A DNA stretch of 63,966 nt, filler included, from an uncultured bacterium (GTDB lineage Bacteria; CAYJRR01), in assembly GCA_964372275.1 (NCBI GenBank). It is 4 parts of 4 records of this genome, joined end to end, with 100 filler letters (N's around TTAATTAATTAA, not from the genome) between each part and the next. Parts side by side here need not be neighbours in the genome. Positions count along the whole stretch, not along the records: positions 20,645 to 41,115 come from CAYJRR010000083.1; 3 more parts are not named here. One strand, given 5' to 3'. The notes below the pieces were generated by a model. It was not told where the DNA came from. It searched no databases and saw only the letters and a program-made list of their open reading frames with translations. The translations under genes and the position numbers were made by a program. This document shows, piece after piece, positions 1 through 63,966 of this stretch (position 1 is its first letter; each line of letters begins with the position of its first letter).

Positions 1-2
1 GG

Positions 3-698
3 TTTTCGGCCGCCCTCCCCGCCCGGTTAACCTGCCCTACGGGCGGCGGGGTTGCAACCGCACTCACGGGGGGGGGTGGGGCCGGCGGCAACGGCGGCGC
101 CGGCGGCCGCGGCGGATGGCAGTTCAACAGCGCCGGAACCGACCACCAGACCGCCGGCCGGCCGGGAAGCGCCGTCGCCGAGTCGGTGCTGGAACGGATG
201 ACGATGGGAGGCGGCGGGGGGAGCGGACACCAGGACGGAACGGCGCCGTTCGCATCGGGGGGGAACGGCGGCGGCGTCGTCCTCGTCTTCGCCGCGGAGC
301 TCGAGCTCCGTGGCAGGATCGTTGCGGACGGCGAGGACGTCGTCCTGCCGTCGAACGCCGACGGCGGCTCGGGCGGCGGGGCGGGGGGGACGATCGCGCT
401 CTTCCTCGGTCGATCGACCGCCCCGTTCCAGTCCGGAAGCGGACTTTTTGCGCGTGGCGGCAAGGGCGGGGACACGGCGATCAGCCCGGTCGCGACGGCG
501 CGCGTCGGGCCGGGCGGCGGCGGAGGGGGCGGCCGGATCGTGGTCGTGCTCGGAAGCGACGGCTCCCTCGAAACCGACGTCCGAGGCGGATTCGTCGGCG
601 AATGCAACGACGACCCTTTCAACGCCACCGCAGGCTCGCCCGGGACGGTGGAACAGCGCTCCGACATCGTGTTGGCGGTAACCGGAGCCGTGCCGTGA
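3..698 (+). CDS. Glycine-rich AgmC-like surface protein, C-terminal fragment (5' truncated)
   Basis: Frame of ORF 186..698 is open back to the window start. GGRGGWQ...ERMTMGGGGG...GGNGGGVVLV...GPGGGGGGGRI motifs align with the downstream paralog. Confidence 0.7.
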   Translation, partial: FSAALPARLTCPTGGGVATALTGGGGAGGNGGAGGRGGWQFNSAGTDHQTAGRPGSAVAESVLERMTMGGGGGSGHQDGTAPFASGGNGGGVVLVFAAELELRGRIVADGEDVVLPSNADGGSGGGAGGTIALFLGRSTAPFQSGSGLFARGGKGGDTAISPVATARVGPGGGGGGGRIVVVLGSDGSLETDVRGGFVGECNDDPFNATAGSPGTVEQRSDIVLAVTGAVP

Positions 699-2152
699 AC
701 CGCCTGCGCGAGCCGCTCCTGGGACTGCTCGCGCTCGGCTTCGGCGCCGCCGTCCTCGCGGCGTGCACCCGAGAGGCACCGCCCGGGTTCGAGGAGGAGG
801 CCGACGACGACGACGACGATGACGACGACGGCACGGGGGATGACGACGACGACGACCTCCCACCCGGCGGTCCGTACGGCGACGGCCGGGACGGAGCGCT
901 CGTCCTGTCGTCGACCCTCGAGCCGAACGCCTGCGCCGGTCTCCTGCTGTCGACCAACCTGGGCGTCGTCTTGTCCTCCCCGCTTGCGCTCGCCGCCGGG
1001 GACCGTCTCCTGTTGTGGCAGGTGCAGGCCGGCAACGTGGCGACGGTCGGAGATACCGGCGGTGCCGTCTCCTTCACCGGCCTCGACGTGGGCGGATGGG
1101 AGATCGCGCGCGTGGTCGACGCCGCCGGGGATCGCGTCGACCTCGAGAGCGAGCCGCTCTGGCAGTACGAATCGACCGGCTTGCGGCGGGCGCAGGCCTG
1201 CCGACTTCCCCAGTACACCCGCGTCGAGCTCCAGTCGGGCGGAAGCCTCCGGGCGCGCGCCTGGAACGGAACCTCCGGCGGGATCGTGGCGTTCTATTCG
1301 AGCGGCTCGGTCCTGGTCGCCGCCGGCGGCGAGATCGAGGCGTCGGCGCGCGGCTTCCGCGGCGGGCGGATCAACGACACCAACAACGCCGGCGCGAACG
1401 TGTCGTCGGAGGAACCGGGAACGAGCCTCGCCGGCTACAAAGGGGAGGGGCTCGACGGCTCGTCGTGGAACCGGGTCGGACGCGGAAACATCGCCAACGC
1501 CGGCGGCAGCGGAAACGCGCACGACTCGGGGGGAGGCGGGGGCGGCGGAGGGGGCGCCGGAGGCCGCGGCGGATGGCAGTACTACCTGGTCGGCAACGCG
1601 ACCTACACGCTCAACGGAAACACCGCGGGGCGACGCGGAAGCCCGGTCGCCGCGCCGATCGCGGAGCGACTGACGATGGGCGGCGGTGGCGGGGACGCCT
1701 TCCAGAACGGCGATCCGGCGCTGATGGTCCCCGGCGGGAACGGCGGCGGCGTGGTGCTGATCGTCGCGCCGGCGATCCATCTCGAGGGGGACGTTCTGGC
1801 GGACGGCGGGCACGTCGGGACGTCGACCGACGAGGGCGGATCGGGAGGCGGGGGCGGCGGGACGATCGTCCTGTTCGTCGACGCGGCGAACCTGACCGCC
1901 GAGCCGGGGCCGCACCTGTTCGCGCGCGGCGGGAACGGCGGAAGCGTCGCCGTCTTCGGGTTGAACACCTCGCGACGGGGTCCGGGCGGGGGCGGAGGTG
2001 GAGGCCGGGTCTTCGTGCTCGGCACGGCCGACATCGCCGCCGACCTGATCGCGGTGGACGGCGGCCAACCGGGGACGACCAACCAGGGTTCGTACTGGCA
2101 GGCGACCGCCGGGACGGCCGGCACCCTCGAACGCGGCGGAACGCCACCCTAG
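695..2152 (+). CDS. Glycine-rich lipoprotein resembling the myxobacterial AgmC/adhesin N-terminal domain
   Basis: GTG start overlaps the upstream TGA (GTGA). Lipobox LAAC, then a poly-Asp linker. GRDGAL...GDRLLLWQ...WEIARV...RLPQYT...WNGTSGGIVAF...ASARGFRGG is the pattern I recall for AgmC-like domains. Confidence 0.7.
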   Translation: MNRLREPLLGLLALGFGAAVLAACTREAPPGFEEEADDDDDDDDDGTGDDDDDDLPPGGPYGDGRDGALVLSSTLEPNACAGLLLSTNLGVVLSSPLALAAGDRLLLWQVQAGNVATVGDTGGAVSFTGLDVGGWEIARVVDAAGDRVDLESEPLWQYESTGLRRAQACRLPQYTRVELQSGGSLRARAWNGTSGGIVAFYSSGSVLVAAGGEIEASARGFRGGRINDTNNAGANVSSEEPGTSLAGYKGEGLDGSSWNRVGRGNIANAGGSGNAHDSGGGGGGGGGAGGRGGWQYYLVGNATYTLNGNTAGRRGSPVAAPIAERLTMGGGGGDAFQNGDPALMVPGGNGGGVVLIVAPAIHLEGDVLADGGHVGTSTDEGGSGGGGGGTIVLFVDAANLTAEPGPHLFARGGNGGSVAVFGLNTSRRGPGGGGGGGRVFVLGTADIAADLIAVDGGQPGTTNQGSYWQATAGTAGTLERGGTPP

Positions 2153-2187
2153 GTCACGCCGGTCGCTCGTGTATCCTCGGTGGCGCG

Positions 2188-3105
2188 ATGAGCCTCCCGA
2201 CGAGGGTCCGACTGCGTGAAGTCTCGCCGCGCGACGGCCTGCAGAACGTCACGTTTCCGGTCGCGACCGAGGACAAGGTTCGACTCGTCGACGCGCTTTC
2301 CGGGGTCGGAATCCCCGTGATCGAAGCGGCGGCATTCGTCTCGCCGAAGTGGGTCCCGCAGATGGCCGACGGCGCGCAGGTGATGGCGCGGATCGCGCGC
2401 GCGCCGGGTCGGCGCTACGCCGCTCTGGTGCCGAACCTGAAAGGATACGAAGCGGCGAAGGCGGCGCGCGCCGACGAGATGGTGCTCTTCGTCTCCGCGT
2501 GCGAGGTCTACGCGAAGAAGAACACCAACCAGTCGATCGACGAGGGCCTGGCCGCGCAGCGCCCGGTCGTCGAGGCCGCGGCGAAGGACGGCGTTCCGCT
2601 CTCGGTCGACGTTTCGATGGCGTTCGGCTCCCCCTACGTGGGGGAGATCGATCCGGCGGTGGTGGCCCGCGTCGCTCGGGCGATGGTCGACCTCGGCGTG
2701 CGCGAGGTCTACCTCGCCGACACCACCGGCACCGGGAGTCCGGCTTCGGTCGAGCGGGTGATCGACACGGTGCGTTCGGCGGCGCCGGAGGCGACGATCG
2801 GCCTGCACCTCCACGACACCCGCGGACTGGCGCTGGCCAACGCGCTGGCGGCGCTTCGCCTCGGCGTCGACCGGTTCGACGCGTCGGTCGGCGGGATCGG
2901 CGGCGGCCCCTACGCGGAAGGGGCGACCGGAAACGTGGCCACCGAAGACCTGGTATGGATGCTCTCCTCGATGGGGATCGAGACCGGCGTCGACCTGCCG
3001 AAGCTGCTCGAGGTCGGGACGCTCGTCGAGCGGATCGTAAAACGCCCGCTCGCGTCGAAGCTGATCCACGCCGGCCTCCCCACCGGCTGGAAGCCGCGGG
3101 CGTAG
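2188..3105 (+). CDS. Hydroxymethylglutaryl-CoA lyase family (DRE-TIM metallolyase)
   Basis: REVSPRDGLQN, FVSPKWVPQMAD, HLHDTRG and GNVATEDL motifs. The canonical GGCPY reads GGGPY. Confidence 0.9.
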   Translation: MSLPTRVRLREVSPRDGLQNVTFPVATEDKVRLVDALSGVGIPVIEAAAFVSPKWVPQMADGAQVMARIARAPGRRYAALVPNLKGYEAAKAARADEMVLFVSACEVYAKKNTNQSIDEGLAAQRPVVEAAAKDGVPLSVDVSMAFGSPYVGEIDPAVVARVARAMVDLGVREVYLADTTGTGSPASVERVIDTVRSAAPEATIGLHLHDTRGLALANALAALRLGVDRFDASVGGIGGGPYAEGATGNVATEDLVWMLSSMGIETGVDLPKLLEVGTLVERIVKRPLASKLIHAGLPTGWKPRA

Positions 3106-3115
3106 TTGCGCGGGT

Positions 3116-4735
3116 TTGCGGTCGCGGGATAGCGTTGGTCCTTCCGTGGGCCATCCGAAGACCGAAGCCGATCTGAAGGAGCGCGTCGCCCGGGTCCTTC
3201 AGGGGGGCGAGCCGAAGTACCACGCCAAGAACGCCGAGAGCGGGAAGCTGTTCGCTCGCGAGCGGATCCGGCGGCTGTTCGACGACGGGAGCTTCGTCGA
3301 GGAGGGGCGGTTCGCCAACTCGCTCAAGGGGGGCGCACCGCACGAGCAGGGGGAGGGCGGGCCGTACGGAGGGCTTCCGGCGGACGGGGTCGTCACCGGC
3401 ACCGGCCGCGTCGCCGGCCGGCCGGTGGCGGTGATCGCCAACGACTCGACGATCAAGGCGGGCTCCTGGGGCCCCCTCACCGTGGAGAAGATCCTTCGGC
3501 AGCAGGAGCAGGCGGGTCGGCTGAAGATCCCGATCGTCTACCTGGTCGATTCCGCCGGCGCGCGGATCACCACCCAGGTCGACATGTTCCCCGGGCGGCG
3601 CGGGGCCGGCCGCATCTTCCACAACGAAGTCTCCCTGAGCGGCGTCGTTCCGCAGATCTGCGGTCTGTTCGGACCGTCGGCGGCAGGGGGGGCCTACATC
3701 CCCGCCTTCTGCGACGTGGTGGTGATGGTCGAAGGGAACGCGTCGATGTACCTCGGTTCGCCGCGGATGGCGGAGATGGTGATCGGGGAGAAGACGACGC
3801 TGGAGGATCTGGGGGGTGCGCGGATGCACTGCTCCGTCTCCGGTTGCGGCGACGTGCTGGTCGCGACCGAAGCCGAGGCGATCGCCAAGATCCGGGAGCT
3901 GCTCGCCTACCTTCCGTCGAACGCCGACGGCGATCCGCCGTCGATCGAAGCGCGTGCCCCCGCCCCCGCCGGGCGCGACGCGGCCAAGTCGCTCGAGGAG
4001 CTGATCCCCGACAACGAGAACCGTCCGTTCGACATGCATGCGGTGATCGACCGGATCGTCGACGCCGGCAGCTTCTGGGAGGTGAAGGCGCTCTGGGCGA
4101 AGGAGATCGTCACCGGGTTCGCGCGGCTCGACGGCCGCCCGATCGGGATCGTGGCCAACCAGCCGAAGCACCTGGGCGGCGTGCTGTTCGTCGACAGCGC
4201 CGACAAGGCGACCCGCTTCGTCCAGCTGTGCGATGCCTTCAACGTTCCGCTCCTGTTCCTCGCCGACGTCCCCGGATTCATGATCGGGACCAAAGTCGAG
4301 CGGGAGGGGATCATCCGCGCCGGCGCGAAGATGATCTTCGCCGTCTCCGAGGCGAGCGTGCCGAAGATCAGCGTCGTGGTGCGCAAAGCCTACGGCGCCG
4401 GCCTCTACGCCATGTGCGGGCCCGGTTACGAGCCCGACGCCTGCCTCGCCCTTCCCACCGCGATGATCGCAGTGATGGGGCCCTCGGCGGCGGTGAACGC
4501 CGTCTACTTCAACAAGATCGAGGCCAAGCCGGAGTCGGAGCGCGCGGCCTACGTCGACGCGCTGCGCGCCGAGTACGCCGAGGACGTCGACCTCTACAAG
4601 CTCGCCAGCAAGGCGGTGGTCGACGACGTCGTCGCCCCCTCCGGACTGCGCGAGACGCTCGTCGCGCGGTTCCGCGCCTACGCCACCAAGCGCCGACCGG
4701 CGCCGACGAAGCGCCACGGGGTGATGCCGGTATGA
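3116..4735 (+). CDS. Acyl-CoA carboxylase carboxyltransferase (beta) subunit, methylcrotonyl-CoA carboxylase-like
   Basis: PADGVVTG, DSAGARI, GPSAAGGAY, DVPGFMIG and RKAYGAG motifs; ends KRHGVMPV. Real start may be GTG 3146. Confidence 0.9.
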   Translation: MRSRDSVGPSVGHPKTEADLKERVARVLQGGEPKYHAKNAESGKLFARERIRRLFDDGSFVEEGRFANSLKGGAPHEQGEGGPYGGLPADGVVTGTGRVAGRPVAVIANDSTIKAGSWGPLTVEKILRQQEQAGRLKIPIVYLVDSAGARITTQVDMFPGRRGAGRIFHNEVSLSGVVPQICGLFGPSAAGGAYIPAFCDVVVMVEGNASMYLGSPRMAEMVIGEKTTLEDLGGARMHCSVSGCGDVLVATEAEAIAKIRELLAYLPSNADGDPPSIEARAPAPAGRDAAKSLEELIPDNENRPFDMHAVIDRIVDAGSFWEVKALWAKEIVTGFARLDGRPIGIVANQPKHLGGVLFVDSADKATRFVQLCDAFNVPLLFLADVPGFMIGTKVEREGIIRAGAKMIFAVSEASVPKISVVVRKAYGAGLYAMCGPGYEPDACLALPTAMIAVMGPSAAVNAVYFNKIEAKPESERAAYVDALRAEYAEDVDLYKLASKAVVDDVVAPSGLRETLVARFRAYATKRRPAPTKRHGVMPV

Positions 4736-5604
4736 AGACGTGGGCGACGCTTTTACTTCCCGCTCTCGCCATCGGCGGCGCAGCAACGGCGGCGGCGAAG
4801 CCGAAGCCGGCGAAGTCGGCCCCTTCGCCGCGCCCGTCCCCGGCGATCGCCCTTCCCGCGGAGGCGCCTCCGCCGGAGCCGCCCTCCGCGCGACCGGTCC
4901 TGTTCCGTGGCAAATGCGCCCGCGGATCGGGTCCGTCCGCGTGCCGCATCGTCGCCGTCGGAACGGTGACCGAGGCCGGACTCGAGCCCCTCGCGTGCAA
5001 GCCGGGTGACGAGGCGTCGGTCCGCGCGTCGATCGCGAAGCGCTACTTCGAGGCCGGGACGGTCCTCGACCTCTACGCGCGGGGCGCCCCGGCGGGCTCC
5101 TTCCAGATCGCCGCCGCCGAACCGACGGCCGGCTGCGGCGCCGCGGCGACGGGCGCGCGCGTCGACCTGTCCGGACCGGTCTTCGACTTCGTCGCGCTTC
5201 ATCCGAACGACCCGGTGAAGCTCGGCGCGAGCCGCTTCCCGTCGTCGGTCCAGCCCGACGCGGAGGCGATCGCCGTCGCCGCCTTGGTCACGCCGCAGAG
5301 CACGCTCGCGACGGGCGAGGTCGCGGTGCGCGAGGTTCGACGCCTGCGCGATGCGGACCGGAGCGTGATGGTGGTCGACGCCACCGGCGGAGGCCGGCAG
5401 GTGGTGGTCATCGCCGAAGGGAACGGACCCGCTCCGCGCGACTGGCGGCCGGTCTGGTCGAGTCTGGAGAGGATGCCGGGCGTGCCGCTCGCCCTCGTCG
5501 ACACCTTCGACCTCGGCGCCGACGGCCGGATGGAGATCCTCCTCGAGCGCAGCGATGCAACGGCGTGGTTGCTCCTCCGACGCCACGAACGTGAGTGGCG
5601 GTAG
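4732..5604 (+). CDS. Hypothetical secreted protein
   Basis: ATGA overlap with the upstream stop. Signal peptide MKTWATLLLPALAIGGAATAAA, Pro-rich linker, four Cys. Confidence 0.7.
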   Translation: MKTWATLLLPALAIGGAATAAAKPKPAKSAPSPRPSPAIALPAEAPPPEPPSARPVLFRGKCARGSGPSACRIVAVGTVTEAGLEPLACKPGDEASVRASIAKRYFEAGTVLDLYARGAPAGSFQIAAAEPTAGCGAAATGARVDLSGPVFDFVALHPNDPVKLGASRFPSSVQPDAEAIAVAALVTPQSTLATGEVAVREVRRLRDADRSVMVVDATGGGRQVVVIAEGNGPAPRDWRPVWSSLERMPGVPLALVDTFDLGADGRMEILLERSDATAWLLLRRHEREWR

Positions 5605-5625
5605 AGGGGTTCGGGGAGGCCCCGG
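5601..5625 (+). repeat. REP-like repeat, partial copy (first hairpin only)
   Basis: GTAGAGGGGTTCGGGGAGGCCCCGG matches the first half of the dispersed repeat family. Confidence 0.45.
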
Positions 5626-5774
5626 TCGGGGGACGCGGGCGCGTCGGGCGGGACACGCGCGGGTCGGCGGACCGCCCCCGGCGGCCGTAGAAGTTACACG
5701 GATGGGTTCCCGACGAACCCGCTCGGCGCGCGAATCCATCGATAAATCATGAACGTTCGTGAGGGCTTCCCCTC

Positions 5775-5790
5775 TGGCTTGGAGGTTGCT
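5775..5790 (+). promoter_or_regulatory. Putative sigma-54 (-24/-12) promoter
   Basis: TGGCTTGGAGGTTGCT gives GG-N10-GC. It lies upstream of SD GGAGGA and ATG 5825. Inverted repeats at 5704-5720 and 5747-5762 lie upstream. Confidence 0.5.
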
Positions 5791-5824
5791 TTAACACCCT
5801 CCGAGGCACAGGGAGGAACCGAAG

Positions 5825-6208
5825 ATGCGTGGGGTCGTCGGCATCGGTCGAGTGGCGGTGGTCGGAGGCGCGCTCCTGGCGTCGGCCTGCGGAAATCCGG
5901 GTGACGTCTTCTGCTCGCAGTCGCCCGAGCCGTCGGTGATCGTCAACGTCTTCGACGCGCGCACCGAGCTCCCGGTGTCGGGCGTGATCGTTCTCGGCAT
6001 CAACGCCCAGAAGGAGTACCGCGCCACCTGCATCGACGAGGAGACGCCCTGCGGCAAGTACGCCATCGCCGAGGACGTGCCCGGTTACTTCGACGTCCAG
6101 ATCTCCGTTCGCGGCTACGACGACGAGGCGGTTCGCGTCCACGTGCAGGACGGCGTCTGCCACGTCGAGACCGAAGTCGTCTCGGTCGGGCTGCTCAGCA
6201 ACGAGTGA
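5825..6208 (+). CDS. Hypothetical lipoprotein (small beta-sandwich-like)
   Basis: SD GGAGGA, lipobox LASAC, four further Cys. Confidence 0.75.
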   Translation: MRGVVGIGRVAVVGGALLASACGNPGDVFCSQSPEPSVIVNVFDARTELPVSGVIVLGINAQKEYRATCIDEETPCGKYAIAEDVPGYFDVQISVRGYDDEAVRVHVQDGVCHVETEVVSVGLLSNE

Positions 6209-6250
6209 CGAGGGGCCCGGGGAGGCCCCGAGGAAGCCCGATGGGCGGAC
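6209..6250 (+). repeat. REP-like two-hairpin repeat
   Basis: CGAGGGGCCCGGGGAGGCCCCGAGGAAGCCCGATGGGCGGAC, between convergent genes. Confidence 0.65.
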
Positions 6251-6263
6251 CGTCCGAGACGCG

Positions 6264-8201
6264 TCAGCGATTCGAAGGCGCCCGCGACCGGGCGCCTTCG
6301 CGTTTCAGGTGGACCTGCAACACGGCGATCGCCGCCGGCGTGATCCCCGGGATCCGTGACGCCTGGCCGAGGGTCGACGGCCGCGCCCCCTCCAGCTTCT
6401 GCGTCGCCTCCGCCGACAACCCCGCCAGTCCTCCGTACGAGAAGTGGTCGGGGATCTCCATCTCGTCGAACCGGCGGGCCTTGGCCGCCGCGTCGGCCTC
6501 GCGCGCGAGGTATCCGGCGTACTTGATCCGGATCTCGACCTGCTCCGCGACGCGAGGCGCCGACCGGAGCGAATGGGCGATCCGGGCGTCGACCGGCGCG
6601 AGCGACGCGATCGTGACCTCGGGCCGGCGAAGCAGCTCCTCCAGGGTCGCGCCGCCGGCCGATCCGGCCCCCCCCACCGAGCGCAGGAACGCCTCGGCAG
6701 CCGCAGGTGTAAGGCGCGTGCGTCGCGCGTGCGACTCGAGGTCGTCGATCGCCGCCCACGATTCGCGGAATTGCGCCGCACGCGCCTCGTCGACCAGACC
6801 CAGCTCGATCCCCAGCGGGCGCAGTCGCTCGTCGGCGTTGTCTTCGCGCAGCAGGAGACGGTGCTCGGCGCGCGAGGTGAACATGCGGTACGGCTCGGTC
6901 GTGCCGCGCGTCACCAGGTCGTCGACCAGGACGCCGAGATAGCCTTCGTCGCGGCGCAGGACGACCGGCTCCCGCCCCGCCACCCGGCACGCGGCGTTGA
7001 TTCCGGCGAGGATCCCTTGCGCCGCCGCCTCCTCGTAGCCGCTGGTGCCGTTGATCTGCCCGGCGAAGAACAGCCCTCCGACCCGTCGCGTCTCGAGCGA
7101 AGCCTTGAGCTGCGTCGGCGGCGCGAAGTCGTACTCCACCGCGTAGCCCGGCCTCATCATCTCGACCTGCTCGAGTCCCTCGATCGTGCGCAGGAAGGCG
7201 AGCTGCACGTCGATCGGCATCGAGGTGGACAACCCGTTGGCGTAGATTTCGCCGGTCGGAGCGGCGGGGTTCGCGGCCTCTCCGACGGGCAAGCCCTCCG
7301 GCTCGAGGAAGACCTGATGCCGGTCCTTCTCGGCGAAACGGACCACCTTGTCCTCGATCGACGGACAGTAGCGGGGGCCGACGCCGACGATCTTGCCGGT
7401 GAAGATCGGCGATCGGTCGAGGGAATCGCGGAGGACGCGGTGCGTCCGCTCGTTGGTCCAGGTGATCCAGCACGGGACCTGCGGCAGCGGCGGGGAGATC
7501 TCGTCGAAGGAGAAGGTCGGCGGCGGGCGATCGCCCGGCTGCACGTCGAGCCGCGCGAAGTCGATGGTCCGCGCGTCGAGCCGCGCCGGCGTGCCGGTCT
7601 TCAGGCGGCCGAGAGTGAAGCCGAGCCGGGTGAGCGCCGCCGAGAGACCCGTCGCCGCCGCGTCGCCGGCGCGACCCCCCTCCAGGTTGGAGGTCCCGAC
7701 GTGCATGAGCCCACGGAGGAAGGTCCCGGTGGTGAGCACCACCGTGCGGCCCCGGTAGGTCACCCCCTCCTTGGTCACGACCCCCGCGATGCGGCCGTCG
7801 TCGCCGACGACCAGGTCGTCGACCGTCCCTTGCGTCAGCCGGAGCCGGGGGGTCGCCTCCAGCGTGCGCTTCATGTGGAGGCGGTATCGCAGCTTGTCCG
7901 ACTGGCAACGCGTGCCGCGCACCGCCGGCCCTTTCGACGCATTGAGCCGGCGGAACTGGATCCCGGTGAGGTCGGCCGCGCGGCCCATTTCGCCCCCCAG
8001 CGCGTCGATCTCGCGCACCAGGTGCCCCTTGGCGAGCCCGCCGATCGCCGGATTGCACGACATGTGGGCCACGCGGTCGAGATCGATCGCGAGCAGGAGC
8101 GCGCGGCGCCCCATGCGGGCCGCGGCCAGCGCCGCCTCGCACCCGGCGTGGCCGGCGCCGACCACGACGACGTCGAACGTCTCGGGGTGGACGTAGCTCA
8201 T
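6264..8201 (-). CDS. mnmG: tRNA uridine-5-carboxymethylaminomethyl(34) synthesis enzyme MnmG
   Basis: [70 protein letters not shown]. Confidence 0.97.
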
Positions 8202-8917
8202 TCGGGAGAGAGCAGCACGACCGGCGCGACCGCGGGAGGGGTCTCCGGAACGGTGAAGGTGTTTCCGTCGACACGGATCACGTTGCCGAGCCCCTCGAGG
8301 AAGGTGTCCGGTCCGTCCAGCTCCTTCACCCGGAGCGCCGGAGTCTTGAAATGCATCGGGAGGATCGCGGTTCGTGGCCGGATCGCCTGCACGACCGCGC
8401 GCGCCTCCGCGCCGCCGAGCGTGTACCCTCCGCCGCCGACCGGGATCATCAGCACGTCGACCCGGCCGAGGCCGGCAATCTGCTCCTTGTCGAGCGGATG
8501 GCCGAGATCGCCCAGGTGCACCAGGCGTCGCCCGGCGACGTCGAGGACGACGATCCCGTTCCGGCCCAGGCGCTTTCCCGAGTCCGCGTCGTGGTACGAG
8601 CGCACCGTCGTGACCCGCACGTCGGCGATCGAGAGGTCGACATCGGACCACTCGCCGTTCTTGGCGATCGCGTGTACCACCTCGGCGCCGCCCGCCGCGG
8701 CCCCCGCCACCTCCACCATCGCCAGGTTCTTGTGGTCCGGATGCTCGTGGGAGACGGTGACCAGGTCGGCCTTCACCACCGGCGGCTTGAACCCGATCCC
8801 GTAGGCGACCGGGTCGAGGAGCACCGTCGCGCCGGCCGGCGTGCGGACCGAGAAGCACGACTGTCCGTGCCAGCTGATCTCCAGCGGCGCGGCGAGGAGC
8901 AGGGCGAGCGCGAGCAT
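8198..8917 (-). CDS. MBL-fold metallo-hydrolase
   Basis: [25 protein letters not shown] and PMHFKT motifs. Start overlaps the upstream TGA (TGATG). Confidence 0.88.
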
Positions 8918-9918
8918 CAGAACGGCTCGAACGCCTCGTTCACGTCGACGGCCGAGAGCGCCTCCTCGTCGGCGCCTCCGGGCACGTAGATCCGCGAGCT
9001 GCCGACCACCGCCGCCCCCGTGCCGTGCCGCCGGGTCTGCATCGGGACGAACGTCTCCCAGGCGTCGTCCGCCGGATCGTAGGCTTCGACCTGGTCGAAG
9101 ACGCCGCTCTCGTGATCGGCGTTCCCCTCGCCGCCGAAGACGAACAGCAGCCCGTCGAACGCCGCGACCGCAATCCCGCCCCGCGACGTCGGCATCGGCT
9201 CCAGCGTGGCCCACCCGCCGTCCGGGAACAGCCGATCCAGCCGCGCCACGTGACTCTCGATCGTGCCGTTGCGGCCGCCGACGGCGTAGACGACGCCGTC
9301 GATCGCCGCGGCTCCGAGGTGGTCGCGCGCCTCGGGCAGGTCGGCGAGCTCGGTCCACGCGTCGTCGCTCAGGTCGTAGACGCTCGCATGGGCGACGGCG
9401 GCCCCTTCGCGAAGTCCGCCCACCACGTAGACCTTGTCGTCGATCACCGCGACGCCCGACGCGCCGCGCCCCGTCCCGTTCGGCATCGTGGTCTTGGGGA
9501 TCCAACTGCCGCCCGGCGTGTAGACGTAGACCCTGTCGTCGGCGAGAAAGTCGAGCGTGGTGAGAAATCCCGCGATCACGATCTTTCCGTTCGCCACCGC
9601 CGCGTTCGCGTGGTGCATCGCGTTCGGAAGATCGGGCAGGGTGTCCCAGGTGTCGGTCGACGGGTCGTAGGTCTCGACCGTGGCGACCACCTGCAGATCA
9701 CCGTCGATCCCCCCCAGAACGACCACCTCGCCGTCGAGCGCCACCACCGCCGTCTCCTGCCGCGCCCCGCCCGGCATCGGCGCCAGACCGAACCACTCGC
9801 CGCGCGGCGGATCGGCCCCGCCGTCCTTCCCGGCGCAACCGGAAAAGAGGGCGAGCAGGGCCAGCGTTCCGAATCGCGCGGCGCGCCATTGCTCGTGAAG
9901 GACGAGGAGTCGACACAT
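8917..9918 (-). CDS. Kelch-repeat beta-propeller lipoprotein
   Basis: Six Kelch repeats (e.g. VYVVGG...YD...W). Lipobox-like FSGC. Extended -10 TGgTATCGT sits 7 nt before ATG 9918. Confidence 0.85.
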
Positions 9919-10000
9919 GCGGGCGACGATACCATCGCAGGCAGGGCATTCGCCGTAGTAGGGTCGTGTCTCATCCGTTCGTTCGGTGAGGGAGGGAACG

Positions 10001-10387
10001 ATGTCGAGGCGGCGGCAATGGGTGGCATCGATTCTGGCGGCGGCGGGGCTCGCCGCCTGTGACCGGCAGCCGGTCTGCTCCACCGTCTGCGTCGAGACCT
10101 GCGAGCGGGAGAAGGCGTGCCACGACGACCCCGAGTTCCGCGCGTTCTACGCCCAGTCGAAGAACATCAATCCGAGTGCCTCGCCGATCGGCGCCGACGT
10201 CGACTGCAAGAGCCGGTGCGCCGCCGAATGCTCCGGCAAGGAGGACGCGATCCTGCGCGCCCCCCAGGTCTGCAAGAACCACCTCGAGGATCTGACCTGC
10301 GGGCAGCTCGCCTACTTCCACGTCATGGGGCCGATCAAGGAGGAGGCCTACCAGACGGTGATCGGCAAGGCCTGCGGGGCGAAATGA
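10001..10387 (+). CDS. Small Cys-rich lipoprotein
   Basis: SD GGAGGG, lipobox LAAC, ten further Cys in CxxxCxxxC patterns. Confidence 0.75.
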   Translation: MSRRRQWVASILAAAGLAACDRQPVCSTVCVETCEREKACHDDPEFRAFYAQSKNINPSASPIGADVDCKSRCAAECSGKEDAILRAPQVCKNHLEDLTCGQLAYFHVMGPIKEEAYQTVIGKACGAK

Positions 10388-10393
10388 ACGCCC

Positions 10394-12316
10394 CTAATCG
10401 CTGACCAGGAAGATCAGCGGGCGCACGTCCTCCTCCGGCGTCGACTCCCAGTAGCGGACCAGGATCTCGTAGACCAGCACCCCGACCTCCCCCTCGCCCC
10501 AGAGCAGGTACTTGAGCGCCTGGGCCATCGAATTGCCGCGGCTCAAGCCGAGGAAGATCGCCTTCGGATCGAGCTGTTCGCTGACGAAGGCGATGGTGTT
10601 GGCGATCGCGACCGCCCCCGTGACGTCGATGCGGAGGTTGCCGGTCTCCCCCAACGGGGTGACGCGGATCTTCAACGCGATCTCGAACTCGCTGCGGTCG
10701 TCGAGCATCTCGACGTGCAGGAAGGCGATGGGACCGTCGACGTTGTAGTACCGGCGGAGCTCCGCCGCCTTCTCCCGGCGCTCGGCGCGCTCGGTCCGCG
10801 CCAACGGGACGAGGTTCACCTTCTTTCCCCGGATCGAGGCGAAGAGGCGCCGCGACTCCTCGTCGACGAAGGAGAACCGCTCGACGCGCAGCTCGGTCGC
10901 GCGGCGCCATCGCGAGATCGCCGAGACGGCGAGGACGGCCAGGATGAAGAGCAGCGCGATCACCACGCCGTCCGGGCGTTCGCGGACGTTCTCCACCAGC
11001 ACGTAGACGAAGACGAGGGTCACCAGTCCGAACCCGATCGCCGCGGCGCGGTCACGCGGCGCCGGCTCGCGCCACCGGACGATCGTCACCGCCGCCGCCG
11101 CCGAGAGCATCAGCACCAGCACGCCGGTGGCGTAGGCGCCGCCCTGGGCGTCGACGTCGGCGTCGAACGCGAGCGTCACCGCCACGTCGACGAGGAACAG
11201 GCATACGACCAGCGGGCGCGCGCGCTCGACCCAGCGCGGTCCCATGCCGAAGCGAGGCAGGTAGCGGGGGATCAGGTTGAGGAGGCCTGCCATCGCCGAG
11301 GCGCCGGCGAACCACAGGATCAGGATGGTGACGAAGTCGTAGACCGTGCCGAACGCCGAGCCGAGCAGGTGGTGCGCCAGGTAGGCGAGCGCCCGCCCGT
11401 TCGCCTCGCCGCCGGGCTCGAACTCGTGCGCGGGGATCAGCACGGTCGTCACCAGGCTCGAGCCGAGCAGCAGGAGGCTCATGATCACCGCGGCGGCGGC
11501 CAGGAGATTGCGCGTGGCGCGGATGCGCTCCCGCGGCGGGGCGCCTGCCGGCGCGCCGGCCCCGGCTCCGTTCGAGACCAACGGCATCACGGTGACGCCG
11601 GTCTCGAAGCCGGACAGCCCGAGCGCCAGTCCGGGGAAGATCAGGACCGCGGCCAGGAGGACGTCCCCCACATCTCCACGGAGGGCGACCGCCGCCGACC
11701 AGTCGGAGAGGAGCTCCGGGCGCCGGACGATCTCGACCAGGCCACGCACGATCACCACCGCGTTCAGCAGGATGTACGGTTGTCCGACGACCTTGGCCAC
11801 GCCGATCGCCTCGTGGAAACCGCGCAAGAAGACCGCGGCGAGCAGCGCCAGGAGCGCGAGCGTGATCCAGAGCTGACCGCCGCCGAGATAGGGGTGCAGG
11901 ACCGGGTTCTCCGCCGCGTGTTGCGCCGCGTCGGCCGCCGAGAGGGTCATGGTGATCACGAAGTCGGTCGCGGCGAAACCGAGCAGCACCAACACCAACA
12001 CCTTCCCCCACCACCCGTGCGCCCGCCGCTCCAGCATGGCGATCGACCCCTGGCCGGCGAACGAGTGCCGGGCCACCTCGCGGTAGACCGGCAGCGCCGC
12101 GGCGAGCGTGACCAGCACCAGGATCGCGGTGGCGATCGGCGCCAGCGCGCCGGCGGCGAGAAAGGCGATCGACGGCTGATAGCCGAGCGTGGAGAAGTAG
12201 TCGACGCCGGTCAGCCACAGGACCGAGGTCCAGCGGTAGCCCGGGTGCGCGGGCTCGGCGGGCGCCGGCACGTCCGGTGCGCGCGTTCCCGGTTCGGGGA
12301 TTGCGAGGTCTGGCAC
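10394..12316 (-). CDS. APC-superfamily amino acid/cation transporter
   Basis: LTGVDYFSTLGYQP, LSGFETGV and GGAYATGVL motifs; about 12 hydrophobic segments plus a cytoplasmic C-terminal domain. Confidence 0.88.
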   Translation of the reverse strand: MPDLAIPEPGTRAPDVPAPAEPAHPGYRWTSVLWLTGVDYFSTLGYQPSIAFLAAGALAPIATAILVLVTLAAALPVYREVARHSFAGQGSIAMLERRAHGWWGKVLVLVLLGFAATDFVITMTLSAADAAQHAAENPVLHPYLGGGQLWITLALLALLAAVFLRGFHEAIGVAKVVGQPYILLNAVVIVRGLVEIVRRPELLSDWSAAVALRGDVGDVLLAAVLIFPGLALGLSGFETGVTVMPLVSNGAGAGAPAGAPPRERIRATRNLLAAAAVIMSLLLLGSSLVTTVLIPAHEFEPGGEANGRALAYLAHHLLGSAFGTVYDFVTILILWFAGASAMAGLLNLIPRYLPRFGMGPRWVERARPLVVCLFLVDVAVTLAFDADVDAQGGAYATGVLVLMLSAAAAVTIVRWREPAPRDRAAAIGFGLVTLVFVYVLVENVRERPDGVVIALLFILAVLAVSAISRWRRATELRVERFSFVDEESRRLFASIRGKKVNLVPLARTERAERREKAAELRRYYNVDGPIAFLHVEMLDDRSEFEIALKIRVTPLGETGNLRIDVTGAVAIANTIAFVSEQLDPKAIFLGLSRGNSMAQALKYLLWGEGEVGVLVYEILVRYWESTPEEDVRPLIFLVSD

Positions 12317-12405
12317 GACCGGGAGTATCGCAGGCGCTTGCGGCCGTTGTCGCGTCGATCGTACGCTTGGTCTTCGTCGGCAGGGACGAAGCCGAGGGGG
12401 GCCGG

Positions 12406-13263
12406 ATGAGACGGAAATGGACGCTGTTCGCGTGCGTGGCGTGGGTGGTCGGCTGCAGCGGCAACGACGACGGCGGCGGCGACGGCGGCGGGGATCCGGA
12501 GACCGAGATCGAGACGGTCGAGGCGGTGACCGAGGCGGTCTCGGCGACGCTGCAGATCTCGGGGGTCGGCGGTGCGTCGTTCGCAGGCGGTGCCGCGGCG
12601 TGCGAACCGACGGTGATGGTCCTGTCGACCGGGACGATGTGCAACCAGGCCTACAACGACGAGATCGACCTCTACTTCGATTGCGAAGGGCAGGACGGCG
12701 CGACCCTCGTCGGCACCGCCAACGTGATCGTCACCCGGACCCCGAGCAACTGCCCCGCGCCGACGTCGATCGAGGTGGCGCAGGACATCGACTTCGAGCG
12801 AACCATGACCAAGGGGACCAAGGTCGGGGAGATCTCCGGATCGAGCTCCTTCGACTTCACCGTGACCCCCGGCACGCCCCCCGCGTCGAAGGCGGAGGAG
12901 GTGGCGATCGAGCGGATGCTGACCGAGGACGGAACCGTCACCCGGCACGCGATGATCACCGGCACCAAGACGATCTCCTTCGACTACGGCGGCGATGGGC
13001 CGGAGGACGACGAGAAGGTGGTCGACGGCGAACTGGAGATCGACCTGGTCCTCACCGACGTGACGCTCAACGTCACGCAGACCGATCTGACCTTCACCCG
13101 CGACTGCTGCTACCCGGTCTCGGGGACGATCGACTACGTGAAGAGCGGCGCCGAGGAGGGGGAGGGCTCGATCACCTTCGGTCCGGCGTGCGGCGACGCC
13201 GAGAACGGCGCCGGCGACCCCCTCGAGCTGCCCGCCTGCCCGTCGGTCGGCGGCGGCGGCTGA
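12406..13263 (+). CDS. Hypothetical acidic beta-rich lipoprotein
   Basis: Lipobox VVGC, Asp/Gly linker, C-terminal CCYPVSGTI...ITFGPACG motif. Confidence 0.75.
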   Translation: MRRKWTLFACVAWVVGCSGNDDGGGDGGGDPETEIETVEAVTEAVSATLQISGVGGASFAGGAAACEPTVMVLSTGTMCNQAYNDEIDLYFDCEGQDGATLVGTANVIVTRTPSNCPAPTSIEVAQDIDFERTMTKGTKVGEISGSSSFDFTVTPGTPPASKAEEVAIERMLTEDGTVTRHAMITGTKTISFDYGGDGPEDDEKVVDGELEIDLVLTDVTLNVTQTDLTFTRDCCYPVSGTIDYVKSGAEEGEGSITFGPACGDAENGAGDPLELPACPSVGGGG

Positions 13264-13316
13264 TCCTCCCGGGGAGTCTCGCCGGGGACGCGACGGGTGT
13301 GCTAGGACGAGGGGCC

Positions 13317-13766
13317 ATGAAGATCCCCGTCCGGGCCACCCTCGCCATCGCCGTGCACCTCTGCTTCGCGTCCGCGGGCCACGCCTCCCAGACCTTCGGC
13401 GCGGCGCCGGCCCTTTCGACCGCGCCGCTCGCGCTGTCGGAGGCGGTGAAGCCCGAAAACCTGGGGAGGTCGGTCCGCGTCGAAGCCAGGACCGGCGCCG
13501 TCTGCGAGAAGAAGGGCTGCTGGCTGACGCTGGTCGACGGTTCGACCACCGTCCGGGTCACCTTCAAGGACTACGGCTTCTTCGTCCCCAAGGACCTCCC
13601 GGGCAAGACGGTGGTGGTCGAAGGAACGCTCGCCGAGACGACCGTCTCCGAAAAGGAGGCCCGCCACTACGCGAAAGACCAGGGCCTCCCGAAGTCCGAG
13701 ATCGCCAAGATCCGAGGCGACAAGAAGCAGGTGACGATGGTCGCCACCACCGTCGTCGTGCCCTGA
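13317..13766 (+). CDS. DUF4920-like OB-fold periplasmic protein
   Basis: VCEKKGCW, RVTFKDYGFFVPKD and ARHYAKD motifs; signal peptide. Confidence 0.85.
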   Translation: MKIPVRATLAIAVHLCFASAGHASQTFGAAPALSTAPLALSEAVKPENLGRSVRVEARTGAVCEKKGCWLTLVDGSTTVRVTFKDYGFFVPKDLPGKTVVVEGTLAETTVSEKEARHYAKDQGLPKSEIAKIRGDKKQVTMVATTVVVP

Positions 13767-13814
13767 TCGGGCGCTCCCCGCGAAAGACGAACGTCCCGCT
13801 CGAGGCGAGCGGGG

Positions 13815-14330
13815 CTACTGCGTGACGCCGCGCGGGAGGCCCTGCGCGTTGGAGAGGATCAGCTTGTTCTCGTGGAAGAACTTGTTCTTCGGGAGCTCGA
13901 AGTCGTAGCGCGGGACGTTGATCGCGTCCCAGCCGCAGGCCTCCTCGCACAGCTTGCAGCCGACGCACTCCTTGGGCAGCACGACCGCCACCATCGACGA
14001 GGCGAACCCCTCGACGGCGTTGTCGTCCTTCCGCTTCTCCATGACGATCGCGTCGAAGGGGCAGATGTCGACGCACCAGGTGCAGCCGGTGCAGTTCTCG
14101 TCGGTGACGATCGCCTTGTGGATGTCCTTGGCGCGGACCCGCACCACCAGGTCGCCGTCGTTGTCGACGATCGAGTCGTAGGGGCAGTAGTGGCCGCAGA
14201 CCGAGCAGTCGATGCAGAGGGTCGGGTCGATCGAGTGGAGCTCTTTCTTGTCCCCGGCGATCGCCCCCGTGGGGCACTTCAGCGCACAGATCGTGCAGCC
14301 GACGCAGGTATCGGTGATGAAGTGAGGCAT
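13815..14330 (-). CDS. Ferredoxin with four [4Fe-4S] motifs
   Basis: CVGCTICALKC, CIDCSVCGHYC, CTGCTWCVDIC, CVGCKLCEEAC. Confidence 0.9.
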   Translation of the reverse strand: MPHFITDTCVGCTICALKCPTGAIAGDKKELHSIDPTLCIDCSVCGHYCPYDSIVDNDGDLVVRVRAKDIHKAIVTDENCTGCTWCVDICPFDAIVMEKRKDDNAVEGFASSMVAVVLPKECVGCKLCEEACGWDAINVPRYDFELPKNKFFHENKLILSNAQGLPRGVTQ

Positions 14331-14350
14331 GGAAAAGTGACTCTATTCCA

Positions 14351-15346
14351 CTACTTGACCTTCGACAACCGTTCCTTGGCCTTCTTCGCCTCGTCCGACT
14401 TCGGGTAGCGCTTGATCAGGTCCTGCAAGGTCGCGATTCCGCCGTCCTTCTCGCCGATCTCCAGGAAGGCGAACCCCTGCTTGAGCAGGGCCGCGGGGAC
14501 CTTGTCGCCCTGGGGATAGTCGTGCGCCACCTTGTCGAACTCCAGGATCGCCGAGGCGAAGTCCTTCTCCACGTAGTAGCTCTCGGCGATCCAGTAGCGG
14601 GCGTTGTCGGCGAACTCGCTCTTGGGGAAGCGGTTGATCAGCTCGCCGTAGAGGGTGCGGGCGTCGGCGAACTGCTTGGCGTCAAAGGTGTGGGTCGCGC
14701 GCTGGTAGAGCTGCTGGTCGGTTTCCGAGCCTTTGGCCGGGAGGATCATCCCCGGCCGCGTCGGGTGCGGCGTCGGCGGCACGACCGGTCCGGGCGGGAC
14801 GAGCTTGCCGAGCGGCGTGCCGGTCGGCTCGGGGGAGGCCCCCGGCGCGGCTCCGCCAGGCGAGCCGGTCGGCGCGGGGTACGGCCCCGGGGGGGCGACA
14901 AACGGCCCCCCAATCGGTCCGACGTTGCCGGTCGCCGCGTCGAGCCGTTTCCTCAGCGACTCCATCTCGTCGGCGATCTGCGCGATCCGGATCTCCAGCT
15001 CCTGCCGTACCTTGAGCTGCTCGTCGGAGCGCCGTCCCGCCTGCTCCTGGAGCGATTCGAGGCGGCCTTGCAGCAGGCTGAAGTCGTTCCGGATCTGGTC
15101 GAGCGACGCCCCCATGTCGGCCAGCGCCTGGCGCAGCGCCAACTCGTTGTCGCCGCGCTTGGCCATCGCCTTGATCGCGACCGTCTCGCGCTTGAGGCCG
15201 TCGAGGTCTTCCCGCATCTGGCGGAACTGGTAGGGACCCGGGCAGGCGGTCAGCGGAAGCGCCAGCGCCACCAACAGCGCCGTCGCCGCCGCGCGGGTCG
15301 CCGCCACCGGGCCGGGACTCGTGGGACGGACGGACGGGGATTGCAC
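14351..15346 (-). CDS. cpoB: Tol-Pal system protein CpoB/YbgF
   Basis: SD GAGGAG before GTG 15346. Lipobox LTAC, coiled coil, TPRs (ADNARYWIAESYY, KVPAALLKQG). Directly downstream of pal. Confidence 0.88.
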   Translation of the reverse strand: MQSPSVRPTSPGPVAATRAAATALLVALALPLTACPGPYQFRQMREDLDGLKRETVAIKAMAKRGDNELALRQALADMGASLDQIRNDFSLLQGRLESLQEQAGRRSDEQLKVRQELEIRIAQIADEMESLRKRLDAATGNVGPIGGPFVAPPGPYPAPTGSPGGAAPGASPEPTGTPLGKLVPPGPVVPPTPHPTRPGMILPAKGSETDQQLYQRATHTFDAKQFADARTLYGELINRFPKSEFADNARYWIAESYYVEKDFASAILEFDKVAHDYPQGDKVPAALLKQGFAFLEIGEKDGGIATLQDLIKRYPKSDEAKKAKERLSKVK

Positions 15347-15357
15347 AGGAACGCTCC

Positions 15358-15921
15358 TCACTTGGCGACGAGGCGGATCTCGACGCGGCGATTCTCCGCC
15401 CACGCCGTTTCGTCGTGCCCACGATTCAACGGCCGCTCCTCGCCAAACGAGACGGTGGTCATCCGCTTGCGATCGATCAGCCCCGCGCGCAGGTAGTCGG
15501 CCACCGCGCGCGCCCGCCGCTCGCCGAGCGCGATGTTGTATTCGGTGCCGCCGCGCTCGTCGGCGTGACCCTCGATCGAGATCTGCCAGCTCACGTTCCG
15601 GGCGAGGCAGACGATCGCCCGCTTCAGCACCGCCGTCCCTTCCACCCCGATCGTCGAGGAGTCGAGGTCGAACCGGATCGGCCGGAAGCAGTCCATCTCC
15701 GGGAGAAGCTCCGGCTGCAGGATCTCCGGCTCCGGCACGCCCGACCGCAGCAGCGTGTCGTCGTCGGCCGGCGCCTCCGGCGTCGGCGTCGGCGTCTCAT
15801 CAACGACCATCGGCGGCGCCGGCGGCGTCTTCTTCGGACACCCCGCGACCCCAAGCAGCGCGACGAGCCCGGCGAGCCACGCGAACCGCAGGGAGCTTCC
15901 CGTCTGGGAGCGTCGCGTCAT
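15358..15921 (-). CDS. pal: Peptidoglycan-associated lipoprotein Pal (OmpA family)
   Basis: Lipobox VAGC; IEGHADERGGTEYNIALGERRA; SFGEERP; NRRVE. Confidence 0.9.
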   Translation of the reverse strand: MTRRSQTGSSLRFAWLAGLVALLGVAGCPKKTPPAPPMVVDETPTPTPEAPADDDTLLRSGVPEPEILQPELLPEMDCFRPIRFDLDSSTIGVEGTAVLKRAIVCLARNVSWQISIEGHADERGGTEYNIALGERRARAVADYLRAGLIDRKRMTTVSFGEERPLNRGHDETAWAENRRVEIRLVAK

Positions 15922-15977
15922 CGACAGGGCCACCGTAGCCGCGGCGGTTCCGCCGTGTCAACGGCCGCACTCGCGGG

Positions 15978-17327
15978 TCAGATCTCGATCGACGCGCCGA
16001 TCTCGGGGGCGGTGGCGGGAAGGGAGAAGCGGTCGGTGATCGTCGCGGCGAGGCGGTCGGCGGCGGCGGGCTCGCCGTGGACGCAGAAGACGGTCTCGGG
16101 CTTCTTGCCGAACTTTTCGATCCAACCGCAGAGCTCCTCCCGGTCGGCGTGCGCGGAGAATCCGTTGATCGTCTTCACCTTGGCCCGGACGCGGATCTCG
16201 GTCCGCTCCACCATCACCGTCTCGGCCCCCTCGAGGAGGGCGCGGCCGAGCGTTCCCTTCGCCTGGAACCCCACCACCAGCACCGTCGTCTTCGGGTCGT
16301 CGAGGTGGGCGCGCAGGTGGTTGAGGATCCGTCCGCCATGCATCATGCCGGAGCCGGCGATCACCACGTTCGGAGGCGGCTGGCGTTCGAGCAGCAGGCT
16401 CTCCTGGTGGCGGCGGGTCTCGACCAGGCCGGGGAAGTCGAACGGGGCGTCTCCGTTGTCGAGGAGCTTGCGCGCCTCTTCGTCGAAGCAGTCGTGGTGG
16501 CGACGGTAGAGACCGGTCACGTCGATCCCCAACGGACTGTCGAGGAAGACCGGGATCTTGGGAACTTCGCGGCGCTCGACCAGGCCGTTCAGCTCGTAGA
16601 GGAGGGTCTGCGTCCGGCCGATGGCGAACGCCGGGATCAGCAGGCGCCCCTTCTCCGCCACCGTCTCCTGGATCACCTGCTTCAGGCGCGCGCGGTTCTT
16701 CGCCATGTCGTGCAGGCGGTCGCCGTAGGTCGACTCCACGAGCAGCACCTCGGCTCCGGGGATTCTTGCCGGGTCGCGCAGGATCGGCTGGTTCGGCCGG
16801 CCCAGATCGCCGGAGACGACGACGCGCGTCTTCGTCCCGCCGCGGGCCACCTCGATCTCGACGCTGCTGCTGCCGAGGATGTGCCCGGCGTCGTGCAGCC
16901 GGATCGAGACGCCGGCGCCGAGGTCGTGCGTCTTCCCGTAGGGGACGGCGCGCCAGAGCTCCATCGTCCGTTCCACGTCCTCGGCGGTGAAGACGTAGTC
17001 GGGACGGCCGTAGGCGCGCAGCAGATGTTTGGCCGAGTCGAGCAGGATGAAGCGCGCCACGTCGCGCGTGGCCGGGGTGGAGATCACCGTGCCGCGCCAC
17101 CCCTCGCGCGCCAGCAGCGGGAGCAGGCCGCAATGGTCGAGATGGCCGTGGGTCATCACCGCGGCGTCGATCTCGTTCGGATCGAACGGGATCGTGTTGT
17201 GGTGCTCCTCGTCCTTGGCCTCCCCCTGGAACAGCCCGCAGTCGACGAGGATCCGCTTCTCGCCGGTGTCGAGCAGGTACTTCGAGCCGGTGACGGTGCG
17301 CGCGCCGCCGTGGAAGGTGAGTCTCAT
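15978..17327 (-). CDS. MBL/beta-CASP RNA-metabolising metallo-hydrolase
   Basis: TVTGSKY, THGHLDHCG, AGHILGS, ESTYGDR, PAFAIGR, SAHAD, VHGE. Confidence 0.93.
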   Translation of the reverse strand: MRLTFHGGARTVTGSKYLLDTGEKRILVDCGLFQGEAKDEEHHNTIPFDPNEIDAAVMTHGHLDHCGLLPLLAREGWRGTVISTPATRDVARFILLDSAKHLLRAYGRPDYVFTAEDVERTMELWRAVPYGKTHDLGAGVSIRLHDAGHILGSSSVEIEVARGGTKTRVVVSGDLGRPNQPILRDPARIPGAEVLLVESTYGDRLHDMAKNRARLKQVIQETVAEKGRLLIPAFAIGRTQTLLYELNGLVERREVPKIPVFLDSPLGIDVTGLYRRHHDCFDEEARKLLDNGDAPFDFPGLVETRRHQESLLLERQPPPNVVIAGSGMMHGGRILNHLRAHLDDPKTTVLVVGFQAKGTLGRALLEGAETVMVERTEIRVRAKVKTINGFSAHADREELCGWIEKFGKKPETVFCVHGEPAAADRLAATITDRFSLPATAPEIGASIEI

Positions 17328-17367
17328 GCTCCGTCCCCGAGCGTGATCGCTCTCGCCACGCGCGGCC

Positions 17368-18387
17368 TCATTGCACCGGCGCGCCGGCGGCGGCCGTCCA
17401 TGCTTCGAGCCGCTGCGCGCACTCGACGTCGAATCGGCCGGTGCCGCGGGCCCCCGGGGGGGCGGCGTCGATCGCCGCGGCGAGGATGCCGGCGCGCGTC
17501 GCCGGGGCGTCGTGGCCGCTGAAGAGCGCGCGCTTTCCGGGGTTCGCCCCCAGCAGCGCGAGCACGCCGCGCGCCGCCCGCGCGTCGTAGCCGGCGGCGA
17601 TCGCGTATCGCAGGCCGAGCGAATCGGCCTCGCGCTCGTCGGTGCGGCCCATCCCCATCTCCAGCGTGACGCGGGTCATCGTGTCGACCAGCTTGGCGAA
17701 GAACTTCGAATTGCCGAATCCGACGGCCCCCGCGTCCGCCGTGCCGCCGCGGATGAACTCGTCCATCACCGCCGTGGTACCGACCTGCACCTTGAGCGCC
17801 TTCAGCCCGTCCTCGCGGTCGACGTGCGCGATCTCGTGACCGAGCACCCAGGCCAGTTCGGCCTCGTCGGCGAGATTCCGGAGGAGCCCCTTGGTCACCA
17901 GCACGTACCCGCCGGGGAGCGCGAAGGCGTTGTAGGAGTCGTCGTTCAGCACACCGACGAAGAAGCGGCGCGCGTTCAGCCGCGCGACGCCGTCCGTCCC
18001 CTTCTCCTGCCGCTCCCCCTGCGCCGCGACGAGGTTGGCGACTTCGTTCAGGTATCGCTGCAGCCCCTCCTCCAGCACCAGGCCGCCGTACTGCTGGATG
18101 ACGTTGATCGCCGCCGCCTGCCCGAGCGCGCGCTCGTCGTCGGCGGTGATTCTGTCGATCGCCTGGCTGCTGGCGGAGCGGATCTGCCGTCCCCGTTCCT
18201 CCAACTGACGGTTGGCCTCCTTGGCGCGCGCCTTGGCCGCGTCAAGCTCGTCGCCGACCCCGTGCAGCTCCCTTTGGATCCGGCCTTGCAGCCCGGCGCA
18301 GCCCGAAACCAGGAGCGCGGTGGCCGCGGACAATACGGCTGCCGCGCGCGCGATCGTCGGTGGGTGTCGCCGTTCCCGCGCGCTCAT
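17368..18387 (-). CDS. M48-family metalloprotease lipoprotein
   Basis: Lipobox VSGC; NAFALPGG; HEIAH; EREAD. Confidence 0.88.
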   Translation of the reverse strand: MSARERRHPPTIARAAAVLSAATALLVSGCAGLQGRIQRELHGVGDELDAAKARAKEANRQLEERGRQIRSASSQAIDRITADDERALGQAAAINVIQQYGGLVLEEGLQRYLNEVANLVAAQGERQEKGTDGVARLNARRFFVGVLNDDSYNAFALPGGYVLVTKGLLRNLADEAELAWVLGHEIAHVDREDGLKALKVQVGTTAVMDEFIRGGTADAGAVGFGNSKFFAKLVDTMTRVTLEMGMGRTDEREADSLGLRYAIAAGYDARAARGVLALLGANPGKRALFSGHDAPATRAGILAAAIDAAPPGARGTGRFDVECAQRLEAWTAAAGAPVQ

Positions 18388-18974
18388 TTCAGCCCCGCCC
18401 GGAAGGCTGCCGCCTTCGCCTTGCGCGTTCCGCCGGGATCGGAGTCGGGATAGGCGCCGGTCTCCGGATGGTGCGGATCGAGGAACAGCTCTTCGACCGT
18501 CTGCTCCAGGGTGAGGAACTGGTCGACCGACGCTTTCAGCTCCTGCTTCGCCGAGGCATAGCGCTTCGCGCCGTCGGCAAGCCCGCGCGCCGCCGCCGTC
18601 TGCGCGGACGTCGGCCGGGGATTGCCGAGGCCGCTGTCGACGATCTTCACCGGCCGGCCGGGCGGCGGCGCCGTGGGACGGGTGGCGCTCGTGTCCTGGG
18701 CGGCGATCCATCCGGGCGTCCCTCCGGGGGGCTCGACGCGGAACCAGGTCGCCTTCCCCGCCGCCTCGGAAACCTTGCGGTAGACGAGCCGCGCTCCGGC
18801 CGGAGGCTCCCCGACCACCTTCGCCGTCGCGCTCGGGCCCTCCCGCAGCACCGCCTTTCCGCTGGCCGGTTTCACGAAGACGAAACCGGCCGCCGCGCGC
18901 TCGACGTCGGCGCGCGCCGGTTCGGAGAGCGCGAGGAGCGAGACCGCGGCGAAGACCGACAAGGGGGCGCGCAT
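18384..18974 (-). CDS. Secreted bacterial SH3-domain protein
   Basis: Signal peptide ending ARA; LREGPSATAKVV...WFRV...GWI SH3b pattern; TAAARGL motif. Confidence 0.75.
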   Translation of the reverse strand: MRAPLSVFAAVSLLALSEPARADVERAAAGFVFVKPASGKAVLREGPSATAKVVGEPPAGARLVYRKVSEAAGKATWFRVEPPGGTPGWIAAQDTSATRPTAPPPGRPVKIVDSGLGNPRPTSAQTAAARGLADGAKRYASAKQELKASVDQFLTLEQTVEELFLDPHHPETGAYPDSDPGGTRKAKAAAFRAGLK

Positions 18975-19024
18975 CGTCCGACCGATTGTCTCACAGTGGG
19001 CGCCGGAGGGGATCCCGGGCGTCG

Positions 19025-20544
19025 TCACTTCTCGTGCAGCTCGTTCGAGCCGTCCCAGTCCGGCGGGGGCGGCGTGGCGAGCCGTTCCTCGCACGCCGCG
19101 GCCATGCTCCTGGACGGGGGATCCCCGAACCGGTCGGCGAGCGTCGCGAACTCCGCACGCGCTCCGGCGAAGTCGCGCGCGCGGTAGAGGGCGAGCGCGG
19201 CTTCGTAGCGTTCCTTCACCTGCCGTTTCTCGGGATCGAGGTCGCCGGCCCGGCCGAGCAGTTCGTAGACGCGCACCGGGACCGTCTTCCCTTTCACCCT
19301 CACCAGGTCGAGCTCGCGCGCCGATACCGCGTGCTTCGCCGCCAGGTAGGTCTCGGGCCCGATCATGCAGCTCGTGCCGTACGCCTTGTTCGCCCCTTCC
19401 AGTCGCGATGCGAGGTTCACCGTGTCCCCCATCGCGGTGAAGCTGAACTTGCCGTTCTTCAGGTCGCGGATGTGACCGACGCCACCCGCAACCGCCGGCC
19501 CGGTATTGATCCCGATCCGGGTCTTGAGCGGCGACAACCCGCGCGCCACCAGCTCCGCCGAGTAGCCGTCGATCGCCTTCATCACGTCGAGCGCCGCGAG
19601 ACAGGCCTTGACCGGGCCGTCGGCCGCCGGGATCGGCGCCCCCCAGAACGCCATCACCGCGTCGCCGATGTACTTGTCGAGGTAGGCGCCGTGGCCGCCG
19701 TGCAGGATCTCGGTCACCCGGGTCAGGTACTCGTTGAGGATCGCGATCAACTCTTCGGGGGTCAGCTTCTCGGAGAGCGTGGTGAACCCGGCGATGTCGG
19801 AGAAGAAGAGGGTGAGCGGGACCCGCGTGCCGCCCATCTCCAGCCGGCCGCCTTGCGCCAGACATCGCTGCACGAACTCCTCCCCCAGCGCGCGGTTGGC
19901 GAGGACCAGTGCCTGTGCCCGTTCCGCCTCCGCCTTGGCGCGCTCCGCCTCCGCCCGGACGCGCTCGGTCTCGGCGCGCTCCCGCTCCCGCCGGGTGAGG
20001 ACGATGTCGGAGACGACCACCAGCCCGAGCGAGAGCAACCCGGCCATCTCCGCCGGAACGGCGGAGATCACCCGGCCTCGCGAGAAGGCCTCCATCACGC
20101 CGGCGAAATGGAGGACGAGCGGCACGAGCCCGACCGCCACCTGCCAACCGATCTTGAATAGGAACCCCGACGCCTCGACCCAACGGAACTGCGGAAGTCC
20201 CAACACCAGCGCGCCGGCGAGGACCGCCACCGCGACGCTCAAAAGGAGGTCGAGAACTCCCGGAACCCGGCTCGGGTAGTCGCCGGTGAGGATCGTGTCG
20301 AGCGCCGTCGCGTGTTTGAAGACGCCTGCCTGCTGGCCGAAGGGGGTGGAGATGACGTCCGATCCCTCCCCTTGACCGGTGAACCCGACCAGCACGATCT
20401 TGTCGCGGAATCGCTCGGGAGGAAGGCCCTCGACCCGGTTTCCCAGGAGGATGTCGTCCTGCCGGCTCACCAGTCCGCGCGCCGACACGACGCGTGAGAA
20501 GAGGGCGGCGTCTTCGTCCCAACGGCCGCGCCAGCGGAGCAGCG
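19025..20544 (-). CDS. CHASE2-domain class III adenylate cyclase (5' truncated at contig end)
   Basis: FRDKIVLVG...TPFG...GVFKHA (CHASE2 end), TM helices, FSDIAGFT, DKYIGDAVMAFWGAP, GDTVNLASRLEG. Confidence 0.92.
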
Positions 20545-20644
20545 NNNNNNNNNNNNNNNNNNNNNNNNNNNNNNNNNNNNNNNNNNNNTTAATTAATTAA
20601 NNNNNNNNNNNNNNNNNNNNNNNNNNNNNNNNNNNNNNNNNNNN
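20545..20644. other. Artificial contig-joining spacer
   Basis: N44-TTAATTAATTAA-N44, stops in all frames. Confidence 0.97.
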
Positions 20645-20678
20645 TTCGGGCGACATCGGGGATTCCCCGAACCCCTCC
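20645..20678 (-). repeat. REP-like two-hairpin repeat, truncated at contig edge
   Basis: Reverse complement reads GGAGGGGTTCGGGGAATCCCCGATGTCGCCCGAA. Confidence 0.6.
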
Positions 20679-20714
20679 ATTCTATCGCAGCCCCCGCCCG
20701 CGGCCGAACAGGTG

Positions 20715-22301
20715 CTACTGGAGGTCTCCGTCGAAGTCGTACTTGGCCAGAAATCCGTCCCGGTCCCCCAGGCTTTCGTTCCCGTCGATCCCTCCGTGCG
20801 TCCACCCGCCGACGTACACCGCCCGCTCCGCCGCCACGACCGAGGTCCCCCAATCCATTTCGGTCGTCCCCAACAGCCGAACCCACTCCAGTTCCAACTG
20901 GGGATTCCATTTCGCGAGGAACAGGTCGTACTGCCCCCTCGCTTGCTCGCCGTTCCAATCACCGCTTGTACTTCCGACGACGTAGACCGACGCGTCTGAA
21001 TCGGTCCCGACATCGTACGGTTCGTCGCCTTGATCGCTTCCGATCTGATCGCTCCACGAAACGTTGCCCGCTCCATCGAACGCAATCAAGACGACGTCGA
21101 ACGAGCCGAGAGCATTATTTCCCATGAGTGCTGTTTCGGTTCGTCCTACGACGAAAACGTGACCGTTCTCATCGACGGAAACCGCTTCTCCAACGTCTGT
21201 GCCAATGTCTCCGACCTGTCGAACCCATTGCAAGACTCCGCTCGCTGAATACTTCGCGAGAAACAAGTCCTCGGATCCGTTGGCGGTTCCTTGCAGCAGC
21301 CCCTTGGTTTTTCCGGTCACATATGCCGCGCCGAATTCGTCGACGGTGATTCCCAGACCAACGTCCTCATCGCCAGTGCCCAGCTGGCGAATCCACTGCT
21401 GATTCCCTTCGGGAGAGTACTTTGCCACGAAGGCGTCGAGCCCTCCTTGGTTTGCGCCATCGAGGCTACCCGAGGTCGATCCGGCGACGTACACCGCACC
21501 CAGGCTGTCCACGGCGACGGTATTCGCGATGTCGGTTCCGCCGGACGTGATGCTTCGATTCCAGAGCTTCGTCCCGGTGGAATCGTATTTCAACAGGACG
21601 GCGCCGGCGGTCGCGAGGTCGATTGCGCCTCCGGCCCCCGCCGCGACGGTGTTTCCGGACGCGTCGACCGCTAGATCGAAGATCGAATCCTGCTGCGAGG
21701 TGCCGAGTTGGCGCGTCCAGATCGTGTCGCCGGAGCGGTCGAGGGCTTTCAGGAAGAGATCGTCGAATCCCTGCGGGCTGTAGGGCGCAAATCCGCCGCG
21801 CGTGACACCGGCGATGACGATCTGGTCCTCCCAGACGGCAATCCCCTGGACTTCGTCGAATTGGTCCGTCCCGACTTGCCGCGTCCCGATCCATCCGGGT
21901 GGGCGAGCGGTGACCTGGGTCGATGGTGGCCCTTCGCCGTTCTCATTCACGGCGACCACGACGAAACCGTAGGTGACGTCGTTCTCCAGATCCTCCTTGG
22001 TGAAGGTACAGCATAGGACTGCGGCGTCGGCGTCGGCCCGCTCCAACGTCGGGGTCCACGCCGACCAGGGTGCCTCCGCCGAATAGATCGAGTAGTGCGT
22101 GACGTCGTCCTCTTCGAGGGGCGCGTCCCAGCGAAGGGTAACCGTTCCGATTCCGGCGCTTGCGGTGACCGCGGTCGGAGCGGCGGGGTAGTTCAGTCGG
22201 ATCTTGGTGTAGGAGTCGCAACCATCAAGGACCAGGCCGAGTGGAATCGTCACGAGGAGAACGAATCGAGGCCGCTCGTTTCGAACCGCTTCGCAGCTCA
22301 C
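20715..22301 (-). CDS. FN3 + SBBP-repeat beta-propeller lipoprotein
   Basis: GTG start overlaps the upstream TGA. Lipobox-like LDGC. FN3 (LRWDAP...YGFVVVAVNENGEGPPS). Repeated W.RQ.GT...D....AVD..G.VYV.G.T units. Confidence 0.85.
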   Translation of the reverse strand: MSCEAVRNERPRFVLLVTIPLGLVLDGCDSYTKIRLNYPAAPTAVTASAGIGTVTLRWDAPLEEDDVTHYSIYSAEAPWSAWTPTLERADADAAVLCCTFTKEDLENDVTYGFVVVAVNENGEGPPSTQVTARPPGWIGTRQVGTDQFDEVQGIAVWEDQIVIAGVTRGGFAPYSPQGFDDLFLKALDRSGDTIWTRQLGTSQQDSIFDLAVDASGNTVAAGAGGAIDLATAGAVLLKYDSTGTKLWNRSITSGGTDIANTVAVDSLGAVYVAGSTSGSLDGANQGGLDAFVAKYSPEGNQQWIRQLGTGDEDVGLGITVDEFGAAYVTGKTKGLLQGTANGSEDLFLAKYSASGVLQWVRQVGDIGTDVGEAVSVDENGHVFVVGRTETALMGNNALGSFDVVLIAFDGAGNVSWSDQIGSDQGDEPYDVGTDSDASVYVVGSTSGDWNGEQARGQYDLFLAKWNPQLELEWVRLLGTTEMDWGTSVVAAERAVYVGGWTHGGIDGNESLGDRDGFLAKYDFDGDLQ

Positions 22302-23461
22302 CGTCCGGCGACCTGGAAACGCGGCTTGGGGGCGAGGGAGAGGAGGAAGAGCTTCAGCGGTCCCTGCTCCTGGGCCGAGAGCGCGAGGTACTTGTCGCGC
22401 GCGGACGCCGCTTCGCCGCCGTGGGCCTTGATCGCCAGGTCGAGGGAGGCGAGCGCGCGGCCGTCGTGCAGCCACGGGGGGGAGACGGCGACCCCCCAGA
22501 GCGGCGGCGTGAGCCAGAGCCGGTTCTCCCCCTGCGCCAGCTCGTACCCTAGGTCGTGACGCTTCAGGTCGGTGAAGGCGGCGATGCGCGTGCCGTCGGC
22601 GAGGGTCATCGACGGGACGTGGCAGGTGGCGCAGCCGAGGTCGGAGAAGAGCCGCTCCCCGCGCGGGAACTTCTCGTAGAGATCGGCCAGTCGGACGGAG
22701 TCGGGGGGCTCGAGGGAGGGGACGGGGAGGGCGGCGAGGAAGGCGGCCAGCGCGGACCGTTCCCCTGCATCGAGCTCGATCCCCAGGGCGTGCGTCCCCA
22801 TGTGGCCGATCGCCTCGTCGAGCGTGGCCCAGCGACCGGTCCGTCCGAACGGGCGAACGACCAGGTCGGCCGCGACCCCGTCGGGCGAACCGCGCGTCCC
22901 GAAGGAGACGCCGTGCGTCCGCAACGGCAGGCCGCGCGAAGCCTGCGCCTGGATCTCGGCCGTCATCTCGGCGGCGAGCCGCTCCAGCAAGGCGCTCCCG
23001 GCGAGGGCCGGCGGATTGCGGCCGTCGAGCTGACCGTCGACGAGCCCTCCGCCTCCGCCAGGTCCGCCTCGCCAGTGGCAGGACATGCAGCGCGTCGTGC
23101 GGGTGAGCGGCCGGCGTTCCCCGGGCACCGGGACGTCGAGCAGGAACAGGTCGTAGCCGATCTCGGCGAGCGCGGCACGGCCGGCCTCCCCGGCCGCAAG
23201 CGCCTCTTGCAGAGCCTTGCGGCGGTCCGCCGCCGCGCGCGCCGGATCGGCGGCCGCCGCGAGGCGACGCTGGTGCCACTGCTCCGACTCGGCGAGCGCC
23301 CGATAGGCGTCTGCCATCGGCAACTCCGCCAGGCGCCCGTCGTCGATCGCCGGCCGGTCGCTCGCGGGCGGCCGGCGGAATCCCAGCGCGTGAAGCCCGG
23401 CGGCGGTGGAGGCGATCGCCACCGCCGCGACGGCGAGCAGCCGGATCCCCGTCGCTCTCAT
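22298..23461 (-). CDS. Di-haem oxidoreductase (DHOR) family protein 2
   Basis: CMSCH and CATCH; FTDLKRHDLG; TPPLWG...PWLHDGRA...HGGEA; N-terminal signal/anchor. Confidence 0.85.
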   Translation of the reverse strand: MRATGIRLLAVAAVAIASTAAGLHALGFRRPPASDRPAIDDGRLAELPMADAYRALAESEQWHQRRLAAAADPARAAADRRKALQEALAAGEAGRAALAEIGYDLFLLDVPVPGERRPLTRTTRCMSCHWRGGPGGGGGLVDGQLDGRNPPALAGSALLERLAAEMTAEIQAQASRGLPLRTHGVSFGTRGSPDGVAADLVVRPFGRTGRWATLDEAIGHMGTHALGIELDAGERSALAAFLAALPVPSLEPPDSVRLADLYEKFPRGERLFSDLGCATCHVPSMTLADGTRIAAFTDLKRHDLGYELAQGENRLWLTPPLWGVAVSPPWLHDGRALASLDLAIKAHGGEAASARDKYLALSAQEQGPLKLFLLSLAPKPRFQVAGR

Positions 23462-24957
23462 CGGTAGTCGATCCGCGGGAGGCGGGTGAGCGAGGTGAGG
23501 AAGACGCGCAGTTCCGCCTTCGCCCCCGGCGGAAGGCGCTCGAACGCGTCCCGTTCGTCCTGCGCCTCCCCTCCGTGGAGGAGGATGGCGTCGTCGAGCG
23601 TGGCGGCGCGTCCGTCGTGCAACCACGGGCCGGTGTCGGCCAGACCCCAGAGCGGCCGGGTCAGGAACTGGTCGGCCGGAACGCCGCTGGGGTGGTCGCG
23701 ACGGTCGGCGAGCCCCGGACCCATCGCGTGTCGCTTCAGGTCGCTGAACAGGAAGATCGGGACCGCGTCCCGGTCGAAGGCGTCGGTGCGCGGACGCGGC
23801 GCTTCGCCGTCGACGAACAGGTCGACCTGCAACCCCTTCCCGATCTCGAGGATCGCCTTCCCCAGGGTCAGCGCCGGCACGTGGCAGGAGGCGCAGCCGA
23901 TCGATTCGAACCGCGCAGCCCCTCGACCGTGCGCCGACCGTAGCTCCGGATCGATCGGCGGGATCATCACCGGGATCTCGAGGAGGGAGAGGTAGGTCAC
24001 CATCGCGGTGACCATCCCGTCGAGGAGCTCGTTGGGCGACCCGTCCTGGTCCCGGTCCCACGGCGTGCCGCGGCCGGGGAGCTTCGCCTCGGCAAGTTGC
24101 ACCCCGTGGTGCCGCTGGAAGCCGTCGGCAACGAAGTCGCGCAAGGTGGCGACGTTCCCCTTCCACCCGAACGGCTTCACCACCAGGTCGGCATCGACCC
24201 CCACCACCTCGCTCGTGTCGAGGCTTCCGTCGGGGAGACCGGTGACCCGCCCGAAGGAGATCCCCTTGGAACGGAGCTCGAAGGTGGAGGGCTTCCCGTT
24301 TTGCCGCGCTGTCAGAAGGGCGTAGTCACGGGGCTGGCGAAGGTCGGCCGTCATCTCCTCGGCCAGCCGCTGGACGATCCCCATGCCGAGGGTGTGCGGC
24401 GCGTTGCGCTCGAAACCGCTGTAGGGATCGGTCCCGTCGCCGTCGAAGAAGGCGTTCTGGCTCATCTCCCCGGCGCCGTCGAAACCTCCGCGGCGGTGGC
24501 ACTCGGCGCAGGAGAGCGCGTCGGGTCCTCCGGTCTTGCCGCGGTGGACGCGGGACAGCCCCGGGCCGAAGCCGTCGGCGTCGGTCATGTCGTGCTCGAA
24601 CAGCTCGTCGCCGAGGAGGAAGATCCACTCCCGTTTCCAGAGACCGCGGTCGATGGCGCTCTGGTCGACGCGCAGGTCGGAGGAGAGCTCGCCGGGGTCG
24701 ACGGCGTCGACGAACCGCTCCCAACGGCCGCGGTCGTAGCGCTCGAGCGCTTCGGTCGCGCGGTCCGCGAGCAGCGCGCGGTCGGCGGAGAACGGGGCCG
24801 TCGGGGGGGCGCGTCGGTACGGCGGGAGGTCGCCGACCGAAGGGTAGGCCGTGGTGGCATTGAGGTCGGCAGGGGCCTGTTCGTCTACCCGGGCGCAGGC
24901 CCCCGCCGGCACCCCCATGAGCACCGCAACGACCCAGTGGCGTATCCGCCTCGTCAT
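23458..24957 (-). CDS. Di-haem oxidoreductase (DHOR) family lipoprotein 1
   Basis: Lipobox AGAC; CAECH and CASCH; KPFGWKG; FSDLKRHAMG; TRPLWG...PWLHDGRA...HGGEA. Confidence 0.88.
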   Translation of the reverse strand: MTRRIRHWVVAVLMGVPAGACARVDEQAPADLNATTAYPSVGDLPPYRRAPPTAPFSADRALLADRATEALERYDRGRWERFVDAVDPGELSSDLRVDQSAIDRGLWKREWIFLLGDELFEHDMTDADGFGPGLSRVHRGKTGGPDALSCAECHRRGGFDGAGEMSQNAFFDGDGTDPYSGFERNAPHTLGMGIVQRLAEEMTADLRQPRDYALLTARQNGKPSTFELRSKGISFGRVTGLPDGSLDTSEVVGVDADLVVKPFGWKGNVATLRDFVADGFQRHHGVQLAEAKLPGRGTPWDRDQDGSPNELLDGMVTAMVTYLSLLEIPVMIPPIDPELRSAHGRGAARFESIGCASCHVPALTLGKAILEIGKGLQVDLFVDGEAPRPRTDAFDRDAVPIFLFSDLKRHAMGPGLADRRDHPSGVPADQFLTRPLWGLADTGPWLHDGRAATLDDAILLHGGEAQDERDAFERLPPGAKAELRVFLTSLTRLPRIDYR

Positions 24958-24982
24958 CGGCCGGACGATCCTACCACGATGG

Positions 24983-25020
24983 AAAAAACGAAAGGCCGGG
25001 AGCGTCGCCGCCCCCGGCCT
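24983..25020 (-). terminator. Intrinsic terminator after the three Cys-rich paralogs
   Basis: Minus strand AGGCCGGGGGCG-GCGA-CGCTCCCGGCCT followed by TTCGTTTTTT. Confidence 0.8.
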
Positions 25021-25041
25021 CGTTGGGATCTCGTCGAGCGC

Positions 25042-25767
25042 CTAGCTCTTGCAGCAGGCGATCGGCAGCGTCGTCGCGCAGGAGATGTTCGCTTCGACCT
25101 TCAGCGACAGCGAGTTCGGAACGTCCATCGTCGAACCGTTCTTCGGGTCGTTCTGGACCACGGTCACCTTCGAGCCCCGGTAGAGCGTGTCGGAGCCGGT
25201 GGTCCACATGGCGCAGGTGCCCTTGAAGTTGTTCTCTCCGGTGTCGGTTCCCGAGCCTTGGACCGACGACTGGTCGGTGAAGACGGCGAACTGCTGGTTG
25301 TCGGTCGCGAGCACCCCCTTCAGCAACGCCCTCTTCATCTCCTCCAGCGAGCAGACATGCGAACCCGCCGTCGGACCCGGCGTCGGTCCGGTCAGCGTCG
25401 TCGTCTGGCAGAGCTCGTTCGCCGCCTTGAGGCCGATGCTTCCGGTCGTTCCGTTCTTGATCGCCATCCCGACGCTGGTTCCGTCGTTCTCGGTGTAGTA
25501 GCCGAGGTAGTCGCCGATGGTGGTGGTCGTCGGCGTAGCGAGCAGCGTCGAGTCGCCGGCAATCGCCTTGCCCGATCCCGTCCCGACGTCGATCGAGATC
25601 GTCGGCGGGGTGGTGTTCGAGTCGCACTTGATCCCCGGACCGGCGGTGAAGGAGCCGCATCCGAGGGCCGCCTGCTTCGTCATCTTGACCGCGTCGTCGC
25701 TCTTGTGCGCGCCGGAACATCCGGTCGCGAGGGCCGCCGCAAGGGCGCCCATCCAGATCCGCTTCAT
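25042..25767 (-). CDS. 8-Cys secreted lipoprotein, paralog C (endostatin/DUF1554-like C-terminal pattern)
   Basis: SD GAGGAGG; lipobox ATGC; AANELC...HVCSLEE...CAMWT...C...IACC. Confidence 0.8.
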   Translation of the reverse strand: MKRIWMGALAAALATGCSGAHKSDDAVKMTKQAALGCGSFTAGPGIKCDSNTTPPTISIDVGTGSGKAIAGDSTLLATPTTTTIGDYLGYYTENDGTSVGMAIKNGTTGSIGLKAANELCQTTTLTGPTPGPTAGSHVCSLEEMKRALLKGVLATDNQQFAVFTDQSSVQGSGTDTGENNFKGTCAMWTTGSDTLYRGSKVTVVQNDPKNGSTMDVPNSLSLKVEANISCATTLPIACCKS

Positions 25768-25828
25768 GAGACCTCCTCGGTCGAGTTCGATTCGTTGAAG
25801 TTGAAAGATCATCGAGTCCCTCTCAGGA

Positions 25829-26548
25829 TCAGCGGCAGCACGCGACGCGCGAGGCGACGCTGCAGTCCTGCAGGGCGGTGAACTTGATGCTGTTCGCCTT
25901 CCCGACCTCCGCGAGGTTGTCCGGATCGGAGTCGACGATCTCCCACTTCGTCCCCTTGCTTCCGGTGGCCAGCGAGTTGGTCCACCCGTCGCAGTTGGCG
26001 TAACGGTTGTAGATGGTGCCGGCCCCTTCGACGTAGGAGTGGTTGGGGAGCGCGGCGCCGTTCTCGCCCAGCGCGATCGTGCCGGCGGCGGCGTTCATGA
26101 TCAGCTCGGCGTTCGAGCAGGCGTGCGCCCCCGCGTACGACCCCGCCGCCGCATGCGGCCCCGGGTAGGGACCGGTCAGCGTCGACGACTTGCACAGCGC
26201 ATCGGCCGCACGCACGCCGGTCAGGCCGCCGCTGGCGACCTTTTGGCCCGTCGCGTTGCTGAAGTAGCCCAGGTAGGTCCCCGGCGACATCAGCCGGATG
26301 TCGGTACCTTCGGCCACCTTGCCCGCTCCGCTGCCGAAGTCGAGCTTCAGCGTCGGCGGAGTCGTCGTGCTATCGCAGATCACCCCCGAGCCGGCGGTGA
26401 TGTCGGCGCAGGAGAACGCTCCGTCGTCGTCGTCGTCGTCGTCCGCTCCGTCGTCGTCGTCGGAGTCGGTTCCGGTGCTACCGCAAGCGACCGCCGCCGT
26501 GACCAGGGCCGCCCAGAACAGCTTCTTCATCAGATCGAAGTTCTTCAT
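25829..26548 (-). CDS. 8-Cys secreted lipoprotein, paralog B
   Basis: Lipobox AVAC, poly-Asp linker; GVRAADALC...HACSNAEL...CDGWT...C...VACC. Confidence 0.8.
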   Translation of the reverse strand: MKNFDLMKKLFWAALVTAAVACGSTGTDSDDDDGADDDDDDDGAFSCADITAGSGVICDSTTTPPTLKLDFGSGAGKVAEGTDIRLMSPGTYLGYFSNATGQKVASGGLTGVRAADALCKSSTLTGPYPGPHAAAGSYAGAHACSNAELIMNAAAGTIALGENGAALPNHSYVEGAGTIYNRYANCDGWTNSLATGSKGTKWEIVDSDPDNLAEVGKANSIKFTALQDCSVASRVACCR

Positions 26549-26557
26549 GGTGGGCTC

Positions 26558-27205
26558 CTAGTCCTTGCAGCAGGGGATGACGCCCGCGCAGTTGCCGGCG
26601 CCGTTGGTGAAGGTGAAGACCGCCTGGTCGGCGCTGCTGCCCGCCGCGCCGTCGACGACGTTGCTCACCAACGTGAAGCGCGTGGCGCCGCGGTGCGTCG
26701 CCAGGTCGCCCGAGTTGTAGGTGTATCCGCCGCAGCTGGCGCGCCAGCTCGACTGGAGGTTGTCGGACCCCTCGACGAACGGCGTCTCCACCAAGACGAA
26801 GGCGTTCGCCGCCGAGGCGAGGTTGTTGCCTTCGCGCACGTTCTTGGCGAGCTCGTCGGGCGAGCACGGATGGCTGTTGGCGTAGGACGCGACGCAGCTT
26901 TCCCGGCCGCCCCGGTAGCCCACGTAGTTATTCAAGACGACGTTGCCGTCGCCTTCGGTGCGATTGCCGACGTAGTCGCCGGTGTCGGCGAACCATTGGT
27001 CGAGGGCGGCGATCCGGGTGTCGAGTCGCGTGTCGTTCCCCTGGACGACCGTCCCGGCGGTCGTGCCGAAGTTCACCGACAACGTGCCCGACGCGCACGT
27101 CAGACCGGTGAAGGTGAACGACGTACAGAAGTCCGCTGCCGCTGCCCCCGTGCTCGCGAGCGCCGAAACGCCCAGCAGCAGGGTACAGAACATGATTCTC
27201 TTCAT
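26558..27205 (-). CDS. 8-Cys secreted protein, paralog A
   Basis: Sec signal ending AAAA; FGTTAGTVVQGNDTRL; ESC...HPCSPDEL...CGGYT...C...IPCC. Confidence 0.8.
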   Translation of the reverse strand: MKRIMFCTLLLGVSALASTGAAAADFCTSFTFTGLTCASGTLSVNFGTTAGTVVQGNDTRLDTRIAALDQWFADTGDYVGNRTEGDGNVVLNNYVGYRGGRESCVASYANSHPCSPDELAKNVREGNNLASAANAFVLVETPFVEGSDNLQSSWRASCGGYTYNSGDLATHRGATRFTLVSNVVDGAAGSSADQAVFTFTNGAGNCAGVIPCCKD

Positions 27206-27264
27206 TGAGAAGTTCCCCCCGAGAATGCCCTGGTTCAAAGCCCTGACCGGCTGAAACAAGAGGA

Positions 27265-27355
27265 ATGATAGGTCCGACCGATTTGCCAATTCAAATTCAA
27301 TAATGGGCACGCGGCTGCCGATCTCGCCGGCACCCAAACCGTTGGACTTCCAACG
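27265..27355. promoter_or_regulatory. Divergent promoter region with putative operator
   Basis: Minus-strand TTGAAT-18-TATCAT (27294-27265); AT-rich ATTTGCCAATTCAAATTCAATAAT; inverted repeat CGTTGGA-CT-TCCAACG (27340-27355). Confidence 0.45.
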
Positions 27356-27437
27356 AAAGAATACGAAGCGTTCGGTCGGCCGGATGCCCCGAAAAAAGCC
27401 GGCCCGGACCCTCGGGGGCGGCGGTAGAATGGACGTC

Positions 27438-28106
27438 ATGGGTCTTCGGCCGCCCGGGGGGGAGGCGCCGCCGCCTCGTCTCGACCGCCGCGAGATGATC
27501 AAGAAGGCCGGCGGCTGGGTGATCCTCGCCAGCGCCGTCGGCGGCTCCGCCCTCGTCGGCACGAGCTGCGGCCGCACGGAGCTCGGCGATCCGCTGGCGA
27601 ACGGTCTCGACGGCGTGCCCACCACCCCCGAGACCGAGACGCCGCCTCCGCCGACGGAGACGGCGACGGCGACCGCGACCGCCACCGAAACCGAGACGCC
27701 GCCTCCGACGCCGCCGCCGACCAACGCCTGCACCGGCAACACCGACCTTCCGGGAACGGCGACGACCCTGACGACGGCCGACATTCCCGTTGGTCAGGTG
27801 CGCTACTTCTCCGCGCTCTCCGTCTTCGTCTGTCACGACGCGTCGGGCTTCTATGCGATGTCGTCGCTTTGCACGGCGCATGGCTACAACCTTGGAACGA
27901 CCGGCACCTGGAGCCAAAGCAACTTGGCGGGCGATTTTCTTTGTAGCGGGCATCAAGGGAGCAAGTTCAGCGAGAACGGGGCGGTCCTCACCGGTCCCGC
28001 GACAACTCCGTTGCCGCACAAGGCCCTCGGCGTGAACCAAGACGACAACAAGATCTGGATCGACGTCAACGCCACGGTCCCCGCGAACACCCGGTGCAAT
28101 CCGTAG
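27438..28106 (+). CDS. Tat-lipoprotein with atypical Rieske-fold domain, paralog 1
   Basis: TAGAAT 7 nt before ATG; DRREMIK Tat motif; GTSC lipobox; Thr/Pro linker; FYAMSSLCTAHG...CSGHQGSKF...GPATTPLPH. Confidence 0.82.
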   Translation: MGLRPPGGEAPPPRLDRREMIKKAGGWVILASAVGGSALVGTSCGRTELGDPLANGLDGVPTTPETETPPPPTETATATATATETETPPPTPPPTNACTGNTDLPGTATTLTTADIPVGQVRYFSALSVFVCHDASGFYAMSSLCTAHGYNLGTTGTWSQSNLAGDFLCSGHQGSKFSENGAVLTGPATTPLPHKALGVNQDDNKIWIDVNATVPANTRCNP

Positions 28107-28107
28107 C

Positions 28108-28788
28108 ATGCGCAGCGTCGATGCGAACGCGCCGGCGGCCCCGATCGGCCGTCGCGAGATGATCAAGAGGGCCGGTGGCTGGGTCATCCTGGCCAGCGCC
28201 GTCGGCGGATCGGCGCTCGTCGGGAGCAGCTGCGGTCGAACCGAGCTCGGCGATCCGCTCGAGGGGATCGGCGAAGTCCCCACCACGCCTGGAACCGAGA
28301 CGCCGCCTCCGACCACCGGAACGGCAACGGCGACCGCGACCGCCACCGAAACCGAGACGCCGCCTCCGACGCCGCCGCCAACCAACGCATGCACCGGGAT
28401 GGCGAATCTGCCGGGTACGGCGACGACACTGACGACCGCCGATATTCCGGTCGGACAGGTACGCTATTTCTCCGCCCTGGGCGTCTTCATCTGTCGCGAC
28501 GCGTCGGGCTTCTATGCGATGTCGTCGCTGTGCACCGCGCACGGCTTCAATCTCGGTTCGACCGGAACCTGGAGCCAATCCAACGTGAGTGGTGGCTTCA
28601 CCTGCAGCGCGCATCAGAACAGCGTATTCAACGGTAACGGAGTCGCGACGGGCGGTCCGGCGCTCACGTTGCAGCCCGGCGGCGGCGGCAATCTTCCACA
28701 CAAGGCCCTGGGAGTGAATGCCGACGACAACAAGATCTGGGTCGACACCAACCAGACGGTCGCCGCCAACACCCGATGCAATCCGTAG
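28108..28788 (+). CDS. Tat-lipoprotein with atypical Rieske-fold domain, paralog 2
   Basis: GRREMIK; GSSC; CTAHG...CSAHQNSVF...GPA...LPH. High DNA identity to paralog 1. Confidence 0.82.
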   Translation: MRSVDANAPAAPIGRREMIKRAGGWVILASAVGGSALVGSSCGRTELGDPLEGIGEVPTTPGTETPPPTTGTATATATATETETPPPTPPPTNACTGMANLPGTATTLTTADIPVGQVRYFSALGVFICRDASGFYAMSSLCTAHGFNLGSTGTWSQSNVSGGFTCSAHQNSVFNGNGVATGGPALTLQPGGGGNLPHKALGVNADDNKIWVDTNQTVAANTRCNP

Positions 28789-28819
28789 GCGCGAATTCGG
28801 GTAAGATGGAAGGCTCCAG

Positions 28820-29419
28820 GTGCGAAACGGGAAGCCAACGCCGGAGTGTGCAGAAGCGACGTCGCGTCGGGAGGCGGTCTTCCGGCTCGGCGGGTGGATG
28901 ATCGTCTCCGGCGTCGCCGGCGCATCGTTCGCCCTCGGGAGTTGTGGACCGCGCGTCTTCGACACCGAGGAGGAGGGGGCGACGGGCGACGACGACGACA
29001 ACTTCGTCGACCCGTCGCCGACGGCGGCGCCCGAGAACGCTTGCACCGGTGTTCCGGATTTGCCGGGCGCCGTCACGCCGCTGACGACGGCCGACATCCC
29101 CGTCGGGCAGGTGCGGTACGTGGCGTCGATGAGCATGTTCATTTGCCACGACTCGTCGGGGTTCTACGCCATGACGTCGCTTTGCACCGCGCACGGCAAC
29201 AACATGGGCACGCAGACCGGCTGGAATCCGAGCAATTTGAGCCTGGGCTTCACCTGCACCCACCAGAACAGCAGGTTCGGACCGAACGGGAACGTCACCC
29301 AGAGCCCGGCGACGATCGCGCTCGCCCACAAGGCCCTCGGCGTCAGCGCCGACGACGGACGCATCTGGGTCGACGTCAACTCCACCGTCCCGGCCAACAC
29401 CCGCTGCAACCCGACCTGA
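28820..29419 (+). CDS. Tat-lipoprotein with atypical Rieske-fold domain, paralog 3
   Basis: SRREAVF; LGSC; acidic linker; CTAHG...CTHQNSRF...SPATIALAH. Confidence 0.8.
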   Translation: MRNGKPTPECAEATSRREAVFRLGGWMIVSGVAGASFALGSCGPRVFDTEEEGATGDDDDNFVDPSPTAAPENACTGVPDLPGAVTPLTTADIPVGQVRYVASMSMFICHDSSGFYAMTSLCTAHGNNMGTQTGWNPSNLSLGFTCTHQNSRFGPNGNVTQSPATIALAHKALGVSADDGRIWVDVNSTVPANTRCNPT

Positions 29420-29458
29420 TCGGGCGGCCCGCGAAGCGTGGGGTATAGTGGCGCGGCG

Positions 29459-30763
29459 GTGGTTCGGATCGCGCCCCTCCTCACCCTTCTGCTCGCCGAC
29501 CCGGCCGGCGGGCCGATCGGGGACGCCCGCGTGGCGGAGGTCGCGCGGCTGGAGGCGGTCTCGGTCGCGGGGGGGGCGGAGGCGCTGCGGGCGGCGGCCG
29601 ACTTCCTGCAGGCGCACGCCGGCGACAAGGAGATGGAGCGTCACGGGCGTTCGGCGCTGCGCCGGCTCTCGATCGACACCACGGCGCTGGTGGCGATCCT
29701 CCGCGACGACCCGACGGCGCACCGGCGGGCGTGGGCGGCGTGGACCGCGGGGGAGCACGAGCTGGCGGCGTGCGCGGAGGCGCTGCTCAAGGCGCTCAAG
29801 GATCCGGAGCCCTCGGTGCGCGCGCGCGCGATCGGGGCACTGGCGATCCTGGGGGACGCGCGCGCGGAGGCGCCGCTCTTGAAGCTCGTCGTCCACGATC
29901 CCGACGCGACGACGCGCGAGCGGGCCTCGGAGGCGCTGGTGGCGCTGGCGGCGCCGAGGACGGCGAAGGGATCCCCCGACGCGTCGATCCGCAAGCTCGG
30001 CTCGTCCGACGTCTTCGCGCGGCTGGAGGCGGTCAAGGAGCTGGAGCGGCTCAAAGACGCCCGCGCCGTCGGTCCGCTGCTCGAGCTGCTTGGCGAGGAG
30101 CGCGACCTCGAGCTCCGCAAGGGGGCGATCTCGGCCCTGGCCTCGATCCGGGACGAGATCGCGGTGCCGCGGCTGATCGAGATCGCCCGCGCCGACGTCG
30201 TCGACGTGCGGCGCTTCGCGATCGGCGCGCTGGCGACGCTCGACGACGGACGCGCGCAGGAGCCTCTCTTGGCGCTGACCCGCGATCCGGACGGGTCGAT
30301 CCGCAAGTTCACGCTGCGCGCGCTCGCCTTCCTCGCGCGCCCCGGGACGCTGGCGGCGCTCACCGCCGCCCTCGGCGACCCGGTGCCGGAGGTCCGCTCG
30401 GAGGCGGCGCAGGGGCTCGCACGCCTCGGCGACCGCGCCGCGGCCGACCCGATCGCCCGCCGAATTGGAGTGGAAGGGGACGCATCGCTCAAGAGCTTCC
30501 TCCTCGCGACGCTCGGGAACCTGGGGACGATCGGCGACGGCGCGCACGAGAAGGCGATGGTCGAGGCGCTGGAGGACGACGCGCCGCTCGTCCGCACCGC
30601 GGCGGCGGCGGCGTTGGCGAAGATCGGCACGCGCGCGACGGAGAAGGCCCTCGTCCGCGCGGCGGCGCGGGAGCGGAAGCGCAAGCAGGGGCGCGACCCG
30701 GAGTTCGAGCGGATCGCCGAACACGCGGCGAAGCAGGTGCAGGCGCGCGGGGTCGCGCCGTGA
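29459..30763 (+). CDS. HEAT/PBS-lyase repeat protein
   Basis: Repeated L.D.D..VR..A..AL..LG units. TATAGT 9 nt upstream of the GTG. Confidence 0.88.
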   Translation: MVRIAPLLTLLLADPAGGPIGDARVAEVARLEAVSVAGGAEALRAAADFLQAHAGDKEMERHGRSALRRLSIDTTALVAILRDDPTAHRRAWAAWTAGEHELAACAEALLKALKDPEPSVRARAIGALAILGDARAEAPLLKLVVHDPDATTRERASEALVALAAPRTAKGSPDASIRKLGSSDVFARLEAVKELERLKDARAVGPLLELLGEERDLELRKGAISALASIRDEIAVPRLIEIARADVVDVRRFAIGALATLDDGRAQEPLLALTRDPDGSIRKFTLRALAFLARPGTLAALTAALGDPVPEVRSEAAQGLARLGDRAAADPIARRIGVEGDASLKSFLLATLGNLGTIGDGAHEKAMVEALEDDAPLVRTAAAAALAKIGTRATEKALVRAAARERKRKQGRDPEFERIAEHAAKQVQARGVAP

Positions 30764-32118
30764 GCCAGGGAACCCTGCAGTTCGCCGCCGAACGGCGGAT
30801 CCTTTCGGTCAGCCAGATCACGGCGTCGATCAAGTCGTCGCTGGAGCGGGAGTTCGAGGCCGCCTGGGTGCGAGGGGAGGTGGGGAGCCTCAAGGTCCAC
30901 TCCTCGGGGCACGTCTACTTCAACCTCAAGGACGCGGGGGCGTCGCTGCGCGCGGTGCTGTTCAAGGGGGTGGCGCGATCGCTCAAGTTCAAGCTCGCCG
31001 AAGGGCAGGAGCTGCTCGTGCGCGGGCGGATCACCGTCTACGAGCCGCGCGGCGACTACCAGCTGGTGGCGGAGTCGGCCGAGCCGGTGGGCATGGGCGC
31101 CCTGCAACTCGCCATCGAGCAGTTGAAGGCCCGCCTCCTCGCGGAGGGCCTGTTCGAGGCGTCGCGCAAGCGGCCGCTTCCGTTCTTCCCGCGGACGGTC
31201 GGCGTCGTCACCTCCCCCTCGGGGGCGGCGCTGCGCGACATCCTCGCGGTCCTCGCCCGGCGGGCCCCCGGCGTCGAGGTCCTGATCGCGCCCGTGAAGG
31301 TGCAAGGGGAGGGGAGCGCGCGGGAGATCGCCGACGGGATCGCGGCGCTCGATCGGACCGGGGCCTGCGACGTGATGATCGTCGGCCGCGGCGGGGGGAG
31401 CCTCGAGGACCTGATGGCGTTCAACGACGAGGTCGTGGCGCGGGCGCTCGCCGCCTGCCGCACGCCGACGGTGAGCGCGGTGGGGCACGAAGTCGACGTC
31501 ACGATCGCCGACTTCGTCGCCGACCGGCGGGCGCCGACGCCGTCGGCGGCGGCGGAGATCGTCGTGCCTGACGGGCGCGAGCTGCGCGGAAGGGTCGGGG
31601 ACGCCAGGGCGCGGCTGGAAGCGGCCGACGAACGGCGCGCGCGGCGGCGGCGGGAGGCGGTCGACGACCTCCGGCGCCGCCTGCGCGATCCGCGGCGCGT
31701 GCTGGCCGACGTCCGGATGCGGGTCGACGACCTGCACTCCCGGGGGACCGACGGACTGCGCCGCGCGCTTGCCGCCCACCGGGTCGGCGTGTCGTCGCTC
31801 CGCCGCGCGCTGCTCGCCTCGGGCCCGCACACCCTCCTCGCGCGCGATCGGCAGCGCCTGGAACGCGCCCGCGCCCTCCTCGCCGCCGCGCACGCGCGCG
31901 CCCTCGCCGCGCGCGGCGCGACGCTCGCGGGGCTCGCCGGCCGCCTCGACGGCGCGAGCCCGCTGGCGGTCCTGAACCGCGGATACGCCCTGGTTCGCGA
32001 CGAGGCGACCGCGCGCGGGGTGAAGCGCGCCGGCGAGGTGTCGGTCGGTCAATCGCTCGCGGTGCGGCTGGCGGAGGGGGAGATCGGGGTTCGCGTCACG
32101 CGGAAGGGGGAGGGGTGA
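30760..32118 (+). CDS. xseA: Exodeoxyribonuclease VII large subunit
   Basis: WVRGEV...SSGHVYFNLKD; VVTSPSGAALRDI; GRGGGSLEDL; SAVGHEVD; RAPTPSAAAE; PLAVLNRGYA. Confidence 0.96.
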   Translation: MSQGTLQFAAERRILSVSQITASIKSSLEREFEAAWVRGEVGSLKVHSSGHVYFNLKDAGASLRAVLFKGVARSLKFKLAEGQELLVRGRITVYEPRGDYQLVAESAEPVGMGALQLAIEQLKARLLAEGLFEASRKRPLPFFPRTVGVVTSPSGAALRDILAVLARRAPGVEVLIAPVKVQGEGSAREIADGIAALDRTGACDVMIVGRGGGSLEDLMAFNDEVVARALAACRTPTVSAVGHEVDVTIADFVADRRAPTPSAAAEIVVPDGRELRGRVGDARARLEAADERRARRRREAVDDLRRRLRDPRRVLADVRMRVDDLHSRGTDGLRRALAAHRVGVSSLRRALLASGPHTLLARDRQRLERARALLAAAHARALAARGATLAGLAGRLDGASPLAVLNRGYALVRDEATARGVKRAGEVSVGQSLAVRLAEGEIGVRVTRKGEG

Positions 32119-33125
32119 ACCGCGCGGTGGTCGTGCCCGGGAGACGGCGTTGCGTTCTCGCCGCGGCGCTCGTCCTCGCGACCCTTCCGATCGCCTTCCC
32201 TTCCGTTCACGGCTCCGACTCCGACTCCGGGCCTCGTCCGCTCGCGACGCCGGACGTTCTCGTTCCCGCGGATCCGCCGCCGGCGGCGATGATCGCCGTC
32301 GCCGCGTCGGGGACGCAGGGCGAGCCCACTCTCTCCGTTCGCCCCGACCGCCTCTCGAACGGCGGCGTGGGGCTGGTGTCGATCACCGGGCTCGTCGCGG
32401 GGGACGAGGTCACCGGCGCCTTCGCCGGGGTGGCGCTGCCGTTCTCCGCCGGACCCGGGCGGGCGACGGCGCTGGTGGGGATCGATCTCGATCTCGCGCC
32501 CGGGGAGCATCGGCTCGAGGTCGCCGTCCGGCGGGCCGGAGGACCGCCGTTGGTGCTCGCGCGCGCGGTCCCGGTCGAGGACGCCGGGTACGCGGTGGAG
32601 CGGCTCACACTCCCCGCGGACAAGGTCTCCGACTTCGACGAAAAGACGCTCGGCCGCATCGAACGGGAGAAGGCCGAGCTGAAGGCGCTCTTCGCCACCT
32701 GGAGCGGAACCCGGCGGTGGAAGGGGTTCCGCCGTCCCGTCCCCGGCGAGATCCGTTCCCGATTCGGCGGTCGTCGCGTAATCAACGGGGAGCCGCGCAA
32801 TCCCCACACCGGGATCGACCAGCGTGGCGGGCAGGGGACGCCGATCGCCGCCGTCGCCGACGGCGTCGTCGCCTACGTCGGGGACCAGTTCTTCAGCGGG
32901 AAGGTGACGGTGCTCGATCACGGCCAGGGGACCTACTCCCTCTACGCCCACCAGTCGAAGGTCCGGGTGCGCGTCGGACAGGAGGTCGCCGCCGGCACGC
33001 CGATCGGCGAGATCGGGATGACCGGGCGCGTCACCGGACCGCACCTCCACTGGGGGGTACGCGTCAACGGGGCGCGCGTCGATCCGGAAAAGCTCCTCGC
33101 CCTCGACCTGACGGAGCCGCCGTGA
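32115..33125 (+). CDS. M23-family peptidoglycan endopeptidase
   Basis: HTGID, LDHGQG, YAH, TGPHLHWG. Confidence 0.92.
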   Translation: MNRAVVVPGRRRCVLAAALVLATLPIAFPSVHGSDSDSGPRPLATPDVLVPADPPPAAMIAVAASGTQGEPTLSVRPDRLSNGGVGLVSITGLVAGDEVTGAFAGVALPFSAGPGRATALVGIDLDLAPGEHRLEVAVRRAGGPPLVLARAVPVEDAGYAVERLTLPADKVSDFDEKTLGRIEREKAELKALFATWSGTRRWKGFRRPVPGEIRSRFGGRRVINGEPRNPHTGIDQRGGQGTPIAAVADGVVAYVGDQFFSGKVTVLDHGQGTYSLYAHQSKVRVRVGQEVAAGTPIGEIGMTGRVTGPHLHWGVRVNGARVDPEKLLALDLTEPP

Positions 33126-34105
33126 CCGTGAGCCGCCCGCGGGTCCTCCTCACCCGGCCGATCCCGTCGCGGGGCTTGGCGCGCCTCGAGGCGTTTTGCG
33201 AGGTGGTGCCCTGGAGCGGCCCCGAGCCGATGCCGCGCGAGGCGCTCGAGGGGCGGCTGCCGGAGGTCGACGCCGTGCTGGCCGCGGTCGCCAACCGGTT
33301 CGACGCGTCGCTCCTGGCGACGGCGCCGCGTCTCCGGGTGATCGCCAACATGGGGGTCGGGTTCGACAACGTCGACCTCGCCGCCGCGAAGGCGCGCGGC
33401 ATCGTGGTGACGAACACCCCCGACGTCGTGACCGAGACGACGGCCGACATGGCGTTCGGGCTCCTGCTGGCGGCGGCGCGTCGGATCGTGGAGGCCTCGA
33501 CGCGCGTTCGCGGCGGCGCGTGGACCGCGTCGCTTCCGGCAGAACTCAAGGGGATCGACGCGCACGGCACGACGCTGGGGATCGTCGGATTCGGGCGGAT
33601 CGGACGGGCGATGGCGCGCCGCGCGCGCGGCTTCGCGATGCGGGTGCTGTTCGTCGATCCGGTGAGCAGTCCCGAGATGGACGTCTTCATCGCCCGCGGG
33701 GTCGCCCGCCGGGTCGACCTGCCGACACTCCTGGTCGAGTCCGACTTCGTCTCGCTGCACCCGTCGCTCGATTCGACGAGCCGCCGGATGATCGACGCCG
33801 AGGCGCTGGCGGCGATGAAGCGGACGGCGGTGCTGGTGAACACGTCGCGCGGTCCGGTGGTCGACACCGACGCCCTGGTCGCCGCCCTCGAGGCCGGCAC
33901 GATCGGCGGCTGCGCGCTCGACGTCACCGATCCGGAGCCGTTGCCGCCCGGGCACCCGCTCCTCGCCGCCCCCAACGCGATCGTCACGCCGCACATGTCG
34001 ACCCAGACCCACGAGACGCGCGAGGCGATGTGCGACCTGGCGGCGCGGAACGTGGTCGAGGTGCTGGCCGGCCGTCCGCCGATCACCCCCGTCCCGATGC
34101 CATGA
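33122..34105 (+). CDS. D-2-hydroxyacid (glyoxylate/D-glycerate) dehydrogenase
   Basis: GVGFDNVD, NTPDV, GFGRIG, NTSRGPVVD, LDVTDPEP, TPH. Confidence 0.93.
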   Translation: MTVSRPRVLLTRPIPSRGLARLEAFCEVVPWSGPEPMPREALEGRLPEVDAVLAAVANRFDASLLATAPRLRVIANMGVGFDNVDLAAAKARGIVVTNTPDVVTETTADMAFGLLLAAARRIVEASTRVRGGAWTASLPAELKGIDAHGTTLGIVGFGRIGRAMARRARGFAMRVLFVDPVSSPEMDVFIARGVARRVDLPTLLVESDFVSLHPSLDSTSRRMIDAEALAAMKRTAVLVNTSRGPVVDTDALVAALEAGTIGGCALDVTDPEPLPPGHPLLAAPNAIVTPHMSTQTHETREAMCDLAARNVVEVLAGRPPITPVPMP

Positions 34106-35013
34106 GCTATCCTTCGCAGGGGCTCGGGGAGTTCCCCGACCAGCCCGAAGGGCGGAGAGAGATGGAGCCACGTCCCGGCGCGAGCGAACCCACGCGCAGC
34201 CTCGAGCGGGAGTTCTTCGACCGCCTGTCGATCGATCCCCGGCGACTCGCCGAGACGGCGGCGCGGGCGTCCGCCGACTACCGATCGGCGGCCCCCTTCC
34301 CGCACGTCGTGATCGACGGCCTGTTCGACCCGTTCGTCCTCGACCGCGCGTTGGAGGAGTTTCCCGGCCCCGACGGCATCGACTGGATCCGCTTCGACAC
34401 GCCGCACGAGCGGAAGCTCGCCACGCGCGACGAGGCGCAGATCGGGTGGCTGACGCGGACGCTGATCGGGTATCTCAACTCCTCGACCTTCCTCTCCTTC
34501 GTGGAGGACGTCACCGGCATCCGCGGACTGATCCCCGATCCGCACCTCGACGGCGGCGGGCTGCACCAGATCCCGGCCGGGGGGAAGCTGGGAATCCACT
34601 CCGACTTCCTGACCCAGCAGCGCCTCAAGCTCGACCGGCGGATCAATCTGATCCTCTACCTGAACCGCGATTGGCCCGAGTCCTACGGCGGACATCTCGA
34701 GCTGTGGGACCGGGAGATCCGGACGTGCGAGAAGCGGATCCTCCCGATCTACAACCGGCTGGTTCTGTTCAACACCACCTCCACCGCCTACCACGGGCAT
34801 CCGGAGGCGCTCACCTGTCCACCGGACCGGACGCGTCGCTCGATCGCGCTCTACTACTATTCGAACGGGCGCCCGGCGGAGGAGCTCGGCGGGGTGAAGC
34901 CGACGCGCTTCCTCCCCCGTCCGAACGAGAAGGTCGTCTGGCGGATGCGGCAGCTGATCGCGAAGTTCGTCCCGCCGATCGTCAACGAGCTGCGCTACAA
35001 GCTCCGCCGCTGA
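34102..35013 (+). CDS. 2OG-Fe(II) oxygenase family protein
   Basis: PFPHVVIDG, GGGLHQ, HSD, YLNRDW...GGHLELWD, YHGHP, RRSIALYYY. True start may be ATG 34162, after the repeat. Confidence 0.9.
   Translation: MSYPSQGLGEFPDQPEGRREMEPRPGASEPTRSLEREFFDRLSIDPRRLAETAARASADYRSAAPFPHVVIDGLFDPFVLDRALEEFPGPDGIDWIRFDTPHERKLATRDEAQIGWLTRTLIGYLNSSTFLSFVEDVTGIRGLIPDPHLDGGGLHQIPAGGKLGIHSDFLTQQRLKLDRRINLILYLNRDWPESYGGHLELWDREIRTCEKRILPIYNRLVLFNTTSTAYHGHPEALTCPPDRTRRSIALYYYSNGRPAEELGGVKPTRFLPRPNEKVVWRMRQLIAKFVPPIVNELRYKLRR
34116..34156 (+). repeat. REP-like two-hairpin repeat
   Basis: GCAGGGGCTCGGGGAGTTCCCCGACCAGCCCGAAGGGCGGA. Confidence 0.65.
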
Positions 35014-35177
35014 CGGGCCGGCGAGCGCCGGCACCGGCGGATCGGCCCGCCGTGAGCGGTCGTTCACCGTGCACGAACGACGGTGGCGGGACATGCGCGC
35101 CCCGGTTCCGCGCACCGTCCTGCGTCGCCGGAAACGCAAAAGGTCCCGGTTTTCCTCGATCCACTGGGGACGCGGGG

Positions 35178-35193
35178 AGGCACACCCGTTGCT
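35178..35193 (+). promoter_or_regulatory. Putative sigma-54 promoter
   Basis: AGGCACACCCGTTGCT closely matches TGGCAC-N5-TTGCW (GG-N10-GC). Confidence 0.55.
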
Positions 35194-35206
35194 CTACGGC
35201 GGCCGC

Positions 35207-36214
35207 ATGCGCGCACCGGGAGCGTTCGAAACGAAGGGATGGCGGCGGTCGTGGCGCCCGGAAGCCTCGGTCCTGGCGGCGGCCGTGGCCGTGGTCTGGG
35301 CCACCGCGCTTTCGACGGCCACCCCGACCTGGGCGGCCTCCGGCGACGACTGCGATCCGGCGGACGGCACGGCCGTGGCGGCGATCGGCCGGCCGGTCGA
35401 CGAGGCGCGGCGGCACGTCCCGTTCGACTTCGGCGAGCTCCAGTCGATCCTCCGGGACGTCTACGGACCGGAGGCGGTGCTCACCGACCGGCCGCGCGCC
35501 GGACGGCCGGGGCAGGTCGACGCGGACGATTCGTTCACGTACGTGCGAAACGGGCGGACGGTCCGTGGACGGTTGGGATCGGCGCGCCTCGAACGGGCGC
35601 GGATCGCGGCGAACGTCGTCGCCGCGGCGCGTCTGCTGAACGACTCCGGGGCGAGCTTCTCCGCCACCGGGGCGACCGACCGGGCGAACCGGGCCTTCTG
35701 GTGGGTCGGCTACGGCGGGAAGTTCGGGACGCGGATGGGGGTGAAGGCCTCGGACGCGGTCAACGACGTCTTCCAGAACGGGCATCTCTACGGATTCGAG
35801 TGCGCGACGGCGATCCTGCTGATCCACTACAAGGCGATCCTGGACCGCATCGGCGCGGAGGACTTCGACCGGCAGTGTCCGAAACTGCGCATCTTCCGCT
35901 TCGACCTCCTCCCCGAGCCGCTGCGCCGTGTCCGGCGCGAGGGGCCGCAGCGCGAACTGTGGCCGGGTGACCGCGCCTACTTCCAGAACCCGGACTTCGC
36001 GCCCGAGAACAGCGCCTGGCAGGGGGAGAACGCGGTCTTCCTCGGCGCCGGCGAGTACTTCGGCCACGGCCTCGGGATCCACTCCCGGGAGGGGATCGTC
36101 GAACTCCTGAACGGCGTCCGAAAAGAGGGCGCGACCCGAGAGGCGTTCGTCGATCCGAGCGTCCTCCGGCTCGACGGCGTCGGCGTTTCCCGGATGGACG
36201 TGAGCCCGCGGTAG
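35207..36214 (+). CDS. Tgl-like protein-glutamine gamma-glutamyltransferase (transglutaminase) with signal peptide
   Basis: YGFECATAILLIHYKA, PGDRAYFQNPDF, WQGENAV and YFGHGLG match Bacillus Tgl motifs. Hydrophobic N-terminus ending TWA. Confidence 0.85.
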   Translation: MRAPGAFETKGWRRSWRPEASVLAAAVAVVWATALSTATPTWAASGDDCDPADGTAVAAIGRPVDEARRHVPFDFGELQSILRDVYGPEAVLTDRPRAGRPGQVDADDSFTYVRNGRTVRGRLGSARLERARIAANVVAAARLLNDSGASFSATGATDRANRAFWWVGYGGKFGTRMGVKASDAVNDVFQNGHLYGFECATAILLIHYKAILDRIGAEDFDRQCPKLRIFRFDLLPEPLRRVRREGPQRELWPGDRAYFQNPDFAPENSAWQGENAVFLGAGEYFGHGLGIHSREGIVELLNGVRKEGATREAFVDPSVLRLDGVGVSRMDVSPR

Positions 36215-36553
36215 CGGTGCCGACGGCGCGCCGTGGCGGGGCGCCCAGGCCAGCGCGATCACGGCGAGGGCGATCCACCCGGACTGCGCCCTCGTCCACG
36301 CCGGAACGTGGGGGGCGCCGGGGGCCCAGGGGTCGCCGGCGTCACCGGGGACGACACCGCCGGTGAGGCGTCGGCGGATCCGCCAGAGGTGGCGGCGGAG
36401 CGCGAGTGGTAGCCGGGCGGCGGCGTTCATGCGCCCGACGGGAGCACGGGGCGCGCCACGCCGGCCCGCGGCCGGGGCGATTCGCCGAAGGTTTCGACCG
36501 CCGGCCGGAATTGCCCGCGCGTCCGCCGACCGATCGTCCGCTCCCGATCCCCG

Positions 36554-37561
36554 TCAGGTCCGGTGCCTGGACTCCAACGCGTCGAGGACGATCCGCTCGT
36601 AGACGGCGCCCATCTGGCGCGTCACTGCCTCCAGCCGACCGGCGGCGCCAGGGGGGAACGGCGCGCGGCCGTTGTCGGCGTAGAGGAGGTTGACCACCCG
36701 CCCCCGGACCAGGACCGGGAGCAGGCGCGAATCGGAGACCCCCGACCGGCCGACGACGGCGGCCAGCCGATCGCGAAAGGCGGGGTCGGCCGGGTCGGAG
36801 AGGGCCACGCGCTCGATCGCCTCCTCGGTGAGCGGGAGCCCGACGGCCCGCCAGAAGCGGATCCGGCCCTTGCTCACCACGAACAACGCCGCCGCCGACA
36901 CGTGCTCCGAGGCGAATCGCAGCGCCGCATCCGCCACCGCGTCGCGGTCGGCACAACCGGAGAGGTCGGGCGCCGGGGGTTCGACCGGTGCGACAACGTC
37001 GCTCCCGACGCCGGCGGCCGGCCCTTGGTCCGCGGCCTCGCCGGAGAGCGCCGGCCCGCAGTCGACGACCGCCAAGCCCGCCGACACGGGCTCGGGCCGG
37101 ACCGCCTGCCGATGCCCGCTGCGGAACCGGATCGGGCGCGGGATCCGGTAGTGCCTCTCGAGCAACGTACGAATTCGTAGTTCGGAGGTCAGGAAGAGCC
37201 GCACCGGGAACGGCGCCGCCACCGAGAGGTCGAACGCAAGACCCTCCTCCGCCGGATCGCAGACCGCCACGTGGAGATGCCTCGACTCGACGCGGAAGGG
37301 GATCGCCTGCCTTCGACCCACCAGGTCGGCGGGCAGGCTCTGCAGCGTCGGCCGCGGGATCCGCTCGAGCGCCGCGGCCGGCGCCAGGTCGAAGCCGGTG
37401 CGGCGCGCGAGCAGCTCCTCCAACGCGCCGAGCGGGAGGAACCCCAACTCGACCAGGTTCAGGCCAAGCCTCCCGCCGAAGATCCGTTGAGCGCAAAGCG
37501 CGTCGTCGAGCTGACCGGGGGAGAGCACCCCCTGCTCGACGAGGTACGCGCCGAACGTCAC
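36554..37561 (-). CDS. MshEN/GspE-N-terminal-like domain protein with C-terminal GAF-like domain
   Basis: FGAYLVEQG...ALCAQ...RLGLNLVELG; AIPF...LHVAVCDP; LLPVLVRGRVVNLLYADNG. GTG overlaps the upstream TGA. Confidence 0.75.
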   Translation of the reverse strand: MTFGAYLVEQGVLSPGQLDDALCAQRIFGGRLGLNLVELGFLPLGALEELLARRTGFDLAPAAALERIPRPTLQSLPADLVGRRQAIPFRVESRHLHVAVCDPAEEGLAFDLSVAAPFPVRLFLTSELRIRTLLERHYRIPRPIRFRSGHRQAVRPEPVSAGLAVVDCGPALSGEAADQGPAAGVGSDVVAPVEPPAPDLSGCADRDAVADAALRFASEHVSAAALFVVSKGRIRFWRAVGLPLTEEAIERVALSDPADPAFRDRLAAVVGRSGVSDSRLLPVLVRGRVVNLLYADNGRAPFPPGAAGRLEAVTRQMGAVYERIVLDALESRHRT

Positions 37562-38952
37562 GACGCGCGCTTGGTCTTGAGGATCAGCGATTCGAACGCC
37601 GACGCGACGGAGCGCGCCAACTGGTAGAGCTCGCCGATCGTCGCCGGGTCGTCCTTCTCCACGTCGCCGCCGTCGACGTAGAGGGCGCAGGCGACCTTCT
37701 CCTTGAGGACGAACGGGACGACGATCACCCGTTCGGGGCGCGGCTCCCCGAGCGCGTTGAAGAAGAGGTTGTTCACCGCCGTCTGCGGGACGCCGCCGCA
37801 GTAGAGGACGCGCGTCTCGTAGACCGTCTTGAAGATCGAGGCGTTGTTGAGCGGGACCATGATCCCGCGGATGGCGGCCTTGGCGGCGTCGTTCGACCCA
37901 CCGGCCCATCCGACGAGCGTCTCCTTCTTGATGACGAACAGCGCCGCGCGGTCGAAACGGCCGGCGGCGTAGTCGAGGACGATCCGCGAGATGTCGTCGC
38001 GCTCGCGGACGGTCCCCTCGAGCGCCTCGATCGTGGCGCGCAGCGGCGTCCGGGCCGGCGGAGGCGCGGTCGGTTCGAACGCCGGCGTCGGCTCCCAGAG
38101 CTGGCTTGCCGACAGATCGGGGATCGTCGCCGGGTCGGCGGCCGGCATCACCGATTCCCAGGCCGGTGCTCCGGGTGCCGGGATCGAGGCTGCGGGCGGA
38201 GCCGCGGGCTCCCACGCCGGGACTTGCAGGGCGTCGGCGGNNNNNNNNNNNNNNNNNNNNNNNNNNNNNNNNNNNNNNNNNNNNNNNNNNNNNNNNNNNN
38301 NNNNNNNNNNNNNNNNNNNNNNNNNNNNNNNNNNNNNNNNCGCCGGCGGTTCGCCCGCGGCCGCGCGGGCGCGCAATCCCGGATCGGTCGGCACGGGCGG
38401 GGGATCGGGCTTCCAGGACGGCAAGGGATCGGAGGCGACCGGTTCCCAGCCGGACGGATCGCTCTCCTTGGCGGCGACCGGTGCGGCCGGCGTCCGGCGA
38501 CCGGAGTAGGGATCGCTCGCCGGGGCCCCCTTCTCGGGGCCGGTGACCAGGTCGACGAACCCCTGGACGTCGGGATCGAGGTCGGGAAGCGCTCCGCCAT
38601 CCAACTCCCGCGCCGCGCGGTCGACGTCGGCGCGTCTCGGCGGCTCCTCGTCCACGCGCGTGAGGCCCAGCGTCGCCGCCGCCAGGTCGTCGAGCCGCGG
38701 ACCCTTGGGCGGCTCCTTCTCCGGCGGCACCAACATCTCGTCGATCGCCGCATCGATCAAGGCCCCGGCGTCGAGGGCCGATGCGTTCACCGGCATCAGC
38801 CACCGGAAGGCGCCGACCGCGGAGAAGGGGATCGGTCCAGCCGCCGGGATGAACGACGCTCCGACGCCGCCCCGCCGCTCGGCGCTGGCGATCGGCTTGA
38901 TCGCCGTGAACGGAACGACCGGTTGTCGCGAGGGATCCTTCGGAATCGCCAT
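37558..38952 (-). CDS. Pro-rich protein with C-terminal GAF-like domain (spans assembly gap)
   Basis: ERDDISRIVLDY...RAALFVIK...VPFVLKEKVACALYVDG is paralogous to the next gene's C-terminus. TGcTACAAT upstream. Confidence 0.6.
   Translation of the reverse strand: MAIPKDPSRQPVVPFTAIKPIASAERRGGVGASFIPAAGPIPFSAVGAFRWLMPVNASALDAGALIDAAIDEMLVPPEKEPPKGPRLDDLAAATLGLTRVDEEPPRRADVDRAARELDGGALPDLDPDVQGFVDLVTGPEKGAPASDPYSGRRTPAAPVAAKESDPSGWEPVASDPLPSWKPDPPPVPTDPGLRARAAAGEPPAXXXXXXXXXXXXXXXXXXXXXXXXXXXXXXXXXXADALQVPAWEPAAPPAASIPAPGAPAWESVMPAADPATIPDLSASQLWEPTPAFEPTAPPPARTPLRATIEALEGTVRERDDISRIVLDYAAGRFDRAALFVIKKETLVGWAGGSNDAAKAAIRGIMVPLNNASIFKTVYETRVLYCGGVPQTAVNNLFFNALGEPRPERVIVVPFVLKEKVACALYVDGGDVEKDDPATIGELYQLARSVASAFESLILKTKRAS
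38241..38340. other. Scaffold gap (100 N)
   Basis: Run of N without a spacer, inside a Pro-rich ORF. Confidence 0.95.
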
Positions 38953-39040
38953 GGGCGTCTTCGTGCGCGCCGATTGTAGCACCACGGTTTGACCCCTCCG
39001 CCCACCCCTGCTAAGACGATCGACTCTTCCGTCGAGCCCC

Positions 39041-40213
39041 ATGCCCCGTCCAGCCCCGGTCTACCTCGATCACAACGCCACCACTCCGGTGCATCCCGAG
39101 GTGCGCGGGGCGATGGCGCGCGCGTTGGAAGAGGGGTTCGGCAATCCGTCGTCGCACCATTGGGCGGGCCGCCTGGCGCGGGGGATGGTCGATCGTGCGC
39201 GCGAGGAGATCGCGCGCGCCATCGGAGGCTCGGTCGCGGAGATCGTCTTCACCTCCGGGGCGTCCGAGGCCGACAACCTCGCGATCCGCGGGACGTGCCG
39301 CGAGGCGATCGGGCCGCGCGACACGATCGTGCTCACCGCCGTCGAGCACCCGGCCGTCCGCGCCGCCGCGCTCTCCTGCGCCGATCGCGGGTGGCGCGTG
39401 GTGACGGTCGGCGTCGATGCCGAGGGTCGGCTCGACCTCGACGCGCTCGACCGCGCCCTCGACGGCCGGGCCTTCCTGGTCGCGGCGATGGCGGTAAACA
39501 ACGAGACCGGCGTCGTCCTCCCGGTGGCGGAGATCGGGCGCCTCGCGCGCGCCCGCGGCGTCCTCTTCTTCTGCGACGCGGTGCAGGCGCCCGGAAAGAT
39601 CCCGGTCGACGTCGGAGGGTGGGGGGCCGACCTCGTCGCCTTCACCGCGCACAAGCTCGGCGGCCCCAAGGGGATCGGCTGTCTCTGGGCGCGGCGGGGG
39701 CTCGAGCTCGCGCCGCTGATCGTCGGCGGTTCGCAGGAACGGGAGCGACGCGCCGGCACAGAGAACGTCCCCGGGATCGTCGGCTTCGGCGCGGCGATGC
39801 GGATCGCCTGCGCCTCGCAGGCCGAGAACGCGGGCCGCGTGCGACGGCATCGGGACCGTCTGGAGGCGGAGCTGACCCGACGGATTCCGGGCGCGGTGGT
39901 CCACGGTGCCCGCGCCGAGCGGGTGACGAACACCGCCTACCTCAGTTTTCCCGGCGCGCTCGGCGAAAATCTCCTGATCGCGCTCGACCTGGAGGGGATC
40001 GCCGTCTCCGGCGGCTCGGCCTGCGCCTCGGGGGCGATGCACCCGTCGCACACGCTGGAGGCGATGGGCGTGCCCGCGGCGATGGCGATGGGTGCGGTAC
40101 GGTTCAGCCTGGGACCCGCCACGACGGAGGCCGAGATCGATCGCGTGCTCGAGGTCGTTCCGCGTCTGGTCGAGGAGCAACGCGCCCATCTCGGCCAGGG
40201 GCCGCGGGCGTGA
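39041..40213 (+). CDS. Cysteine desulfurase, IscS/NifS family
   Basis: YLDHNATTP, GNPSS, NNETG, DAVQ, AHKLGGPKG, SGGSACAS. Confidence 0.93.
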   Translation: MPRPAPVYLDHNATTPVHPEVRGAMARALEEGFGNPSSHHWAGRLARGMVDRAREEIARAIGGSVAEIVFTSGASEADNLAIRGTCREAIGPRDTIVLTAVEHPAVRAAALSCADRGWRVVTVGVDAEGRLDLDALDRALDGRAFLVAAMAVNNETGVVLPVAEIGRLARARGVLFFCDAVQAPGKIPVDVGGWGADLVAFTAHKLGGPKGIGCLWARRGLELAPLIVGGSQERERRAGTENVPGIVGFGAAMRIACASQAENAGRVRRHRDRLEAELTRRIPGAVVHGARAERVTNTAYLSFPGALGENLLIALDLEGIAVSGGSACASGAMHPSHTLEAMGVPAAMAMGAVRFSLGPATTEAEIDRVLEVVPRLVEEQRAHLGQGPRA

Positions 40214-40851
40214 TCCTCGAGGCGCTCCAGAACGTGATCCGCGACGCGGTCGGCAATCCGCCGCTCTTCGCGCTGCGCGCAATCCTGCTCGTCGTCGCCA
40301 TCACCCTCCACGAATGGGGCCACGCGGCGATGGCGACCTGGTGCGGCGACCCGACGCCGCGCAACGAGGGTCGAGTCACGCTCAATCCCCTCGCGCACCT
40401 CGACCCGATGGGGACGATCGGGATGCTGTTCTTCGGGTTCGGCTGGGGAAAGCCGGTGATGATCCAGCCCGGCTACTTCCGGAACGGGCGCTGGGACCAC
40501 GTGAAGGTCGCGGCCGCCGGTCCGGCGATGAACCTCCTCCAGGCGGTCGCCTTCGCGCTGGCGTTGAAGACGGTCGTGTCCGGGTCGGGCGGTTCGGCGG
40601 CGACGGCGCTGATCCTCTACTATGGGATGGCGATCAACGTGGGGCTGATGGTCTTCAACCTGATCCCGGTGGGACCGCTCGACGGGGCGACGATCCTCAA
40701 GGGGTTCCTCCCGCTCCGCGCCGCGTACGAGTTCCACCAGTTCAACCGCAACTGGGGGACGCTCCTGATGTTCGGGTTGGTGATGACCGGATCGGTCGGA
40801 CTGTTCCTGAAACCCGTGCAACACGGCCTGTTCCGGTTGGTGGGACTCTAG
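40210..40851 (+). CDS. Site-2 protease (M50 family)
   Basis: [39 protein letters not shown]. Confidence 0.92.
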
Positions 40852-40858
40852 ACGCCCC

Positions 40859-41115
40859 ATGTCCGCCGCCGCGCCCGACTACAAGGTCCGCCTCGAGGTG
40901 TTCGAGGGTCCGCTCGACCTCCTCCTCTACCTGATCAAGAAGGAGGAGATCGGGGTCTGGGACATCCCGATCTCGCGGATCACCGAGCAGTACCTGCAGT
41001 ACCTCGACCTGATGCGCGAGCTGAACCTCGACGTCGCCGGCGAGTTCCTGCTGATGGCGGCGACGCTGGCGCACCTCAAGTCGAAGGAGCTGCTCCCCAA
41101 GGATCCGTCGGCGGA
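40859..41115 (+). CDS. scpA: Segregation and condensation protein A (3' truncated)
   Basis: [12 protein letters not shown]...ITEQYL...[18 protein letters not shown]. Confidence 0.93.
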
Positions 41116-41215
41116 NNNNNNNNNNNNNNNNNNNNNNNNNNNNNNNNNNNNNNNNNNNNTTAATTAATTAANNNNNNNNNNNNNNNNNNNNNNNNNNNNN
41201 NNNNNNNNNNNNNNN
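41116..41215. other. Artificial contig-joining spacer
   Basis: N44-TTAATTAATTAA-N44. Confidence 0.97.
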
Positions 41216-41687
41216 CGAGCGCCGCTGGACCCTCCTGCGGCGCGGCGTCGGTCTTGGTTTCGCTCCGGTAGGCCGCCCCCCACGCCACGTAGTCGGCGCC
41301 GGCCTCCGCGGCCTCGCGCGCCTCCTCGGCGGTGTCGGTCGAGCGACCGACAATCGTTCCCGGCGGGAGGATCCTCCGCGCCGCCGTCAGCGGAAGGTCG
41401 TCGCTTCCCAGGTGCAGCCCGTCCGCCGCGACGGCGGCCGCGATGTCGGCGCGGTCGTTGACGACGAGGAGCAGACCCAGACCGCGCGCCGCCGCCGCGA
41501 ACGCGGACGCGGCGCGGTAGAACACTCCATCGCGCAGGTCCTTCCCGCGGAGCTGCACGATCCGCACGCCGGGAACGGCGACGGCGCGCAGCAGCGCCAG
41601 CGCGCGCCGGTCGTCCTCGTCGGGCCGAAGATCGACGATCGGATAGAGGCCGCGGATCGCCTCGGCCGTCTTGCGGCGACGTTCCAT
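41216..41687 (-). CDS. thiE: Thiamine phosphate synthase (3' truncated)
   Basis: GLYPIVD, VQLRGK, VNDRADIA, LHLGSDD, GRST, ADYVAWG...SETK. Confidence 0.9.
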
Positions 41688-41820
41688 CGCCGTTCTCCTC
41701 GCGCGAACCGCCGCAAAACGCAACGCCTGAAACGGCGCGCGCGCAGGGAATATTCCTTTGCCGCCGACCGTTGCATTTCGTAGATTCGAAGGGAGGGTTG
41801 CCCGTACGCGGGCGTTCGCG

Positions 41821-43686
41821 ATGCCCCCGACTTCCGGAGACTCGCAAATGGTTCGAGGCCCGTGCGACGACCGACCCGTGCGACGCACCGCGCGCCGGTC
41901 GCCGGCCCCCGGCGGAGCCTTCGCCCTTTCCGCCGCGCTCCTCGCCCTCGTGGGCTGCGCGCCGCGCGCCCATCTCGGTCCTCCGCCGGCGGCCTCGGCC
42001 GCCGCCCCCGCGTCGGGAAGCGATGACGCTCCGTCCGCGTCGGCGGCGGAGTTGCCGGGGGAACCGTCGCTGGTCGAGCTCTACCCTTCTCTCGGCGAGG
42101 AGGAGGACGCTCCGCCGTCTCCGGAGCTCGAGCTCGAGATTCAGGAGGAGGAGGCGTTCCTGTCCGAGGCGGTGCCGGCTTCGGTGCGGCTCGATCTCGC
42201 CGCCCTGCGGGCGAAGTACGACATCCCGATCGAAGTGACGCCGACCGTCGAGCAGTTCCTGGTCTACTTCCAGACACGCGGGCGCAAGTGGTACGAGAAG
42301 TGGATGGCGCGATCGACGCGCTACCTGCCGATGATGCGTCAGGTCTTCCGCGAGAACGGGTTGCCGGAGGACCTCGTCTACCTGGCGATGATCGAGAGCG
42401 GCTTCTCGATGAAGGCATGGTCCCGCGCCAAGGCCTCCGGCCCCTGGCAGTTCATGAAGGCCACCGGGAGCCGATACGGACTCCACGACGACTGGTGGAT
42501 CGACGAGCGCCGCGATCCGGAACAGGCGACCCGTGCCGCCGCCGCACACCTGAAGGACCTCTACGACGAGTTCGGCGATTGGTACCTCGCGGCCGCCGCG
42601 TACAATGCCGGCGCCGGCAAGATCAACAAGGCGATCGCCAAGTACGGGACGCGCAACTACTGGGAGCTGTGCAAGGCGGGTCGATACCTGAAACCCGAGA
42701 CCAAGCACTACGTTCCGAAGCTGATCGCGGCGGCGATCCTCGCCAAACATCCCGAGCAGTTCGGCTTCAACGGCATCGACTACCTCGAGCCGCTGGAGTA
42801 CGAGGAGGTCACCGTACCCGATGCGACCGATCTGCGCGTCGTCTCGGAGTGCGCCGGGGCCGACTACGATTCGGTCCTGGAGCTCAATCCATCGCTCAAG
42901 CGATTCTGCACGCCGCCGGGGCGCGCAAGCTTCGCGGTGCGCGTCCCGAAGGGGACGTCGGCCGCCTTCGCCGACGCGTACGCGCGTCTCCCGCCGGAGA
43001 AACGCCTCACCTTCCGCCGCCACGTCGTTCGTTCGGGCGAGACACTGAGCGCCATCGCTCGCCGCTACGGCACCAGTTCCGACGCGGTGCTCCGGATGAA
43101 CGGGATGGTGAACGCGCGGCGGCTCCGCGCCGGCCGGGAGCTGGTGATTCCGATCCCCGAGGGTCACATCGCCCTTCTCGCGGCCGCGGCGCCCGAGCCG
43201 GAACCGGAGTCCAAACGGCCTGCGCCCCCCGCGAGGCGCGTGACGGCCGCCGGCCGCGTCGCGTCCGACGCGGCCTCGCTCCCGGGGGCGGCGTCGATCG
43301 CCGGGCGGGAGCTGGTGCGGCTCACGCTCGCGCCCGGCGACACCTTGTGGGCGATCTCGAATCGCTACGGCGTGACGGTGGACGACGTGAAGCGATGGAA
43401 CGGCATCCGAAACCATCGTTCGGTGCAGGCGGGGGCGACGCTGAACGTGTACGTTCCTCGCAAGGAGCCGGTCCCGGCCGCGGGGCCGAAGCCGATCGCC
43501 GCGGGCGACGGGACGGGCGTGCTCTCCTATCGGGTGAAGAAGGGGGACACGGTCTGGGACATCGCCCGCGAGCACAACGTCGATCCTCTCGCCCTGCTCA
43601 AGTCGAACAATCTCTCGCGCCGTTCGAAGATCCGTCCGGGCGACGTGCTCGTGATCCGTGTCGCCGACTCGACCCCCGCGCACTGA
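41821..43686 (+). CDS. MltD-like lytic transglycosylase lipoprotein with three LysM domains
   Basis: Lipobox LVGC; LAMIESG; GPWQFM; AAAYNAG; ETKHYVPK; three LysM repeats. Start uncertain. Confidence 0.92.
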   Translation: MPPTSGDSQMVRGPCDDRPVRRTARRSPAPGGAFALSAALLALVGCAPRAHLGPPPAASAAAPASGSDDAPSASAAELPGEPSLVELYPSLGEEEDAPPSPELELEIQEEEAFLSEAVPASVRLDLAALRAKYDIPIEVTPTVEQFLVYFQTRGRKWYEKWMARSTRYLPMMRQVFRENGLPEDLVYLAMIESGFSMKAWSRAKASGPWQFMKATGSRYGLHDDWWIDERRDPEQATRAAAAHLKDLYDEFGDWYLAAAAYNAGAGKINKAIAKYGTRNYWELCKAGRYLKPETKHYVPKLIAAAILAKHPEQFGFNGIDYLEPLEYEEVTVPDATDLRVVSECAGADYDSVLELNPSLKRFCTPPGRASFAVRVPKGTSAAFADAYARLPPEKRLTFRRHVVRSGETLSAIARRYGTSSDAVLRMNGMVNARRLRAGRELVIPIPEGHIALLAAAAPEPEPESKRPAPPARRVTAAGRVASDAASLPGAASIAGRELVRLTLAPGDTLWAISNRYGVTVDDVKRWNGIRNHRSVQAGATLNVYVPRKEPVPAAGPKPIAAGDGTGVLSYRVKKGDTVWDIAREHNVDPLALLKSNNLSRRSKIRPGDVLVIRVADSTPAH

Positions 43687-43703
43687 TCGTTTACAGTCCA
43701 AGC

Positions 43704-44519
43704 ATGCGCACGCGCGTGGGGCGACTGCGGGGACCGTTGCTTCACGCGATGGCGTGGCTCCTGTTCGCGCTTCCGGCCGCGGCCCTCGGCCAGACACCGA
43801 CACCGACACCGACGCCCACGCCGGTCCCCGGTGCCGGCGGAGTCCCCGACGGCGAGATGCCGACGATCGCCGAGGACGCCGGCGACGACGGCGACGGCGA
43901 TACGGGCTCGCTGGGAACGGACGGCGACGAGGACGACGAAGAGGCCGAGTCCGTCGGCGACGAGGAGTCGGAAGAGGAATGGGACAACCGCTCCAGCGCC
44001 TCGGGGATGATCCTCGGGATGCGAGGCGGCGTGCACGCCTACGAAGTGGGCGGGCTGGTCGACGACGGCGGCGTCGGACTGGAGTTCGTCGGCGCGATGC
44101 CGATCCACGGACCGTTCTACGCCGGCGGGGCCGCCGGCTATCACACCGGATACGTCGAAGCGGGGGCGGACGGCGAGAGTCGCTTCTTCGACGCGCAATA
44201 CTTCTCTCTCGAAGGACAGTATCGGCGGAACATCGGTCGCCTCAACATGACGGGCGGCGTCGGGATCGGCTACCTCACCGCCAATTCGGCGATGGTCGAG
44301 GCGCCGGAGGGCTCCGAGGAGGCGAACGATTCGATCGAGGTGAGCGGGTCGACGGTCGCCGTCCACGTCGTCACCGCGGCTCACTATCCGATCGCCGGAA
44401 GCTTCGGACTCGTCGCCCAGGTGAAGTACGCACTTGCGCCGGTCAACTTCACCAAGATCGAGGAGACGATCTCGATGGGCGGCCTGACGGTCGGCGTGGG
44501 GATGGATTTCGGCTTCTGA
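43704..44519 (+). CDS. Small outer-membrane beta-barrel protein with acidic N-terminal linker, copy 1
   Basis: Signal peptide, Pro/Thr and Asp/Glu linker, alternating beta-strands, terminal GMDFGF. Confidence 0.75.
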   Translation: MRTRVGRLRGPLLHAMAWLLFALPAAALGQTPTPTPTPTPVPGAGGVPDGEMPTIAEDAGDDGDGDTGSLGTDGDEDDEEAESVGDEESEEEWDNRSSASGMILGMRGGVHAYEVGGLVDDGGVGLEFVGAMPIHGPFYAGGAAGYHTGYVEAGADGESRFFDAQYFSLEGQYRRNIGRLNMTGGVGIGYLTANSAMVEAPEGSEEANDSIEVSGSTVAVHVVTAAHYPIAGSFGLVAQVKYALAPVNFTKIEETISMGGLTVGVGMDFGF

Positions 44520-44544
44520 CCCCGGATCGTTTACAGTGATCGAC

Positions 44545-45351
44545 ATGCGCCATCGCTTGGGAAATCTCCGAGGACTCCTGATCCTCGCCGTGCTCTCGCT
44601 CGCGTCGTGGCTTCCGTTTTCGGCGTTCGGCCAGACTCCGGCGGCCTCGCCGACCGCGACGCCATCGCCGGCCGCGACGCCGCCGGAAGCGTCGACGGAC
44701 GGGGACCTGCCCACTGTCTCCACCGACGCGCCCGACGACGACGAGGACGAGGAGGGGGACGACGCCGACGACGAGTCCGAGGAGGCGGACGAGGGCGACG
44801 ACGAGGAGGAGTGGGACAACCGCTCGAGCGCCTCGGGGATGATCCTCGGAATGCGCGCCGGGCTGCACGCGTACGAGCTCGGCGGCCTGTTCGGCGATGG
44901 CGGCGTCGGCGTGGAGTTCGCCGGAGCGATGCCGGTCCACGGTCCGTTCTATGCCGGTGGCGCCGTGGAGTACCACACCGGCTACGTCGAAGCGGGGGGC
45001 GACCGGGAGAGCCGCTTCTTCGAGGCGCAGCACTTCTCGCTCGAAGGTCAGTATCGCCGAACCGTCGGAACGTTCGGCTTGATGGGAGGCGTCGGGGTCG
45101 GTTATCTCACCGCCAACTCGGCCCTGGTGGTGACGCCCGAAGGGACGGAGCTCCCGGGAGATTCGACCGAGGTGACCGGTTCGACCGTCGCCATCCATCT
45201 CGTCGGGGCCGCGCACTACCCGATCACCGAGAGCTTCGGCGTGGTCGGCCAGCTCAAGTACGCCCTTGCGCCGGTCAACTTCACCAAGATCGAGGAGACG
45301 ATCTCGATGGGCGGCCTGACGATCGGCGTCGGGATGGACTTCGGCTTCTGA
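44545..45351 (+). CDS. Small outer-membrane beta-barrel protein, copy 2 (tandem paralog)
   Basis: Barrel region nearly identical to copy 1. Same upstream GATCGTTTACAGT. Confidence 0.78.
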   Translation: MRHRLGNLRGLLILAVLSLASWLPFSAFGQTPAASPTATPSPAATPPEASTDGDLPTVSTDAPDDDEDEEGDDADDESEEADEGDDEEEWDNRSSASGMILGMRAGLHAYELGGLFGDGGVGVEFAGAMPVHGPFYAGGAVEYHTGYVEAGGDRESRFFEAQHFSLEGQYRRTVGTFGLMGGVGVGYLTANSALVVTPEGTELPGDSTEVTGSTVAIHLVGAAHYPITESFGVVGQLKYALAPVNFTKIEETISMGGLTIGVGMDFGF

Positions 45352-45359
45352 CGGAGTGG

Positions 45360-45400
45360 TCCGCCCTTCGGGCTTCCTCGGGGAATCCCCGAGCCCCTAC
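45360..45400 (-). repeat. REP-like two-hairpin repeat
   Basis: Reverse complement GTAGGGGCTCGGGGATTCCCCGAGGAAGCCCGAAGGGCGGA, between convergent genes. Confidence 0.7.
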
Positions 45401-47118
45401 CGGATCGTCAGACGATACGGGTACAGCGCGAGCGGGGCCGCGGTGTCGAGGCGCGAGAGGCGTTCCGACGACTCGAGCGCGCGGCGTGCCGTTTCCGGAA
45501 GGTCCGACGCCCGTGCCGAGACGAACCCCTGTCCCTCGCTCAACGTCTCGAGCAGGCTCTTGCGCCGCGGGAAGACCTTGATACCCGGTCGCCCGCGCAC
45601 GTTCCCCTTCTGCATCGCGATCTCGATCGCCTTTTCCAACCCGCCCAGCTCGTCGACCAGTCCCAACTCCTTCCCGGCGCTGCCGAGCCAGACCCGCCCA
45701 CGGGCGACGCGGTCGACCGTCTCCTCGTCGAGACCGCGTCCGTCGGCGACCTTCCGCACGAAGACCTGGTAGGCGTCGGTCAGTTCCGCCGTCAGCTTTC
45801 GCCGCTCGGCGTCGCTGAACGGCCGCGTCGACGAGTACATGTCGGCGTAGTCGCCCCGTTTCATCCCGTCGGTGGTCAGGCCGATCTTGCCGTAAAGCCC
45901 CTTGGTGACGAACTTTCCGGTGAAGATCCCGATCGAGCCGGTGATCGTCCCGGGCTGCGCCACGATGGAGGTCGCCCCCATCGCGATGTAGTAGCCGCCC
46001 GACGCCGCCATGTCCCCCATCGAGGCGATCACGGGCTTGTTCGCCTTGGCGCGGATCACCTCCCGCCAGATGACGTCGCTGGCGAGAACGCTCCCGCCGG
46101 GGCTGTCGATCCGGATCACGATCGCCTTGACGTCGTCGTCCTCGGACGCGTCGCGCAACGCCTCGGCGATCGTGTCCGAGCCGAGAACCTCCCCCCCGAA
46201 CCCGGAGGACTGCGATTCGCCGGAGAGGATCTGGCCGGTGGCGTAGACCACGGCGATGGCGTCTCCGGTCAGGCCCGGCTTGCGGGCCCCGGAGGCCGTT
46301 CTCCGCAGCTCGGACGCGTCGACGATGGCGGGCTCGTCGGTCGACGTCCCCTTCACCCACTCCTCGAACTCGTCCCAATAGAACAGCTCGTCGACCAGCC
46401 CGGCCTCCTTGGCGGCCAGCGCCGCGTACGGGCCGCGGTCGATCAGATCCCGTACCCGATCGCGCGGGATCTTGCGGCCGGCGGAGACGGCGTCGACGAG
46501 CGATGCGAGGACGCCGTCGAGCAGCGCGTCGTACTCCTCGCGATAGTGATCGCTCATCCGCTCGCGGGTGAAGTGCTCCGGGGCGCTCTTAAACTCGCCG
46601 ATCGCCACGCCGTCGTAGGCGACGCCGACCTTGTCGAGCAGACCGCGGTAGAAGTCGAGCTCGGCCGACAGTCCGTCCAGGCCCAGCGTCCCCATCGGCG
46701 GCATGAACACCTTGTCGGCCACCGACGCCAGGAAGTACTCGGCGTCTTCGCCCGACTCCAGGAAGGCGACGACCGACTTCCCTTTGGTCTTCACCGCCTC
46801 GGCCTGGTCCCGTAGCTCGGCCAGCTTCGCCCAACCGATCGCCAGCGGCTCGATCCGCAGCACGATCCCCTGTACCCGCGACTCCTCCGCCGCCCAATGG
46901 AGGAGATCCGACAGCTCGCGCATCGTCGTCGGTTCGTCGCCGACCAGGTAGGTCTCGGAGACGTTCTCCGGGATCGTTCCCCCGATCCGGATCTCGACGT
47001 ACGAGCCCTTCGCCACCCCCGGCGAGCGGTACTTCGCGACCACGTAGATCAGCGCGCCGATTGCGACCAGGAGGAGGAGCGCCGACGCGCCGAGGGCGAT
47101 CAAGCAGCCTTTCTTCAT
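45397..47118 (-). CDS. sppA: Signal peptide peptidase SppA (67K type)
   Basis: N-terminal anchor; two S49 domains; FKSAPE; RIDSPGGS; SMGDMAASGGYY; TITGSIG; GRVWLG. Confidence 0.94.
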   Translation of the reverse strand: MKKGCLIALGASALLLLVAIGALIYVVAKYRSPGVAKGSYVEIRIGGTIPENVSETYLVGDEPTTMRELSDLLHWAAEESRVQGIVLRIEPLAIGWAKLAELRDQAEAVKTKGKSVVAFLESGEDAEYFLASVADKVFMPPMGTLGLDGLSAELDFYRGLLDKVGVAYDGVAIGEFKSAPEHFTRERMSDHYREEYDALLDGVLASLVDAVSAGRKIPRDRVRDLIDRGPYAALAAKEAGLVDELFYWDEFEEWVKGTSTDEPAIVDASELRRTASGARKPGLTGDAIAVVYATGQILSGESQSSGFGGEVLGSDTIAEALRDASEDDDVKAIVIRIDSPGGSVLASDVIWREVIRAKANKPVIASMGDMAASGGYYIAMGATSIVAQPGTITGSIGIFTGKFVTKGLYGKIGLTTDGMKRGDYADMYSSTRPFSDAERRKLTAELTDAYQVFVRKVADGRGLDEETVDRVARGRVWLGSAGKELGLVDELGGLEKAIEIAMQKGNVRGRPGIKVFPRRKSLLETLSEGQGFVSARASDLPETARRALESSERLSRLDTAAPLALYPYRLTIR

Positions 47119-47176
47119 CGCACCGCAAAATAGCACGGGCGGCCGAGGGGCGCCCTCCGGCGTATACTCCCAGTCG

Positions 47177-48631
47177 GTGGGCCGGATTCGCGGGTGGAAG
47201 CCGCTCCTCGTCGCGTCGGGGCTGGTCGGCGGCGTATTCGCCGCGGCCGATCGGGCACGCGCGAGGCCACCGGAGTCCCTCTCGGGTGAGTGCCACGACG
47301 GAAGGGCGATCGACGCGACACGCGACCTGCTCGCGTCGATGCGCTCGATCGGGCGGATCGCGGGCGATCCTCCCGGGGGTCTCCCGGAAGAGCGCCGCCG
47401 CGCGCTCGGAGCGCTCGCCGACTGCCCGCCGGGGACGACGTTTCGGCCGCTCTCCAACCTGCACCCCCCGGTGGAGGTGATCGCCGGATACTGGAGCGAC
47501 GGCCGTTTCGACAACGGGGCCTACCTGCGGCGCCTTTCCGAGATCGCCGGGCGCGCCGTGCCCGGGACTCGGCTGCGCGTCCTGGCCGACGAGCGCCAGG
47601 GTCGGAAGGGGCTCGAGTTCGCGAAGGTCGGTGAGCACGCCTCGCGGGTGACGATCCGGACGGTTCATGGCGAAACGCAGTGGGCGCAGGACTCGATGGA
47701 GATCGGCGTCGACGGCGAGCCGCCGCGTCCCGTCGTGGCGCCGATGTGGGCCGAGCGCTACGGTGACGTCGCGCAGGCGGTCGGCCTCCCGACGATCGAT
47801 TCGTGGTGGGAGCGAGGTGGCCGGCTCGAGGGATACCCCGGCGGGGTCACCGTCGTCACCGAGGCGTATCGCTTCCCGCCGGGTCAGGAGCCGCCGAACG
47901 TCGTGCGCGTCGACGTCGGCTTCCTGCGCATCGCGGACGTCGACGAGTTGTTCGGGGTCGTCCCGACCGGCGAACCGGCGCCGTGCAACTTCGCGCTCCT
48001 CTACGCGTCTCCGGCGCTCGGTCTCGAGCTCGCCGAGCGGCTCGCGCGGGAGAACCCCTCCGCGCCGCTCGAGCCGCCGTTCTACCGGCCCCACACGGCT
48101 CGCGAGCCGGCGCCGTTCGGGGCTTCGGACTGCCTGGAGGGGCTGCCCCGAGCCGGCACCTTCCAGGGACACGTGGCGGCCGCCGACACGCGGCCGCTAC
48201 GAGCCCGGGAGGCGCTCGGCTGCGACGAGTTCGTGCGGGCGAACCGCGAGTACGAGCGGATCGCGCGCCAGGGGGTGGAGACGATCGCTGCGGCCGTCTC
48301 CGCGCGGACCGGGTGCGCGCGACCGGCGGTGGTGCCGATGCCGCAGCTGTTTCGTCCGGCCGCGGCGCGCGATCGGTACGGAGACGGCGACGGAGCCCTG
48401 GCGCTCAATCCGAACACGGTGAATCAACTGGTGCTCGACCGGACGGTGGTGGTGGCCGAGCAGCCGAATCGCCTGTTCGAGAACGAGGTGCGGGAGCGCC
48501 TGTCCGGAATCGGGGTCCGGACCGAGTTCATCGACGCCGGCTTCTACCATTTCAATCTCGGGACGGTGCACTGCAGCACCAACGTGCGCCGCGAATGCGT
48601 GGTGCCCGTTCCGACCGTCGGCAGCCGCTAG
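47177..48631 (+). CDS. Protein-arginine deiminase (PAD)-like secreted protein; catalytic His apparently replaced
   Basis: QWAQDSMEIG, LRIADVDELFGVVP, NTVNQLV, FIDAGFYHFNLGTVHCSTNVRR. Signal peptide ending ARA. Confidence 0.72.
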   Translation: MGRIRGWKPLLVASGLVGGVFAAADRARARPPESLSGECHDGRAIDATRDLLASMRSIGRIAGDPPGGLPEERRRALGALADCPPGTTFRPLSNLHPPVEVIAGYWSDGRFDNGAYLRRLSEIAGRAVPGTRLRVLADERQGRKGLEFAKVGEHASRVTIRTVHGETQWAQDSMEIGVDGEPPRPVVAPMWAERYGDVAQAVGLPTIDSWWERGGRLEGYPGGVTVVTEAYRFPPGQEPPNVVRVDVGFLRIADVDELFGVVPTGEPAPCNFALLYASPALGLELAERLARENPSAPLEPPFYRPHTAREPAPFGASDCLEGLPRAGTFQGHVAAADTRPLRAREALGCDEFVRANREYERIARQGVETIAAAVSARTGCARPAVVPMPQLFRPAAARDRYGDGDGALALNPNTVNQLVLDRTVVVAEQPNRLFENEVRERLSGIGVRTEFIDAGFYHFNLGTVHCSTNVRRECVVPVPTVGSR

Positions 48632-48999
48632 CGCTCGTCGAACAGGTTGTAGTTGAGCTGCCGCCGTCGGTGGCGGTCGACGAAGGCGTGGACGGCAAGC
48701 TTGGCCGACGGAAAGTAGCGGACGATCTCGACGCCGAACGAGCGGGGCGATCCGGCCTCGGCCATCGAACCCCAGACGACGCGGCCGATCGCCATCACCG
48801 GATATTCGGCCTCGTTCGGGAGGACGAACTCCAGGTGGATCCGCGAACCGAGGCGGATGGTGTCCGTCGACTGGAGCTTGAGGCCGGAGAGGGAGACGTC
48901 CCTCGCATGGGCGGTCTCCTTCGCCGATCCTCCGTCGTGGAGCACGACCGGAACGTCGACCGGGACCCGAACGTGTCGCCGGCGTCGGACGGGCTCCAT
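48628..48999 (-). CDS. PilZ domain protein
   Basis: RRRHVR (RxxxR) and DVSLSG (DxSxxG); GRVVW. Confidence 0.88.
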   Translation of the reverse strand: MEPVRRRRHVRVPVDVPVVLHDGGSAKETAHARDVSLSGLKLQSTDTIRLGSRIHLEFVLPNEAEYPVMAIGRVVWGSMAEAGSPRSFGVEIVRYFPSAKLAVHAFVDRHRRRQLNYNLFDER

Positions 49000-49012
49000 G
49001 CGTGAGGTGACT

Positions 49013-51433
49013 CTATTTTTCCGGGAGGCCGTTCGTCAATCGCGGCGAGAGCCGTTTCGCACGTTTCCACTCCAGTCGCTCGGCCATGTCCCGCGCCCGG
49101 TCTCGTACGTCTCCCGTCACGTCGCTCCACGACTCGACGCGGCGCAGCAAGGCGATCGCGTCCGCGGACCTGTCGAGCCGGTCGAGCGACTCGGCGAGAA
49201 GGAACTGCGTCTCGGCGCGGAGCGCCGTCGACGCGTGCGCCGCGAGGCGATCGGCGGCGATGGTGAGCCACCGTTCGGCCGCGCCGAAGTCCCCGGACTG
49301 CGCCGCCTGGCGGCCGAGCAGGTAGACGCCGACGGGCGACCGGCAGGCATCGTCGGCGCCGGAGCGCTCCGCGACCGCTTCGTCGCAGGCCGCGACCGCG
49401 GCGGCGAGCTCGGCGCGCGCCGCCTCGCCGGGGGTCGATCCCAGGAGAAGCGCCATCGCCGCACGCCCCATCGATGCCGCGGGCTCGAGGCGCGACGCGG
49501 CCGCCGCCACCGCGTCCGCCTTGACCGCCGTCTCGCGGTCGAGGTCGGTGGAGAGGTGCTCCCCGAAGACCTCGGCGTAGCCGCGCGCCGCGTCGTCGAA
49601 CCGTCCCTCTTCGAACGCCAGGTCGGCGAGCGTGATCCGGGCGCGGGCCTGCGCGGGGGAGCCGGGGAGTTCGCGCGCCGCCAATCGCTCCGCGATCGCG
49701 CGCGCGTCGGCGAGCCTGCGCTCCCTCCGCCGCAGGGCGAGGAGGGCGCGCTCGGGCTCCGGGCGCGGATCCTCCCGGCGCCACCGGTCGAACAGCGCCG
49801 CCGCGTCGTCGTAACGGCCGTCGTGGAGGGCGGTCCATCCCTGCTCCTCGACCTCGGCCATCTCCCGCGCGCACGGTCGCTCGAAGATCGACGGCTCGGT
49901 GAACCGCTCCTTCGCGGCGGCGGCGCGCGCGGCGGGCACGGCGATCGTGGCCAGATGGGCGCGCCACTCGTCGGCGAGCGCCGACAGCGGCCGGCCGAAG
50001 GCGGCGGCCACGCCGCCCCAAGGGTAGGCGCGGCGGACGCGGTCGATGCCGTAACGCTCGGCCAGGAAACGCACGAACGACCCGGCCGCGACGTAGGCGC
50101 GCGCCTGCCGGTCCCCCCAGAAGCCCAGCCCGAGGAAGCGCTCGGGGGAGGGCAGGAGCCCGTCGGCGAGCATCGCGGCCGCCTGTTCGTGCGGCGTGCC
50201 CCGGCCGTGGTCGTGCCACGAGGTCGCGACGGCGATCCCTTCCAGGAGCCCCACGCTCGCGCTGTATCCGAAGACCGGAAGACCGAACTCGGCGGCGACG
50301 ACGTGCGTCAGCTCGTGCTCCAGCACCGGATTGGGCACGACGTCCTGGATGTAGATCTCGCCGCGGAACGGGTTGGCCACCTGGGTGCCACCGGCGCCGA
50401 TCGATCGCTTCTTCGCCGCCACCGACGGGAAGACGTAGCTCACGATCTTCCGCGAGGGGGCGACGCCGAGGAATCGGGTCACGCGGTCGAAGCGGAACTC
50501 GTGGTCCTCCACGATCCGCACCACGCGCGCGGGATCGGTCTCCCGCGCGTAGACGATCACGAAGTGCTCGGTCTCGATCCGGCCGCCGAGGTCGGCCTGG
50601 ACGTCGGCGCGGGTGCGGTCGAGACGGAACTGGCGCCGGTAGCCCGAGGCGGTCGCGAACGCCGCCGCCGCGAGCACGAGCGCCGCCAGGCGCTGGAGCG
50701 GGCGCCGCGGGACGACGAGCGGCGCCGGTTCCGCGCCACGGACGCTCCCGTCGCCGGGGCGTTCCGGCACCAGGCCCGCGGCGAGGAGGACCGCCACCGC
50801 CAACAGCGCCGAGAGGAGCCGCAGGTAGAGGAGCGCCGGGTCGACCTCGAGCGCCTCCTCGTAGATCGGGCCGGGGAACCAACCGAAGAAATGGTTCCCG
50901 GCGAAGAGGGCCGGCCCGTCGGCGAGACGGAAGAGGCTGCGGCCCAGGCTCGCGATCACCAGCAGCGCGAAGAAGAGCCCCGCGGCTCGGGGCGAGCGCG
51001 TGACGCGCCCGACGGCCGTTCCGACGCACGCGGCGAACCCGGCGCCCGCGACCGGCATCAGGAGCCAGAAGGCGAGGCTGTCGCCCGGAGCGCACAGCCG
51101 TCCCTTCGCGATCAGGAGGCTCAAGACGATCGGAGCGATCAGGGGGAGCGACGCCGCGACCATCGCTCGGCCCGCGACCGCGAACGGATCGGGGTCGTCA
51201 CCGGCGCGACGCGATTCCCCGACGGCGGCGATGCCGAGGAGGCCGCCGAGGAAGGTCGCCGGAAGCGCGAAGACGGCGGCGAACTCCCATCCGACGGCGT
51301 CGAGCAACGGAACGTACCGCAACGCGAGCCCACCCCCGGCGAACAGGACCGCCGCCACGCGCCACCAACGGCGCGCAAGGAGAGCGCGGAGGGGTTCGGG
51401 GAGTTCCCCGAGGGAGCGCGAACGCGCGGACAA
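49013..51433 (-). CDS. Membrane protein with gluzincin (HExxH) domain and C-terminal TPRs
   Basis: About 7 TM helices; IETEHFVIVY; HELTH...LLEGIAVA; TPR-like helices. TTG start inferred from TGcTACAGT 8 nt upstream. Confidence 0.75.
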   Translation of the reverse strand: MSARSRSLGELPEPLRALLARRWWRVAAVLFAGGGLALRYVPLLDAVGWEFAAVFALPATFLGGLLGIAAVGESRRAGDDPDPFAVAGRAMVAASLPLIAPIVLSLLIAKGRLCAPGDSLAFWLLMPVAGAGFAACVGTAVGRVTRSPRAAGLFFALLVIASLGRSLFRLADGPALFAGNHFFGWFPGPIYEEALEVDPALLYLRLLSALLAVAVLLAAGLVPERPGDGSVRGAEPAPLVVPRRPLQRLAALVLAAAAFATASGYRRQFRLDRTRADVQADLGGRIETEHFVIVYARETDPARVVRIVEDHEFRFDRVTRFLGVAPSRKIVSYVFPSVAAKKRSIGAGGTQVANPFRGEIYIQDVVPNPVLEHELTHVVAAEFGLPVFGYSASVGLLEGIAVATSWHDHGRGTPHEQAAAMLADGLLPSPERFLGLGFWGDRQARAYVAAGSFVRFLAERYGIDRVRRAYPWGGVAAAFGRPLSALADEWRAHLATIAVPAARAAAAKERFTEPSIFERPCAREMAEVEEQGWTALHDGRYDDAAALFDRWRREDPRPEPERALLALRRRERRLADARAIAERLAARELPGSPAQARARITLADLAFEEGRFDDAARGYAEVFGEHLSTDLDRETAVKADAVAAAASRLEPAASMGRAAMALLLGSTPGEAARAELAAAVAACDEAVAERSGADDACRSPVGVYLLGRQAAQSGDFGAAERWLTIAADRLAAHASTALRAETQFLLAESLDRLDRSADAIALLRRVESWSDVTGDVRDRARDMAERLEWKRAKRLSPRLTNGLPEK
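51388..51430 (+). repeat. REP-like two-hairpin repeat
   Basis: GGAGGGGTTCGGGGAGTTCCCCGAGGGAGCGCGAACGCGCGGA. Confidence 0.6.
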
Positions 51434-51484
51434 GGGGAGCGACTGTAGCAACCGCCTCCTCCATACGCTATGGTGCCGCCCTTG

Positions 51485-53707
51485 ATGTCGGTCGACCGCT
51501 CGAGTCTCCTCGCCTTCTTCGCCCGCCGCCAGACGGGGGGCACGCTGCGGGAGATGGTGCGCGACCTGAGGATCCCGCCCCACGAGCGCCGGCACGCCAA
51601 GCGGATCCTCCACCAGCTCACCCAGGAGGGACTCCTTCGCCGATCCGACCGCGGCGAGTTCGCCCTGGCGTCGTCGCCGCCCCGGCGTTCGAGGCCGGTC
51701 GAGGTATGGTCGCCCGCCCGCGCGCCGGCCGCGCCCGCCGCCACCGCGAAAGGGCCGCGTGCCTTTCCGGGAATCGTTACCGGCCGTTTCACGCGCCATC
51801 CGGAAGGATACGGATTCGTCTCACCGCTCGACCGCGAAGGACCCGATCTGTTCGTTCCGCCGGATGCGGTCGGATCCGCGCTCCACGGCGATCTGGTCGA
51901 CGCGCGGGTCACCTCGATCGAAGAGGGCGGGCGTCGTCGCGCCGGCCGGATCGTCGGCGTCCGCGAGCGCTCGCGGGCGGGGATCCCCGGGCGGTTCGAC
52001 GTTCGCGGCAAGAACGCCTTCGTCGTCCCCGACGACCGGCGGATCTCCGGCGACCTGTTCATCCCCCACCGGGACCGGGGCGACGCGCGCGACGGGGAGC
52101 TGGTGCTCGCCGAGATCGTGCAACCGCCGCAGCGCGACTTCTACGCCAAGGCCCGCGTGATCCGCCGCCTCGGCGATCGGGAGGACCCGGCGATCGACAG
52201 CGACCTGGTGATCGGGGAGTACGGGATCCGGGTCGAGTTCTCGGCGGGCTCGCTCGCCGAGGCGGCGCACCTTCCCGACGAGATCCCCCGGGACGAACGC
52301 CGCCTCCGGCGGGATCTGACGCATGTGCCGTTCGTGACGATCGACGGAGCGAACGCCAAGGACTTCGACGACGCCGTCGCGGTCGAGTCGCTGGGGGCCG
52401 GACGAACCCGGCTTTTCGTCGCGATCGCCGACGTCGCCCATTTCGTCCGGCCAGGAAGCGCCCTCGATCTCGACGCCGCGACGCGTGCCACCAGCGTCTA
52501 CCTACCCGACCGGGTCGTCCCGATGCTTCCCGAGCGGCTGTCCAACGACCTGTGCAGCCTGAAGCCTCGCGAGGACCGGCTGGCGCTGTGCGCGGCGATC
52601 GACGTCGACGACCAGGGTCGGGTCCTGGACTACGCGCTCGACCGCGTCGTCTTCCGTTCCCGCCAGCGGATGACCTACGAAGACGTACACGCGTTGCTCG
52701 TCGACCGCCGCCAGGACCTCATCGACCGCTACGCCGACCACGTCCCCGACCTCCAGGCGATGCGGCTGCTGGCGGAGCGGCTGCGCGCCCGACGGTTCCA
52801 GTTGGGCTCGATCGACTTCGACCTTCCGGAACCGCTGATCGAGATCGACCTTCGCGGTTCGACCACCAACATCGTCAAGGCGCCCCGGTACGTCAGCCAC
52901 CGGATCGTCGAGGAGTTCATGCTGCTGGCGAACGTCACGGTCGCGAAGCACTTCGCGTCGATCGGCGTGCCGCTCGTCTTCCGGGTCCACGACGCGCCCG
53001 ATCCGGCGAAGCTGGAGTTGTTCAACGAGGTGCTGCAGCCCTACGGCGTCCACCTCAAACCGTCCGACCTCGCTTCACCCGCCGGGGTCGGCCGCGTGCT
53101 GCAGCGGTTCGAGGGCCGGCCGGAGGCGCGCGTCGTGAACGCGCTATTGCTGCGCGCCATGCGGCAGGCGCAGTACTCGGTCGAGAACATCGGCCACTTC
53201 GGCCTGGCCTTCCCCTACTACTGCCATTTCACGTCGCCGATCCGCCGTTACCCGGACCTGCTCGTACATCGCGCCGTCCACGCGCTCCTTGAAGGCCCGC
53301 GCGCGCTCTCCCGCTACGCGCGCGAGGCGGCCGCGTCGGCTCCGGAGGCGGCGCTCAAGTCGAGCCGCGCCGAGCGGGTGGCGATGGAGGCCGAGCGCGC
53401 GATCGTCGCCCTGAAGAAGGTCCGCTTTATGCGCGACAAGGTGGGGGAGGTCTACGCCGGGCACGTCACCGGCGTCGCCAAGTTCGGCCTGTTCGTCGAG
53501 CTCGACGAGATCTTCGTCGAAGGACTGGTGCGGATCGACGCCATCGGCAAGGACGACCAGTACGAGTTCGACGAGCGGAGGCATCGCATTCACGGGCGTC
53601 GCTCGGGTCGCGCCTTCCGACTGGGGGATCCGGTCTCGGTCGAAGTGACGAACGTCTCGCTCGAGCGTCGGGCGATCGACTTCCGCCTGGCCCGCAAGAC
53701 CCGCTAG
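51485..53707 (+). CDS. rnr: Ribonuclease R
   Basis: HPEGYGFV, TIDGANAKDFDDA, IADVAHFV, IVEEFMLLAN, HFTSPIRRYPDL, C-terminal S1. Confidence 0.96.
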   Translation: MSVDRSSLLAFFARRQTGGTLREMVRDLRIPPHERRHAKRILHQLTQEGLLRRSDRGEFALASSPPRRSRPVEVWSPARAPAAPAATAKGPRAFPGIVTGRFTRHPEGYGFVSPLDREGPDLFVPPDAVGSALHGDLVDARVTSIEEGGRRRAGRIVGVRERSRAGIPGRFDVRGKNAFVVPDDRRISGDLFIPHRDRGDARDGELVLAEIVQPPQRDFYAKARVIRRLGDREDPAIDSDLVIGEYGIRVEFSAGSLAEAAHLPDEIPRDERRLRRDLTHVPFVTIDGANAKDFDDAVAVESLGAGRTRLFVAIADVAHFVRPGSALDLDAATRATSVYLPDRVVPMLPERLSNDLCSLKPREDRLALCAAIDVDDQGRVLDYALDRVVFRSRQRMTYEDVHALLVDRRQDLIDRYADHVPDLQAMRLLAERLRARRFQLGSIDFDLPEPLIEIDLRGSTTNIVKAPRYVSHRIVEEFMLLANVTVAKHFASIGVPLVFRVHDAPDPAKLELFNEVLQPYGVHLKPSDLASPAGVGRVLQRFEGRPEARVVNALLLRAMRQAQYSVENIGHFGLAFPYYCHFTSPIRRYPDLLVHRAVHALLEGPRALSRYAREAAASAPEAALKSSRAERVAMEAERAIVALKKVRFMRDKVGEVYAGHVTGVAKFGLFVELDEIFVEGLVRIDAIGKDDQYEFDERRHRIHGRRSGRAFRLGDPVSVEVTNVSLERRAIDFRLARKTR

Positions 53708-53728
53708 ACTTTTGGTCAGGAACGATCG

Positions 53729-54217
53729 GTGGCCGAAGACGACGCCCGGGCGAAGCTGAAAGAGCACTTCGCAAAGGCGCGCGCCGAGCTGGAGCGGCGG
53801 CGCCACCTTCGCATCGACGCCCGGGTTCCGATCTCTTTCGGCAGTGCCGACGAGTTCGTCCGGGCCTACACCGAGAACATCTCCAAAGGGGGCATCTTCT
53901 TCCACACCACCGAGCGGCTGCCGCCGAACGGCCGGTTGGAGATCTCGTTGGCCCCGCCGGGGGGCGAGCGCGAGGCGCGCGTCGTCGGCCGGGTGGTGCG
54001 GATGACGACCTCCTACAAGGAGGTCGACGGGAAGCGGACCCGGCTCTACGGGTACGGCGTGCGGTTCGAGACCGTTCCGGCGGCCGAAGGGGAGATCCTC
54101 GACCGGTTCTTTCAGGATGCGAAAGGGAAGTACCCGGAGACGCCGATGAGCGGAGCGCCGGCGCGGGAGGCGCCGGCCGCGCCCGCGCCTTCCGAGGACG
54201 CAGGGGACGAGGGATAG
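53729..54217 (+). CDS. PilZ domain protein (myxobacterial TIGR02266-like)
   Basis: RRRHLR...EFVRAYTENISKGGIF...GRVVR...GYGVRF. Confidence 0.87.
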   Translation: MAEDDARAKLKEHFAKARAELERRRHLRIDARVPISFGSADEFVRAYTENISKGGIFFHTTERLPPNGRLEISLAPPGGEREARVVGRVVRMTTSYKEVDGKRTRLYGYGVRFETVPAAEGEILDRFFQDAKGKYPETPMSGAPAREAPAAPAPSEDAGDEG

Positions 54218-54338
54218 GACGCCGTGGCCTTGGCCCGCCTTCGCGGGGCCAAGGACCTCCTTCCGGCCACGTTCCGTTCCGGCTCCCTCGGGGAGCCCAC
54301 GCCGGGAGGGACGCGAGAGCGCGCCGATGCGGCGCGCG

Positions 54339-54674
54339 TCACTCGCCGGTGACGACGCCTCGCGCCGACGTGGCGGCGGTCGGACGTTCGTCGGGACCTT
54401 CGCCGCTTTCGCGAGGCGCGGGCGGATCCTGGAGCGTGACGAACATCCCCGACGGTTCGCGGATGCGCGCCCACGACACCACTCCGTGAAGCCGGGTCGG
54501 ACGCGACTCGCCCGGCGGCGGTGCCCAGAGCTCGAGTGCCGTCCCCGGTGGCCAGAGGATCTGCGAGGCGACGAAGAACCCGTCGTCGTCGCGCTGCGAG
54601 AGGCGGCCGGTTCGGGACTCTTCGGGGCGGTCGAGCGGGGCGTAGCGAACGAAGGTCTCGATCGGACGAGTCAC
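54339..54674 (-). CDS. Degenerate PilZ-like small protein
   Basis: GFFVAS...PPGTALEL...LHGVVSWAR...GMFV. No RxxxR. TATACT 8 nt before GTG 54674. Confidence 0.55.
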   Translation of the reverse strand: MTRPIETFVRYAPLDRPEESRTGRLSQRDDDGFFVASQILWPPGTALELWAPPPGESRPTRLHGVVSWARIREPSGMFVTLQDPPAPRESGEGPDERPTAATSARGVVTGE

Positions 54675-54750
54675 GGCGCCGCAGTATAGGAGGGGCCGAC
54701 CCCCAAACCAAGCGGGCCGACGAAGACCCTTCACATTCAGCCACTTAGAG

Positions 54751-54817
54751 ACAATATTAAGGAAAATTAAATATAATTAAACTTCTTATTGACATCACTT
54801 TCTATCAATTATACGCT
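54751..54817 (+). promoter_or_regulatory. Near-consensus sigma-70 promoter with AT-rich upstream element
   Basis: TTGACA (54789-54794)-17 nt-TACGCT (54812-54817). ATTAA at 54756, 54766 and 54776. Confidence 0.75.
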
Positions 54818-54838
54818 CACGGTTCAGGAGGGCAGAAC

Positions 54839-55078
54839 GTGAGAAATTCGGATGCGGTTCCCAACGGTCCCTCGGCGGAAGCGAACCCGGTCGAACGCGC
54901 GACCGGAGTGCCCCCCGGAAAGCGCGTGCTCAATACGCACATCTCCTTGGAAGAGCACAGCTTTCTGAAGTCGATGGCGAGCAAGAATTCGATGACCGTC
55001 ACGATGTTCCTGCGAAACCTGATCCGGAAGGAGATGCACCGGAACCGCGACGTCGATCTACGCCAGTTCGGCACCTGA
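54839..55078 (+). CDS. Small ribbon-helix-helix-like DNA-binding protein
   Basis: SD AGGAGG; KRVLNTHISLEEHSFLKSMASKNSMTVTMFLRNLIRKEM fits a strand-helix-helix pattern. Confidence 0.65.
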   Translation: MRNSDAVPNGPSAEANPVERATGVPPGKRVLNTHISLEEHSFLKSMASKNSMTVTMFLRNLIRKEMHRNRDVDLRQFGT

Positions 55079-55211
55079 AGAAGCGGGCAGCTTCAGCGGC
55101 TTCGCCGCTGACCCCGGGCGGGCAAGACGCGTCGCGAGCCGAGCGACGGTTTTCAGCCCCACCGGACGGCGCGAAGCCGGCGAACGGACGATCACGTAGC
55201 GTTTGCACGGG

Positions 55212-55250
55212 GCCCCGGAGCGTTGACGCTCCGGGGCTTTTCATTTTTTT
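55212..55250 (+). terminator. Intrinsic terminator
   Basis: GCCCCGGAGCG-TTGA-CGCTCCGGGGC followed by TTTTCATTTTTTT. Confidence 0.85.
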
Positions 55251-55404
55251 CGACGACTCCGGAACCTTACGTACGCCGGTTGCATCTGAAGCTCGTATCG
55301 GCGGGGGCAACCGTAGCGATGCGACCGATCGGGGGGGGCGATCCGACGTCCGGTCTCGTCCGTTCCTGAAATAAACGGTCGCGAAAACGGGTCTTGAACG
55401 AACG

Positions 55405-57045
55405 ATGAAGGCGAAGACGAACAATGCGATGACGCTCGACGACATCGTCCGGGTTGCGAAGGAGGCCGGGACGATCACGACGCGCGAGATCCTGAAGATG
55501 CTGCCGCCGGGGCAGCGTTCGACGGAGGACCTCGCCCAGGTGGCCCAGCTCCTGACCGAGTCGGGGGTGAGAGTGAAACGCCCGAGCGCCGCGGCCGCGG
55601 CGAACGCCGGACCGATCAAAGAGCCGGGGACGGCGCCGTCCGGACTCCAGGGGAGCGTCGGGGACGATCCGATCCGCGCCTACTTCAAGGAGATCGGCGA
55701 CGTGCCGCTTCTCTCGGCGCCGTCGGAGAGCGCCGTGGCGCGCAGCATGCGCGCCGGTGAGCGGGAGATGGTTGCCGCCGCCGTCCGCTTCCCGGGAGTG
55801 GCGCGCGACCTTCTGGCGATCTGGGACGAGGCGGTGGCGCGCGGCGGCCGTCCATCGGAGTACTTCGAGGAGAAGGGGCCCGAGGGCGGAGCCAAGGTCG
55901 CTCCGGCGCACATCGAGCGTCTGCGGTCCGCGCTCAAGCGGGCCGAACGGATCGGGTCGAACCTCGTCAAGACGCCGTCGAAGACGCGCCGCCGGGAGCT
56001 GGCGGGCGTCCTGGAGAAGGCGCAGGAGGAGATCGCCGAGGCGATCCGGCTCCTCAACCTCGACGTCAAGCTGGTCAAGCGCCTGGCGAAGAAGGTGCAG
56101 GCGAGCGGGATGCGCGTCGACCGCCTGCAGCACGAGGCCGAGCGCCTGACCCGCGTCGGCAGCGAAAACGCCCTCGAACGGGCACGGCTCGCGCGGGCGG
56201 AGATCGCGGCGCTGGAGCGGGAGTTCCTGCTCCCCGCCGACACGATCCGGGTCCTCGGGAAGCGCGTGGAGCAGGGGGAGGTCAAGTACCAGCAGGGGAA
56301 GGTCCAGCTGGTCAACGCCAACCTCCGCCTGGTGATCAGCATCGCCAAGAAGTACGTGAACCGCGGACTGCCGCTCCCGGACCTGATCCAGGAGGGGAAC
56401 CTGGGACTGATGCGGGCGGCGGAGAAGTTCGACCCGGAACTGGGCTTCAAGTTCTGCACCTACGCCAGTTGCTGGATCCGCCAGTTCATCGCGAGGGCGA
56501 TCGACAACAAGTCTGCGACGATCCGCATCCCGATCCACATGATCGGGATCTCCAAGCGCATCGGGAAGATCCAGCGGGCGTTTCGCCAGCGGTTCGGGCG
56601 CGAGGCCTCGACCGAGGACCTGATCAAGCGGTCGAAACTCCCGGCGGAGAAGGTGGAGGCGGCGCTGGCGATCGTGAAGAACCCGATCTCGATGGAGACG
56701 CCGGTCGGCGGCGACGACGAGGTCGACCTCGGATACTTCCTCGAGGACAAGAACGCCGTGATGCCGGCCGACGCGGTGGTCGGCGCGGCGCTCGCCGACG
56801 AGACGCGGCGCGCGCTGTCGACGCTGACGCCGCAGGAGGAGAAGGTGCTCCGCCTGCGGTTCGGCATCGGCGAGGACGCCGACCACACGCTGGACGAGAT
56901 CAGCCGTCACTTCAACGTGACCGGGGAGCGGATCCGGCAGATCGAGGCCAAGGCGCTGAAGAAGCTGCGCCACCCCGCGCGCGGGGAGCGGCTGCGCAGC
57001 TTCCTCGGTGAAACGATGGAGGACGAGGTGACGGTGCTGAACTAG
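55405..57045 (+). CDS. Sigma-70 family RNA polymerase sigma factor, divergent RpoD paralog
   Basis: Region 1.2 DDPIRAYFKEIG; region 2 ANLRLVISIAKKY...DLIQEGNLGLM; region 4 LRLRFGI...ERIRQIEAKALKKLRHP. Confidence 0.93.
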   Translation: MKAKTNNAMTLDDIVRVAKEAGTITTREILKMLPPGQRSTEDLAQVAQLLTESGVRVKRPSAAAAANAGPIKEPGTAPSGLQGSVGDDPIRAYFKEIGDVPLLSAPSESAVARSMRAGEREMVAAAVRFPGVARDLLAIWDEAVARGGRPSEYFEEKGPEGGAKVAPAHIERLRSALKRAERIGSNLVKTPSKTRRRELAGVLEKAQEEIAEAIRLLNLDVKLVKRLAKKVQASGMRVDRLQHEAERLTRVGSENALERARLARAEIAALEREFLLPADTIRVLGKRVEQGEVKYQQGKVQLVNANLRLVISIAKKYVNRGLPLPDLIQEGNLGLMRAAEKFDPELGFKFCTYASCWIRQFIARAIDNKSATIRIPIHMIGISKRIGKIQRAFRQRFGREASTEDLIKRSKLPAEKVEAALAIVKNPISMETPVGGDDEVDLGYFLEDKNAVMPADAVVGAALADETRRALSTLTPQEEKVLRLRFGIGEDADHTLDEISRHFNVTGERIRQIEAKALKKLRHPARGERLRSFLGETMEDEVTVLN

Positions 57046-57312
57046 GAAGCCGGTACGGCGACCGTTCGGCGACTTGAACCGACGCTTCGTCGGTAGTAAC
57101 GTAAGGAAGGCGCGAGGGGGAGACCCCTTGCCCCCCGGGACCCGCGGCATCAACGCCCGCATCCGGCTCTCGGGAGCAGCAGGGAAGTCGGCGAAAACGC
57201 CGGCTTTTCTCTTTTATGGGGGGCCCGTGCGCGCGGCCCTACGGGCCGTGCTCCGATGCCCCCCAAGCCCCCACTCCTCGGGCGGCCGTCGGCCGTCCTC
57301 GGCGTCTGGGGT

Positions 57313-57708
57313 CTATGCGAGCTTTTGGACGAACTCGAGCTCGTGGCCGCTCGGGTCGGTGAAGTAGGCGCGTCGGTAGGCCGGATCCTCCGTCCGGTCC
57401 GACGGCCGGACCCCCGCCTCGCGCAGTCGCCGCACCAGCCCTTCGACGTCCGGATGGGCGAAGCCGATGTGGTCGACGGCCAATCGCCCGCTCGGGGCCT
57501 TTTTCGCCCCCCGCCACTCGTAGATCGAGAGATAGCCGGGCTGCGGCTCGCTCGGATCGTGTGGCGGTCCGATGTGCACCCACGGCTCCCCGCCGGGCCT
57601 TCCATCCCAGCGGACGGTCCAATCGGGCAGGAGCGTGCGGTAGAAGGCGAGGGACTCCTCCAGATCGCGGACGTACAGCAGGGCGTGCTCCAGTCGGGTT
57701 CGTTCCAT
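57313..57708 (-). CDS. VOC/glyoxalase family protein
   Basis: SD GGAGG; LEHALLYVRDLEESLAFY; DHIGF; YFTDPSGHELEF. Confidence 0.9.
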   Translation of the reverse strand: MERTRLEHALLYVRDLEESLAFYRTLLPDWTVRWDGRPGGEPWVHIGPPHDPSEPQPGYLSIYEWRGAKKAPSGRLAVDHIGFAHPDVEGLVRRLREAGVRPSDRTEDPAYRRAYFTDPSGHELEFVQKLA

Positions 57709-57844
57709 CGGTGGACCTCCGTCGTCTGTTCTCCGGCCCGGAACGGAACGGCGCGCCGCCCGGCGGGATGCCTCCACCCTGCGCCCGCCATGACCGTATA
57801 TCGACCGTCTTGCCAATACAATGGCGCCATTCCATCCTACGGGA

Positions 57845-58408
57845 ATGGACGACCGCCCGCCCTCCGCCAACCTGGCGAGAAACGTCCGCTTCCTCCGCCA
57901 GCGGCGCGGACTGACCCAGGCCCGGCTCGCGATCCTGTGCGGGATCCCGCGGTCGACGGTGGCGCAGCTCGAGTCGGGGGCCGGCAACCCGACGCTGGCG
58001 GTGCTGCTGCGCCTGAGCGCGGCGCTCGGCCTGTCGATCGAGGAGCTCCTTTCGCCGCCTCACGCGCGGATCGCGCTGTTTCCCAAGGGGACGCTCCCGA
58101 CGCTGCACCGCGGTCGGAGCGGTTCGGCCCGGATCCACAAGCTCCTGCCCGATCCGATTCCCGGGATGGAGATCGACCGGCTCGAGATCGGTCCCGGTGT
58201 GCGGATGACCGGGGTCCCGCACCGGCCGGGGACGCGCGAGTACCTGGCCTGCGAGAGGGGACGACTCACGCTGTGGACGGAGGGGGAGTCGCGCACGCTC
58301 TCCGCCGGCGACGTCGCCGCGTTCCAAGGGGACCAGCCGCACTCCTACTCCAACGAGGGGACGACCGTCGCCGTCGCCTTCAGCGTCGTCGCGCTGGCCC
58401 CGCTCTAG
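57845..58408 (+). CDS. XRE-family HTH + cupin transcriptional regulator
   Basis: LRQRRGLTQARLA...LESGAGNPTL; PH..GTREYL; GDQPHSYSN. Confidence 0.92.
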   Translation: MDDRPPSANLARNVRFLRQRRGLTQARLAILCGIPRSTVAQLESGAGNPTLAVLLRLSAALGLSIEELLSPPHARIALFPKGTLPTLHRGRSGSARIHKLLPDPIPGMEIDRLEIGPGVRMTGVPHRPGTREYLACERGRLTLWTEGESRTLSAGDVAAFQGDQPHSYSNEGTTVAVAFSVVALAPL

Positions 58409-59235
58409 CCCTTGTCGAGGCGCGCCGGGTCGAACAGCGAATCGTCGAACGTCGGGGCGAGGTCGGCCGATTCGACGTCGATCACCGTGCGGTGCCCGTC
58501 GATCCGGTTCGTCATCTCCAGGCGCAGCGGAACGACGATCGACCCGTTCCGCTTCACGCGCGCCGGATCGACGGCCAGTCGCTTGGTCTCGATCCCGTTG
58601 CGGTCGAAGTAGCGGACCTGCACCGTGAAGTAGTCCTCACGGGTGACGTAGGCGACGGTCCGGCCGTACGCGGACGGTTCGCCGGCAACGGGCGTCGCTT
58701 CGATGACGTAGCACGGCCGGCCGTCGAGCGTTTCGTCCGGGAGGCGTTTCCAGCTCGCGTGATCCAGGTCGCGCACCGACAGGTCTTCGTAGCTGAAGTC
58801 GCTCCCCAGGAAGGCGCCGCTCCGTTGGCCTCCGGTGATCCGGCGGACCCGTCGCAGACCCGGGAGGTAGAGGTGCTGGGTCGATTCGCCACGCTCCGCT
58901 CGCGTCAGAAGCACCGTGCCCGCCACCTCTTTCGGGGCGAGAAGATCCAGCCGCGTATCGGAGCCGTTCGAGGCGGGCCGTTCCCGGCGTGACAGGAGAA
59001 GCGTCCGTGCGCGCCCGGTCGCCGGTCCACCCGGATCGAAGAGCGTCATCGTCGCCTTCTGCCGCAGCGCGGCCGGGCGGCGGGCGGCCTCGGCCCGCTC
59101 CGCGATCTCACGCGCCGAACGATCCGTCCCCGCGGCCGCAGTCCCCTGCGAGGAGGACGCGGGCGAGCCCGCCCGGCTCATCGGCGCGATCAGGCCGCAG
59201 GCGAGGGCGAGGAGGATCCCGAACGACGGGCGCAC
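58405..59235 (-). CDS. Outer-membrane lipoprotein-sorting (LolA-like) protein
   Basis: Signal peptide; LYLPGLRRVRRI...FLGSDFSYEDL; CYVIEATP. Confidence 0.87.
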   Translation of the reverse strand: MRPSFGILLALACGLIAPMSRAGSPASSSQGTAAAGTDRSAREIAERAEAARRPAALRQKATMTLFDPGGPATGRARTLLLSRRERPASNGSDTRLDLLAPKEVAGTVLLTRAERGESTQHLYLPGLRRVRRITGGQRSGAFLGSDFSYEDLSVRDLDHASWKRLPDETLDGRPCYVIEATPVAGEPSAYGRTVAYVTREDYFTVQVRYFDRNGIETKRLAVDPARVKRNGSIVVPLRLEMTNRIDGHRTVIDVESADLAPTFDDSLFDPARLDKG

Positions 59236-59251
59236 GCCGGGGAGTATAGTT

Positions 59252-60739
59252 CTATCGCAGGGCGTCCCGCGCGCGCGACTCGAACAGGCCGACCGCGACG
59301 AGCAGGACCGACCCGATCATCACCGAGTAGAGGACGATCGACAGCGGCAGGGCGATCCATCGGGTGGCGCCGATCGATCGGTCGGGCGCCATCAACATCA
59401 TCGGAAACATGGCGAAGCTGTTGCAACAGCAGAAGGTGTAGACGACCGTCCCCCCGAAGGTCGCGGCGACCGCCACCGCGCTCTTGGCAAAGATCGTCGA
59501 GAACAGGATGCCGGTCGAGATCATCAGCAGCGACACCAGCACCGAGGTGACCGACGCCCACATCCAGGTCTCCTCCATGCGCATGAAGCCGAGGAGGAAC
59601 GGGACGGCGGTGAGGGGCAGCGCGCGGGCGCAGGCCCCCAGGAACTTCCCCATCACCACGGTCGTTCCGGGGGACGGAATCAGGAGCAATGCCGCGATGG
59701 CGCCCGACTCCTTCTCCCCGCTCACGCTCAAGGCTCCGAGCACGCCTCCGGCTACCGCCGGCAACACGACCGTCGCGCTTCCCAACGCCGTCCGGAGACC
59801 GTCGTCGGAGACCCACATGGCGGCGACCAGGCATCCGACCGAGGCGAGCGTGATCAGGGCGAGGAAGCCGGCGACGCGACGGCTTCCGCCGCCGTTCAGC
59901 TCGCGCCAGAAGATCGGATGGTCGCCGACCGGGCGGCTCCGCCGCACCGCCGTCGATCCCACGCGCGTGCGGTCGAGGAGGCGCGAGACGCTGGGAGGGG
60001 AGAGCAGGAACAGGCCGGCGCCGAGTCCCAGCAGCAGCGACACTGCGAGCGAGGCCGCCGCGGCGTTCCACCACGGATGGACGGAGAGCCCCTGGGTACG
60101 GAGGCTCCGGAACAAGGCCACGTGCAGAAGCCACTCCTCGAAGCCGGTCGGGAACAGGACGTCCCCCCACCACTGGACGGTCAGGTAGCCGATCGCCAGG
60201 AGGTAGCTCAGCACCAGCGCGACGCCGCTGCTCCGCGTCGCCGCCGACGAGAAGACCCCCACCGCGACCAGGAGCACGGTCGTCGCAGCCGACAGCCCGA
60301 GTGTGGCGAAGATGCTTCCGACCGCGATCCCGCCGAACAGCGTCCAGACGAACAGGAACGGGACCTCGGACGCGACGAGCAGCGCCGGCAGCGCGGCCGC
60401 GCCCAGGAGCTTGCCGACGGTGAAGGTCGCTCCGCGGATCGACGCCAGCCGGAGGAGGTCGATCGTGCCACGCTCGCGCTCGACCGCGATCGTCGAGGCC
60501 GAGAAGGCGGGGGCGGCGGCGATCAGCAGGAGGAACTGGACCCAGACGAAGACCTGGTAGAGCCCCTCGGCGACGCTCTTGGCCGAATAGAGGCGCTCCG
60601 AGAGGATCAGGAGCTGGACCAGCAGCGGCAGCGTGAGCAGGCAGAGCAGCGCCAGGGTCGCCAGTCGCAGCCACAGGGTGCGGCGACGGCGCGAGAGCGA
60701 GGTCAGCTCCTTGCGGAGGAGCGGGAGAAGGGAGCTCAC
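59252..60739 (-). CDS. ABC-2 type transporter permease (duplicated domain)
   Basis: LLRKEL...RRRR; IAVERERGTIDLL...GKL; PIFWREL; SGEKESGA...GKF. Confidence 0.85.
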   Translation of the reverse strand: MSSLLPLLRKELTSLSRRRRTLWLRLATLALLCLLTLPLLVQLLILSERLYSAKSVAEGLYQVFVWVQFLLLIAAAPAFSASTIAVERERGTIDLLRLASIRGATFTVGKLLGAAALPALLVASEVPFLFVWTLFGGIAVGSIFATLGLSAATTVLLVAVGVFSSAATRSSGVALVLSYLLAIGYLTVQWWGDVLFPTGFEEWLLHVALFRSLRTQGLSVHPWWNAAAASLAVSLLLGLGAGLFLLSPPSVSRLLDRTRVGSTAVRRSRPVGDHPIFWRELNGGGSRRVAGFLALITLASVGCLVAAMWVSDDGLRTALGSATVVLPAVAGGVLGALSVSGEKESGAIAALLLIPSPGTTVVMGKFLGACARALPLTAVPFLLGFMRMEETWMWASVTSVLVSLLMISTGILFSTIFAKSAVAVAATFGGTVVYTFCCCNSFAMFPMMLMAPDRSIGATRWIALPLSIVLYSVMIGSVLLVAVGLFESRARDALR

Positions 60740-60750
60740 GGGCGGAGCCC

Positions 60751-60795
60751 CCAGGGGGTCTCGGGGGAGCCCCCCGAAGTGCGCGAAGCGCGTGA
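60751..60795 (+). repeat. REP-like two-hairpin repeat (diverged)
   Basis: CCAGGGGGTCTCGGGGGAGCCCCCCGAAGTGCGCGAAGCGCGTGA. Confidence 0.5.
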
Positions 60796-60818
60796 CGATC
60801 CGCGGAAGCGCGAGCCGC

Positions 60819-61262
60819 TCACTGCGGCTGCTTCTGGATCAGCGCGTTGGCCTGGGCGATCTTGTTCCGCAGCGTCTTGGAACGCGCGTCCGCCTCGTTC
60901 CCGATGAACTCGATGGCGATCGACCAGCTGTCGATCGCCCGCTGGTAGTCGCCGCTGTCGTAGTGGAGCGCACCGGACTTCTCGTAGTCCTGGACCTTCT
61001 GCTCGATCTCCCGGTTGACGGCCTCCAGCCGGACCGAGCAGGAGAGACACGTCGGTTCGACGCGGAGCGCCTCCTTGAACGCCGAGCGCGCGGCGATCAG
61101 GTTCTTCGAGACGCGATTCGAATCGCCGATGTCGAGGTAGTACTGCGCCGCCTTGGTGATGCGCGAATCGTCGACCGGCGTGCCGATCGCCGGCGGCGCC
61201 GGAGGGGGGACCGGTTCGTTCGTGGCCCGGCGCTCCGACCTCGTCGTCCGCCGGGCGCCCGT
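60819..61262 (-). CDS. TPR-containing protein, C-terminal fragment (5' truncated; absent from ORF track)
   Basis: Manual translation is open to the contig edge: ...AAQYYLDIGD...AARSAFKEALRVEPTC...GALHYDSGDYQRAIDSWSIA...QKQPQ*. Confidence 0.72.
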   Translation of the reverse strand, partial: TGARRTTRSERRATNEPVPPPAPPAIGTPVDDSRITKAAQYYLDIGDSNRVSKNLIAARSAFKEALRVEPTCLSCSVRLEAVNREIEQKVQDYEKSGALHYDSGDYQRAIDSWSIAIEFIGNEADARSKTLRNKIAQANALIQKQPQ

Positions 61263-61362
61263 NNNNNNNNNNNNNNNNNNNNNNNNNNNNNNNNNNNNNN
61301 NNNNNNTTAATTAATTAANNNNNNNNNNNNNNNNNNNNNNNNNNNNNNNNNNNNNNNNNNNN
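61263..61362. other. Artificial contig-joining spacer
   Basis: N44-TTAATTAATTAA-N44. Confidence 0.97.
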
Positions 61363-63966
61363 GGAAGCTCTTATGGGCGCTGAGGTTCGTCAGCGCCGAG
61401 AAATAGGCGGTGGGGGAGGAACGGTCTACGTTGAAGATCGGCCCCAGTTCGTCCGATTCCTGGTTGCCCGCGGCGTCCTTGGCCCTGACGTTGAAGCGAT
61501 ACCTTCGGCCATGGGTCCAGGCGGGGACGGAAGCGAAAGTCCAAACCCCCGACGAGGCGCCGACGAAATTGACGGCCGTGTAGGTCGAACCGATCCAAGA
61601 GGAGCCGTTCCAATAGAGGTCGTCGCCGTCCTCCAGAATATTGGCGTTGAAGTCGCGAATCTGGAGCTCGACCAGGGAGATCTGGCCCAGGCCCCCGGCG
61701 GATTGCGCAGTCCAGGTAATGGAAGCCAGGCTCGTATAGAGCGCGCCGCACGAGACGTGATTGACGAAGGAGCTTGGCTGGCTCGTCGTATAAGTGAACG
61801 TCCTCGAGCTCGTCAGGGCCACGAAGGCGCTTTGCTGGTTGCCCGCCAAATCGGTCGCCCGCGCCAGCACCAAATATCGGAAATCGGAATCCCACGTGAC
61901 CGCGTAGCTCCACGACCCCGCGGGGCCGTTCGTCGCCAGCCAATTCGGGCAGTTGCCCGGCGTCCCGAAGTTTGTCCCCGTGTAGCAGTTCGTCGTCCCG
62001 AGCTTTTGTATGGACACCGCGAGCGTCGACACCCCGACTCCGCCCGCGTCGGTGGATCCCCCCGCCAGCGTGATCGCCACGTTCGTCGAAAGGTCCACCG
62101 TCGGCATCGTGATCGTCGCCGTCGGCGCGACGACGTCATAAGTGAAGGTGAAGTCCTGCGTGCGGATATTGGCCCCCACGGCGCGGTCCGTCGTCCTCAG
62201 CCTCACCTTATAAGTCTTGTTCTGCTCCATGACCGAGACGGGCAGGTTGAAATGCCATGTGTCCGGCGAGCCCAGGGTATAGCTGTTGGTGCTCCGGTAC
62301 GTCCCGAGCGCCCCCGTGAAGCTCGTCCCGTTGTACCAGGCCGTCGCGTTCTCGTCCGCCGAGTTCGACGAGATCCCGACCTCCACGCTCGCGATCCCCG
62401 CCGGCGCGTCCACGGCCGTGCCCGTGATCGAGGAGTGGCTCAGGTTATAGTAGCTGGTTCCCGCCGTCAGGATGAAGTTCGTGATGTTGGCCGTGGCGAT
62501 CGACAAATCGAAGGTCACGGTTTTGGAGCTCGCATTGACCCCGGTCGTGGCAAACTGGTCCTGGAGGTTGCCGGCCCGGTCCGAGGAACGCGCCACGATG
62601 AAGTAGGTCTTGTCGTGCTCCCAGACGGGCAGCCCCGAGTTCCTGATCCATGTCCCGGAGGTCGCCGTCACCGCCGTCGTCGAGGCCGCAAGCCACGTAA
62701 GCGCCCCCCAGCCCCCGCCCGTCCAGTAATTGCTGTCCGAGGCCCTCTGGATGGTCAGCTCCACCTTGTCCGTCTGGGCGCTGGCCTTGGTCGCGTCGTC
62801 AAAGCCGGGGTTGTCCAGGGTCGTCCCAGTGATCTGCGCCAGCGAGGACACCGTCGAGAGGTGCACCGGTCCCGTGATCGTCGTCGAGGGCTTCGAGACG
62901 TCGTAGATGAAGGTCGAGCCCCGGACGCTGAAGTAGGCCTCGAGGTTGCCGTTGTCGTCCGCGTTGTCCAAGCCCGCGGTGGTGATGTAATAGGTCACGC
63001 CGTTGGTCAGATCCGAGCTCGCCGGCAAGTCCGAGCCCGTGAGCGTCCAGGAATCAGGATGCACGTTGTTGACGTTCACGCTCGAGACCGCCGCCACCCA
63101 GTCCAACACCGGGCCCGTCCACCAAAAACCGTCCGTCAAACGCTGGATCCGCATGTAAACGTTGGTCACCGTCCCGCTCGAGGCGGGCGAGACGGGGGCG
63201 GGCATATCGTCGAGCGTGCCCGAGATCGACGGCAGGGAGTTGACGTAAGCGTTGCCCTGCGGCGGGAAGCTTAAGGCCGTCTCGGGCGGCACGTTGTCAA
63301 AGGTGCTGTCGGTCGTGGAATACGTCACCTCGTAGTTGCCCGCGTCGTCGCGCGCCCGCGTGATGAAGCGGTAGCGCTTGCCCGCCGTGAACACGCCGCT
63401 CGAGACCGACCAATTGGCCCAACCGGCGGTTTCCTGCTTGGCCGTAAACCACGCCGTCTCCATGTTCGCCGGCAGGATGTCGAAGTTCGCCCCCTGCGTC
63501 ACGGGGTTCCAGAATCCCGTGGAGCCTAGGTCCTGCATGCGCATCTGAACCGTGGCCACGACCCCGGGCGCCGTGTCCTCCGCCGTGCCGGACAAAAGCG
63601 CCAGGCTCCTCGAGCGGTCATTGACCGGCTTTTGGATCGTGGTGTTGGGGCCTCCGGTCTCGTAGGTGAAGGTGTTGGAGCTCGTGCCCACGACGAACAG
63701 CGATTGGACGTTGCCCGCGAGATCCGTCGCGCGCGCCGTGACCCGGTACTGGAACCCGGCGTCCCAATTCACCGCGTACGTCCATGCCGTGATCGGGCCG
63801 TTCGTCGCCAGCCAGTTCGGGCAGTTCCCGGACGTTGCGAAGTTCGTCCCCGTATAGCAGTTAGTCGTCCCGAGCTTTTGTATGGACACCGCGAGCGTCG
63901 ACACCCCCACGCCGCCCGCGTCGGTGGATCCCCCCGCCAGCGTGATCGCCACGTTCGTCGAAAGGT
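61363..63966 (-). CDS. Internal fragment of a very large Ig-like repeat surface protein (both ends truncated)
   Basis: Open throughout. About 7 beta-sandwich repeats, each with GT..D...V...I......YW.G..W......W......Y.V..RA.D.AGN; rich in Thr/Ser. Confidence 0.88.
61923..62094. repeat. Intragenic direct repeat, near-identical to 63795-63966
   Basis: Both copies encode AITLAGGSTDAGGVGVSTLAVSIQKLGTTNCYTGTNF..NCPNWLATNGP; offset 1872 nt. Confidence 0.9.

Follow-up and report, generated by a model that had tools for sequence, protein, structure and literature searches.

Rieske-type proteins with rearranged metal-ligand boxes in a tandem trio of predicted Tat lipoproteins from an uncultured bacterium

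The window, by which we mean the whole stretch of DNA analysed (63,966 nucleotides, from an uncultured bacterium, assembly GCA_964372275.1), contains a tandem trio of open reading frames on the + strand (27438-28106, 28108-28788 and 28820-29419), with paralog 2 starting 1 base past the stop of paralog 1. No + strand promoter and no terminator were found. Runs of N at 20601-20644 and 41116-41159 flank the 20,471-base contig (20645-41115) that holds the three genes, so genes outside 20645-41115 are not necessarily their neighbours. Each protein has the same order of parts, i.e., a twin-arginine N-terminus, a hydrophobic stretch with Cys-Gly at its end, a linker of low complexity (rich in Thr/Pro or in Asp, depending on the paralog) and a domain of about 130 residues, in which identity to paralog 1 is 78% for paralog 2 and 66% for paralog 3. 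The features are as follows.

27438..28106, + strand: paralog 1, 222 aa; twin-Arg signal, Cys44, Thr/Pro linker, Rieske-fold domain, CxxH...CxxH(+1)
27438..27569, + strand: paralog 1 predicted Tat lipoprotein signal; RR 17-18, Cys44; by eye
27870..27881, + strand: paralog 1 box 1, Cys145-x-x-His148
27942..27953, + strand: paralog 1 box 2, Cys169-x-x-His172, then Q-G-S
28108..28788, + strand: paralog 2, 226 aa; layout of paralog 1, CxxH...CxxH(+1), 7-residue insertion past the GPA loop
28108..28233, + strand: paralog 2 predicted Tat lipoprotein signal; RR 15-16, Cys42; by eye
28531..28542, + strand: paralog 2 box 1, Cys142-x-x-His145
28603..28614, + strand: paralog 2 box 2, Cys166-x-x-His169, then Q-N-S
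28820..29419, + strand: paralog 3, 199 aa, GTG start; acidic linker; CxxH...CxH, canonical spacings exchanged, no indel
28820..28945, + strand: paralog 3 predicted Tat lipoprotein signal; RR 16-17, Cys42; by eye
29183..29194, + strand: paralog 3 box 1, Cys122-x-x-His125
29255..29263, + strand: paralog 3 box 2, Cys146-x-His148, then Q-N-S

There is no N inside 27438-29419, and all three frames are open. The trio differs at about half of synonymous sites (pairwise domain dS of 0.79, 1.01 and 1.10, with dN/dS of 0.23, 0.29 and 0.27, respectively; Nei-Gojobori), and at the box-1 His, the box-2 Cys and the box-2 His, three of the four ligand positions, the residue is kept across the trio with synonymous codon differences. 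Different codons for the same ligand residues, together with dS of 0.79-1.10, exclude a sequencing slip, which bears out an earlier note on this DNA arguing that conservation in diverged copies speaks against error. The trio are real genes under purifying selection. As many as 75 of the 138 domain columns are invariant among the three copies, so conservation within the trio is, on its own, no proof of selection on the ligands.

The Rieske fold that the note had assigned to these domains held up. The paralog 1 domain matched the Kuenenia Rieske protein 9rk4 in a single-sequence phmmer search (E = 2e-9), and AlphaFold2 models of two paralogs (pLDDT 93.8 and 93.2, no cofactor in the models) had 9rk4 as their best structural match (Z 17.0, rmsd 2.5, 110 aligned, and Z 16.3, rmsd 2.4, 110 aligned, respectively), a match that is partly circular because 142 of the 145 rows of the input alignments were other Rieske relatives. 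These 142 comprised 141 of the 148 non-window HMM matches (7 long or tandem ones were left out) and P0154. The nearest ESM Atlas clusters were also Rieske (0.85-0.87), which we treat as a lead only. PF00355 scored 17.2 and 17.8 for paralogs 1 and 2 and did not match paralog 3, against a gathering cut-off of 20.3. The Rieske motif as worded in PMC11138216, Cys-X-His-X15-47-Cys-X2-His, occurs in none of the three paralogs versus 298 of the 307 other listed domains. Because this defining motif fails, we do not file the trio as canonical members; it is Rieske-type by fold and ligand content, with metal binding predicted. Circular permutation or a wholesale exchange of boxes was rejected, since the scaffold order is normal. 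A bc1/b6f Rieske subunit does not fit either (disulfide pair in 0 of 3, scores below the NCBIfam PetC/QcrA cut-offs, with a best PetC score of 25.4 vs 250), nor does a protein of the Apd1/Aim32 type, whose bis-His [2Fe-2S] motif C-X8-C-X24-75-H-X-G-G-H, described for a thioredoxin-like fold in PMC11138216, is absent from the trio; the models match Rieske folds.

Box 1 reads CTAHG in all three paralogs, and box 2 reads CSGHQGS, CSAHQNS and CTHQNS in paralogs 1, 2 and 3, respectively, with 20 residues between the box-1 His and the box-2 Cys throughout, just as first read from the DNA. Each of the two cluster loops therefore holds one Cys and one His in every paralog. Aligned without gaps to the canonical C-T-H-x-G, box 1 (C-T-A-H-G) has its His one place further on with no insertion, and C-T-H-Q-N-S of paralog 3, gap-free against C-x-x-H-G-S, has the box-2 His one place back, such that paralog 3 carries the canonical spacings swapped (CxxH...CxH). 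In paralogs 1 and 2, box 2 is one residue longer than in paralog 3. The distance from the box-2 His to the downstream aromatic is 5 residues in all three paralogs vs 4 in 141 of 142 listed relatives, so a shifted box-2 register is common to the trio. The swap claimed for paralog 3 thus stands for its exact spacings and needs amending in scope, since the box-2 His, measured from the downstream scaffold, is displaced by one in all three. Read from the Cys, paralogs 1 and 2 have rubredoxin spacing; read from the scaffold, they have the His position of paralog 3 plus a bulge. Within the trio, the paralog-3 state may have come first and been followed by an insertion, or an insertion may have been followed by a deletion. 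The residue most often found after the box-1 His is Gln (157 of 307 listed domains), and it is the box-2 His that Gln follows in the trio. Judged from these motifs, box 1 has the usual box-2 shape and box 2 the usual box-1 shape.

The Tat signals described earlier appear intact, with a twin-Arg motif recognized by eye in all three proteins. We noticed in addition a conserved Cys-Gly after the hydrophobic stretch (3 of 3, absent from the earlier note), which is likely a lipid anchor; across the closest subfamily, conservation of the anchor Cys is 90% or more. The residues before this Cys agree loosely with the lipobox consensus, and domain-family scans gave no signal-model match for the trio. 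By eye, the predicted signal fits a class II Tat substrate, the class that PMC13673990 equates with lipoproteins. The cysteines of NAC, F(V/I)C and TRCNP are invariant across the three paralogs, as reported, but they are not distinctive, being subfamily features also found in the canonical, disulfide-bearing best match P0006. Every one of the 31 subfamily rows has the terminal Cys, and conservation reaches at least 90% for the N-terminal and FxC cysteines. As P0006 carries them alongside canonical boxes, we rejected the possibility that the extra cysteines compensate for the motif change. The disulfide pair is indeed lost, with no Cys at either position in any paralog, but such a loss is not special, both Cys being absent in 26 of 142 listed relatives and in 12 of the 28 closest-subfamily members (the other 16 keep the pair). 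According to PMC11138216, Rieske-type ferredoxins and proteins normally lack it.

This closest group is an unnamed metagenomic subfamily of Tat-lipoprotein Rieske proteins with 28 members (the P0006-P0022 group and P0269-P0284); a subfamily profile search added 16 further close members. Box 1 is CxH in all 28, and box 2 is CxxH in 25, CxxxH in 1 and CxH in 2, the last two (P0272 and P0283) having a canonical box 1 and no disulfide. Subfamily and trio together contain all four spacing combinations. In a tree of 31 rows and 149 columns, with motif columns excluded and a weak backbone, the trio forms one clade (100/99) in which paralogs 1 and 2 are sisters (97/88), indicating one origin of the box-1 change rather than three. 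The "three diverged copies" of the earlier note are hence real and diverged genes, but they count as a single evolutionary event. P0272 is sister to the canonical P0270 (97/92). The tree requires 3 changes for the box-2 shift and 6 for the disulfide, and forcing the five shifted proteins into a single clade was rejected (p-AU 0.0002), as was joining the trio with P0272 (0.0008), for groups that were defined by motif but tested after the tree was seen. From these alignments and the tree, the box-2 CxH shift has three origins, each after disulfide loss.

P0272 is 74% identical to P0270, yet it reads H-Q-N-S against W-H-G-S in a gap-free alignment. The same four residues occur in paralog 3, to which P0272 is only 31% identical overall, and by sequence comparison H-Q-N-S in these two proteins is convergence, not drift; this speaks for an alternative loop structure that is preferred and for a metal site that has been retained. 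Two Cys and two His are kept across both loops in all five variants (the trio, P0272 and P0283). Since box 2 shifts without box 1 in P0272 and P0283, the shifts are not obligately compensatory, and a strict mirror-swap reading is weakened.

The rarity of the rearrangement was gauged in a census of 305 non-window proteins (307 domains), which represents three similarity-ranked searches and not all Rieske proteins. With an HMM, 510 matches were obtained among 1.84 billion representatives, a profile of the three paralogs gave 230 among 6,991 candidates, and the subfamily profile gave 51 among 8,000 candidates scored. Box 1 was CxH in all 307 listed non-window domains, and no other carrier of a box-1 CxxH was present among the matches taken (the best 150 of 510, the best 120 of 230 and 51 of 51, respectively), confirming that the ligand rearrangement is very rare. 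Box 2 was CxxH in 298 of the listed domains, had a longer Cys-His spacing in 6, was CxH in 2 and lacked Cys in 1. A ligand Cys was missing in 1 of 307 (P0250) and the box-1 His in none, while His was found at box-1 position 4 in 1 of 307 listed canonical domains and at the Cys-free box-2 position 3 in 0 of 55. When paralog 3 was used in a word-index search, the 19 candidates yielded no proteins other than the 3 of the window, and a plasmid search gave no match. In GTDB genomes, one scan with 124 pattern matches led to 2 loci, both of which were rejected: one, from a Kofleriaceae MAG (L001), is a canonical, disulfide-less, distant Rieske and not a box-1 variant, and the other (L002) is a chance pattern match inside a MurD-like gene, named by eye. 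In a mainly open-access, word-matched literature, we came across no account of a natural Rieske protein whose box 1 is CxxH, which speaks only weakly for true absence. So far the box-1 change comes from a single contig and a single origin.

Compared with PF00355 Rieske proteins, of which Kuenenia Kuste4569 (PDB 9rk4) is the nearest solved, the trio differs in its box-1 CxxH, in a box 2 that is CxH or CxxH plus one residue, in the lack of the disulfide and in scoring below the cut-off, as well as in its predicted lipid anchor and tether. With the Tat-lipoprotein subfamily, whose members are 29-42% identical to paralog 3, it has in common the RR...GGW signal, the Cys-Gly anchor, the Thr/Pro linker and the N-terminal, FxC and terminal RC cysteines, and it differs by CxxH instead of CxH in box 1. 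Low-potential Rieske ferredoxins (BphF, 1fqt, and the archaeal ARF) have the fold in common (Z 13.6 for 1fqt) and likewise no disulfide pair, but unlike the trio they keep CxH...CxxH. Ferredoxins of this type have cytoplasmic oxygenase partners, and no oxygenase of that kind was found among the 19 contig ORFs scanned. With regard to rubredoxins and zinc ribbons, paralogs 1 and 2 match the CxxL...CxxL ligand spacing and box 1 matches C-x-x-L-G, whereas the spacing of paralog 3 does not match. In contrast to the CxxC pair of those proteins, the trio has His as the second ligand of each loop within a full Rieske fold, and paralogs 1 and 2 carry one extra residue after the box-2 His.

We propose that the trio keeps a Cys2His2 site, most likely as a remodelled [2Fe-2S] cluster, to which we assign a probability of roughly 0.5. 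The two Rieske loops are related by an approximate two-fold axis. Loss of the disulfide would have come first and freed loop positions, after which the ligand histidines could have slipped by one residue, turning box 1 into C-x-x-H-G and box 2 into C-x-H-Q-N and exchanging the roles of the loops. As the two loops are similar rubredoxin-type knuckles, a role exchange should still build a [2Fe-2S] site with 2 Cys and 2 His, tilted the other way. The combination of a short and a long spacing in paralog 3 would fit such an inverted site exactly, and in paralogs 1 and 2 the site would be the same except that the box-2 Cys and His stand one residue further apart; extra residues at this place are tolerated in six relatives among the listed domains. 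Rieske loops are said in Iwasaki's review (PMC2946596) to resemble rubredoxin and zinc-ribbon loops, and ECOD groups Rieske domains with rubredoxin-like folds, where they are classed with zinc ribbons (PMC11836899). The tuning Ser described in PMC12954380 is kept in all five variants, and Ser also occupies this position in about three quarters of the 142 listed relatives. In the tuning pair of the trio, Ser is kept and Phe replaces Tyr (3 of 3), and the pair of Kustd1480 is likewise Ser/Phe (PMC12954380). Because the disulfide is lost and Phe stands at the tuning Tyr position, the potential is expected to lie below that of respiratory Rieske proteins. Ligand nature and spacing in the Rieske loops decide cluster assembly, and in box 1 of ARF the H44C substitution blocked it (PMC2946596); by analogy, this box-1 intolerance would count against the remodelled [2Fe-2S] reading.

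A second explanation, which we hold to be possible though less probable, is that paralogs 1 and 2, and perhaps all three, bind a single metal, be it Zn, Fe or another ion, through tetrahedral Cys2His2 coordination. The proteins would then be metal-binding or redox lipoproteins on a Rieske scaffold, and paralog 3 could still hold a [2Fe-2S] cluster. This is a real rival, given the precedent of an engineered Rieske protein that the same move in box 1 rendered mononuclear: the ARF variant H44I/K45C/H64C, in which the box-1 ligand moved from Cys+2 to Cys+3 as it does here, formed a mononuclear, rubredoxin-like Fe(Cys)4 site (PMC2946596). However, that variant was a laboratory mutant with four Cys, whereas the trio is natural and its outer ligands are still His. 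A single-metal site would also be in line with CxxH...CxxH being a rubredoxin/zinc-ribbon spacing, with the classing of Rieske domains noted above (PMC11836899) and with the match of C-T-A-H-G to the rubredoxin-derived peptide pattern GCTVCG/GCTVHG (PMC9400863). With Co(II), Cys/His peptides of that study gave a 2Cys+2His spectrum, and their binding of Zn was tighter than that of Fe. The same study, though, recorded much weaker spectra for His-substituted rubredoxins and left His ligation of mononuclear Fe unconfirmed. Moreover, box 2 of paralogs 1 and 2 (CxxH-Q-G/N) is one residue over a knuckle and its H-Q-x-S is common to paralog 3, and the CxH...CxH relatives suggest one tolerant type of site and not a switch to rubredoxin geometry.

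A combination of the two explanations appears unlikely, in which one operon holds a natural nuclearity series, with an inverted [2Fe-2S] in paralog 3 and single-metal Cys2His2 sites in paralogs 1 and 2 by way of one added residue. If true, every combination of spacings between Rieske and rubredoxin/zinc-ribbon sites would be represented in the subfamily, including a natural Rieske-to-mononuclear step that we found in the literature only by engineering.

It is improbable that the site holds no cofactor, with the former ligand Cys forming a disulfide outside the membrane or being structural and the proteins serving as surface scaffolds. The missing motif and the Pfam scores (17.2, 17.8 and none vs 20.3) would agree with such a loss, the many invariant columns (75 of 138) make four conserved residues weak evidence, and Tat export requires no cofactor. 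Against it, wherever a canonical His is missing an adjacent His is present (five of five variants, 3 box-2 origins), although His is rare at the new positions; ligand Cys and box-1 His are almost never missing from the listed domains (1 and none of 307), and H-Q-N-S has arisen convergently. We consider it more doubtful still that one of the shifted His has left the metal or can be exchanged, with solvent, substrate or a partner filling its place in a labile sensing or transfer site. The four spacing combinations suggest a loose site, and His-ligated labile clusters act in transfer or sensing elsewhere (PMC11138216), but the loops have no spare Cys, and the three extra Cys are common to canonical relatives. 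A sequencing or assembly artefact, for which one contig, one member per cluster and a gapped assembly with N runs could be cited, is negligible given the varied codons, the synonymous divergence, the open frames and the absence of N from the three genes.

No cytochrome b or Rieske oxygenase family was found among the 19 ORFs scanned on the 20,471-base contig, and the lack of cytochrome b makes a bc1/b6f role unlikely on local evidence. With the predicted lipid anchor and its long, flexible linker, the domain would be tethered outside the cytoplasmic membrane, and the trio most likely acts as a lipid-anchored, Tat-exported shuttle of single electrons between redox partners, as far as its predicted features tell. 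Three cysteine-rich exported paralogs and two DHOR-family di-haem proteins are transcribed divergently from the trio. Both groups are possible candidates for its partners.

CxH...CxxH is treated as the defining Rieske signature, to which the trio is an exception by sequence. New here, at the level of predicted proteins, are 1) natural Rieske-type proteins with a box-1 CxxH and 2) a box-2 CxH that recurs independently, which would be surprising to Fe-S specialists, with the box-1 change coming so far from one contig. All five shifted proteins missed the Pfam cut-off, pointing to an annotation blind spot in which more may be hidden. The trio together with P0272, P0283 and the canonical P0270 and P0006 represents a small natural panel of four spacings on one scaffold, on which both the spacing rule from ARF and the proposal that Rieske, rubredoxin and zinc-ribbon sites are related can be tested directly.

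The three tandem Rieske-fold genes on the + strand (paralogs 1, 2 and 3; 27438-28106, 28108-28788 and 28820-29419) lie on a contig that also encodes the following.

20715-22241, FN3 plus SBBP beta-propeller protein, after the di-haem pair
22298-24957, - strand, a neighbouring pair of di-haem oxidoreductase genes of the DHOR family (PF06537, E 8e-21 and 3e-13)
25042-25812, 25829-26548 and 26558-27208, - strand, a tandem array of three cysteine-rich, exported paralogs
35069-36214, + strand, Bacillus Tgl-like transglutaminase (PF20085, E 3e-58)
39041-40213, + strand, NifS-like cysteine desulfurase

The cysteine-rich trio is arranged head to head with the Rieske genes, and its outer two copies share 31-38% identity with the middle copy. 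Its members end in CC at the C-terminus. A scan of the trio against Pfam and NCBIfam returned no domain match, and the lead obtained from Atlas, DUF1554, scored 0.78, a value under the reliable range. Downstream of the trio, the DHOR-family di-haem proteins are possible redox partners. In terms of base composition, third-position GC was 0.82 in the domain of paralog 1 (27714-28103) and 0.78 in that of paralog 2 (28378-28785), lower than in paralog 3 (0.92) and in the two genes downstream (0.94-0.95).

Two further features are located on other parts of the window.

43658-45351, + strand, on a different contig, a tandem pair of near-duplicate proteins, identified by eye
61307-63952, - strand, fragment of a large repeat-rich protein, between N runs

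By eye, the near-duplicate pair carries acidic stretches at the N-terminus and likely an outer-membrane barrel at the C-terminus. The composition of the repeat-rich fragment looks different from that of the remaining window, and it possibly represents a binned contig of other origin.

Among relatives, locus L001 of a Kofleriaceae MAG, from the scan of GTDB genomes, holds one further Rieske gene.

L001 9704-10294, canonical disulfide-less Tat Rieske

Close to it lie a gene for a large multihaem cytochrome and one that is DsbD-like, both named by eye. In the alignment of the metagenomic Tat-lipoprotein subfamily with the window proteins (A7), most subfamily members carry two cysteines on the N-terminal side and two on the C-terminal side, and the window Rieske proteins and P0006, the best of their canonical, disulfide-bearing matches, have one of each. 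Because the N- and C-terminal numbers vary as a pair, the aligned sequences suggest N-to-C disulfides in the basal domain.

Spacing of the metal-ligand boxes also varied. Two subfamily members, P0272 and P0283, show a fourth spacing, CxH...CxH, each with an extra His a few residues past box 1; both scored under the Pfam cut-off. In six relatives (P0008, P0034, P0035, P0048, P0080 and P0107), the box-2 Cys-to-His gap spans 3 to 7 residues. In this group, box 2 is the plastic loop. In P0108, a relative without the disulfide, box 1 has His as both its third and its fourth residue, and a double His of this type could be the kind of intermediate that allows ligand slip.
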